Assembly (NCBI GenBank): GCA_964445385.1
Contig: CAYULE010000002.1
Span: 1-41,721 of the forward strand
Origin: an uncultured Smithella sp.
GTDB lineage: Bacteria > Desulfobacterota > Syntrophia > Syntrophales > Smithellaceae
Length of the DNA stretch: 41,721 nucleotides
Direction: 5' to 3'
Below, piece after piece: positions 1 through 41,721 of the stretch. Each line of letters opens with the position of its first letter. Within the stretch, counting starts at the first letter, position 1. The notes beneath the pieces are model-generated. The model made no database searches, was not told the origin of the DNA, and worked only from the letters and a program-made list of their open reading frames with translations. The translations under genes were made by a program, and so were the position numbers.

Positions 1-314
1 GGTGACCTGCCTGGCGGGCGTCGGAGCCTCGCTGGCGCGCGGGCGCGTACATAAGACGTGATTTTCCCGACACAAAGCGTATTTGTAACTTCCTGCCACA
101 CAAAGACTACTTATCAGAATGTACAGGATTGCAAATGGTATTCAATAATAACTGAAAGCAATCCATCAAAGGCTTCATTCCACATTTCTTCTGACCGATC
201 ATAATATTGCCCTTAAAGTTTGGCGTTATTAATGCCGATTTTCATTAATGGTGTTACCGAGTAAATTAACTCGAATCTTTTGTATCACCATCGTTTTGTG
301 AAAAGGAGAACATT

Positions 315-1388
315 ATGGAACTGCTGATTGAAGTCATTATCAAATTGGTCACGTATACCGTTGCGGCAGCAATTATTGCCGGCATTATCAGATATTTCTT
401 TGGGAAAACGCTGATCCTTAAATTATATCTAATGCTTGTCCCAGGTATCATCATGGTTATCCTGGCGGGTTACATTGCCGGCCGGATGGTAGGAACCGAC
501 GCCGTATGGCCAAAGTTTATGGTCCTTTTCGGAATGCTGATTATGGTCGCCAATTTCGTTATCGTAGGGAAAAGATTGATCGGACAAATTCAGCAGATCG
601 CCAACGAGATCAATGAATCGACCGGTGAAATAAATGCTGCATCAACCCTTGTGTCCAAAGCCACTGAGTCCCTGGCCGAAGGTGCGTCCTCCCAGGCGTC
701 GGCCATCGAGGAGACGTCATCATCCCTGGAAGAAATGTCGGCCATGACAAAGGGAAATGCCAACAATGCGAGCCAAGCCGACGGTCTCATGAAAAAGACC
801 AATCAAGTCATCCAGAAGGCTAACACATCCATGAATGAACTGACGCAGTCGATGCAAGACATATCCGCAGCCAGTCTGGAAACATCCAAGATCATCAAGA
901 CCATCGATGAGATTGCCTTCCAGACCAACCTGCTGGCCTTGAATGCTGCCGTGGAAGCGGCACGGGCAGGAGAGGCTGGCGCCGGTTTTGCCGTGGTCGC
1001 AGACGAGGTTCGGAATCTCGCGATGCGGTCAGCCGAGGCAGCGAAAAACACTTCAAGCCTTATTGAAGGTACCGTGAAAAAGATAAAGGATGGTTCTGAT
1101 CTGGTAGGCAAGACAAGTGAAGCATTTGCCGAAGTGGCTGTTAGCACATCCAAGGTAGGCGAACTGGTCAGTGAGATTTCTGCGGCGTCTCAGGAACAGG
1201 CCCAGGGGATCAGTCAGATTAATAAGGCGGTTGTCGATCTCGACAGGGTCACCCAGGAGAATGCATCGACGGCTGAAGAATCCGCAAGCGCCGCTGAGGA
1301 GTTGAATGCTCAGTCGACGCAAATGAAGGGGATTGTCAGACGACTGGTGGTTATCATCCAGGGGCAAGCAGATGAGGCGAAGGCATAA
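315..1388 (+). CDS. Methyl-accepting chemotaxis protein, short form (three N-terminal TM helices, no periplasmic sensor domain, no obvious HAMP)
   Basis: 357-aa ORF. GGAG lies 6 nt upstream of the ATG. Contains the MCP signalling hairpin core [37 protein letters not shown], flanked by Ala/Ser/Glu/Gln-rich heptad arms. Confidence 0.85.
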
Positions 1389-1410
1389 TTCTTTCACTGA
1401 GGAGAAAATC

Positions 1411-2256
1411 GTGTGTCGAGTGACTTGCATGGTGTTAAGTTTTCTTTATCTTGTTGCTATAAACTTGCTATACGTTACGTGTCCGCCTGATATCCTTGCC
1501 GCAGAAACGATTCGTATTAACGGATCGGGAACCTGCCTGGAAATGATTAAACCCCTCATGGAAGCCTACGGCAAAAACAACCGGAATATATCATTCCGAA
1601 TGGAAAAGCCGTTGGGAAGCTCGGGAGCGATCAAGGCCCTTCTTGCAGGCGCAATTGATATTGCGATAGTCAGTCGTCCTTTAAAACCTGAAGAGATAGC
1701 ACAGGGGGGAAGACTCAGAGATTATGGTAAAACCCCGCTGGCCATAGTCGTGGAAAAGAAAGTTCCGCTGAAAACCGTTTCAACCAAAGAGCTGGAGGAT
1801 ATTTACTCCGGTAAAACAAAGAGGTGGCGGGACGGGGAGACCATCAGGGTCATCTTGCGCCCGAATGAGGATGCCGACACTAAAATCCTAAAGACGCTTT
1901 CACCGGGAATGACGGAGGCCGTCACTAAAGCACAAAGTCGACACGGGATGATGATCGCTGTAACCGATCCCGAATCTAACGAGGCGGTATCAAGAACGAT
2001 GGGAGGTATCGGCGCATCAGGGTTAAGCGGTGTTGCTGTCGGCAAATTGCCATTGAAGGTTATCGCTCTCAACGGCGTCAAACCCACCAGGGAAAACCTG
2101 GCCAATGGGACGTATCCTCTTTCCAAAGACGTAAGCTTTGTTACGACAGACAAACTTCCTGATGCCGCCGCAAAGTTTATGGATTTCATCTACTCGAACA
2201 AGGGGCAATCCATCGCTAAGAAAGCAGGGGTTTGGATTACGGTGGATCATAAATGA
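1411..2256 (+). CDS. Periplasmic PstS/PBP_like_2-family substrate-binding protein
   Basis: The frame is open from 1333, but GGAG at 1401-1404 precedes an in-frame GTG at 1411 (ATG 1429 is an alternative start). Hydrophobic signal-like N-terminus. Motifs IRINGSGT, GSSGAIKALLAGAIDIAIVSRPLKPEE and IYSGKTKRW. The stop overlaps the next start (ATGA at 2253-2256). Confidence 0.7.
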   Translation: MCRVTCMVLSFLYLVAINLLYVTCPPDILAAETIRINGSGTCLEMIKPLMEAYGKNNRNISFRMEKPLGSSGAIKALLAGAIDIAIVSRPLKPEEIAQGGRLRDYGKTPLAIVVEKKVPLKTVSTKELEDIYSGKTKRWRDGETIRVILRPNEDADTKILKTLSPGMTEAVTKAQSRHGMMIAVTDPESNEAVSRTMGGIGASGLSGVAVGKLPLKVIALNGVKPTRENLANGTYPLSKDVSFVTTDKLPDAAAKFMDFIYSNKGQSIAKKAGVWITVDHK

Positions 2257-5060
2257 AATCAAATGCACGCTCTATAACGAATGTTTCATCCATCCTAGCG
2301 GCTATCATCGGTCTGATTATCTCTATTTCCATTCCGGCAGCCTATTTCATTATTACCTATCAATACATGCTGGGGGCTATCAATACCGAGATGGCATTCA
2401 CTGCGCGTTCCGTTGAAGGATTGATTAACAATAATCCTAAATCCTGGCAGTTCGAGGAAATCCGCCTTCAGGAAATACTTGAGCGAGACGTTGACGGTGC
2501 TATCCGTGACAATCGGATTATAAGAGATCTTCAGGGACGCGTCATCGCACAGGAAAGAGAATCTCCGGCGCGTCCGGTGTTGACATTCAGCAAATCAATT
2601 TATGATTCAGGGATAGAGGTGGCGCACATTGAGATTCAACACTCAGTAGCACCGATTGTTATTCGGACCGCTTTCGCTAGTGCGGGTTCCGTTCTATTCG
2701 GTATTGTGATCGTCCTTCTCTTTCGCTTTTTCCCGTTGCGAGCAGTCAGGGAAGCCTATGATCATCTCCAGGAAAGCGAAAAAAAATATCGGCTCATCAC
2801 CGAAAAAATGTCCGACATCGTCTGGATAGCGGACATGAATTTGCGGGTAACCTATCTCACCCCTTCCGTGCAGACCGTGCTTGGATTCACTCAGGAAGAA
2901 CGAATACAGAAGACCGTTAATGAACAATTTACCCCTGATTCATTATCTTACGGACTGGAGGTCATGGCCAGGCAACTTGTCCTCGAAGAACAGGGGAATG
3001 GAGATCCCAACAGGACAGTGACCCTTCTGTTGGAGCATTATCATAAAGATGGTTCAACCCGTTTGATGGAGACGATCATCGGCGGGCTGCGCAATGATCA
3101 GGGTGTTTTAACCGGGCTTCATGGTGTGTCCAGAGATGTCACCGAGCGCGTCAGAACGGAGAAGCAACTGCGGGAAAGCGAAGAGCAATACAGGCGGATC
3201 ACGGAGAATATGAGCGATCTGGTAAGTGAAGTAGATGCTGAGAGTCTTTTCAAGTATGTAAGCCCTTCACACCTGAGAATTGCAGGATATGTTCCCGAAG
3301 AGCTTCTTGGCCGGTTTGCCTATGAAAACATTCATCCCGAAGATCTGGAGAGACTTATGATCGAGGACGGTCCAGGCGGCGTTCGCAGTGGCGAAGTTCG
3401 TGAGGTGGAGTACCGTTACCGTCATAAAAACGGGCACTATATCTGGCTTCGTTCCATCGGCCGTTCATTGCGCAGTCCTGAAGGAAATCATATCGGCGCG
3501 GTTATCAACAGCAGTGACATCACTGAACGCAAGCAGGCGGAGGCATTGCTGCGGGCCAGTGAAGATCACTATCGAACAATCTTCGAAAGTACGGCCACAG
3601 CCAATGTCATTATCGCTGAAGACACAACCATAATCATGGTAAATAACGACTTCATCACTTGGAGCGGCTATGCCAAGCTGGAACTGGAAGGAAAAATGAG
3701 CTGGACAACTTTCATCCATCCGGATGATCTGGAAAAGGTGAAAAGTCATGATACCATGCGCACGCTCCACCCTGAATCCGTACCCGCCTCCTACGAATTC
3801 CGTGCTGTAAACCGGAAAGGTGAAGTCAAGAATCTTTACATTAGCGTTGCTATCATTCCGGGAACAAAAGAGAGGATTGTCTCTGTTACCGATTTAACTG
3901 AAAAAAAGCAGCTGGAAACGCAGCTCATCCAGTCCCAAAAAATGGAATCCGTGGGCCGCCTGGCCGGCGGTGTGGCTCACGACTTTAACAACATGCTCAG
4001 CGTGATCGTCGGCCATGCGGAAATGGCCATGCGGAAAATTGAGGGCTCTGGCCCCATTTACAAGTCACTCCAGGAGATTCTGAATGCGGGCATGCGGTCT
4101 ACGGATCTGACCCGCCAGCTGCTGGCATTTGCCAGAAAGCAAACCATCAACCCCAAGGTGCTCGACCTGAACGACACAGTGACCGGCATGCTCAAGATGC
4201 TCCAGAGGCTTATTGGCGAGGACATCAAACTGACCTGGAATCCGGTTACAAAACCCTGGCGCGTCAGAATCGACCCGTCCCAGATCGATCAGATTCTGGC
4301 CAACCTGGCGGTGAATGCCCGTGATGCCATCGAAAAAACAGGAAGGATCACGATCGAAACTTCCAATGTGGCATGCGATGAAGTATACTGCAAAGACCGA
4401 CCGGAGTGGATTCCCGGCGACTTCGTTTTACTGTCCGTAAGCGACAGCGGTTGCGGCATGGAAAAGGAGCTCCTGGCCAACATCTTTGAGCCGTTCTTCA
4501 CCACCAAGAAAGAAGGACAGGGAACGGGTCTCGGTCTGGCTACCGTGTATGGGATCGTAAAACAAAATGGTGGGTTTATTACTGTTTACAGCGAACCGCG
4601 ACAGGGAACAACGTTCAAGATCTATCTGCCCCGCTACATGGACGAAGGCGCGGAAATCGGGGATGATAAACCGGATTTGGAAGTGCAGGGCGGAACGGAG
4701 ACCATTCTGGTTGTGGAAGATTCGGAGACGGTTTTGAATTTATGCAAAGCCATGCTTGAAACGTTGGGCTATCAGGTGCTGACAGCCAGTGGGAAAGATC
4801 AGGCACTCCAACGGGTCAGTGAATATTATGAAAACATCGACCTGTTGCTCACGGATGTCGTTATGCCGGACATGAACGGAAAGGAGCTATTGGAACGGAT
4901 CATGGCCATCAAACCGGATCTGAAATGCCTGTATATGTCCGGCTATACGGCAGATGTGATTGCCCGCCAGGGGGTTCTGGATGAAGGCATAAATTTCATT
5001 TCTAAACCGTTTTCTTTAAAAGATCTGGCGACCAAGGTTAGAGAAGCGATTGGTTCGTAA
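2253..5060 (+). CDS. Hybrid sensor histidine kinase (2 TM, three PAS domains, HisKA/HATPase, C-terminal receiver)
   Basis: 935-aa ORF. H-box GGVAHDFNNMLSVI, N box NLAVNARDA, G boxes DSGCGM and GTGLGLATVYGIV. Receiver domain ILVVEDSE...LLLTDVVMPDMNG. Repeated PAS linkers of the type E(K/E/D)xYR(L/R/T)I. Confidence 0.9.
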   Translation: MKSNARSITNVSSILAAIIGLIISISIPAAYFIITYQYMLGAINTEMAFTARSVEGLINNNPKSWQFEEIRLQEILERDVDGAIRDNRIIRDLQGRVIAQERESPARPVLTFSKSIYDSGIEVAHIEIQHSVAPIVIRTAFASAGSVLFGIVIVLLFRFFPLRAVREAYDHLQESEKKYRLITEKMSDIVWIADMNLRVTYLTPSVQTVLGFTQEERIQKTVNEQFTPDSLSYGLEVMARQLVLEEQGNGDPNRTVTLLLEHYHKDGSTRLMETIIGGLRNDQGVLTGLHGVSRDVTERVRTEKQLRESEEQYRRITENMSDLVSEVDAESLFKYVSPSHLRIAGYVPEELLGRFAYENIHPEDLERLMIEDGPGGVRSGEVREVEYRYRHKNGHYIWLRSIGRSLRSPEGNHIGAVINSSDITERKQAEALLRASEDHYRTIFESTATANVIIAEDTTIIMVNNDFITWSGYAKLELEGKMSWTTFIHPDDLEKVKSHDTMRTLHPESVPASYEFRAVNRKGEVKNLYISVAIIPGTKERIVSVTDLTEKKQLETQLIQSQKMESVGRLAGGVAHDFNNMLSVIVGHAEMAMRKIEGSGPIYKSLQEILNAGMRSTDLTRQLLAFARKQTINPKVLDLNDTVTGMLKMLQRLIGEDIKLTWNPVTKPWRVRIDPSQIDQILANLAVNARDAIEKTGRITIETSNVACDEVYCKDRPEWIPGDFVLLSVSDSGCGMEKELLANIFEPFFTTKKEGQGTGLGLATVYGIVKQNGGFITVYSEPRQGTTFKIYLPRYMDEGAEIGDDKPDLEVQGGTETILVVEDSETVLNLCKAMLETLGYQVLTASGKDQALQRVSEYYENIDLLLTDVVMPDMNGKELLERIMAIKPDLKCLYMSGYTADVIARQGVLDEGINFISKPFSLKDLATKVREAIGS

Positions 5061-5230
5061 AAATCGTTCAAGAACAAATATATTGGGATCATCAATAATT
5101 CTATCGGGGTTCACAAGTGATCGGTGGCACTAGGGCGTGCGCAAAAAAAATAATTTGCAGGGACAAATAATTATCGTGTAACCTTTCACGGCAATGGTAT
5201 CAGGTTATTTGCCCTTCAGGGTAATTCCGG

Positions 5231-5989
5231 ATGAAAAACCTTTTTATCAGCTTTATCATCGGTTTGGCCGCAGGAAGTTTTGGCGGTCTTATCGGCCTGG
5301 GCGGCGGTCTGATCATGATCCCTTTGATGATCAGCGTGTTAAAGCTCAGCCAGCATCAGGCGCATGGGACCAGTCTGGTTGCGTTGATCTTTACCGGAAT
5401 CAGCGGCGCTTTCATCTATGGCCTGCAAGGTAATATTAATCTTTTGGCGGCGGCAACGCTGAGCTTGACGGCTATCCTGACCGCCAGAGCGGGAGCGCAT
5501 TTTGCCAACACCCTTCCGGGCTGGAAATTAAGAAGGGCCTTTGGCGTATTTTTAATTTTTTGCGCAGCACTGCTGGTGATCAAACCCTATCTACCTGTTT
5601 CTTATGGTCAGCATCCGGTTTATGTGAATGTGATCATTTTTCTCATCGCCGGGGTCATCACGGGTTTTCTTTCCGGTATGATGGGTGTCGGCGGTGGAAC
5701 GATCATGGTTCCCGCGATGGTTTTGCTCGCCGGATTCGGTCAGCATATGGCGCAGGGAACATCCCTCATGGTAATGGTCCCGGTAGGCATAGCCGGCGCT
5801 CTGGCCCATCATCAACTGGGAAATGTAGCCAGGGACTATCTTCCCGGGTTAATCCCGGGCATCATTCTGGGGGTATTCCTGGGCGGCGGCATCGCCAACT
5901 TTATTCCGGATACACCGCTTCGCCTGGCCTTCATTGCGGCCATCGTTATGATGGGCGTGCGATATGTCCGGGCAGCAGCGCCTGAATGA
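5231..5989 (+). CDS. TauE/SafE (DUF81) family anion/sulfite-type exporter membrane protein
   Basis: 252 aa, very hydrophobic, about 8 TM helices. Internally duplicated motif GLGGGLIMIPLM / GVGGGTIMVPAM. Confidence 0.8.
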   Translation: MKNLFISFIIGLAAGSFGGLIGLGGGLIMIPLMISVLKLSQHQAHGTSLVALIFTGISGAFIYGLQGNINLLAAATLSLTAILTARAGAHFANTLPGWKLRRAFGVFLIFCAALLVIKPYLPVSYGQHPVYVNVIIFLIAGVITGFLSGMMGVGGGTIMVPAMVLLAGFGQHMAQGTSLMVMVPVGIAGALAHHQLGNVARDYLPGLIPGIILGVFLGGGIANFIPDTPLRLAFIAAIVMMGVRYVRAAAPE

Positions 5990-6060
5990 TTTTTGAAAAA
6001 CGGTTTCAAAAATGATACTGGAGTAGTGGCGAATAATCCGTTGGGTTTGGAGAGTGTCAC

Positions 6061-7323
6061 ATGGATCATCAACAAAACTTGCAAGACAGAATCGATTTTC
6101 TGGAGGCGGAAGTCCAAAGGCTGACTCATCACAATGAGGCCCTGATAGAAAGCCAGGGCATTCAGAATACCATTTTTGAAAAGTCGCTGGTTGGCTATTA
6201 TATTTTGGCGGAGGGAAAATTCCACACGATCAATCCTGTGGTTGTTTATTATACAGGCTATCTTCCGGAAGAACTGGTTGGAAGCAGGGCAGATTTCCTG
6301 GTTCATCCCGATGATAAAGCTGCAGTGAAAAAAAATTCACTCGCCATGCGGCAAGGCTCTCTATTCTTGCCCTATGAGTATAGAGTCATTACAAAGCAGG
6401 AAAAAATCCGTTGGGTCCTGGAGGTTGTCGCACCCATTATTTTTCAGGGAAAACCGGCTATCCTTGGAAGCGCGATGGACATTACCCAACGGAAGGTCCT
6501 GGAAAAGAAACTAATGGAATCGGAAAATCTCTATCGAACTATATTTGAGACAACGGGCGCAGGTACCACAATTATCGAGGAAGACAAGACGCTCTCTCTG
6601 ATCAACGCAGAATTTGAAGATCTGACCGGTTATCGCAGGGAGGAGTGGGAAGGAAAGAGGAAGTTCGTGGATCTGATCGATGAAAGAGATCGCGGCCGGC
6701 TGGAGGAATATCACAAGACAAGGCGGATCAATCCCGCGGCGGCACCCAGATCCTATGAATTCCGTCTGATCGACAAGCAGGGAAAAATCAAGAATATGCT
6801 CAGCACCACCAATCTCATCCCCGGTACAAAAAAACAAGTAACCTCAACGGTGGATATCACGGTGATCAAGGAAAAAGAAGAGGAACTGCTCGACAAATCC
6901 CGTAATCTGGAGGACATGAACGCGGCCTTGCGGGTCATGCTCAAACAGCGGGCCGAGGATCGGGCAGAGTTGGAGCAGACCCTTCTGGCCAACATGAAAG
7001 AGCTGGTCCTCCCCTACCTGGAGAAGTTACGCAAAGAAGGGACTGAACAGAACCGTAAAGTCTATCTTGATCTAATCGGGTCCAACCTTGAAGAAATCCT
7101 TTCCCCTTTTTCCCGAAAACTTTCGGCTCGATTCAAAAGCCTTACCCATACCGAGGTTCAGGTAGCACAGCTGATCAAAGATGGTAAAAACAGCAAAGAG
7201 ATCGCCAGTATTGTCGGTGTTTCGAGCAGTGCTGTCGACGTTTACCGGTATCGGATGCGCAGAAAACTCGGCTTGAACAATCAGAAGATTAATCTTCGAT
7301 CCTATCTTTTAAGTTTGCCTTAA
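6061..7323 (+). CDS. PAS-PAS-LuxR(GerE) one-component transcriptional regulator
   Basis: 420 aa. N-terminal coiled coil, then two PAS domains (the second begins SENLYRTIFETT). C-terminal LuxR-type HTH: LTHTEVQVAQLIKDGKNSKEIASIVGVSSSAVDVYRYRMRRKLGL. No receiver domain. Confidence 0.8.
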   Translation: MDHQQNLQDRIDFLEAEVQRLTHHNEALIESQGIQNTIFEKSLVGYYILAEGKFHTINPVVVYYTGYLPEELVGSRADFLVHPDDKAAVKKNSLAMRQGSLFLPYEYRVITKQEKIRWVLEVVAPIIFQGKPAILGSAMDITQRKVLEKKLMESENLYRTIFETTGAGTTIIEEDKTLSLINAEFEDLTGYRREEWEGKRKFVDLIDERDRGRLEEYHKTRRINPAAAPRSYEFRLIDKQGKIKNMLSTTNLIPGTKKQVTSTVDITVIKEKEEELLDKSRNLEDMNAALRVMLKQRAEDRAELEQTLLANMKELVLPYLEKLRKEGTEQNRKVYLDLIGSNLEEILSPFSRKLSARFKSLTHTEVQVAQLIKDGKNSKEIASIVGVSSSAVDVYRYRMRRKLGLNNQKINLRSYLLSLP

Positions 7324-7382
7324 CCATATCCATACAAATTATGTATAGATATAGTATGGATTATTTCATATTGACATTCAAA

Positions 7383-7422
7383 GTTCATTATCATAGGGTC
7401 AATCATTAATTAGTTAATGAAC
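7383..7422. promoter_or_regulatory. Cluster of three TCATTA/TAATGA half-sites (candidate regulator-binding site upstream of the ABC operon)
   Basis: GTTCATTA at 7383-7390, TCATTAA at 7403-7409, inverted TTAATGAAC at 7414-7422. The inner pair forms the inverted repeat TCATTAA-TTAG-TTAATGA. Lies about 190 nt upstream of the ATG at 7611. Confidence 0.25.
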
Positions 7423-7610
7423 TAATTTCCCGGTCAACATGTGAAATTTTTGAATTTACTGATTATTTTAGAATAAACCAAAATAATTGCAACGACGAGG
7501 TGATGCGTTACGCCACGTAAATGTGGTTTTTTTATGACAAATGAATAGAAACAGAAGCAGATGCAGATATAATTAACTTATCATTCGCAATAGTATGGTG
7601 ACTTGATCTT

Positions 7611-8666
7611 ATGGATATGAAGCGCGAGTACTATGAAGACATCCAGTTATTTGAAAGCAATGTTGTTCTATTCTGGTCCGTTGCCTTTCTGCTTTTTATT
7701 TTCACTTTACCCTTATACGTTCCCGACTATCATTTTTATCTGCTGAACCTTGTACTCATTTATGTCATTATGGCCGTGGGACTCAACATCCTGGTCGGCT
7801 ATACCGGACAGATATCGCTTGGACATGCGGGCTTCTTCGCCATCGGCGCCTATGGGACGGCGCTGCTCATGCTGAAGTTGAACATGCCGTTTTTTCTGGC
7901 GCTGCCACTGGCCGGTTTCATTGCCGCTTTTTTCGGTTTCATTCTCGGTTTGCCTGCTCTCCGTCTGGAGGGTCCCTACTTGTCGATCGCAACCCTCGGG
8001 TTCGGGTTGACCATCATGCAGATCATTGGCCACTGGGATTTCTTTGGCGGACGCACCGGCATTCAGGTTCCACCCCTCGATATCGGGTTCGGCTTCATCC
8101 TGAAAAGCGACGTCAGCAAGTATTACCTGATCCTGATGATCACGATTGTGCTGGTTATTGCCGCACGCAATATCATGAAAACCCGTGTCGGCCGCGCCTT
8201 TGTTGCTGTGCGGGACAGCGATATCGCCGCGGAAGTGATCGGTGTGAACCTGACCGCCTATAAGACTCTTTCTTTTGCCGTCAGCGCCTTCTATGCCGGT
8301 ATTGCCGGTGGCCTCTTCGGGTTTGTTCTCGGTTATTTCAACCCTGAGCCGTTCAACCTCTTTCTGTCTATTCTCTTTCTTGTCATGATCGTTGTCGGGG
8401 GCTTAGGCTCTATCCTGGGCGCCATCCTCGGCGCCAGTCTCATCACGATTCTCCAGTTCAGTCTGCTGAAAAACATCAAAGAAATGCCCTATGTCGGAGA
8501 CTTTCTGGTGGGCGTCTCGAACCGCTGGTTTACCGTCGTGGGCCTGGAAAATTTCGGCAGCATTGTTCTTGGCTTGATCATGATCGGTATTGTCATCTTC
8601 GAACCGCTGGGGATGTATGGCGTCTGGCTCCGGATTAAAAAATACTGGCGGACGTGGCCGTTTTAA
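7611..8666 (+). CDS. livM: HAAT-family (branched-chain amino acid type) ABC transporter permease, LivM-like
   Basis: 351 aa, polytopic. Signature region VIMAVGLNILVGYTGQISLGHAGFFAIGAYGTALL. The actual substrate is not inferable from sequence. Confidence 0.85.
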   Translation: MDMKREYYEDIQLFESNVVLFWSVAFLLFIFTLPLYVPDYHFYLLNLVLIYVIMAVGLNILVGYTGQISLGHAGFFAIGAYGTALLMLKLNMPFFLALPLAGFIAAFFGFILGLPALRLEGPYLSIATLGFGLTIMQIIGHWDFFGGRTGIQVPPLDIGFGFILKSDVSKYYLILMITIVLVIAARNIMKTRVGRAFVAVRDSDIAAEVIGVNLTAYKTLSFAVSAFYAGIAGGLFGFVLGYFNPEPFNLFLSILFLVMIVVGGLGSILGAILGASLITILQFSLLKNIKEMPYVGDFLVGVSNRWFTVVGLENFGSIVLGLIMIGIVIFEPLGMYGVWLRIKKYWRTWPF

Positions 8667-8691
8667 TTTTTTCTCAATCTAGGGAGGTTGC

Positions 8692-9564
8692 ATGTTTGGT
8701 CAACTGATCATGGAAGGACTCGCTATTGGCATCTGCTACGCGCTGTTTGGCATTGCTGTTGTTATCATTTATAAAACATCCGAAGTCGTCAATTTTGCCC
8801 AGGGAGAGATGGCCATGCTCTCGACGTTCGTGGCGTTTCAAATCCTGACCATTTATCAGTGGCCTTTCTGGTTGGCCTTCATCATAACGATGGTTTTTGC
8901 CGCCCTGCTGGGCGTGTTTATCGAATTCGCCTTCCTCAGGCCGGCCAAAGACCCCAGCCTTCTGGGACTGATCGTCATCACCCTCGGCGCGGAAATGCTC
9001 TTGATGGGTGTCGCCGGATGGAAGTGGGGGGCGGAGCAGAAAGAATTTTCTCTCCCTTTCTCTTTTTCTAACACACACGAACTGTTTGGAGGCGTTGTTA
9101 TTAATGACTGGACGATTGCCGTCTTTATCACGGCGGCCGTTCTGATGGTTTTACTGTTCTTCTTTTTCAAGTATACTAAACTGGGTGTCGCCATGCGGGC
9201 CACGCAGCAAAACCAGCATGCCGCCAGAATCATGGGCATTCGCGTGGAGCGGGTTTTTTCTTATGCCTGGGGGTTCAGCTCTATGATTGGCGCTCTTGCA
9301 GCGATGTTCTTCGCCGCTCGTTCGACGGTCGACCCCGCGTTCATGATGGAACCATTTCTCCGGGCTTTTGCGGCGGCCGTTCTCGGCGGCTTGATGAGCA
9401 TCCCCGGCGTCGTCATTGGTGGCGCAATTCTGGGGTTGCTGGAAAACATGTTCGGCTATTTCCTGCCGGAGTGGAAGCCCATTGTTGCCTTTGTCGTGAT
9501 CATCCTTGTCCTGTGTATCCGCCCCAGCGGTCTGTTTGCCAAACATTACGTAAAGAAAGTGTAA
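8692..9564 (+). CDS. livH: HAAT-family ABC transporter permease, LivH-like
   Basis: 290 aa. The N-terminus LIMEGLAIGICYALFGIAVVIIYKTSEVVNFAQGEMAML is typical of LivH. GGAGG-type RBS (agggaggttgcATG). Confidence 0.85.
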   Translation: MFGQLIMEGLAIGICYALFGIAVVIIYKTSEVVNFAQGEMAMLSTFVAFQILTIYQWPFWLAFIITMVFAALLGVFIEFAFLRPAKDPSLLGLIVITLGAEMLLMGVAGWKWGAEQKEFSLPFSFSNTHELFGGVVINDWTIAVFITAAVLMVLLFFFFKYTKLGVAMRATQQNQHAARIMGIRVERVFSYAWGFSSMIGALAAMFFAARSTVDPAFMMEPFLRAFAAAVLGGLMSIPGVVIGGAILGLLENMFGYFLPEWKPIVAFVVIILVLCIRPSGLFAKHYVKKV

Positions 9565-9566
9565 TC

Positions 9567-10061
9567 ATGCCGTCATTCTGGATGAGTAAATCGAGATCCC
9601 TTTTTCAATTAATCCAAGTCGGTATTGCACTGGCAATTATCCTGGGCTGTCCGGGTTTTTATCATGAAGGATGGTGTACGGAGCCTTCGGAAAAACACGC
9701 AGCGACACAGGAAGAACCAGCCATTCTTGAAGCAGCTAAAAAGTACCTCGACGCCGAAGTCGGAAGGGACCTGCCCGCCGTTTACGCCTGCCTGGCGCCT
9801 TCTTCCGTTTATTGCGCTACGCATAATTATGAGGACTTTCTGGCCGAAGCCAATGCCTCTCCGGTCAGGATTGTAGGATATAAAATCGTCCGCATTTCCC
9901 ACATCAGAGATAATGAAGACCTCAAAAACTTTCCCAAGGTAGAGAAGTTTGCCCAAGTCGAAATTGATATCATTGTTTTTTACAAGGACACGAATGAAAA
10001 GGGCGATATCAATGTCGGGTTCACGTTTATCAAGGAACTGGGCAAGTGGTATAAAGGCTGA
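9567..10061 (+). CDS. Small lipoprotein of unknown function embedded in the ABC operon (NTF2-like fold suspected)
   Basis: The ATG at 9567 lies 2 nt after the livH stop; the longer ORF from 9471 overlaps livH. Signal peptide with lipobox ILGC. 164 aa. C-terminus ...FTFIKELGKWYKG. Confidence 0.55.
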   Translation: MPSFWMSKSRSLFQLIQVGIALAIILGCPGFYHEGWCTEPSEKHAATQEEPAILEAAKKYLDAEVGRDLPAVYACLAPSSVYCATHNYEDFLAEANASPVRIVGYKIVRISHIRDNEDLKNFPKVEKFAQVEIDIIVFYKDTNEKGDINVGFTFIKELGKWYKG

Positions 10062-10095
10062 TATCCGGTAAAAGAAAGAAAAGGAGAATGATGCC

Positions 10096-11289
10096 ATGAA
10101 AAAGCAAAGATTAAGCGTCTTATCATTCATTATCGTCATTTCATTTTTCGTTTTAACCCCGTTAGTCAATGCGGCGCCAGGTTTTGATGACAAAGAGATC
10201 CGGATTGCCGCCTGGGGTCCGCAGACCGGGCCGGCAGCACCGTGGGGCAGTGTTGCCCGGGGACCTGCCGTGCTGGCAAGCCTGATTAATGCTGAAGGCG
10301 GCATTAACGGCCGCAAGCTGAAGCATTTTGTCCGTGATGACATGTATAATCCGGCGCAAACCAAAGTCGTCGTGAAGGAGTTGGTTGAAAGGCAGGGCAT
10401 CTTTGCCTTTGTCTGCGGAACCGGTTCCGCAGGCGGTCTGGCCGTGAAAGATTACCTGGCAGAGCATAAAGTGATCTGGGTGGGACCGGCGACATCCATT
10501 AAGGAATATGTCTTTCCTGTCAATCCCTATCTTTTCAGCATTTACCCCTTGTATGAAGATGAAGGGAGTATCCTGACCAAGTATACCATTGAAAAACTCC
10601 ATATAAAAGAAATCGGCGTGATCTATCAGAATGACCCCTATGGCAAGAATGGGCTGGACGGTGTCAGACAGCGGTTGAACAAACTTAAGATGAAAGCCGT
10701 GGCAGAGATTCCCGTGGAGTCCACGGAAAAAGATTTGTCTTCCCACATCCTGAAATTAAAAAATTCCGGAGCTAAGGCTGTTTTGATGTGGGTCAATCCA
10801 ACCTCCGGTGTCATCCTCCTGAAAACAGCCGCAACGATCGGCTATAAGCCTCAGTGGATTGCTTCCAATACGTTGTCTGACTTCGCCCTGATGCACAAAA
10901 TTTCCGGTGGATTGTGGGAAGGCGTCATCACGGGTTCGTTTATGCTGTCGCCCGATTCAACAGATGCCCGGATCATCAAATATCGGAATGCCATGAAGAA
11001 ATATGCGCCGGAAGAACGACCGGGACTCTTCTTCATGGCCGGTATGATGTTTGCGGAGCCCCTCATCGATGCCTTGAAGAGGGCGGGAAAGAATCTAAGC
11101 ACCGAGGCGACTCTCGCAGCGTTGAATTCGACAAAAAACTTTCAGGGAATCGGCCCGCGGGTAAACTGGACAAAGGCCCAGCACCAGGGTACCGATTCCA
11201 TTCAAATATGGAAGTGCGGGCCGGGTGGCAGCACAGTCCTGGTGCAGGATTGGACGGTTAATGAGTTGGCAACCTGGAAAACAAAGTAA
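10096..11289 (+). CDS. Liv/HAAT-type periplasmic substrate-binding protein, copy 1
   Basis: 397 aa. AAGGAGA RBS and signal peptide. Type-I PBP motifs APGFDDKEIRIAAWGPQTGPAAPWG and YNPAQTKVVVKELVERQG. Confidence 0.85.
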   Translation: MKKQRLSVLSFIIVISFFVLTPLVNAAPGFDDKEIRIAAWGPQTGPAAPWGSVARGPAVLASLINAEGGINGRKLKHFVRDDMYNPAQTKVVVKELVERQGIFAFVCGTGSAGGLAVKDYLAEHKVIWVGPATSIKEYVFPVNPYLFSIYPLYEDEGSILTKYTIEKLHIKEIGVIYQNDPYGKNGLDGVRQRLNKLKMKAVAEIPVESTEKDLSSHILKLKNSGAKAVLMWVNPTSGVILLKTAATIGYKPQWIASNTLSDFALMHKISGGLWEGVITGSFMLSPDSTDARIIKYRNAMKKYAPEERPGLFFMAGMMFAEPLIDALKRAGKNLSTEATLAALNSTKNFQGIGPRVNWTKAQHQGTDSIQIWKCGPGGSTVLVQDWTVNELATWKTK

Positions 11290-11323
11290 TACTCATACAA
11301 TTAATAATGGGAGGGTGGATTTG

Positions 11324-12526
11324 ATGGTTAAGAAAAGATTCCTGGTATTTTCGCTTCTGGTTGTGTTTTCAATTTTGATACTGTCCTCAGTGAGCTATGG
11401 AGCAGCTCCCGGTTTTGACGATAAGGAAATCCGGATTGCCTCCTGGGGACCGATGACCGGGCCTGCTGCACCATGGGGCACGGTTAATCGAGGTCCCGCT
11501 GTCATCTGTGCCATCGTTAATGAGGAGGGTGGGATACATGGCCGTAAGCTGAAACATTTTGCGCGTGATGACCAGTACAATCCGGCCCAGACGAAGGTTG
11601 TGGTGAAAGAACTTGTTGAGCGGCAGGGCGTACTTGCCTTTGTAGCCGGTACCGGTTCAGCATGCGGCATGGCGGTCAAGGATTACCTGGCCGAGAATAA
11701 GATCATCTGGGTAGCACCGGCGATTTCGTTAAAAGAGCTTATTTCGCCCATCCATCCTTACATCTTTGCTCTTATGCCTCTTTACGAGGACGAGGCCAGC
11801 ATTCTGACAAAATATGTCATCGAAAAGATGAAGATCAAGGAAGTCGGCGTGCTTTATCAGAATGATGCTTTTGGCAAGGCAGCCCTGGAAGGCATCCGGC
11901 AGCGGTTGGCAAAAAATAATATGAAGGCCGTCGCGGAAATTCCTGTTGAAGCAACAGATAAGGATTTGTCATCCTATGTTCTGAAATTAAAAAATTCCGG
12001 AGCAAAGGCTGTGATGATGTGGCTTACGCCCTCCGCGGCAGTGATCACTTTGAAGACGGCGGCAACGGTTAACTATAAACCCACCTGGGTGGCATCAGAG
12101 ACCCTTTCCGATCTTGGTTTGATGCACAGGATTTCCGGAGGTTTGTGGGAGGGCGTGATCACCGCTGCTTTCGTGCTGCCGCCTGAATCCAAGCATCCCC
12201 TCATGGCTAAATATCGCGCTGCCGCCACTAAATATACACCGGGAGAAACGCAGAGTCTCTTTTACATGGCCGGCAACATGTTTACCGAACCCCTGGTCGA
12301 TGCCCTGAAGAGAGCGGGAAGGAACCTGAGCACGGAAGCAACACTTAAAGCCTTGAACTCAACAAAGAATTTCCAGGGTATCGGTCCGAAAGTGAATTGG
12401 ACGGCTGATCAGCATCAGGGCACCGACTCTATTCAGATCTGGAAGTGCGGTCCCAAGGGCAGTACCATTTTGCTGCAAGACTGGACATCCAATGAGCTGG
12501 CCACATGGAAGAAGAAAAAGAAATAA
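11324..12526 (+). CDS. Liv/HAAT-type periplasmic substrate-binding protein, copy 2 (tandem paralogue)
   Basis: ATG at 11324 is preceded by GGGAGGGTGG; the longer ORF from 11225 overlaps copy 1. Signal peptide. Collinear with copy 1 along its full length, roughly 70% identical by eye. Confidence 0.85.
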   Translation: MVKKRFLVFSLLVVFSILILSSVSYGAAPGFDDKEIRIASWGPMTGPAAPWGTVNRGPAVICAIVNEEGGIHGRKLKHFARDDQYNPAQTKVVVKELVERQGVLAFVAGTGSACGMAVKDYLAENKIIWVAPAISLKELISPIHPYIFALMPLYEDEASILTKYVIEKMKIKEVGVLYQNDAFGKAALEGIRQRLAKNNMKAVAEIPVEATDKDLSSYVLKLKNSGAKAVMMWLTPSAAVITLKTAATVNYKPTWVASETLSDLGLMHRISGGLWEGVITAAFVLPPESKHPLMAKYRAAATKYTPGETQSLFYMAGNMFTEPLVDALKRAGRNLSTEATLKALNSTKNFQGIGPKVNWTADQHQGTDSIQIWKCGPKGSTILLQDWTSNELATWKKKKK

Positions 12527-12569
12527 GCTTTTTTTTGGATTTATTTGATTTTGACAACTGACTTTATTT

Positions 12570-12624
12570 CCCGCCGTCACCGGGCTCTTCCCTCCCAGGG
12601 GGATCAGGCCCGGCGGTGGACGGG
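12570..12624 (+). promoter_or_regulatory. GC-rich imperfect intercistronic stem-loop between the binding-protein genes and the ATPase genes
   Basis: cccgccgtcaccgggc (12570-12585) pairs, with bulges, to gcccggcggtggacggg (12608-12624). There is an inner ccct..aggg hairpin. Only a weak T tract follows (ttt). Confidence 0.35.
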
Positions 12625-12673
12625 GGTTTCATGACGGAATAATATTATTCCCAAAAAAGGAACGTTTATAAAC

Positions 12674-13459
12674 ATGGACCATTTCAGAATTGAAAATCTG
12701 AGCATCAGTTTTGGCGGTTTGAAGGCTGTCAATAACGTAAGTTTCAATGTGGAACCCAACAGCATTTTTTCCATTATCGGTCCGAACGGTTCGGGAAAAA
12801 CGACGATCTTTAATCTGATTTCGGGTATCTACCATCCCAGCAACGGTCGCATTATCCTGGAGGGTGAAGATATGGTAGGCAAGACACCGGATAAGATCGC
12901 CCGCAAGGGCATTGCCCGGACCTTCCAGAACATTGAACTGTTTGCCAAGGCAACGGTGATGGACAATCTCATGTTGGGCAGGCACATCCACATGAAAACC
13001 GGAGTATTTACCGGCGCCGCCTTGTGGGGCCGAGGGGCCAGGGCGGTGAAAGAAGAGATTGCCAACCGGGAGATTGTCGAAGGGATCATCGATTTTCTTG
13101 AGTTGCAATCGGTTCGCGATCAATATGTAGCGAGCCTGTCCTATGGTAAGAGGAAACTGGTGGAACTGGGCAGAGCTCTGGCTTTGCAACCGAAGATTTT
13201 ACTGCTGGATGAACCATCCGCGGGAATGAATACGGAAGAAAAAGAAGATCTTAATATTTGGATCAAGGACATCCGTGAGGATTACAAGGTGACTATTCTG
13301 CTCATTGAACATGACATGAATATGATCATGGGCATCTCCGACCGTATATTTGCCATCAATCACGGCGAGAAGATTATCGAAGGTCTTCCGCGCGAGGTTC
13401 AAACCCATCCAGAGGTCATTAAGGCCTACCTGGGGGAGGAGGATATATTTCATGCTTAA
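12674..13459 (+). CDS. livG: HAAT-family ABC transporter ATP-binding protein, LivG-like
   Basis: 261 aa. Walker A GPNGSGKTT, FQNIELF, signature LSYGKRKLVELGRAL, Walker B ILLLDEPSAG. Confidence 0.9.
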   Translation: MDHFRIENLSISFGGLKAVNNVSFNVEPNSIFSIIGPNGSGKTTIFNLISGIYHPSNGRIILEGEDMVGKTPDKIARKGIARTFQNIELFAKATVMDNLMLGRHIHMKTGVFTGAALWGRGARAVKEEIANREIVEGIIDFLELQSVRDQYVASLSYGKRKLVELGRALALQPKILLLDEPSAGMNTEEKEDLNIWIKDIREDYKVTILLIEHDMNMIMGISDRIFAINHGEKIIEGLPREVQTHPEVIKAYLGEEDIFHA

Positions 13460-14234
13460 AGTGAACAATGTGGAAACCTGGTATGATCTTATCCGTGCCC
13501 TCCATGGCATCTCCTTTCAGGTGACGCAGGGAAATATCGTTGCCCTTCTCGGCTCCAACGGGGCGGGGAAATCGACAACATTGAAGACCATTCTCCGGCT
13601 CCTGTATGACTTGAAGGAAGAACAGCCGGAAAAGGGAACCATCGAGTTTCTCGGTCAGCGCATCGATAGAAAAGATACAGACGAAATCGTCCGGATGGGA
13701 ATCAGCTATGTGCCGGAAGGCCGGGAGGTCTTTCCCGAATTGACGGTGATGGAGAACATTCAGATGGGGGCCTATACACGGAGAGACAGAAAAGGCCTCA
13801 AGGATGATATCGATAAAATTCTCACGCGTTTCCCGATTCTGGGTGAACGAAGCAATCAACAGGCGGGTTATCTCAGCGGCGGGGAGCAGCAGATGCTGGC
13901 TATTGGAAGGGCCTTGATGAGCCGTCCCAAACTGCTCATGCTTGATGAACCATCGCTGGGGCTGTCCCCTTTGCTGACCAACGATATTTTTCACATCATT
14001 AAGGAAATCAACGAGAAGGACGGCGTGACGATCCTGCTGGTTGAGCAGAATGTCAACATGGCGCTCAAGTATTCCCATTTTGCCTACCTGATGGAAAACG
14101 GCCGGATTGTCCGTGCCGATAAGCCGGAGGTTTTACGCGAAGACAACGATGTGAAAGAATTCTATCTGGGCATCGCCACGGAACAGTCCATCAAGGGCTA
14201 CAAACGTTACAGAAGAAAAGTCCGTTTCCGTTAG
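13452..14234 (+). CDS. livF: HAAT-family ABC transporter ATP-binding protein, LivF-like, with a basic C-terminal tail
   Basis: ATG at 13452 overlaps the livG stop by 8 nt; the longer ORF from 13350 lies inside livG. Walker A GSNGAGKST, YVPEGREVFPELTV, signature LSGGEQQML, Walker B LLMLDEPSLG. Tail KGYKRYRRKVRFR. Confidence 0.9.
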   Translation: MLKVNNVETWYDLIRALHGISFQVTQGNIVALLGSNGAGKSTTLKTILRLLYDLKEEQPEKGTIEFLGQRIDRKDTDEIVRMGISYVPEGREVFPELTVMENIQMGAYTRRDRKGLKDDIDKILTRFPILGERSNQQAGYLSGGEQQMLAIGRALMSRPKLLMLDEPSLGLSPLLTNDIFHIIKEINEKDGVTILLVEQNVNMALKYSHFAYLMENGRIVRADKPEVLREDNDVKEFYLGIATEQSIKGYKRYRRKVRFR

Positions 14235-14305
14235 TTACGCGTTTTTGCAGTTGAAAATATTTCGATAAATCGCTTCTGTCGATTGGAGATTACAAGGGGG
14301 AGACA

Positions 14306-16108
14306 ATGGCAATCAACACGTTGCCCAAAGCATTGCTGAACATGGTGGAAAAACAGCCGAACCGTATTGCCATGAGAAGAAAGGATTACGGCATCTGGCA
14401 TGACATTACATGGACCGAGTACCTCGAAAACGTCAAATGTGTCACCCTTGGCCTCCATGCCCTCGGTGTGAAATACGGAGAGCATGTCGCAATCATCGGA
14501 GAAAACAGGCCGGAGTGGCTCTATTCTGCTCTAGGAATCGTCTGCGCCGGCGGGGCCTGGGTTGGCGTTTATACGACCAACCCGGTGTTGGAATGCGAAT
14601 ATGTGGTCGGTCATTCCGACGCCGTCGTCTATATCTGTGAAGATGAGGAGCAACTGGACAAGGCGCTTGTTTTCAGAGACAAAACGCCCAAATTAAGAAA
14701 GTTGATTGTCTGGGAAATGGAAGGGCTAAAGCATTATGAAGATCCCATGCTCATGAGTTTCGATCAACTTTTGGAACTGGGCAAGGAAGAAGACCGCAAG
14801 AATCCGGGGCTCTTCCTGCAACTGACTGATCTCGCGAAGCCCCAGGATATTGCAGGCATTATCTATACGTCAGGAACGACGGGACCGCCAAAAGGAGCCC
14901 TGCTTGCTCATGAAGGTTATCTATGGATCGGCCGCGCCTCGCAGGAAGTCATGCCCGCGACCAATGAAGACGAAACCATTTCCTTCCTTCCGCTCAACCA
15001 TGTATATGAACAAATTTTCGATATGATGTTTCATCTGACCGTCGGGCAGATTGTCAACTTTACGGAAAATACGGATACGGTCATGGCGGACATGAAGGAA
15101 ATATCGCCAACCATGTTTCATGCCGTTCCCCGGATATGGGAAAAGTACTACTCCGGGATCGTTTTAAAAATGGCCGATGCGACCTGGTTGAAACAAAAGC
15201 TCTACAAGATTGCCGTGCAGATCGGGACCCGATACAACAATAAAGCGTTGACCAAGCAGAAGGTGCCGCTGCAGCTGGCATTGGCCTATCACATTGCATA
15301 CTTTGTCATTTTCCGGAAGCTCAAAGAGCGCCTCGGCTTTGACCGGGTGCGCATCGGTGTTTCCGGCGCCGCGCCTATTTCACATGAGATCTTAAAGTTT
15401 TTCCAGAGCATCGGAATCCCGATTCGCGAAGGGTATGGCATGACGGAAACGACGGGGATCACTCACATGTCGAACGAAGTCGACTATAAAGTGGGAACCG
15501 TCGGCAAAGCGATACCGGGAACGCAAGTCAGAATTGCTGAAGATGGAGAAATCGTCGTAAAGCACCCGGGTATTTTCAAGGGTTATTACAAGGATGAAGA
15601 ACAGACCAAAGAGGTTCTTGTCGACGGGTGGATGCACACGGGCGACGTCGGTGTGATTGACGACGAGGGATACCTCAAACTGACAGACCGGAAAAAGGAT
15701 CTGATCATCACGGCGGGCGGCAAGAACGTCGCGCCCCAGTACCTGGAGAACCTTCTGAAATTTTCACCCTATATCAACGACTCTGTTGTCATCGGTGACG
15801 GACGGAAATTTCTCTCGGCGCTTATCGTCATCGACGAAGAAAATGTCACTAAATACGCTCAGGACAACAAGGTTCAATTTACGACTTTTGCCTCAATGAC
15901 CAAAGCGCCGGAGATCAACAGCCTCATCCAGGAAGAGATCGATAAGGTGAATAAACAGGTTTCCCGCGTCGAGAATATTCGTAAGTTCAAAATTATCGAC
16001 AAGAAGCTTTATACCGAAGACGGTGAAGTCACCCCGACGATGAAGGTTAAGCGAAAATCGATCAATGCCCAGTTCGGCGACCTGATTGAATCGATGTACA
16101 GGGACTAA
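14306..16108 (+). CDS. AMP-forming acyl-CoA ligase (about 600 aa, long-chain fatty-acid-CoA ligase type)
   Basis: RBS GGGGGAG. AMP-binding motif IYTSGTTGPPKGA, plus GYGMTETTG, HTGDVGVIDDEGYLKLTDRKKDLI and TPTMKVKRK. Confidence 0.85.
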   Translation: MAINTLPKALLNMVEKQPNRIAMRRKDYGIWHDITWTEYLENVKCVTLGLHALGVKYGEHVAIIGENRPEWLYSALGIVCAGGAWVGVYTTNPVLECEYVVGHSDAVVYICEDEEQLDKALVFRDKTPKLRKLIVWEMEGLKHYEDPMLMSFDQLLELGKEEDRKNPGLFLQLTDLAKPQDIAGIIYTSGTTGPPKGALLAHEGYLWIGRASQEVMPATNEDETISFLPLNHVYEQIFDMMFHLTVGQIVNFTENTDTVMADMKEISPTMFHAVPRIWEKYYSGIVLKMADATWLKQKLYKIAVQIGTRYNNKALTKQKVPLQLALAYHIAYFVIFRKLKERLGFDRVRIGVSGAAPISHEILKFFQSIGIPIREGYGMTETTGITHMSNEVDYKVGTVGKAIPGTQVRIAEDGEIVVKHPGIFKGYYKDEEQTKEVLVDGWMHTGDVGVIDDEGYLKLTDRKKDLIITAGGKNVAPQYLENLLKFSPYINDSVVIGDGRKFLSALIVIDEENVTKYAQDNKVQFTTFASMTKAPEINSLIQEEIDKVNKQVSRVENIRKFKIIDKKLYTEDGEVTPTMKVKRKSINAQFGDLIESMYRD

Positions 16109-16163
16109 TGATACCCATAAAGATTTTGGGAACATGAATTAAAGAATAAATCAAACCCATAGC

Positions 16164-16188
16164 ACCGGGGGAGTTCTTCCCCCGGTTT
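16164..16188. terminator. Hairpin between convergent ligase genes (possible terminator)
   Basis: Perfect 9-bp stem accggggga / tcccccggt with a 5-nt loop, followed by only ttt. Lies 56 nt after the stop at 16108. Confidence 0.4.
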
Positions 16189-16326
16189 CACAGCTAAACA
16201 GTTTCTATTAACAACCATCAGAAGATATGTGAAGTCGATCCCCTGGTCTGTGCGCATTGCAAGGAAGTTCACATCAACTCAGCGATGATGTAAAAAAGGA
16301 ACACTTAATCTTTAGAGTGACCATCA

Positions 16327-18027
16327 TCAAACCTCTTTTCTCAGCACCTTCTTGTCGATCTTGCCGACATTGGTGAGGGGAAGTTCCTTTCTGATTTCCA
16401 GGATCTTAGGTACCTCATAAGGTGCCAGCTTCTCCTTGGCAAAATCGATGATGGCCTTTTTCAGGACGTCCATATCCCCTGTAACAAGATAGTCGGGATT
16501 TAGGATCACATAAGCCTTCACGAGCTCCGACCCAGGCCGCTCGGGATTATTGCTTCCGATGACGGCGCATATATTGATTGCCGGGTGTCGATTCAAAACA
16601 TCCTCCACCTTTCGGGAAAACACTTTGAACCCGCCGATGTTAATCATGTCTTTTGTCCGATCCACCAGGCGCAGGTATCCATCTTCATCCTGAATGGCCA
16701 CATCACCTGTGTGCATATACCCATCTGGATCGATGGCTTGCCTGGTCTCTTCGGGCCTGTTGAAATAACCAACCATTACATGAGGTCCCTTGATGCAGAT
16801 CTCTCCCGGTTGTCCCACCTCGACTTCTTTCCCCGTTGCCGGTTCAATGAGCCGGACGTCTGTATTCAGCAGTGGCAATCCGATCGTGCCGATCTTTCGT
16901 ACCCCTTTCATGGGATTGAAAATCGTTAAAGGTGATGTCTCGGTCATCCCGTAACCTTCGAGGATTTTCCCGGTTCCTACGATGGACTCGAATTCCCGTT
17001 GCGCCTCTTCCGGATAGGGAGCAGCGGCTGAGACACAGACCTTTAATTTTGAATGGTCCAACATCTTGAACTTGGGATTCGCCGCAAGCAGCATATAAAA
17101 TGGCGGGACATTTGCCATCATGGCAGGTTTGTACCTGTCCAATTCTTTACAGATATGATCGGTATCCCGCGGGTTCGGAATCAGAATTTGAGTCCAACCC
17201 AGAAAGATGAAATTAGCATTGGTGAAAACTCCGGCGATGTGGAAAAAAGGAAAACCGGTAAGTCCAATACTTTTACCCGGCTCCAATCCAAGCCATGCCT
17301 GGAAAATCAGGAGATCGGCAACGGCATTTCGATGGCTCAGCATTGCGCCCTTTGGTACCCCGGTAGTTCCGCCTGTATACTGAAGATAGGCAATATCATC
17401 AGGTGTGAGGTCAATATTTGGGGATTCAGTAGAAAAAAGCCCGAGCTGAATAACCTTATTAAAGAGATAGACGGTTTTGCCGTCCAGGGGAGTTACTTTT
17501 CCTTTGGGGATCTTGCCCAGCAGTTTACCGAGAAATCTTTTAATTCCCGGGAGGAATCCGCCGACGTTTGTAGCAACGATGGCTTGGAGATCCGGCAGAC
17601 GGGAGGCAACGGGTACAAGCTTTGCCTCAAACAAGGCATCGAGGGTTACCAGCACTTTGGCTTGAGAGTCTTTAAGCTGGTATTCCAACTCCTCAGATGA
17701 GAGGAGTGGTGAAACGCCGGAAACAACGCAGCCCGCCCGCAGTATTCCCAGCCAGGCGATAACATATTCCGGGATATTGGGGAGGTTGATTCCCACAACG
17801 GCCCCTTTTTTCAATCCCAGAGACAAGAGCATATGGGCGAATTGGTTCGCGTATCGATCCAACTGGGCATAGGTGATGTGGACTCCCATGAAGGCCAGGG
17901 CTATTTTGTCCGGATAGTCGAGAAATACTCGCCGGATGATATCCGGGCAGGTGGTTTCCCAACGGGCGGGATGGATATCCCCAAGCTCTGGATCGTATGA
18001 TTTTTTCCAGAATAGATCTTTTTCCAT
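16327..18027 (-). CDS. AMP-forming acyl-CoA ligase, FadD-like (566 aa)
   Basis: GGAGG RBS. Motifs YTGGTTGVPKGA, GYGMTETSP, HTGDVAIQDEDGYLRLVDRTKDMI and GKIDKKVLR. Confidence 0.85.
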   Translation of the reverse strand: MEKDLFWKKSYDPELGDIHPARWETTCPDIIRRVFLDYPDKIALAFMGVHITYAQLDRYANQFAHMLLSLGLKKGAVVGINLPNIPEYVIAWLGILRAGCVVSGVSPLLSSEELEYQLKDSQAKVLVTLDALFEAKLVPVASRLPDLQAIVATNVGGFLPGIKRFLGKLLGKIPKGKVTPLDGKTVYLFNKVIQLGLFSTESPNIDLTPDDIAYLQYTGGTTGVPKGAMLSHRNAVADLLIFQAWLGLEPGKSIGLTGFPFFHIAGVFTNANFIFLGWTQILIPNPRDTDHICKELDRYKPAMMANVPPFYMLLAANPKFKMLDHSKLKVCVSAAAPYPEEAQREFESIVGTGKILEGYGMTETSPLTIFNPMKGVRKIGTIGLPLLNTDVRLIEPATGKEVEVGQPGEICIKGPHVMVGYFNRPEETRQAIDPDGYMHTGDVAIQDEDGYLRLVDRTKDMINIGGFKVFSRKVEDVLNRHPAINICAVIGSNNPERPGSELVKAYVILNPDYLVTGDMDVLKKAIIDFAKEKLAPYEVPKILEIRKELPLTNVGKIDKKVLRKEV

Positions 18028-18068
18028 GATGCCACCTCCTCTTTACAAGGATAGGTACCAGGGGTACC

Positions 18069-18734
18069 TTATTTCAGAACGATTGCATCGATAAGAAGCG
18101 TTTCCGCAATACGCAGCGTGGATTTTAAATATTTGTTGGATTGTGATTGTTTAGTGGATTTCATATCCATCACCTGGGTAAGTCCGAGAAAAATCGCCCA
18201 GATAATGTCGGAAAGGGCAAAGCTGCTAATATTCTTAATCAGCTTTTGCGCTTTTGCTGATTCGAAGATGCCTCTCGCCAACTCGAAGTCGTATTTACCG
18301 CTGCTGCTGATGACTGAGCGGGTTTCGGGGCTGAGTTCATTGATGAGATCTTGTTGCTGGAAAAAGATGTTCGCCACCCTGAGAGAGTCCGGCTCCTTCT
18401 CATAGCTGCGGATAAAAATTTTAAATAAGTCTTTCACCAGGTCATTGCCGGACACATATTTTTTGTTGACCAGTTTTTTCTCTATCCGTTCCATCTGAAC
18501 GCCGAATTCCTGCAGAAATGGCAGCATGAGGGAAGAGTAGAGTTCCTCTTTTGTGTTGAAGTACTGATAAATGGTCGGCTTGCTGAGCTGGGCTTCAAGG
18601 GCGATCTCGTCCATGGTTGTTTTCAGATAGCCCTTCGAAAAAAAGACTTTTTCCGCCGCCTCCTGAATGCTCTGGATGCGCTGGTCTTTTTCCCGCGATT
18701 TTCTCTCGCGTATGGCTTGCTGGTGCCTTAACAT
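18069..18734 (-). CDS. TetR-family transcriptional regulator
   Basis: 221 aa. GGGAG RBS. N-terminal HTH region IQEAAEKVFFSKGYLKTTMDEIALEAQLSKPTIYQYFNTKEELY. Lies 41 nt upstream of the FadD-like gene and is divergent from the dehydrogenase operon. Confidence 0.85.
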   Translation of the reverse strand: MLRHQQAIRERKSREKDQRIQSIQEAAEKVFFSKGYLKTTMDEIALEAQLSKPTIYQYFNTKEELYSSLMLPFLQEFGVQMERIEKKLVNKKYVSGNDLVKDLFKIFIRSYEKEPDSLRVANIFFQQQDLINELSPETRSVISSSGKYDFELARGIFESAKAQKLIKNISSFALSDIIWAIFLGLTQVMDMKSTKQSQSNKYLKSTLRIAETLLIDAIVLK

Positions 18735-18846
18735 CTATCACTCCCTATGACATGAAAAGTATTGCATAAAACAGAACGCAACATTCATACGATAGATAAT
18801 TCTTACACCATTGGTAAAAAAATTGTCAAGAGAAAGGTAATTTTTA

Positions 18847-18897
18847 TTGACAAATAAATTAACTAGTGTTTAAAAATCTACTCACAGTAGGATTTTT
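18847..18897 (+). promoter_or_regulatory. Candidate promoter with overlapping inverted repeat (putative TetR operator) for the carboxylase operon
   Basis: TTGACA at 18847-18852, then an A-rich -10-like TAAAAA(T) about 18 nt later. Core inverted repeat CTACT-cac-AGTAG at 18878-18890, flanked by AAAAAT / GATTTTT arms (18872-18897, with a one-base offset). Confidence 0.3.
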
Positions 18898-19042
18898 ACT
18901 CTTGGTTAATATAATTTGACAGAAATAACATCAGGGGTGAGTGATGACAAGCCAGTGTTCGGATGACCATCCCCCTTTTGCCAAAATGACGCGACACAAT
19001 GATAAATAACAGGTAATTCGTCAAGACGTACAGGAGGTATCT

Positions 19043-20191
19043 ATGGATTTCTCTCTCTCAAAAGAACAACGCATGTTCAGGGAAACTGTGTACCGCTATG
19101 GCAGAGACGAGATCGCACCTCTCTGCGAAGAGGCCGATCTCAAAGGAGAGTTCAGCTTTGAGATCTGGAAAAAGCTTGCCTCCTTCGGGATACTCGGTTT
19201 GCCCTTTCCCGAGGATCTAGGAGGATCGGGGGCTGACATCCAAACCTGTTGCCTGGCCGGGGAGGCCCTGGGGCATGCGGGTGTGGATGGCGGCAGTTTG
19301 CTTGCCTGGGGCGCCCACACTTATCTGTGCGCCTATAACATCTTTGCCTTCGGCACCGAAGATCAGAAACGGAAATATGTGCCGAAGCTTGCCTCGGGCG
19401 AATGGATCGGATGCATGGGCCTCACCGAGCCGGGGTCCGGATCCGATGCCGCCTCCATTTCGACCACAGCGGTGAAGAGGGGTGACCGTTATGTTCTCAA
19501 TGGGTCCAAGACCTTCATTACCAATGCCCCGGTTGCCGATGTTTTTGTTGTGTTTGCCAATGTCAACAAAGCCAAAAAGCACGAGGGGATTACCGCCTTC
19601 ATCATCGAAAAAGGCACCCCCGGGCTCTCAACCGGCAAGCCCTTCCACAAGCTGGGGTGCAAGTGTTCAGCCACATCAGAGGTGTTTCTCGAAGACTGTG
19701 AAGTCCCGGAGCAAAACATTCTGGCAGGCGAAGGACAGGGCTGGCTTATCGCGCTGAGCGGTGTCGAATGGGACCGCTGCACCCTGCTGTCTCCAATGCT
19801 TGGCGCGGTCCTCAATAATCTCGATTCTTGCGCCCGTTATGCCAATGAGCGTTATCAGTTCGGACGCCCCATCAGGAATTTTCAGGCTATTCAACATCGG
19901 ATTGCCGATATGAAGGTCTTTGTCGAAGCGGTCAGGCTCGCTATTTATCGGGTTGCCTCCGCCAAGGACAATGGTCAGATGCTGAACCCTCTGCAGGCGG
20001 CGGTCAGTAAAGTATATGCCGGTGACAGAGGATTCGAGATGGCATCGGAGGCTGTACAGATCTTCGGTGGTTATGGGTTTATGCATGAGTACTCCGTAGA
20101 AAGAAATTTCCGTGATTCAAAACTGGCAGCTATCGGCGGGGGCACATCGGATATCATGCGCATGATCGTATCCAGGATAATGATGATGTAA
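19043..20191 (+). CDS. Acyl-CoA dehydrogenase, IVD/LCAD-like architecture (no Glu at the C-terminal base position)
   Basis: 382 aa. AGGAGG RBS. FAD/substrate motifs CMGLTEPGSGSD and GSKTFITNA. The C-terminal motif IGGGTSDIMR has Gly where MCAD/SCAD-type enzymes carry the catalytic Glu. Confidence 0.9.
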   Translation: MDFSLSKEQRMFRETVYRYGRDEIAPLCEEADLKGEFSFEIWKKLASFGILGLPFPEDLGGSGADIQTCCLAGEALGHAGVDGGSLLAWGAHTYLCAYNIFAFGTEDQKRKYVPKLASGEWIGCMGLTEPGSGSDAASISTTAVKRGDRYVLNGSKTFITNAPVADVFVVFANVNKAKKHEGITAFIIEKGTPGLSTGKPFHKLGCKCSATSEVFLEDCEVPEQNILAGEGQGWLIALSGVEWDRCTLLSPMLGAVLNNLDSCARYANERYQFGRPIRNFQAIQHRIADMKVFVEAVRLAIYRVASAKDNGQMLNPLQAAVSKVYAGDRGFEMASEAVQIFGGYGFMHEYSVERNFRDSKLAAIGGGTSDIMRMIVSRIMMM

Positions 20192-20209
20192 TTCTGAGGG
20201 GGTAACCGA

Positions 20210-21367
20210 ATGGACTATCAACTTTCTCCACAAGAAGCAAAAATGCAACAGGATCTGGCTGCTTTCTGCAAGACCGAGATAGCACCCAGGGCTAAGATGC
20301 TCGACCACAGTTCACGCCTGGAAGCATGCACACATATGAAGGAAAACTTGAAGATACTTTCACGGGGAGGATGCCTGGAACCGGGATATAGCGGCGACGT
20401 CATCGACCTGATCGCCGTTTATCTTGCCGGCGAGGAGATTGCAAAGGCTTGTCCGGCGACATTCCTGAGCGCCCGTGCGAGCGCCTTCCTGTGCGCCGGC
20501 GCATTAAGACTGTTTGGCACGCACCAGCAGAAGCAACAGTATATCCCCGCCCTGATGAAGGCCGAACAAGTGGGTGCGTTTGCCTATTCCGAAGAACAGG
20601 CCGGCTCGGATATGGCAGCGATCACGACCGTCGCACACAAGGATGGTGAAGCGTGGCTGCTCAATGGCGCCAAGAATGTTGTGGTAAATGCCCCGATCGC
20701 AGATGTATTTCTCGTCCTTGCCTATAGTGAAAAAGATGCCGGCGCTGAGAGCGGCATGAGTATCTTCATCTGCGATAAAGATGCAGAAGGTTTAAGGATC
20801 GGAGAACCGATAGAGACCATGGGCTTGCGGGGAGTTCCTATGGCGGCCATCTCTATGAACAATTGTGCTGCTGATATTTTGGGGGCTACACCAGGAAAAG
20901 GCTATGAACAAATCAGCCGAATTCTTACCATGGGCAAAGTGGGCATCGCGGCGCTGTGCGTGGGTATTGGGAATGCCTGCACGGAAATTTCAGTTAAACA
21001 TGCGAAGGAACGGAAATCGTTCGGCAAGCCGATCGGATTGTATCAGGATGTCGGTTTCAGGCTGGCAGACATGTTCACGATCAACGATCTGGGGCGCATG
21101 CTCGCCTTAAAGGCGGCATGGGCAATCAATACCGGCGATAACGACGCCGATGTTCTGGCCGCAAGCGCAAAACTCTTTGCCAGTGAAGCGGTAACAAAGA
21201 TTGTTAACTGGGGCATGCAGATCTTTGCCGGTCACGGCTATGTCGCAGGTAGTGATATTGAAAGGTTCTACCGTGATGCCAGATTCGGAGAAATCTGTGA
21301 GGGCACATCGGAAATTCAACGTTCTATGATTGCCCGTAGAGAATTGGACAGGTTTCTGCCGGCATAG
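20210..21367 (+). CDS. Acyl-CoA dehydrogenase, SCAD/MCAD-like catalytic base, divergent FAD-contact motifs
   Basis: 385 aa, 18 nt after the previous gene. Canonical GEICEGTSEIQR, but AYSEEQAGSD and GAKNVVVNA sit in place of the usual TEPxxGSD and W/F-I-T-N motifs. Confidence 0.85.
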   Translation: MDYQLSPQEAKMQQDLAAFCKTEIAPRAKMLDHSSRLEACTHMKENLKILSRGGCLEPGYSGDVIDLIAVYLAGEEIAKACPATFLSARASAFLCAGALRLFGTHQQKQQYIPALMKAEQVGAFAYSEEQAGSDMAAITTVAHKDGEAWLLNGAKNVVVNAPIADVFLVLAYSEKDAGAESGMSIFICDKDAEGLRIGEPIETMGLRGVPMAAISMNNCAADILGATPGKGYEQISRILTMGKVGIAALCVGIGNACTEISVKHAKERKSFGKPIGLYQDVGFRLADMFTINDLGRMLALKAAWAINTGDNDADVLAASAKLFASEAVTKIVNWGMQIFAGHGYVAGSDIERFYRDARFGEICEGTSEIQRSMIARRELDRFLPA

Positions 21368-21459
21368 GGAATGATCACGGCCTTCAATCAGATGGATGAT
21401 ACCGAATAGATGCGGTTGCCGGTGATGAAAACGAATGGGTGAGTAAAAAAAGGTGAAAT

Positions 21460-23079
21460 ATGATGGATATCATAGAATCAAAAGTTGATACCAACTCCGG
21501 GGAGTACAAGAAAAAATATGAGGTTATGGAATCCCTGGTGGCGGACCTCAAAAAAGAATTAAAAAAAGCCAGGGATGAGAGACCTCAGAAAGACATCGAC
21601 CGTTTGGCTGCTCAGGGTAAAATGCCCGTGCGCAAGAAGCTTGATCTGCTCCTCGACAGGAATACGCCGTTTCTGGAAATTGCCCCGCTTGCGGCCAGAG
21701 GTATGTATGACGGGAAGGTTCACGCTGCCGGTCTGGTTGCCGGTATCGGTATCGTAGGAGGCCGTGAGGTTTTAGTTGTGGCTAGTGATGCCACGATTAA
21801 GGGCGGCGCCGTCTATCCCATGGGAGTCAAGAAGAACCTGCGATGTCAGACGATCTGCATGGAAAACCGCCTCCCGATGATCAATCTTCTGGACTCCGCC
21901 GGGGCATACCTGCCTCTGCAATCGGAAATATTCCCGGACATCGATGATGGCGGCAGGATCTTTTACAATCAGGCTGTCATCTCCAAAATGGGAATCCCCC
22001 AAATAACGGCGGTGATGGGTCTCTGTACGGCAGGGGGCGCCTATGTCCCTGCCATGTCAGACGAGGTGGTGCACGTGAAGGGCACGGGCGCCATCTTCCT
22101 TGGCGGACCTCCCCTTGTGAAAGCGGCAACGGGAGAAGAAGTGACGGCTGATCAGCTCGGCGGTGCTGAAGTGCATTGTATTGAATCAGGTGTTTCGGAC
22201 TATTTCGCAGAAGATGACGCTCACGCCATTTCCATCGTTCGCAAGATTGTCGAAACGCTGCCGAAAAATGAGAAGGCAAAACTAACCCTGCGTGAGCCCA
22301 AACCACCTGCCTACGATCCCAGGGAAATCTATGGGATAGCAAGTGAAGATCTGAAGATACCCTATGACTGCCGGGAGGTCATCGCGCGCATTGTCGATGG
22401 CAGTGAATTTTTAGAGTTCAAGGAGCTCTATGGACCAACGCTTGTTTGCGGATTTGCCTACATTCACGGCTATCCTGTCGGAATACTGGGAAATAACGGG
22501 ATTTTGTTCTCAGACAGCTCCCTGAAAGCCACCCAGTTCATCCAGATCTGCGACCGGCGCAAAATCCCCCTTGTCTTTTTGCAGAACATTAACGGCTATA
22601 TTATCGGCAGGCAGTATGAGCGGCTGGGCATCACGAAGGACGGCCATAAGATGGTCAATGCCGTCTCCACCTGTACTGTGCCGAAATTTACGGTCATTAT
22701 CGGAGCATCTTTCGGGGCGGGCAACTATGGAATGTGCGGCCGGGCTTATTCGCCGCGCTTTCTGTGGATGTGGCCCAACGCCCAGATTGGCGTTATGGGT
22801 GGCGAACAGGCCGCCGGCGTGCTGATTACCCTGAAGAACGACCAGAACGCCAAAGCCGGCTTGCCGCCTATGACAGCACAGGAAGAGGCATCCATCCGTG
22901 TTCCAATCGCAGAAGCGGCCAAGAAGGAGGGAGATGCCTATTACAGCACAACCAACATCTGGGATGACGGCATCATCGACCCGGCTGATACGCGTAATAT
23001 CCTGGGGTTGGCTATTTCCGCCGCGCTGAATGCGCCCATCCGCGATGATGTGACAGGATTCGGCATCTTCAGGATGTAG
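21460..23079 (+). CDS. Carboxyltransferase (beta) subunit of a methylcrotonyl-CoA / geranyl-CoA carboxylase-type enzyme
   Basis: 539 aa, collinear with the MCC-beta family. Motifs PVRKKLDLLLDRNTPFLEI, VVASDATIKGGAVYPMGVKK, RLPMINLLDSAGAYLP, GLCTAGGAYVPAMSDE and IFLGGPPLVKAATGEEV. The start could instead be the second ATG at 21463. Confidence 0.9.
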   Translation: MMDIIESKVDTNSGEYKKKYEVMESLVADLKKELKKARDERPQKDIDRLAAQGKMPVRKKLDLLLDRNTPFLEIAPLAARGMYDGKVHAAGLVAGIGIVGGREVLVVASDATIKGGAVYPMGVKKNLRCQTICMENRLPMINLLDSAGAYLPLQSEIFPDIDDGGRIFYNQAVISKMGIPQITAVMGLCTAGGAYVPAMSDEVVHVKGTGAIFLGGPPLVKAATGEEVTADQLGGAEVHCIESGVSDYFAEDDAHAISIVRKIVETLPKNEKAKLTLREPKPPAYDPREIYGIASEDLKIPYDCREVIARIVDGSEFLEFKELYGPTLVCGFAYIHGYPVGILGNNGILFSDSSLKATQFIQICDRRKIPLVFLQNINGYIIGRQYERLGITKDGHKMVNAVSTCTVPKFTVIIGASFGAGNYGMCGRAYSPRFLWMWPNAQIGVMGGEQAAGVLITLKNDQNAKAGLPPMTAQEEASIRVPIAEAAKKEGDAYYSTTNIWDDGIIDPADTRNILGLAISAALNAPIRDDVTGFGIFRM

Positions 23080-23090
23080 GGGGGTATAAC

Positions 23091-24578
23091 ATGTTTGATA
23101 AGATACTTATCGCCAACCGAGGCGAAATCGTCGTCCGCATTATCGCCACCTGCCGGGAAATGGGCATCAAGACGGTTGCCGTCTATTCCGAAGCCGACCG
23201 GGCCGCCCTTCATGTTCTTGAGGCTGACCAGGCTGTCTGTCTTGGACCTTCAAGTCCGGCGGAAAGCTATCTCAACATGGATAAGATCATTGCTGCAGCC
23301 AGACAGACCGGGGCTCAGGCCATTCATCCGGGCTATGGGTTCCTGGCGGAGAACCCCGCTTTTGCCGAGCGCTGCGAACGAGAAGGCCTGGTTTTCATCG
23401 GTCCCCATTCACAGGCAATCCGCGATCTGGGAAATAAGACCGTGGCACGGCGCATTATGATGGAAAGCCACGTCCCTGTCATTCCGGGCATGATGGCAGC
23501 GGAAGCGAAACCGGATATTCTGGCTCGTGAAGCGGAGCGGATCGGATATCCGGTCATCATCAAGGCAGCGGCCGGCGGAGGCGGCAAAGGAATGCGGATT
23601 GTACGATCGCCGAAGGAATTCCGGGAGGCCGCCATTTCAGCCGTAAGCGAAGCCAGAAGCGCCTTCGGAAATGGAGACATCTATCTGGAAAAATATTTCG
23701 AAAAGTCGCGCCATATCGAATTCCAGATCCTCGCCGATGGGCAGGGCAACATGATCCATCTTCTGGAACGGGAGTGCTCCATCCAGAGGCGTCACCAGAA
23801 GATTATCGAGGAAACGCCGTCTCCTGTCCTGACGCCGTCACTCCGGAAGGTCATGGGAGAAGCGGCGGTGGCCGCCGCCAAAGCCGCAGGCTATGTTAAC
23901 GCGGGGACGGTGGAGTTTTTACTGGATGAGACAGGGAATTTCTATTTTCTGGAAGTCAACACCCGCTTGCAGGTGGAACATCCCATTACGGAAATGATCA
24001 CCGGCATCGATCTGGTGCGTCAACAGATCGAAATTGCTGCCGGCAACCCCCTGAAACTTACCCAGGACGATATCATCGGCCGGGGGCATGCCATGGAATG
24101 CCGAATTTATGCCGAAGATCCTCTGAGCGGCTTTCTGCCATCGCCGGGGAAAATCCATTTCGTCTTGGAACCCCGGGGGCCAGGCATCCGGAATGACGGC
24201 GGTGTTTATTCCGGCTACACCGTCCCGATGGAGTACGACCCTATCCTGTCGAAGCTGATCACCCATGCGGAAAATAGACAGGAGTGCATCGGCAGGATGA
24301 TCAAGGCATTGAAGGACTATGTGGTCCTTGGTGTTCTGACGCCCATCCCCTTCCTGATAGATATCCTGTTATCAGAGGCGTTCATCAAGGGAGAAACCTT
24401 CACGGACTTCATCGACACGCATTTTGCCGACTGGCATCCCGCCATGGAAGGCGTTGACCTGGCCTGTCTGGCCTATATTGTTGATGATCTGGCCAACCGC
24501 AGAACAAAGGGCGACTTCACTCTCACGGATCGTGAAGCCCATTCGCCGTGGCAGACGCTGGGAAATTTCCGGCCATAA
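23091..24578 (+). CDS. Biotin carboxylase (ATP-grasp), stand-alone, with no fused biotinyl domain
   Basis: 495 aa. Motifs MFDKILIANRGEIVVRII, YPVIIKAAAGGGGKGMRIV, ERECSIQRRHQKIIEE and FLEVNTRLQVEHPITE. Ends in a clean stop at 24578. Confidence 0.9.
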   Translation: MFDKILIANRGEIVVRIIATCREMGIKTVAVYSEADRAALHVLEADQAVCLGPSSPAESYLNMDKIIAAARQTGAQAIHPGYGFLAENPAFAERCEREGLVFIGPHSQAIRDLGNKTVARRIMMESHVPVIPGMMAAEAKPDILAREAERIGYPVIIKAAAGGGGKGMRIVRSPKEFREAAISAVSEARSAFGNGDIYLEKYFEKSRHIEFQILADGQGNMIHLLERECSIQRRHQKIIEETPSPVLTPSLRKVMGEAAVAAAKAAGYVNAGTVEFLLDETGNFYFLEVNTRLQVEHPITEMITGIDLVRQQIEIAAGNPLKLTQDDIIGRGHAMECRIYAEDPLSGFLPSPGKIHFVLEPRGPGIRNDGGVYSGYTVPMEYDPILSKLITHAENRQECIGRMIKALKDYVVLGVLTPIPFLIDILLSEAFIKGETFTDFIDTHFADWHPAMEGVDLACLAYIVDDLANRRTKGDFTLTDREAHSPWQTLGNFRP

Positions 24579-24609
24579 TTGAATGCAGGAACAATAGCGG
24601 AGATACGAA

Positions 24610-25134
24610 ATGCACTATAACCTGAAAATTGGTAACCAGACACTTCCGGTGGAAGCCGACCTCAGAGATGACGGAACATTTCTGGCCAGGATTGGTGAGA
24701 AGAGTTTCACCGCCCGCCACCAGATTATTTCGGAAAACCAGATCCACATTGAGGTTGAAGGTATCGGCCGAAGCATCTATGTGGCTGGCAGTGACGATGG
24801 CAAGCTTATCAACATGAATGGCACGACCTATCTGGTTCAGGACGCAGACATTCTTGCCCGGAGCAGCACGAGAAGGCGGAGTCAAAAGGATCTCCCCCAG
24901 GAGGTCACACCGCCCATGCCGTCAGTCGTGGAGCGTATTATGGTAGCCGAGGGCGATTGTGTAGAAAAGGGTCAGAGTGTCGTTGTCGTAACGGCCATGA
25001 AGATGTTGACTACTCTTTGCGCACCATTCAAAGGAAAGGTTTTGAAAATCAATATTGCCGTGGGAGATAAGGTCATGCCCGGCCAGATCCTTGTCGATAT
25101 CGAAAAAGAAGAAACTGAAATGTCTCAGGAATAA
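24610..25134 (+). CDS. Biotin carboxyl carrier protein (beta-rich N-terminal segment plus biotinyl domain)
   Basis: 174 aa. GGAGA RBS about 7 nt upstream. Biotinylation motif VTAMKM, with the Lys codon at 25000-25002. The domain begins PMPSVVERIMVAEGDCVEKGQ. Confidence 0.8.
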   Translation: MHYNLKIGNQTLPVEADLRDDGTFLARIGEKSFTARHQIISENQIHIEVEGIGRSIYVAGSDDGKLINMNGTTYLVQDADILARSSTRRRSQKDLPQEVTPPMPSVVERIMVAEGDCVEKGQSVVVVTAMKMLTTLCAPFKGKVLKINIAVGDKVMPGQILVDIEKEETEMSQE

Positions 25135-25170
25135 GATCGAGTCCTTGTTTCATGAAGGGAGACCCAAGAG

Positions 25171-25953
25171 ATGCCTGAAGAGATGACTCAAGACCATGTA
25201 CTCTATCGTCTGGAAAACCATGCGGCCCACATTACCATCAACCGCGACGAACAAAGAAATACCATTACCGCGGAAGCCGTCGCCCTTTTCCTCTCCTATC
25301 TGGACAGGGCCGAGGCTGATCAAGCCGTGCGGGCTGTGTTGATTACCGGGGCGGGGGAAAAGGCCTTTTGCACAGGAGCTCAATTGGGAGACGGCGTTTC
25401 GGCAGAAGGGAAGAAAGCCTTCGAGGATTACGCCCGGCTGCTCAAGCGCCTGGCTACATTTCCTAAACCCACCATGGCCCGGGTCAAGGGTTTCTGTCTG
25501 GCCGGCGGCATGGGCTTCATGCTGGCCTGCGATATTGTTGTCGCCAGTGAGGATTCCCGGTTCGGCACCCCCGAGGTTAATGTCGGACTATGGCCTATGA
25601 TGATCGGAGCCCTCATCTTCCGGAATGTTCCCAGAAAGAAAGCCATGGAGATGATTCTCCTGGGAGAGCGCCTGGACGCTCAGGCGGCACTGGACATGGG
25701 TTTGATTACCCGTGTGGTGCCTGTTGACAAGTTGGATGGAGAGGTAAATACCATTTTGCAGAATCTGGCTGCTAAAAGCCCGATTGGAATCAAGCTTGGT
25801 AAACAAGCCTTCCAGGAATCCGCCGAAATGTCTCTGGAAGAAGCACTGGATAACCTCGCCATGAAGTTCTTAGCCGTAGCCTCAACAGAGGACGCCCGGG
25901 AAGGTATCACGGCCTTTATTGAAAAAAGGAAGCCGAAATTTACAGGAAGATAA
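25171..25953 (+). CDS. Enoyl-CoA hydratase/isomerase (crotonase) family protein, single catalytic Glu
   Basis: 260 aa. An ungapped alignment to the crotonase core gives GFCLAGGMGFMLACD (Gly at the first Glu position) and FGTPEVNVGL (second Glu conserved). Confidence 0.85.
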   Translation: MPEEMTQDHVLYRLENHAAHITINRDEQRNTITAEAVALFLSYLDRAEADQAVRAVLITGAGEKAFCTGAQLGDGVSAEGKKAFEDYARLLKRLATFPKPTMARVKGFCLAGGMGFMLACDIVVASEDSRFGTPEVNVGLWPMMIGALIFRNVPRKKAMEMILLGERLDAQAALDMGLITRVVPVDKLDGEVNTILQNLAAKSPIGIKLGKQAFQESAEMSLEEALDNLAMKFLAVASTEDAREGITAFIEKRKPKFTGR

Positions 25954-25965
25954 AAGGAAAGAAAC

Positions 25966-27744
25966 ATGGAAACAAACAACCATCACAAAAGTAATAAAGT
26001 CATCATTGCCAACTGCAGCGGCTTTTTCGGGGATCGTTTCAGCGCGGCCAGAGAAATGGTTCAGGGAGGGTCTATTGATTTCCTCACCGGTGATTATCTG
26101 GCGGAACTGACCATGGCGATTCTCTTTCGGGCCAAGAGCAAAGATCCGAACGGCGGTTATGTATCCACATTTCTCAAACAGATGGAACAAATCATGGGAG
26201 AATGCCTCGACCGAAAGATCCGCGTCGTGTCCAATGCGGGGGGACTGAATCCAAAAGCATTAGCCGCGGAATTGGAACGGATCGCTGAAAAACTGGGGCT
26301 GCATCCCAGGATCGCCTGTATCGAAGGAGACGATCTCATGGGGCGTCTGGCGGATCTCCAGGCGGCCGGGGAGCCTTTTATTCATATGGACAAGGGAATT
26401 GCCTTGAAGGATTCCAAAGCGATTACGATCTCAGCCAATGCCTACCTAGGGTGCTGGGGCATCGTCAACGCCCTTGCGCAGGGCGCCGATATCGTCGTGG
26501 GCGGCCGGATTGCTGATGCTTCCATTGTGGTTGGGCCCGCGGCCTGGTGGCACGGCTGGAAGCAAAATGAATGGGACAAACTGGCCGGCGCCACAACGGC
26601 AGGGCATATTATCGAATGCGGCACCCAGGCGACAGGCGGGAATTATTCTTTTATCGAAGAAGTGCCCAGTTTTAAAAATGTCGGGTTTCCTGTTGCCGAA
26701 ATTGCCGAAGACGGTTCTTTCGTGATTACAAAACATCCCGGCACGGGCGGGCTTGTTTCAGTGGATACAGTCAAGGCGCAGCTCCTTTATGAGATCAGCT
26801 CTCCAAGCTATCTGACCCCGGATGTAATAGCCCGCTTTGATACGATCAGGATCTCAGGGGAGGCACCCGACCGGGTCAAAGTCGACAGTGTTCGGGGTGA
26901 GCCGCCAACGGCCACTGCCAAGGTTTGTATAAATACGCTGGGCGGTTTTCGTAATGCCATGACGATCCTTCTCACCGGCCTCGATATTGAGAAAAAGGCC
27001 CGGATTCTCGAAGATACCCTTTTCGACGCTCTGGGCGGCAAGGACCAGTATCAGCAGGTCGAAGTCCAGCTCATCCGATCCGATAAGATTGATCCGGCCA
27101 CCAATGAGGAGGCCTTCGCCTACCTGCGCATTACCGTCATTGATCCCGATCAGAAGAAAGTTGCCCGGGTTTCATCTCAGATCGTTGAGCTGGCCCTGGC
27201 AAACATTCCCGGCTTTACCGGCACGGCGCCGCCATCGAAGGGATCTCCCGCCATTATGTATTGGCCGGCTCTCGTTTCCAGCCGTCACATCCATCAGAAA
27301 GTTACCATGGACGGAAAGGAATTTATCATTGAATCCGCCTCCCCCGTGGAAGGGTTTATTCCGCCGAAACCACTGAGTATCGACCTGCCTTCTGCGCCGC
27401 GCGGCAAGACAAACCGGCTGCCCTTAGGCCGCTTATATGCGACCCGTTCCGGCGATAAAGGGGGGAACGCAAATCTTGGGATATGGGCCAAAACGCCGGA
27501 GGCCTTCGCTTTTCTCCGCGAATATTTAACGACTGAGAAGCTCAAAGAACTGCTTAAGGATCTGAAGGGCTATGAAATGGAGCGTTATGAGCTGCCCAAC
27601 CTGCTGGCTGTGAATTTCTATATCCGGGGAATCCTTGGCGAAGGCGTTGCCGCGTCACTCAGGCTGGATGGCCAGGCCAAGACCCTGGGCGAGTACCTGC
27701 GAGCCAGAATCGTGGATATACCGGAGTTACTGATGTCAAATTGA
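25966..27744 (+). CDS. atuA: AtuA-family protein (DUF1446, acyclic terpene utilisation family), function unknown
   Basis: 592 aa. The N-terminus VIIANCSGFFGDRFSAAREMVQGGSIDFLTGDYLAELTMAIL and VVSNAGGLNPKALAAEL match my recollection of DUF1446. The C-terminal RSGDKGGNANLGIW...ERYELPNLLAVNF matches the AtuA tail. Confidence 0.8.
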   Translation: METNNHHKSNKVIIANCSGFFGDRFSAAREMVQGGSIDFLTGDYLAELTMAILFRAKSKDPNGGYVSTFLKQMEQIMGECLDRKIRVVSNAGGLNPKALAAELERIAEKLGLHPRIACIEGDDLMGRLADLQAAGEPFIHMDKGIALKDSKAITISANAYLGCWGIVNALAQGADIVVGGRIADASIVVGPAAWWHGWKQNEWDKLAGATTAGHIIECGTQATGGNYSFIEEVPSFKNVGFPVAEIAEDGSFVITKHPGTGGLVSVDTVKAQLLYEISSPSYLTPDVIARFDTIRISGEAPDRVKVDSVRGEPPTATAKVCINTLGGFRNAMTILLTGLDIEKKARILEDTLFDALGGKDQYQQVEVQLIRSDKIDPATNEEAFAYLRITVIDPDQKKVARVSSQIVELALANIPGFTGTAPPSKGSPAIMYWPALVSSRHIHQKVTMDGKEFIIESASPVEGFIPPKPLSIDLPSAPRGKTNRLPLGRLYATRSGDKGGNANLGIWAKTPEAFAFLREYLTTEKLKELLKDLKGYEMERYELPNLLAVNFYIRGILGEGVAASLRLDGQAKTLGEYLRARIVDIPELLMSN

Positions 27745-27794
27745 GACTGTCGGCTTTCTTGGATGGATGATAAACAGGGATCGGTGCATCAGGA

Positions 27795-28532
27795 ATGATC
27801 ATAGAATGGAAAAAAGAGGATACAATCGCTATGATCACCTTGAACAACGGGGAGAACAGGCACAATCCTCCGTTTATCAGGGCAATCCTTGATTCCTTCT
27901 CTGAGATTGAGAAAGACGAGTCTATTTCTGCCGTCGTCATAACCTCCAGCGATGAGAAGAGTTGGTCCCAGGGCATCGACCTGCCCTGGATCATGAATGC
28001 TCAGGAAAACAGAGAATTCCAGACCATCAAGGCATTCCTCTATAGTTTGAATGTTATGTTCAAAAAAATTCTTCTTTTCCCCATGCCTGTCATCGCATCG
28101 ATCAACGGTCATGCCGTAGGAAACGGAGGCATCCTGGCCTGTTGTTGTGATTATCGGTTGATGAAGGCGGACAAGGGCTACTTCTTTTTTCCCGGAGTGG
28201 ATATCAACATTTCCTACTGGCCGGGCATTCTGGAAATCATGAAAAAGGCCTTCCCTTATTACAAGCTGCAAGAAGCGGTTCTGACCGGAAAGCGCTACAA
28301 CGCGAAAGAACTGGAAGAGCATCAGGTGATCCTGAAGGCTTGTGAAAATGCCGAGACTGTCCTTAGGGAATCCATTGCTTTTGCGAAGACATTCAAAAAG
28401 AAACGCGGCATCTTTAGAGAAATAAAAATGCAGCTCAACAATCACATTATCGCCGCCATTGACCACGAAGACCCTCAATATATAGAAGCATTGATACCTG
28501 CGTTGATAAGAACGGTATCTTCAAACCAATAA
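27795..28532 (+). CDS. Crotonase-fold protein lacking both canonical catalytic glutamates
   Basis: 245 aa. INGHAVGNGGILACCCD has Ile at the first Glu position, and YFFFPGVDINI has Gly/Pro at the second. The typical N-terminus IAMITLNNGENRHN is present. Confidence 0.75.
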   Translation: MIIEWKKEDTIAMITLNNGENRHNPPFIRAILDSFSEIEKDESISAVVITSSDEKSWSQGIDLPWIMNAQENREFQTIKAFLYSLNVMFKKILLFPMPVIASINGHAVGNGGILACCCDYRLMKADKGYFFFPGVDINISYWPGILEIMKKAFPYYKLQEAVLTGKRYNAKELEEHQVILKACENAETVLRESIAFAKTFKKKRGIFREIKMQLNNHIIAAIDHEDPQYIEALIPALIRTVSSNQ

Positions 28533-28746
28533 TTTCGAAAAGTCAGACTGTTGATGATTACGGATTGAAAGCTTTTATATAACCTATCTCAGATTTAAAC
28601 TTGCTTTCTTTTTTTGATACGGCGATTTCTTTGTACGATACCCCTTTAGTAATAGTTACATGCCCGCCATTCGTCGATATCAGTATAGCAAGGCTGAATA
28701 ATAACGATCTATATAAAATAAATCAATCTTATAGAGGAGGGGGAAA

Positions 28747-30537
28747 ATGTACGAATTAGATAAGCCGGATAATCTTGTTGAGATTTTTGAAGACAGTGTA
28801 AAAAAATATGCGAAAAACATCCTTTTCGGAACAAAGAACCGTAGTGGTATTTACGAATGGGTAACCTATTCGGATGTCAACCATATGGTTGACGGCGTAA
28901 GAAGCGGGCTTGTAGGTCTTGGAATTAAAAAGGGCGATGCGGTGGGCATCATCGCCAGCAACCGTACCGAATGGGCCGTCTGCTGTTATGCCTCATATGG
29001 CGTGGGGGCGCTGTTTGTACCCATGTACGAAGCAGAGCTTGAAAAGGTTCAGAAATATATCATCAAAGACAGTGGCGTGAAGGTGCTGTTTGTCTCCAGA
29101 AGAGAATATTATGAAAAAGCACTGACCTGGATGAATGAAATTGATTCTTTAAAGCACATCCTCATCATTGATGAAAAAGGTCCAAACAGCTACCAGGAAC
29201 TCATGAATAATGGCTTAAAAAAAATCATTCCCGCAATAAGACCAACGGCAGGCGATATCGCAGGATTAATCTATACATCCGGTACAACAGGCGATCCCAA
29301 AGGGGTATTGCTTTCCCATGGAAACTTCTCCAGCCAGGTCCATGCCCTGGTTAAATCATTTTACATGCTGGATGATAAAACAAGAACACTGTCGTTCCTC
29401 CCCTGGGCGCATTCATACGGACAGACGGCCGAGCTCAACACCCTCTTGAAGCTTGGCGGAAGCACGGGCTTTGCAGAGAGTCCTGCAACGATCGTTGGCG
29501 ACCTTCAGCTGGTTAAACCGACCATGCTTGTTGCCGTGCCGCGTGTATTCAACAGAGTCTATGATGGCATTCTGATGAAAATTCGCGATAAGGGCGGCCT
29601 CGCCCAGAAACTGTTTGAGATGGGGACGGAGGAAAACAAAAAGAAGCGTGAATGGACGAAGCAGGGCAAAGCAAGCCTGATGAACTCTCTGAAACTGGCA
29701 CTTGTCGATAAAATTGTTTACAGCAAATTGAGGGCGCTCTTCGGTGGAAATCTTCAGCTTTCGATCAGCTCTAGCGCAGCGCTAAGCGCACATATAGCCC
29801 AATTCATGTTTGATATAGGCGCCCCTGTTTATGAGGCGTGGGGCATGACAGAAATTTCACCTGCGGGAACAGTCAATACCCCTGTCGAATACAAGATCGG
29901 GAGCTGCGGCAAAGCGATTGACAAAGTCAGGCTTGTTATTGACAGGACCGGTATGAATGATGATTCGGCCGAGGGAGAGCTTATCGTTTATGGTCCGAAT
30001 GTCATGCAGGGTTATCACAACAAGCCGGAAGAAACAAAGGCAACAATGACCCATGACGGCGGTTTGAGAACCGGCGACAGGGCCTTTGTTGACAAGGATG
30101 GATACCTTTATATCACCGGTCGTATCAAGGAACAGTTCAAGCTTGAAAACGGGAAATTTGTTTATCCTTCAGCCATAGAAGGGCATGTTAAATTACTTCC
30201 CAGTGTTGAGCACGCCATGATCTTCGGGCTGAACAAACCTTATACGGTTTGTGTCATCGTGCCTGATTTTCTTGTCATGGAGAAGATTGCTAAAGAAAAG
30301 GGGCTGCCTATCGATAAAAATGAGTTTGTTCAACATCCGGCGGTTATTAAGATGTATGAAGAAGAGATCCACAATCATCTGAAAAACACCTTTGCCAGTT
30401 ATGAGCTTCCGAAAAAGATATTACTTTTAAGTGAAGGGTTCACAACTGAAAATGGGATGCTTACCCCGACACTGAAGCTTAAACGCCGTGAAGTTTTAAA
30501 GAAATATTCGGACATGATTGATGCGCTGTATTTGTAA
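28747..30537 (+). CDS. AMP-forming acyl-CoA ligase (about 600 aa, same type as the gene at 14306)
   Basis: GGAGGGGG RBS. Motifs IYTSGTTGDPKGV, AWGMTEISP, RTGDRAFVDKDGYLYITGRIKEQF and TPTLKLKRR. Separated from the operon upstream by a 214-nt AT-rich gap. Confidence 0.85.
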   Translation: MYELDKPDNLVEIFEDSVKKYAKNILFGTKNRSGIYEWVTYSDVNHMVDGVRSGLVGLGIKKGDAVGIIASNRTEWAVCCYASYGVGALFVPMYEAELEKVQKYIIKDSGVKVLFVSRREYYEKALTWMNEIDSLKHILIIDEKGPNSYQELMNNGLKKIIPAIRPTAGDIAGLIYTSGTTGDPKGVLLSHGNFSSQVHALVKSFYMLDDKTRTLSFLPWAHSYGQTAELNTLLKLGGSTGFAESPATIVGDLQLVKPTMLVAVPRVFNRVYDGILMKIRDKGGLAQKLFEMGTEENKKKREWTKQGKASLMNSLKLALVDKIVYSKLRALFGGNLQLSISSSAALSAHIAQFMFDIGAPVYEAWGMTEISPAGTVNTPVEYKIGSCGKAIDKVRLVIDRTGMNDDSAEGELIVYGPNVMQGYHNKPEETKATMTHDGGLRTGDRAFVDKDGYLYITGRIKEQFKLENGKFVYPSAIEGHVKLLPSVEHAMIFGLNKPYTVCVIVPDFLVMEKIAKEKGLPIDKNEFVQHPAVIKMYEEEIHNHLKNTFASYELPKKILLLSEGFTTENGMLTPTLKLKRREVLKKYSDMIDALYL

Positions 30538-30550
30538 AGGCTAAACCCAA

Positions 30551-30582
30551 AAGGTCACCGGGGTTGCCGGTGGCCTTTTTTT
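30551..30582 (+). terminator. Rho-independent terminator of the ligase gene
   Basis: 11-bp stem aaggtcaccgg / ccggtggcctt (one G-U pair), a 5-nt loop, then a T tract. Begins 14 nt after the stop. Confidence 0.7.
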
Positions 30583-30627
30583 ATGATTCATCCCTCAAGC
30601 AGGAATTAAATAAGCACGATTCACACC

Positions 30628-30780
30628 AGACAATCACAGGCACTGAACCTGGTGGAAAAACAGCCGAACCGGATTGCCATGAGACGAAAGGATTACGGCA
30701 TCTGGCATGACATTACCTGGACTGAGTACCTCGAAAACATCAAATGTGTCACTCCTGGCCTCCATGCCCCCTCTGAATAA
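30628..30780 (+). pseudogene. Relic 5' fragment of an acyl-CoA ligase gene paralogous to 14306..16108
   Basis: 30643-30769 aligns without gaps to 14336-14462 with 8 mismatches in 127 nt (manual alignment). Weaker homology extends upstream to agacaat, where the ATGGCA of the intact gene is deleted. The frame ends at TAA 30778-30780. Confidence 0.75.
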
Positions 30781-30814
30781 AAAAACCCGCACTTTCCAAT
30801 CAAGTGCGGGTTTT
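30779..30814 (-). terminator. Bidirectional Rho-independent terminator (best fit for the minus-strand binding-protein gene)
   Basis: 10-bp stem acccgcactt / aagtgcgggt with a 7-nt loop. An A run lies on the plus-strand 5' side (a U run for the minus transcript) and tttt on the 3' side. Confidence 0.65.
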
Positions 30815-30839
30815 CTATGAGCCTGCTTTCAAATTTCTA

Positions 30840-32078
30840 TTATTGTATTGGCTTCCATTCCGGAGGAGGGTTCATATAGGATGCTTTCTTTACCTTATCG
30901 AATTCTTTTTGAGTCCTTGCCCACCAGATAAATATTTTTGGTTTTGTAAATTTCCCGTGCTTCATGGTTTGAACAACCGTTGGAGCCAGCACAAGTCCGT
31001 TGGGTGTAATACCGAAAATTTCCATAGGATACTTATCACCGAGCAGGGGAAATACCTTGGGAAAGGCTGCACGGATAGCCCTGGCATCATTGACGGTGTT
31101 GGCGGCGGCAATTGCCTTCGCCAGAGCATACATGGATGTATAATTAGCAGCGCTTTCCCAGGCCAATGGCCGCTTATAGTTTGCCTTGTAAGTCTCGGCA
31201 AAAACCGCACTGGCCGGCATCGATATGTCCTTGATCATGGCCAGGCCGATGGTTCCCTCCAGGCCCAGGGGTTTTTCCATAACCTGGTAAATAGCATCCA
31301 TTTTAGCCTGATCAATCATCACAAAGCCACCCTCGAACCCTTTTGCCCGCGCCTGTTCAACAATCAGCGCCGTGGTGGCTGAAGGACCGCCAATGAGTAA
31401 AAAATCGGGATTAGTGGCCATGGCTTGAGCCAGCGGCGCGGCGAAATCCGTTCTGGTGTAGTAATTTGCCGGTTTGTCCGCGGTAATGACACCGCCCTTT
31501 TTAAGCCAGATCGCGCCAAAAGCTTTACGCCATGCTTCACCATAAGGGCCGGCTGCGACCACCATAGCCCCTTTTCGCCAGCCTCTTTCCCAGGCCAGAT
31601 CCGCTTCGACTTTAGCAAGAAGTGTAAAAGGCATTGTCGCGCCGATAACCAATTTATTGCCCATTTCCGTGACGACAGGCACGCTTGTATAAGCCATGAT
31701 TATAAATTCTTTTTTCTTTTCTTCGTTGATCTTCATCATAGCTGCAATGGTGTTGAATACAGGATTGTATATGGCGATTGCTTTATGTTCATTACGCAAC
31801 TGTTGGGCGATCATGACCGCCTCTTTCGGATTGGCATGGTCATCTTTCTTGATGAGCCGAAAAGTATAGTTCCGGCCTTGTACCGTAATACCGCCCTTGG
31901 CATTGATTTCATTGACAGCCAGCTCAACGCCGCTCATGCAATCCATTCCGTATTCCGCAGCCGGTCCACTCAATGGTCCGCTATAACCAATGACAATTTC
32001 TTCCGCCCCGGCAACTGCCGCCCAGATAAACATTAGAATCATTGCTGTAAGAAAAATTAAACTTTTGCTTTTCCTCAT
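30840..32078 (-). CDS. Liv/HAAT-type periplasmic substrate-binding protein, orphan (no adjacent permease or ATPase)
   Basis: 412 aa. GGGGGAGA RBS and signal peptide. IVIGYSGPLSGPAAEYG and INAKGGI are typical of the Leu/Ile/Val-binding-protein family. Clearly a different subfamily from the pair at 10096 and 11324. Confidence 0.85.
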   Translation of the reverse strand: MRKSKSLIFLTAMILMFIWAAVAGAEEIVIGYSGPLSGPAAEYGMDCMSGVELAVNEINAKGGITVQGRNYTFRLIKKDDHANPKEAVMIAQQLRNEHKAIAIYNPVFNTIAAMMKINEEKKKEFIIMAYTSVPVVTEMGNKLVIGATMPFTLLAKVEADLAWERGWRKGAMVVAAGPYGEAWRKAFGAIWLKKGGVITADKPANYYTRTDFAAPLAQAMATNPDFLLIGGPSATTALIVEQARAKGFEGGFVMIDQAKMDAIYQVMEKPLGLEGTIGLAMIKDISMPASAVFAETYKANYKRPLAWESAANYTSMYALAKAIAAANTVNDARAIRAAFPKVFPLLGDKYPMEIFGITPNGLVLAPTVVQTMKHGKFTKPKIFIWWARTQKEFDKVKKASYMNPPPEWKPIQ

Positions 32079-32266
32079 ACGTCTCCCCCTTTTTTATTAA
32101 CTTGTAGACTTCAACCTCATCAATAAATGTTCCCCTGTGAAGGGACTGTTCTGGAAAAAACATCAGGTGCGTACTTCATGAATCTATTTATTTTGCGTGA
32201 GTTTTCAGGAAGACAATTTGTCGCCTTCAGAAGAAAACATCAAAATAATATCATTAAGCTAACAGA

Positions 32267-32296
32267 ATTTTTGATCTTTTGCAAGAAATCAAAAAT
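32267..32296. repeat. 30-bp near-perfect palindrome in the upstream region of the orphan binding-protein gene
   Basis: atttttgatcttttgcaagaaatcaaaaat: 26 of 30 positions are symmetric, with perfect 9-bp outer arms, centred on TTGCAA. Lies 189 nt upstream of the start at 32078. Confidence 0.3.
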
Positions 32297-32586
32297 GTTT
32301 TAGACAGCGCATATTGATCAGGTCACCCGTCAAGAAGTCTCCAAGACTCAGGTTGACGACCATTATCGTTTATTCCGGCGCGAAGCAATTCGCCCTGCAT
32401 TCCATCATTACGTTTAGTGGTATTCGATGTTAATAATGAACCAAAAAAAGATTCTCTCGCACTCATTCAATGCCGCGATCAAGTCCAAAGAAGGCAACGA
32501 TCTCACATTTTGCCTGTTGACACGGACCGGTTTTCTATAGCCGGATCATGTTTTTTTACAAAATCTAGCGGGAAACTTCTTCAATC

Positions 32587-33357
32587 CTAAAAATGGTAGG
32601 ATAATCGAAGCATCGCGGTAAATAAATCAGGATACCAGTCAATGTTAACTTTGGCATCATCACCCGGGGAGTGGAAACTGTTGCCGAATTTGGTAGGTAT
32701 TGTGCGATAGCGCAATGCCGCATCCAATGAGACATTCCGCAACAACATGAAACGCAGGCCACCTTCCGCCATCAGAGACAGATCCACTTTGTTTCTTTCC
32801 TCGTCGGTCAAACCATTGACCTTCGGGTTGCTGATGACGAGTCCCGGCCCGAAACCCAGATAAGGCTGTAAACGCCCAAACGGTATCTCCTCACTGGAGA
32901 AGAATCCATATTTTCCGATAATCATGGGAGTAATCGTGAACATGCTGACAGAGCAACTGCGGGTAATGCCTTGAACCTTGCGGAAGGGTACATTATTGTT
33001 TCCCTGCACTGCCACCGTCACCCATTGGTGGCCGAAACTGACATCCTCATAAGTCGCATCCAGGGCCAGACTGAAATATTTCATCCAGGACGGCCAGGCG
33101 CGACCCCCGAACCCTTCGTTGGTGAAATCATAGCCTACCGTCAAACCACCTAGAAAATTGACATCAAACTTGACATTCTCATAGGTCTTCTCCTGTGCCC
33201 AGTATGCCCCTTCCACAACATCGACATTGGAGTGATACGTCGGGCCGGCTTCTACGCCTACCCACAGCCCTCCCCAGACCACGCCAGGCAACAGGAACAT
33301 AAAAGCAATCGGCAGGGCCAAAACCGCGAACAACCACTTTCTTCTAAGCGTCATCAT
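32587..33357 (-). CDS. Outer-membrane beta-barrel protein (OmpW/OMP_b-brl-like)
   Basis: Signal peptide MMTLRRKWLFAVLALPIAFMFLLPGVVWG. Alternating beta-strand pattern and a C-terminal ...LRLSYHF with terminal Phe. GGAGGG sits just upstream of the ATGATG at 33357/33354. The ORF is open to 33396, but that start lacks an RBS. Confidence 0.6.
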   Translation of the reverse strand: MMTLRRKWLFAVLALPIAFMFLLPGVVWGGLWVGVEAGPTYHSNVDVVEGAYWAQEKTYENVKFDVNFLGGLTVGYDFTNEGFGGRAWPSWMKYFSLALDATYEDVSFGHQWVTVAVQGNNNVPFRKVQGITRSCSVSMFTITPMIIGKYGFFSSEEIPFGRLQPYLGFGPGLVISNPKVNGLTDEERNKVDLSLMAEGGLRFMLLRNVSLDAALRYRTIPTKFGNSFHSPGDDAKVNIDWYPDLFTAMLRLSYHF

Positions 33358-33538
33358 TTTCCCTCCAGTTATAAAAAAACGTATTGATAAATGCATTGCT
33401 TTTTGTGCTTGGGATATATGAAAAATTTAATGATTTATGTCAAGGGGATTTTAAGCGGCAACCGGTTTTTCTTCCCCCTGGTTCCTCATGAATAAATTTG
33501 CCCAAGCGAACGATGTGGAAAGTAACCTACCGTTCCTG

Positions 33539-33567
33539 TTGACAGAGCCATGTCTAAGCTTTATACT
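33539..33567 (+). promoter_or_regulatory. Sigma70-type promoter for the thioesterase gene
   Basis: TTGACA (33539-33544), a 17-nt spacer, then TATACT (33562-33567). GAGG RBS at 33611-33614 and ATG at 33619. Confidence 0.45.
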
Positions 33568-33618
33568 TCGCCGCCAAACAAAAATTTAAAAAAATTCATG
33601 TAAATGTGAAGAGGTCTC

Positions 33619-34053
33619 ATGTCGCAAATTTATCGTTATGAATTAATAGTCCCGAAAGAAGCAGAAGATCAAAACGGGCACGTCAACAATGTTGAATATC
33701 TTCGCTGGATGCAGGATGCTGCGATGAAGCACTCTGAAACATCCGGCTGCACGCAGGCAACCAACGCCGCCGGCGCCACCTGGGTGGTACGAACACACAA
33801 AATTGAATACTTAAAACCCGCTTTTGCCGGCGATCATGTTGTGGTCATAACCTGGGTGTCCAACTATCGTCGTGTGTTGTCGCTGCGCAAATACCGGATA
33901 TGTCGTCCCGTGGACGAAGCTCTGCTGGCTGAAGGAGAGACGGATTGGGTTTTTGTGGATGCTCGGACAGGCTCTCTGCGGTCCATCCCTAAAGAAGTTA
34001 AAGCATGCTTTGAATTGCTGCCGGAAGATCAGGAAGCGCAATGGTTTGTTTAA
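33619..34053 (+). CDS. Hotdog-fold acyl-CoA thioesterase (4HBT/YbgC-like)
   Basis: 144 aa. The N-terminal EDQNGHVNNVEYLRWMQDA is typical of the 4HBT family. Confidence 0.8.
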   Translation: MSQIYRYELIVPKEAEDQNGHVNNVEYLRWMQDAAMKHSETSGCTQATNAAGATWVVRTHKIEYLKPAFAGDHVVVITWVSNYRRVLSLRKYRICRPVDEALLAEGETDWVFVDARTGSLRSIPKEVKACFELLPEDQEAQWFV

Positions 34054-34132
34054 ATTTTTGCGCGATGATGATAGAAATTGTCCCCATATACACCATTCAG
34101 ATTCAACGGGATAGAGCGGCAATTATTTCTTG

Positions 34133-34429
34133 ATGGGCCCCTGTGGCACTACGACGACCAACAATGAGCCGGATAAACCACTGCCTTCTGAAGAAACCCC
34201 TGAAAGCTGTTTGCGGTTTCAGGAAGAATTATATAACGCAAAACTGGCTCAGAAACCAATCAGAACCGATCTGGAAAATGCCATCGAACGGCTGGCCATA
34301 GCTCATGGGAAATCTCAGGCGGCTCCTCACGTCACAGTAAGCCTGGGTGTTGACACGTCCATTACCTCCGGACGAAACCGGGTGTCCGCCTGGGACGGCC
34401 AAACAAATATCCCGACGAAAAATGCGTAA
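34133..34429 (+). pseudogene. Possible decayed C-terminal remnant of a GGDEF-domain gene (very uncertain)
   Basis: No RBS. The translation contains IERLAIAHGKSQAAPHVTVSLGV and GRNRV, which resemble the end of GGDEF domains, but the segment between them is missing and there is no GGDEF motif. Confidence 0.2.
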
Positions 34430-34471
34430 AACTGAATATTGAAAAACATTATAGATCAGGAGAAATATCCA

Positions 34472-34492
34472 TAAAAATTCCGATCCGGAAAA
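34472..34492 (-). terminator. Weak hairpin plus U tract after the LysE-family gene
   Basis: The minus strand reads ttccg-gat-cggaa followed by ttttt, 15 nt after the stop. The stem is only 5 bp. Confidence 0.3.
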
Positions 34493-34505
34493 GCATTTTA
34501 TAAGA

Positions 34506-35153
34506 CTATGAGATGATGGTTTGAAGCTTTTCGAATCCGGCATAAACAAAATAACCGGCAAACAAAACCAGAAAGACCGCGCAGACAGCAATGAGGCCTC
34601 GATAGAGACGATCGGTCAGGAAATGTTTCCCTCCGGCAACTGCGGCGGCGATCAGTGAATACCACACCAGATCCGCCAAAATATGTCCAACGAAGAAAAA
34701 GACGATTCCCCAAAAACCAAACTGCTGCGAATAGAGAATATATCCCAGGCCGATGGTTGCCCACCAGATGATCCAGTAAGGATTGGAGACGCTCATGATG
34801 ATGCCGCTGATCACCGGATGATTCAGCCGCTTTGTGTTATCCTCCAAAGACAGGCGAAGCGTTGGCAGCGTCCGGAACATCCCGAAGGCCATCCACAAAA
34901 GAATAGCGGATCCGGCAAGAGCGGTAACAACAAAAACCACCGGCAGTTGAAAAAATGGCGCAAGTCCCATTAAAAGGACAATGACAAGTCCCAGTTCCAG
35001 GATGGCGTGTCCGCCGATCATCAACGGACCGGCAATGAAGCCACGCCGTGAGCTTTCGCTGATTGTCACGGTCAACAGCGGTCCCGGCATCATCGCGCCG
35101 GACAGAGCGATGACAAAAGAGGAAGTAAAAATAGTAAACAGGGTAATCAACAT
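34506..35153 (-). CDS. LysE/RhtB-family amino-acid exporter
   Basis: Start chosen at MLITLFTIFTSSFVIALSGAMMPGPL, the typical distance to the family's PGP motif. The longer ORF to 35264 would run into the terminator at 35265-35293. About 6 TM helices. The exact start is uncertain (35198 is an alternative). Confidence 0.7.
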   Translation of the reverse strand: MLITLFTIFTSSFVIALSGAMMPGPLLTVTISESSRRGFIAGPLMIGGHAILELGLVIVLLMGLAPFFQLPVVFVVTALAGSAILLWMAFGMFRTLPTLRLSLEDNTKRLNHPVISGIIMSVSNPYWIIWWATIGLGYILYSQQFGFWGIVFFFVGHILADLVWYSLIAAAVAGGKHFLTDRLYRGLIAVCAVFLVLFAGYFVYAGFEKLQTIIS

Positions 35154-35264
35154 AACCTCAATGACCCATGCAATCGCAAAGGCACTTATGTAAACCATGA
35201 GAAAGATCGTGCTGTCAAGACGGCAATACCGGAAGGGTGATTTATTGTTTCTCCTTCTGCCCAT

Positions 35265-35293
35265 AAAAAAAGGCGGATGTTTTCACACCCGCC
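35265..35293 (-). terminator. Rho-independent terminator of the gene at 35340..35696
   Basis: The minus strand reads ggcgggtgt-gaaa-acatccgcc (8 of 9 bp pair) followed by ttttttt. Confidence 0.6.
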
Positions 35294-35339
35294 CAGGCCG
35301 TTTGATTCTTAACGTTACACCTGATACTAAAAAGAGAGA

Positions 35340-35696
35340 TTAAAACCCATCCTCCCAGGCTCCCATCATGGGCTTTTCGTCAATATAATGATCGTATTCG
35401 CCCAGATACCTGTAATGTGTGAACCGCCAGGGCGCCTCTACCATAGCCCTCGCCACGATATCGGATACGCCAATGATATGGACAGGAAGAGCGATGACCA
35501 GATAGACCCCTGTAGAAAGGAAGGCACCAATTGCGCAAGGGGGTCTTACAAGCAGGGCATCAACAACTTTTTCTCCAACCGACGGCTGTTCATACGTTGC
35601 GGCCGGATAAGATTGCGTCTTTGTCTGTGCCATAACAGTACAGGTGAAAGCAAATATAAACATGACGACCAGAATGACGGATAATATCTTCTTCAT
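35340..35696 (-). CDS. Conserved hypothetical secreted/membrane protein
   Basis: 118 aa. AGGAGG RBS, signal peptide MKKILSVILVVMFIFAFTCTVMA, and a central hydrophobic segment preceded by LLVRPP. Confidence 0.5.
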   Translation of the reverse strand: MKKILSVILVVMFIFAFTCTVMAQTKTQSYPAATYEQPSVGEKVVDALLVRPPCAIGAFLSTGVYLVIALPVHIIGVSDIVARAMVEAPWRFTHYRYLGEYDHYIDEKPMMGAWEDGF

Positions 35697-35845
35697 CGCA
35701 AATCCTCCTTTAATTCTTCTTCATTAGATTAAAGCACAATTTCTACCAGTGGTTAATTAATACTCGAAAATCAGTATGTTGTCAATCAATAGAATCGGCT
35801 TGGTCATATCATCAGCTTCTTCACAAAAATAATAATTATGGTTTT

Positions 35846-36625
35846 TTATTTAGCGTTCATCCTCTCTAAAGTTTGCTGCGCCTGAACGTTGCCCTGATCG
35901 GCAGCTTTGCGAAGCCACTTCACGGCCTCCTGATCGTCTTTTGCAACGCCTTTGCCCATTAAGCACATAAACCCTAAATTGCTTTGTGCCTGCGCGTAAC
36001 CTTGCGTGGCCGCCTTGAGATACCACTTTACGGCTTCCCGATCATCTTTTGCAACGCCTCGACCATTTTCGTACATGATCCCCAGAGCGGTCTGTGCAAC
36101 AGCATTATCTTGTTCGGCGGCCTTGAGATACCACTTTACCGCCTCCTGATCGTCTTTTTCAATTCCTCGACCATTATCATACATCAGCCCCAGGTTGGAC
36201 TGCGCCTGAGCATTGCCCTGTTCGGCGGCCTTGAGATACCACTTTACCGCCTCCACATCGTTCTTCGCGACGCCCCGGCCTTCCTCGTACATCACTGCCA
36301 GGTTGAATTGTGCATCATGGTTGCCTTGTCCGGCGGCTTTGCCAATCCACTTAATCGCCTCCACATCGTTCTTCGCAACGCCTCGACCTTCGGCATACAT
36401 CATCCCCAGAACCGTCTGCGCCTGAGCGTTGCCCTGCTCGGCAGCTGTTCTAAATTCCAGAAATGCTTTTTTATAATCCTTTTTCCCATAAGCGACTAAT
36501 CCCTCTTTAACCCCAGCATGAACTATGGATATAGAACCAATCAATAGCGTGGCGCTAAATAACCCGACGATCAGAAACATCATTCCTCTGATCATCCAGG
36601 CCATTGCTGTTTTATTTATTTTCAC
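35846..36625 (-). CDS. Sel1-repeat (SLR/TPR-like) protein with signal/anchor sequence
   Basis: GTG start at 36625 with a GGAGGAG RBS. Six tandem 36-aa repeats of the type AQxxLGxMYxxGRGVAKNDVEAVKWYLKAAEQGN. Confidence 0.85.
   Translation of the reverse strand: MKINKTAMAWMIRGMMFLIVGLFSATLLIGSISIVHAGVKEGLVAYGKKDYKKAFLEFRTAAEQGNAQAQTVLGMMYAEGRGVAKNDVEAIKWIGKAAGQGNHDAQFNLAVMYEEGRGVAKNDVEAVKWYLKAAEQGNAQAQSNLGLMYDNGRGIEKDDQEAVKWYLKAAEQDNAVAQTALGIMYENGRGVAKDDREAVKWYLKAATQGYAQAQSNLGFMCLMGKGVAKDDQEAVKWLRKAADQGNVQAQQTLERMNAK
35900..36439. repeat. Five tandem 108-bp units (the coding repeats of the Sel1 protein)
   Basis: Unit boundaries at 35900, 36008, 36116, 36224 and 36332. A recurrent block ggcggccttgagataccactttac appears at 36008, 36116 and 36224. 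Confidence 0.8.
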
Positions 36626-36749
36626 AGATCTCCTCCCTTTCCCAAATCATGATCTTTAATTCTATCTGACCTTCTTGCGGAATCTTTATCATCAAATCAT
36701 CTATGCAACTCTGTTACACGTCCTGACTGAGCCAAAGGCGCAGAGACTG

Positions 36750-37919
36750 CTAGATATTGCCCAGTAATTGATAGAATAGCTTCGTTGTCATGGATATATT
36801 GGTAGCTGTACCGAAAACAAAATTTCTGAACATGTGAGAAAGGCGGTCATATTCCTGCTGAAGCGCCCGGCTGTCAAGAATATCCGCCTCAAAAGGGTCG
36901 GATATCATAACGGATGCGGATAACGGTTCATGACCGAAAGCCATAAAAGGGATCTTTCCAAAAACATCGTCGACACCCAGGGACAGAAGATGAACATCTC
37001 CCTTGGGGCCTTTGCCGATAATATCGGCCGTCCCTTCTCTGATGATATAGAGATCTGTATTATTTTGAAATTTGTTATCGAAGACTTTATCCTCCGGCAA
37101 TGCTCTTGGCGGCCTCCCGATATAGGCCTGAACAGCAATATCATTAATCGGCCGCAATCGGTTATCCAGGCTGATCAGGATCTTTCTGAAATCCTGGGAC
37201 AATGCTTCATATTCCTGATGAAGAGTTTCCGCGTCCAGGATGCACAATTGGACGTTACCTTCTGCAATCGCCGTGGCAATTCGTTCATATTTACCACCGT
37301 ATATCAGTGACCGCAGCGTTCCTAAAAAGCATCCTTCGCCAAGCCTGGCCAGGGTGATGGCGCCTTTCGATGTCTCCCTGACAATCCTGACCGTGCCATC
37401 AGCTATGGCCCACAACCACTTACCGTATTCGCCCTCTTTCACAATAACGGCACCGTCAGGGTAAGAATATTCTGCTGTAACATAAAAATAATCCACCGGG
37501 GGCCCTTTAAGAGGATCCATTTTTTTGTCGTCAGAGCCTGTTTCTTCCATATCTTGCTGATCGAGATGATCAGGACCAACCATGGCTATCTTTCCGTCAT
37601 CCAGCAATCTTGAGGCATCCAGAACGACTTCCATCATGCTTTTTTTTACATTATTTTCGATACCGGTTAAGTCCTCTTCGGAAAAATCATATTTTCCATC
37701 AGTCCATCCAAACAGAGCATAGACGGCCTCAAGCCCTTTCACATTACCGCAGTAAGCATTGACCGGATTTCCGCCGACAAAATATACAACGGCCGTATCT
37801 GCTGAATAGTTGCTTCGCAAACTCAGTCTTCCGGTACAATTATTACCACCGAGTAATTGAAAAACATCGGCAAGAGATAAAAAAAGCAGGCTTCCGGAGA
37901 ATACGATATTATCAGTCAT
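36750..37919 (-). CDS. DUF4388 (PATAN-like) domain protein with two cyclic-nucleotide-binding-like domains
   Basis: 389 aa. The N-terminus GSLLFLSLADVFQLLGGNNCTGRLSL is typical of DUF4388. Two cNMP-like beta-roll segments follow: IVKEGEYGKWLWAIADGTVRIV...LGEGCFLG and IIREGTADIIGKG...LGVDDVFG. Confidence 0.7.
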   Translation of the reverse strand: MTDNIVFSGSLLFLSLADVFQLLGGNNCTGRLSLRSNYSADTAVVYFVGGNPVNAYCGNVKGLEAVYALFGWTDGKYDFSEEDLTGIENNVKKSMMEVVLDASRLLDDGKIAMVGPDHLDQQDMEETGSDDKKMDPLKGPPVDYFYVTAEYSYPDGAVIVKEGEYGKWLWAIADGTVRIVRETSKGAITLARLGEGCFLGTLRSLIYGGKYERIATAIAEGNVQLCILDAETLHQEYEALSQDFRKILISLDNRLRPINDIAVQAYIGRPPRALPEDKVFDNKFQNNTDLYIIREGTADIIGKGPKGDVHLLSLGVDDVFGKIPFMAFGHEPLSASVMISDPFEADILDSRALQQEYDRLSHMFRNFVFGTATNISMTTKLFYQLLGNI

Positions 37920-37964
37920 AGAAATTAGTTTCCGTCCTTAAGGTCCGTTCTGTCCACAGGTGGC

Positions 37965-37993
37965 AATATAGGAAACGCTCACTTGCATGTCAA
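37965..37993 (-). promoter_or_regulatory. Near-consensus sigma70 promoter for the DUF4388/cNMP gene
   Basis: The minus strand reads TTGACA, a 17-nt spacer, then TATATT (plus-strand coordinates TGTCAA 37988-37993 and AATATA 37965-37970). Lies about 45 nt upstream of the ATG at 37919. Confidence 0.45.
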
Positions 37994-38074
37994 GAAAATC
38001 TTAGCGATGCAAAACAGAATGAGGGGGTATCAACGGAGGTGTGCCGATTGTAACATAACGCCAACGCAAAACGG

Positions 38075-38257
38075 TCATCGAACTTGAATTTTCGCCCCTT
38101 CCGTCAGGGCGCCGCCAAGGCCTATCTCGTTTTCCATTTCGTCATAGACTTTCTTGCCCTCTTTAATCAGGTCGATCAACTGTGCGGTGACAAGCGCGTG
38201 CCTGACTGTCATTCCCGGAATCAGATCAATTTCTTGATCATTGATATATACTTTCAT
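38075..38257 (-). CDS. Small 60-aa protein, possibly a ThiS/MoaD-like beta-grasp without terminal Gly-Gly
   Basis: AGAGGA RBS 6 nt upstream of the ATG. MKVYINDQEIDLIPGMTVRHAL...LTEGAKIQVR resembles ThiS-type proteins but ends in VR. Confidence 0.4.
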   Translation of the reverse strand: MKVYINDQEIDLIPGMTVRHALVTAQLIDLIKEGKKVYDEMENEIGLGGALTEGAKIQVR

Positions 38258-38376
38258 ATGGAATCCTCTTCTGCACGCTTGCTATCCCATGTAGAACTCG
38301 TCAGTCAGCAGCGTTGACATGGTGCGCTCCTGTTTGTCCTGACCTTTCAGATATGCGATTCAATGACCCGACCCTG

Positions 38377-39942
38377 TTACTTCACTTCCCTGATCCGCCC
38401 TTCAACCTTCGGTGAAATCGTCTTTTGAGCTTTAATGAAGTCAATAACTACATCCCGCAACCACCTTCCGGAGTCGCTGTATACCAGCTTATCCCCTTTC
38501 ATGGCTCCGCCGATAACGGCATAATCTCTGGATGACTTCACCGCATCACCAAATGCCTTGTAACCATCGCCGCCAGCCGCCAGAAAATCATTGGTTGCCA
38601 CGGTATAGTCTTTGTCAGCCACCAGGAGACTTCCACCAATATACACATCTTTTACCCTCGAACCTTTCGGGCCAAGCCGGTCATAGCTGAAGACCAGACC
38701 GGAGACCTGGGGGAATCTGCCCTCTTCTTCCTCAATCGCCGAAACACCATGCTCCAGAGTGTCACGAATCTGTTTTCCTGTCAGTTTGATGGCAACGATA
38801 TAGTTATCAAAAGGAACAACCGCGTACACATCGCTGACCCTGACCGTGCCCTTCCTGATGCTGGTACGAATCGTCCCCCCGTTAATGATCGCCGCATCAG
38901 CCCCTGATGTCTTTCTCATAATATCGGTGATAAGATTTCCAAGATTTGTTTCCTGCCGTCTTACATTAACTCCATCAAGATCAGCCGGCGTTTCACCTAC
39001 CGTCTCGTTCATGACAGCATCGACCTTCTGCTGGTATTTCGCAACAATCTGCCCCACGGCTTTGTCTTCGTTTCCGGTTGGCGCTACAGGATCCAGTCGG
39101 CCATCGGCTCGCACGATGCGGCCGTTTTTCACGGTGAGATCCAGCACGCCAAGAACTTTACCATGCTCGAAAGCCTGCACAATATGCGTCTTGCCGATAA
39201 CCGCCGGCTTTGCGACTTTCGTATGTGAGTGACCGCCAACGATGACATCGATGCCGTCAACTTTTTTTGCAAGATCAATGTCTGCGCTGAATCCTATGTG
39301 AGAAAGCACGACGATAACATCGGTTTTCCCTTTGAGCTCCCGCACATATTTTTCAACCATCTCAACAGGAGGAAGGAATTGCAGTCCCGATACATTTTTA
39401 GGGTGAGTTGTAACCGGTGTATCACCGGTTACAATCCCGATGACCGCAATGGAAAGCCCGTCAACATCCTTAATCATATAAGGTTTAAGAGTACCAAGCC
39501 CTATAACGTTTGCTCCGAGAACAGGGAAATTTGCTTCGCCGATCCTCTCCGTGAGGATTGCCTGTCCGAAATCGAACTCGTGATTACCTACGACCATCGC
39601 ATCAAAATTCATGGCATTCATCGCTTCAATAGATGACTTACCCTGAAAAAGGTTCGCCCAATTATTGCCCTGGATCATGTCTCCCGCAGCAAGGAATAAT
39701 GTCGGTTTTTCAGCCCGAAGCTGTTTGGCCCGCTGTGCAAGAAAGGCCAGACCTCCCTGGGGCACATTAGAACCGTATGGCTTATATGCGGTGGCAAATC
39801 CATGAAAATCATTGATGTGAAGGATTCTAATCTCCCGTTGAGTCGCGCATGACAGGAGAGTGACGGTCAATAGCAGAAAAAAGCAAATCCTAAGCAATGG
39901 TTTGATTCTCTTTGACTGTTTAAAAAGATAGGGCTTCTTCAT
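38377..39942 (-). CDS. 5'-nucleotidase / UDP-sugar hydrolase family metallophosphoesterase, lipoprotein
   Basis: 521 aa. Lipobox LLSC. Metallophosphatase motifs ILHINDFHG, GDMIQGN, GNHEFD and GGHSH, plus a C-terminal 5'-nucleotidase domain. Confidence 0.85.
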   Translation of the reverse strand: MKKPYLFKQSKRIKPLLRICFFLLLTVTLLSCATQREIRILHINDFHGFATAYKPYGSNVPQGGLAFLAQRAKQLRAEKPTLFLAAGDMIQGNNWANLFQGKSSIEAMNAMNFDAMVVGNHEFDFGQAILTERIGEANFPVLGANVIGLGTLKPYMIKDVDGLSIAVIGIVTGDTPVTTHPKNVSGLQFLPPVEMVEKYVRELKGKTDVIVVLSHIGFSADIDLAKKVDGIDVIVGGHSHTKVAKPAVIGKTHIVQAFEHGKVLGVLDLTVKNGRIVRADGRLDPVAPTGNEDKAVGQIVAKYQQKVDAVMNETVGETPADLDGVNVRRQETNLGNLITDIMRKTSGADAAIINGGTIRTSIRKGTVRVSDVYAVVPFDNYIVAIKLTGKQIRDTLEHGVSAIEEEEGRFPQVSGLVFSYDRLGPKGSRVKDVYIGGSLLVADKDYTVATNDFLAAGGDGYKAFGDAVKSSRDYAVIGGAMKGDKLVYSDSGRWLRDVVIDFIKAQKTISPKVEGRIREVK

Positions 39943-40017
39943 GTTTAACCTATAAGAAATCGGGCATCATATGTCAATTAAATATTGATATTCGTATGTT
40001 GCGAAAGGGAGGAAGCT

Positions 40018-41379
40018 TTATTTATCCACCCGAATGAGCATTGCGTCACCCTGTGCGTGTCCTGAGCAAATCCCGCAGACGCCGTATCCGCCGCCGCGCC
40101 GCTGCAGTTCATACCCCAGCGTCATGGCAATCCGGGCTCCGGTGGCTCCGATGGGGTGACCATAGGCCACCGCGCCGCCATTGATATTCACCTTTTTAAA
40201 CATGTCTTCTTTCGTCATGCCCAGAATGGCACGGCAACTCACCAGCGCCACTGCGGCGAAGGCTTCGTTGATTTCAATGACCTCCATCTGATCAATCGTC
40301 AGATCATTTTGTTCCAGAATCTTTTTTATGGCCAGTCCGGGCACGGTCGCGATATCTTTGGTCGGCTGCGATACTTCGGCATAATCCACTATGGTGAAAA
40401 TCGGCTTGAGGCCCAGTTCATCGGCTTTCTCCCGGCTCATAAGCAGACAAACATCACCGCCGTCATTGACACCGGGGGCGTTTCCGGCGGTGACGCTGCC
40501 GGGTTCACCGGTTACGGTGCTTTTATGGTTAAAAACCGGCGGGAGCTTGGCCAGTCCTTCCAGGGTGGTCTCCGGCCTTGGTCCTTCGTCCTTATCCATC
40601 ACGATGACTTTTTTGCCTTGCTTAACTTCCACGGGGAAAATTTCGGAATCAAGCTTTCCTTCATTCATGGCCCGGACGGCGCTTAACTGAGAATTCAACG
40701 CCCATTCATCCTGCTCGGCCCTTGTAAAGCCGAACTCATCGGCCACTTCCGAGCCGTGAATCGCCATGTGACGATCATAGAAAGCGTCCCAGAGTCCGTC
40801 ATACACCATCGCGTCGACCACACGGCCGTTGGGCAGACCCATCCTGGCGCCCCAGCGCATATCGGGCAGCACAAACGGGCAATTGCTCATGCTTTCCTGA
40901 CCGCCGGCAATACAGATATCGGCGCGCCCCAGCAGAATCATTTGAAACGCCAGATCAATCGTTTTGATGCCGGACGAGCAAACCTTATTGACGGTAATGG
41001 AAGGAACGGATTCCGGCACACCTGCCAGAATGGTGGCCTGCCGCCCGGGGATTTGACCGCATCCGGCGGGTACCACCTGCCCCATGAATATGTAATCAAC
41101 GTCCGCTGGATTCACCTTGCCCCCGGTCCGGCGCAGGACTTCTTTGATCGCCAGCGCGCCCAGCTCCATGGCGGAAAAGTCTTTCAGCGCGCCGCCGGAA
41201 CGGCCATACGGCGTCCGGCAGGCTTCCACGCAAACAACCTCACGAAATTTCTTGTGAGGATTTTTTATCTTTCGGCCCATGGTGGTAAAGTCAGGTTTTC
41301 TCTCGCCAAACGCGGCAATAGGCGCATTTTTATAAATTTCAGATTTCTTTCTATCCAATTTTTGCGGTACTTTCGACAT
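40018..41379 (-). CDS. Thiolase (acetyl-CoA C-acyltransferase) with an N-terminal extension of about 45 aa
   Basis: 453 aa. GGGAGA RBS. Nucleophile motif NKVCSSGIKT, plus NINGGAVAYGHPIGATGAR and the C-terminal GICSGHAQG. Confidence 0.85.
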   Translation of the reverse strand: MSKVPQKLDRKKSEIYKNAPIAAFGERKPDFTTMGRKIKNPHKKFREVVCVEACRTPYGRSGGALKDFSAMELGALAIKEVLRRTGGKVNPADVDYIFMGQVVPAGCGQIPGRQATILAGVPESVPSITVNKVCSSGIKTIDLAFQMILLGRADICIAGGQESMSNCPFVLPDMRWGARMGLPNGRVVDAMVYDGLWDAFYDRHMAIHGSEVADEFGFTRAEQDEWALNSQLSAVRAMNEGKLDSEIFPVEVKQGKKVIVMDKDEGPRPETTLEGLAKLPPVFNHKSTVTGEPGSVTAGNAPGVNDGGDVCLLMSREKADELGLKPIFTIVDYAEVSQPTKDIATVPGLAIKKILEQNDLTIDQMEVIEINEAFAAVALVSCRAILGMTKEDMFKKVNINGGAVAYGHPIGATGARIAMTLGYELQRRGGGYGVCGICSGHAQGDAMLIRVDK

Positions 41380-41603
41380 GTCGTTCTCCCCCCCTGTCTA
41401 TCCTAATCGGTATTTATCCAACACAATATTTGTTTGTTATTTTCCAAGAATGCATTTTTCTTGCACAGAGATTTCATTTAGTCAACTATTTTACGATCAT
41501 GTTTTTGCTTACAATGCTTGATGGAAACTGTTTGACGAATAAACATTAATACTATAAAACTTTTGTAACCTTATGCGATAGTAAAAAACATTGAGCCTTC
41601 TTC

Positions 41604-41721
41604 ATGGATAAAATAAACAAAAGTTTAACCCTCCGCGTTCTGTTGCTCCTTGTGTTAATCAGTCTCGGCGTTTATCTGTTTATTCACTTTGACCTGTTCA
41701 GATTTTTCAGAGACAAGCAGC
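41604..41721 (+). CDS. Partial (5' end only) membrane protein, possibly TVP38/TMEM64 (DedA-related) family
   Basis: MDKINKSLTLRVLLLLVLISLGVYLFIHFDLFRFFRDKQ... runs off the end of the window. Only 39 codons are visible. Confidence 0.3.
   Translation, partial: MDKINKSLTLRVLLLLVLISLGVYLFIHFDLFRFFRDKQ

Follow-up and report, generated by a model that had tools for sequence, protein, structure and literature searches.

The operon described here raises two questions: whether it represents a new kind of system for degrading branched acids, as a preliminary description had proposed, and which enzyme in it would perform the C-C cleavage that this description left unassigned. All eleven genes named in that description were recovered by ORF calling with strong Pfam and NCBIfam domain matches (Table 1), and both the domains and the gene set uphold its view that the cluster follows Atu/Liu logic. 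Its observations are thus confirmed, while its interpretation is supported only in part. The window, meaning the whole 41,721-nucleotide stretch of DNA that was analyzed, derives from a Syntrophales bacterium resembling Smithella. The closest homologues of both AtuA and the carboxyltransferase are found in Smithella and Syntrophales metagenome-assembled genomes, which backs the earlier suggestion of an anaerobic host.

Table 1. Features of the locus, with positions counted from the first nucleotide of the window
Feature	Position	Strand	Evidence
LIV-type ABC uptake system, possible importer of the pathway substrate	7611..14234	+	BPD_transp_2, Peripla_BP_6, and ABC_tran matches
Two ABC permeases	7611-8666, 8692-9564	+	
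Two tandem substrate-binding proteins	10096-11289, 11225-12526	+	
Two ABC ATPases	12674-13459, 13350-14234	+	
FadD11-like acyl-CoA ligase, 600 aa	14306..16108	+	AMP-binding 236 bits, AMP-binding_C_3
FadD-like medium/long-chain acyl-CoA ligase (AtuH-like role), same direction as the TetR gene	16327..18027	-	AMP-binding 310.7 bits
TetR-family regulator (AtuR-like role), divergent from the operon	18069..18734	-	TetR_N 55.6 bits
Putative TetR operator, TCTAC-N5-GTAG	18877..18890	.	~25 nt downstream of TTGACA hexamer at 18847
ACAD1, isovaleryl-CoA-dehydrogenase type, proposed 3-methylacyl-CoA dehydrogenase	19043..20191	+	Three ACAD domains
ACAD2, divergent short-chain-type acyl-CoA dehydrogenase	20210..21367	+	Pfam matches
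Carboxyltransferase (beta) subunit, MCC lineage	21460..23079	+	Carboxyl_trans 471.8 bits
Biotin carboxylase (BC), BC part of split alpha, 495 aa, lacking a biotinyl domain	23091..24578	+	Biotin_carb_N, CPSase_L_D2, Biotin_carb_C
BCCP, 174 aa, N-terminal extension (remaining BT region plus biotinyl domain)	24610..25134	+	Biotin_lipoyl 57 bits
Ech1 crotonase, proposed hydratase for the carboxylated enoyl-CoA	25171..25953	+	ECH_1 201 bits
AtuA, AtuA domain fused to ferredoxin-like domain, proposed 3-hydroxy-3-alkylglutaryl-CoA lyase	25966..27744	+	PF07287 554.5 bits, PF23544 (AtuA_ferredoxin) 68 bits
Ech2 crotonase-fold protein, lineage-specific accessory gene	27795..28532	+	ECH_1 97 bits
Third acyl-CoA ligase, 596 aa, final gene of the transcription unit	28747..30537	+	AMP-binding 237.6 bits
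Intrinsic terminator ending the operon	30549..30579	+	13-bp stem, 7 GC pairs, then T run

As previously described, the operon is compact, with gaps of 18, 92, 11, 31, 36, 12, and 50 nt from acad1 through ech2. The third ligase gene is preceded by a gap of 214 nt, in which the terminator scan found no strong terminator, and the first-ranked site in that scan, which also has the longest stem, lies at the end of the operon. The TetR regulator is kept in the related loci L001-L003 at 72-90% identity. Its putative operator occurs once in the window against a chance expectation of 0.06, and L001 carries the shorter form CTAC-N5-GTAG in each of its two divergent promoter regions, while L002 has it with a single mismatch. 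In L001, the ACAD unit and the carboxylase unit are both preceded by this common putative operator motif.

The claim of a new system proved too strong, as a core of carboxyltransferase (CT), BC, in some cases a crotonase (ECH), and AtuA is widespread across phyla. The order CT-BC-BCCP-ECH-AtuA is kept in the Desulfobacterota/SAR324 loci L001-L006, L008, L011, and L013, counting only loci whose contigs span the region (L012 and L014 are truncated). Among 53 well-flanked loci from several phyla, 45 encode a carboxylase no more than 6 kb from AtuA. Because the order is conserved in Desulfobacterota and the pairing of AtuA with a carboxylase extends over multiple phyla, the operon represents a lineage-specific variant of the established Atu module and not a new kind of system. 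With atuR-atuABCDEFGH of Pseudomonas, which serves acyclic terpene utilization, it shares a divergent TetR regulator, AtuA, a biotin-dependent gamma-carboxylase, an ACAD, a crotonase-fold hydratase, and a FadD-like ligase, as well as the sequence of dehydrogenation, carboxylation, hydration, and acetate removal. It differs in having two ACADs and three ligases, in lacking the AtuB/AtuG dehydrogenases, and in a host that homologue taxonomy supports as a strict anaerobe. A further difference from the Pseudomonas system, the split carboxylase alpha subunit noted previously, is real: BC residues 1-468 are colinear with residues 10-478 of the fused alpha subunits of 660-670 aa found in other phyla, BCCP residues 8-167, which include the biotinylation motif AMKM (Lys131), align to their C-terminal ~150 aa, and the break falls in the BT-domain region.

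The most informative feature of the operon is the invariant glycine at the MCC gatekeeper position of the beta subunit. This protein scored 654 bits against PaMCC beta and 461 bits against PaGCC beta, is 56% identical to the former compared with 42-48% to other AtuA-linked carboxyltransferases, and grouped as sister to PaMCC/HsMCC in every one of 200 bootstraps. The phylogeny called for in the preliminary description thus placed it with MCC, away from PCC and the decarboxylases, and not in the GCC lineage of Pseudomonas Atu. In the alignment, Gly164 occupies the position of gatekeeper Phe191, and glycine is found there in 9/9 syntenic loci and in 120/120 of the closest homologues. An F191G mutant of MCC gained activity with geranyl-CoA and essentially lost that with 3-methylcrotonyl-CoA (PMC4673880). 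An acyl pocket opened by Gly164 would probably favor a substrate larger than 3-methylcrotonyl-CoA or isovalerate, for instance medium- or long-chain acids with a 3-methyl branch, isoprenoid-type ones among them. The enzyme could nevertheless be an MCC despite Gly164, as compensating changes around this residue are conceivable and both the overall sequence and the three-residue insertion, which GCC lacks, are MCC-like.

That possibility underlies a rather unlikely alternative, in which the operon serves ordinary catabolism of isovalerate or leucine, or of the end product of iso-odd fatty acids, with a true MCC and an AtuA that either cleaves HMG-CoA to acetoacetyl-CoA and acetate or is dispensable next to an HMG-CoA lyase encoded elsewhere. 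In its favor, NCBI names the beta homologues methylcrotonoyl-CoA carboxylase in keeping with their lineage, ACAD1 is IVD-like, and long-chain ligases would fit iso-branched fatty acids ending as isovaleryl-CoA. Syntrophic isovalerate degradation via carboxylation is, moreover, established physiology (Stieb and Schink 1986, according to a passage in PMC5109826). The pathway of Pseudomonas and humans (LiuABCDE; IVD, MCC, AUH, and HMG-CoA lyase) likewise combines a dehydrogenase of the IVD type with a carboxyltransferase of the MCC lineage and, after these, a hydratase. Against this reading stand the invariant glycine in place of Phe191 and the near inactivity of the F191G enzyme on 3-methylcrotonyl-CoA, and the operon further departs from the leucine pathway in its AtuA, its TetR-type regulator, and its long-chain-type ligases. 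As reported earlier, HMG-CoA lyase and short-chain dehydrogenase genes are missing: ORFs of at least 100 aa scanned in the window contained no HMGL-like or adh_short domain (unscanned ORFs overlap cluster genes in another frame or on the other strand), and the surrounding 10 kb are free of HMGL-like genes both in the window and in L001-L003. The isovalerate cluster of Desulfococcus multivorans (EchA2-Mcc-HmgL-regulator-AcsA6), for which proteomic support exists, also represents a carboxylation route for a 3-methyl-branched acid in an anaerobic member of the Desulfobacterota, but its lyase is annotated as an HMG-CoA lyase, its short-chain ligase is of the Acs type, and AtuA is lacking.

The genes for activation and dehydrogenation were also described correctly. 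The cluster ligases resemble FadD/FadD11 and not the acetyl-CoA-synthetase type in NCBIfam searches. The ligase beside the TetR gene, which adjoins it in L001-L003 with 70-90% identity, best matches long-chain-fatty-acid-CoA ligases (419 bits), and the 14306 ligase scored 407.6 bits against FadD11, under the model cutoff. The three flanking ligases and the ABC importer are all present; the latter is tied to the pathway by proximity only, and it is not conserved in L001-L003. Both ACAD genes are complete and of different types. ACAD1 matches the IVD structures 4o5m and 4kto (321 bits), and its C-terminus, IGGGTS, lacks the MCAD-type Glu, whereas GVEWDR contains a Glu as in IVD; the roles of both sites are established. 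ACAD2 has the conventional catalytic Glu (ICEGTSE), with SCAD as its top PDB match (203 bits).

Non-canonical active sites, as claimed, are present in both crotonase-fold proteins. Alignment of Ech1 to canonical hydratases indicates that Glu135 is kept and the first catalytic Glu is replaced by Gly115, and Ech1 has no specific closeness to known methylglutaconyl-CoA hydratases. In Ech2, hand alignment to the Ech1 motif places Ile113 and Gly134 at the two catalytic positions, and the conserved residues are GENRHNP and P133..D136. Ech2 had been proposed as the partner of AtuA. Among related clusters, it is found only in L002 and L003; the others whose sequence continues past AtuA lack it, and elsewhere its orthologues stand alone in unrelated contexts. 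For these reasons, it is not a conserved partner. The constant neighbor of AtuA is Ech1, which lies directly upstream in every Desulfobacterota-type locus whose contig reaches that far.

The assignment of AtuA (DUF1446) stands, and the statement that its function is unknown is outdated, given a solved citramalate lyase of the AtuA family and lyase activity reported for ThnQ/ThnS. The long-mysterious AtuA is likely, judging from these homologies, to be the acetate-releasing C-C cleaving enzyme of this operon, so that half of the earlier proposal for the missing cleavage, AtuA without Ech2, is retained. The support comes from the homology of AtuA to CmlA and CmlB (PDB 9erq/9evf; ECs_0760/ECs_0759 of E. 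coli O157; Raoultella planticola) and from the ThnQ/ThnS report. A model of AtuA (of moderate quality, mean pLDDT 64.8) matched citramalate lyase in Foldseek (9evf_A, E=7.5e-10; 9evf_B, probability 0.97), and the AtuA profile matched CmlA in hhalign with 95.4% probability and the common motifs GR..D, EC, and LYE..P. CmlA, which is 93% identical to ECs_0760, itself belongs to the Pfam AtuA family, and the ferredoxin-like domain fused at the C-terminus of AtuA has its match in CmlB (DUF4387). CmlAB performs a retro-aldol cleavage of a tertiary alcohol with release of acetate, as proposed for AtuA, but it has two subunits, acts on free citramalate and not a CoA ester, shares just ~16-22% sequence identity with AtuA, and is encoded in a context of glutamate fermentation with no carboxylase cluster. 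AtuA-like ThnQ/ThnS of the anaerobic naphthalene thn operon (N47/NaphS2) are reported, as unpublished results, to cleave a tertiary 3-hydroxyacyl-CoA (PMC12016498). Compared by description, they too belong to an acyl-CoA pathway of anaerobic Desulfobacterota, where they follow an ACAD and a crotonase, and their substrate, like that proposed here, is a 3-hydroxy-3-substituted acyl-CoA with a carboxyl on the adjacent carbon. They differ as two separate proteins whose substrate gains its carboxyl from earlier ring chemistry and not from a biotin carboxylase.

It is improbable that AtuA is instead an accessory factor of the carboxylase, acting in assembly, regulation, or nucleotide binding, with C-C cleavage by an enzyme encoded elsewhere. 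Such a role would accord with the ADP held in the CmlA structure, with the tight linkage of AtuA to carboxylase genes and not thiolases, and with the attribution of the lyase step in Pseudomonas (HIHG-CoA lyase activity) to LiuE (PMC4097962). However, two AtuA-family proteins are reported as lyases on tertiary alcohols, AtuA keeps the motifs common with CmlA, and its gene directly follows that of the hydratase, matching pathway order. The Thn comparison also bears on ring opening of alicyclic, naphthenic-acid-type substrates such as cyclohexaneacetate, which we consider very unlikely. An ACAD would form cyclohexylideneacetyl-CoA, and AtuA would open the ring, in the manner of ThnQ/ThnS, to 3-oxoazeloyl-CoA, leading to pimeloyl-CoA. 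The hydrated, carboxylated intermediate would, by inferred chemistry, be exactly the reported ThnQ/ThnS substrate, a widened pocket suits a bulkier substrate, and both ACADs match cyclohexanecarboxyl-CoA dehydrogenase models below threshold. These ACAD matches are generic, though, and the idea is one of chemical analogy; carboxylation of a ring methylene is known for no biotin carboxylase, and pimeloyl-CoA/glutaryl-CoA genes are absent from the window.

On balance, and with modest confidence, we favor a TetR-repressed operon of a Smithella-like syntroph that would bypass a beta-alkyl block without O2 by Seubert/Atu chemistry, with AtuA as the lyase and a larger substrate. As we infer its catalytic steps, its substrate, and the direction of AtuA cleavage, FadD-type ligases would activate the branched carboxylic acid, and the IVD-type ACAD1 would produce the 3-methyl-2-enoyl-CoA, with ACAD2 acting on unbranched or 2-methyl intermediates. 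The gamma carbon would then be carboxylated by the three-protein biotin carboxylase (MCC-lineage beta, BC, and BCCP), Ech1 would hydrate the product to 3-hydroxy-3-alkylglutaryl-CoA, and AtuA would split the resulting tertiary alcohol into acetate and a 3-oxoacyl-CoA in a retro-aldol reaction. As the latter would re-enter thiolysis and beta-oxidation, an HMG-CoA lyase would not be needed. If this is correct, beta-methyl branches of fatty acids would be removed anaerobically via the addition of CO2, hydration, and the release of acetate.

The gene cluster is best read as an oxygen-independent, Atu-type bypass for β-alkyl-branched acyl-CoAs in a syntrophic anaerobe, in which AtuA would serve as the acetate-releasing lyase and the substrate would probably be larger than C5. 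The logic and the protein families are known ones; what is new is a carboxylase derived from 3-methylcrotonyl-CoA carboxylase (MCC) with a natural change of gatekeeper residue, a split alpha subunit, and no HMG-CoA lyase nearby. Every gene named in the preliminary description was recovered in the ORF list and by Pfam and NCBIfam scans (see table), and the absences it had reported were found again: AtuB/AtuG-type SDRs are missing, with adh_short matching none of the scanned ORFs of the window, and no HMGL-like domain occurs in the scanned ORFs of at least 100 aa, the others overlapping these genes in another frame or on the other strand. The intergenic distances of 11-92 nt described for the operon apply as far as ech2, whereas the gap before the last ligase is 214 nt. 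Upstream of the cluster are genes for an ABC system of the LIV type and for one more ligase, and all of the ligases are FadD/FadD11-like. The GC content of the carboxylase-AtuA core (22000-28000) is 52-55% and that of the genes on either side, the last ligase among them, 45-49%, a contrast that may hint at separate origin. The hairpin between the convergent ligase genes is likely a bidirectional terminator.

Features of the cluster and its surroundings in the window
Feature	Position	Strand	Score or remark
PAS-rich hybrid histidine kinase and PAS-LuxR regulator	2253-7323		directly upstream of ABC transporter
Two tandem paralogous Peripla_BP_6 binding proteins	10096-12526		within ABC operon
Perfect GC-rich hairpin	16165-16185		CCGGGGG-N5/7-CCCCCGG, between convergent ligase genes
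FadD-like ligase	16327-18027	minus	
TetR regulator	18069-18734	minus	TetR_N, 55.6 bits
Putative operator, TCTACTCACAGTAG	18877-18890		palindromic TCTAC-N5-GTAG, tetR/acad1 spacer
ACAD1, complete acyl-CoA dehydrogenase	starts 19043	plus	
ACAD2, complete acyl-CoA dehydrogenase	starts 20210	plus	
Carboxyltransferase (beta subunit)	starts 21460	plus	471.8 bits
Biotin carboxylase (BC) without carrier domain	starts 23091	plus	
BCCP as separate protein	starts 24610	plus	
Crotonase, ech1	starts 25171	plus	
AtuA with ferredoxin-like domain	25966-27744	plus	PF07287, 554.5 bits (cutoff 22.8); AtuA_ferredoxin, 68 bits
Crotonase-fold protein, ech2	27795-28532	plus	weaker match
Last ligase	starts 28747	plus	
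Strong terminator after last ligase	30549-30579		
Third, solitary Peripla_BP_6 binding protein	30840-32078	minus	just past operon terminator
Acetyl-CoA acetyltransferase-type thiolase	40018-41379	minus	ORF call has ~45-residue N-terminal extension

The beta subunit had been described as MCC/GCC-type, and phylogeny places it with MCC rather than geranyl-CoA carboxylase (GCC). Against solved structures, it scores 654 bits with the Pseudomonas aeruginosa MCC beta subunit, in an alignment starting at residue 3, 642 bits with human MCC beta, and 461 bits with P. aeruginosa GCC beta, compared with at most 253 bits for PCC-type enzymes and 155 bits for glutaconyl-CoA decarboxylase. In a neighbor-joining tree (200 bootstraps by a fast distance method), window-type beta subunits are sister to the two MCCs in 200/200 bootstraps and separate from all other AtuA-linked carboxyltransferases. 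The structure scores and the tree together therefore exclude a PCC or decarboxylase identity. The subunit thus shares with MCC both the N-terminal helix extension and the placement in its clade. The alpha subunit is indeed split, as had been proposed, into a 495-aa BC and a 174-aa BCCP. In other phyla it is a single protein of ~660 aa, as it is in the Atu system (BC-BT-BCCP, AtuF); the window BC and BCCP are colinear with the single chain, and the split point lies in the BT region.

The lineage of the beta subunit is combined with a gatekeeper residue of the other kind. The residue described as separating the two enzymes is Phe191 in MCC and Gly162 in GCC, and MCC has three extra residues inserted ahead of the Phe (PMC4673880); the number 191 denotes Phe solely in human numbering, within the motif DHFGR. 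Human Phe191 falls opposite Gly164 of the window protein (FPDIDDGGRIF), so that the window beta subunit retains the MCC insertion and carries the GCC residue. The same Gly is found in 9/9 syntenic loci and in 120/120 of the closest homologues, while in the remaining AtuA-linked enzymes this region shows a long insertion or else the GCC-type deletion accompanied by Gly or Ala. The window subunit therefore differs from MCC of the Liu pathway in the gatekeeper itself, and from GCC in lacking the three-residue deletion, GCC being represented in this comparison by the deletion-type AtuA-linked carboxyltransferases of other phyla and the published description rather than by authentic Pseudomonas AtuC. 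The engineered F191G variant of MCC gained activity on geranyl-CoA and was essentially inactive on 3-methylcrotonyl-CoA (PMC4673880). Because this mutant of a different enzyme switched to geranyl-CoA, we infer by analogy that the natural substrate here would be larger than 3-methylcrotonyl-CoA, and the label "methylcrotonoyl-CoA carboxylase" carried by the homologues is probably inaccurate. A third class of AtuA-linked carboxyltransferases fits the pattern of neither MCC nor GCC, having an insertion of 10-25 residues that ends in HFAE(S/T)GR at the gatekeeper (loci L023, L033, L037, L038, L040, L042, L047, L048, L052, L060, L065, L067, L073, and L080).

Since 2006, AtuA has been a terpene-pathway gene with no assigned role, and the acetate-removing lyase step in Pseudomonas is conventionally assigned to LiuE. 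The assignment of the window protein to the DUF1446/AtuA family proved secure, its PF07287 score lying far above the cutoff, and the family is thus common to the Atu and window clusters. No PDB chain was matched by AtuA in either single-sequence or profile searches. For an AlphaFold model of it (mean pLDDT 64.8, pTM 0.68), the sole significant Foldseek match was chain A of 9evf (E=7.5e-10, probability 1.0), which bears the title "citramalate lyase - ADP - pyruvate complex", and the well-modeled C-terminal domain matched chain B (probability 0.97, TM 0.65). The link between AtuA and CmlA, the large subunit of citramalate lyase (CmlAB), was thus first obtained through the fold search only and not through PDB sequence searches; profile comparison of CmlB with AtuA gave no similarity signal. 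In Escherichia coli O157:H7, ECs_0760 (456 aa) and ECs_0759 (105 aa) adjoin methylaspartate-pathway genes. ECs_0760 is 93% identical to chain A of 9erq/9evf, deposited as "AtuA family protein / citramalate lyase subunit A", matches PF07287 at 68 bits, and aligns with the AtuA profile at an hhalign probability of 95.4%, with GR..D, EC, and LYE..P motifs in common. In the Sakai genome (locus L084, 46934-48618), ECs_0759 and ECs_0760 are annotated as "acyl-CoA synthetase" and "3-methylaspartate ammonia-lyase"; these RefSeq names are wrong, the proteins being the small (DUF4387) and large (AtuA-family) CmlAB subunits.

In 2015, the DUF1446 gene at this O157:H7 locus was unexplained and the fate of citramalate unknown (PMC4682846), and a 2026 preprint employed two-subunit CmlAB to split citramalate into pyruvate and acetate. 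The reported cleavage of tertiary 3-hydroxyacyl-CoA by ThnQ/ThnS, the AtuA-like proteins of an anaerobic naphthalene operon, rests on unpublished data cited in PMC12016498. The CmlAB and ThnQ/ThnS reactions alike split a tertiary alcohol by retro-aldol cleavage, and in each the carbon that leaves is positioned alpha to a free carboxylate. Identical chemistry would be needed in the Atu pathway, for the conversion of 3-hydroxy-3-alkylglutaryl-CoA to acetate and a 3-oxoacyl-CoA. It is this agreement in chemistry, together with homology, that makes AtuA a candidate for the missing C-C lyase that is well supported at the family level, in line with the earlier proposal. Whereas CmlAB has a separate small partner, CmlB/DUF4387, the window AtuA has an equivalent fused domain. 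The thiolase could take up the 3-oxoacyl-CoA product, although its gene lies on the opposite strand at a distance of 10 kb.

An ordinary isovalerate pathway would be the nearest alternative to a bypass for larger substrates. ACAD1 fits the IVD-type dehydrogenase of the Liu pathway, which has its catalytic Glu on helix G and none at the MCAD position, in that its C-terminus (IGGGTS) lacks the MCAD-type catalytic Glu; it scores 321 bits against IVD structures, and butyryl-CoA dehydrogenase scores equally, so that the score does not fix the substrate. The conventional Glu is present in ACAD2, the more divergent of the two. The Liu pathway includes an HMG-CoA lyase, in contrast to the 41.7-kb window and the 10-kb flanks of three related loci (L001-L003), in which no HMGL-like (LiuE) gene was found. 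The isovalerate cluster of Desulfococcus multivorans lacks AtuA and includes a gene annotated as HMG-CoA lyase, the opposite of the window, and the ligase induced by isovalerate is Acs-type rather than FadD/FadD11-like; this differing composition rules it out as a homologous, proteomically validated model.

The crotonase-fold proteins on either side of AtuA do have the non-canonical active sites described for them: in ech1 a single catalytic Glu (E135) remains and the other is replaced by Gly115, and ech2 lacks both. The suggestion that ech2 is a partner of AtuA did not survive comparison, as there is no synteny beyond one lineage. It adjoins AtuA only in the Smithella lineage, and its orthologues (57-60% identity) stand alone in unrelated contexts, which rules it out as a core partner; the conserved upstream neighbor of AtuA is ech1. 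The ech2 family (also in loci L085-L087) is limited to Syntrophales and Desulfomonilia, is usually encoded by a stand-alone gene, and, like ech2 itself, is without either catalytic Glu while having invariant GENRHNP and P..D motifs.

MAGs of Smithella, Syntrophales, and other Desulfobacterota supply the closest homologues of AtuA and the carboxyltransferase, at identities reaching 98%, and no cultured organism is among the sources. Two Smithella contigs (L002 and L003) keep an identical gene order, including the TetR and ligase genes, and a 4.77-Mb genome (L001) has a rearranged form. A diverse AtuA alignment was used to scan species-representative genomes, yielding 80 loci against which the window proteins were run by tblastn. 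The CT-BC-BCCP-ECH-AtuA block recurs in Desulfobacterota/SAR324 loci where contigs cover it. Of the 53 adequately flanked loci, 45 encode a carboxylase no more than 6 kb from AtuA; the set includes loci of Actinomycetota, Gammaproteobacteria, Myxococcota, and Chloroflexota. This spread makes the AtuA-carboxylase module a general one, of which the window holds a lineage-specific version. Eight well-flanked loci have no carboxylase within 6 kb (L021, L029, L032, L063, L064, L070, L075, and L083), and the substrates of their AtuA-family lyases may arise by routes other than carboxylation, as is the case for CmlAB and ThnQ/ThnS. Literature searches turned up no description of this module in Syntrophales or methanogenic systems, and no expression data for the cluster on citronellate/geranate, the host being uncultured.

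As in the Atu system, where the divergent gene encodes a TetR-family repressor, the operon is preceded by a divergent TetR-family gene, 308 nt from acad1. The spacer between them contains a palindrome, unique in the window and downstream of a TTGACA hexamer, that is likely a TetR operator. A repeat finder reported no inverted repeat in the spacer, and the CTAC-N5-GTAG motif was found by manual comparison with related loci. In L001 the core is found again at each of the two divergent promoter regions (2515 and 5392), which speaks for its role as an operator and suggests that a single TetR regulon takes in the carboxylase-AtuA unit as well as the ligase and the dehydrogenases. The hybrid histidine kinase and PAS-LuxR regulator possibly add a second level of control over uptake.

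Isoprenoid or 3-methyl-branched fatty acids are the candidate substrates, with isovalerate and alicyclic acids as further possibilities. We speculate that cyclohexylideneacetyl-CoA, once gamma-carboxylated and hydrated, would be exactly the ThnQ/ThnS substrate. It is improbable, in our estimation, that the Desulfobacterota module, with its open-pocket, MCC-derived carboxylase and AtuA lyase, is a general oxygen-independent answer to tertiary-carbon blocks. If it were, methanogenic syntrophs could degrade isoprenoid acids such as those derived from phytol or archaeal lipids, for which aerobes use oxygen-dependent alpha-oxidation, and alicyclic naphthenic acids would perhaps be opened too, with ring gamma-carboxylation of cyclohexylideneacetyl-CoA feeding a ThnQ/ThnS-type ring opening. 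The Phe-to-Gly change that occurs naturally in this MCC-lineage carboxylase is an evolutionary counterpart of the published engineered mutant and would show how substrate range shifts within this family. The cluster, being compact and having no HMG-CoA lyase in the window, is also a clean system for asking whether AtuA releases acetate. Should the module act on isoprenoid or naphthenic acids, it would account for the oxygen-free removal of beta-branched acids by methanogenic consortia, for instance in oil reservoirs, tailings ponds, and digesters.
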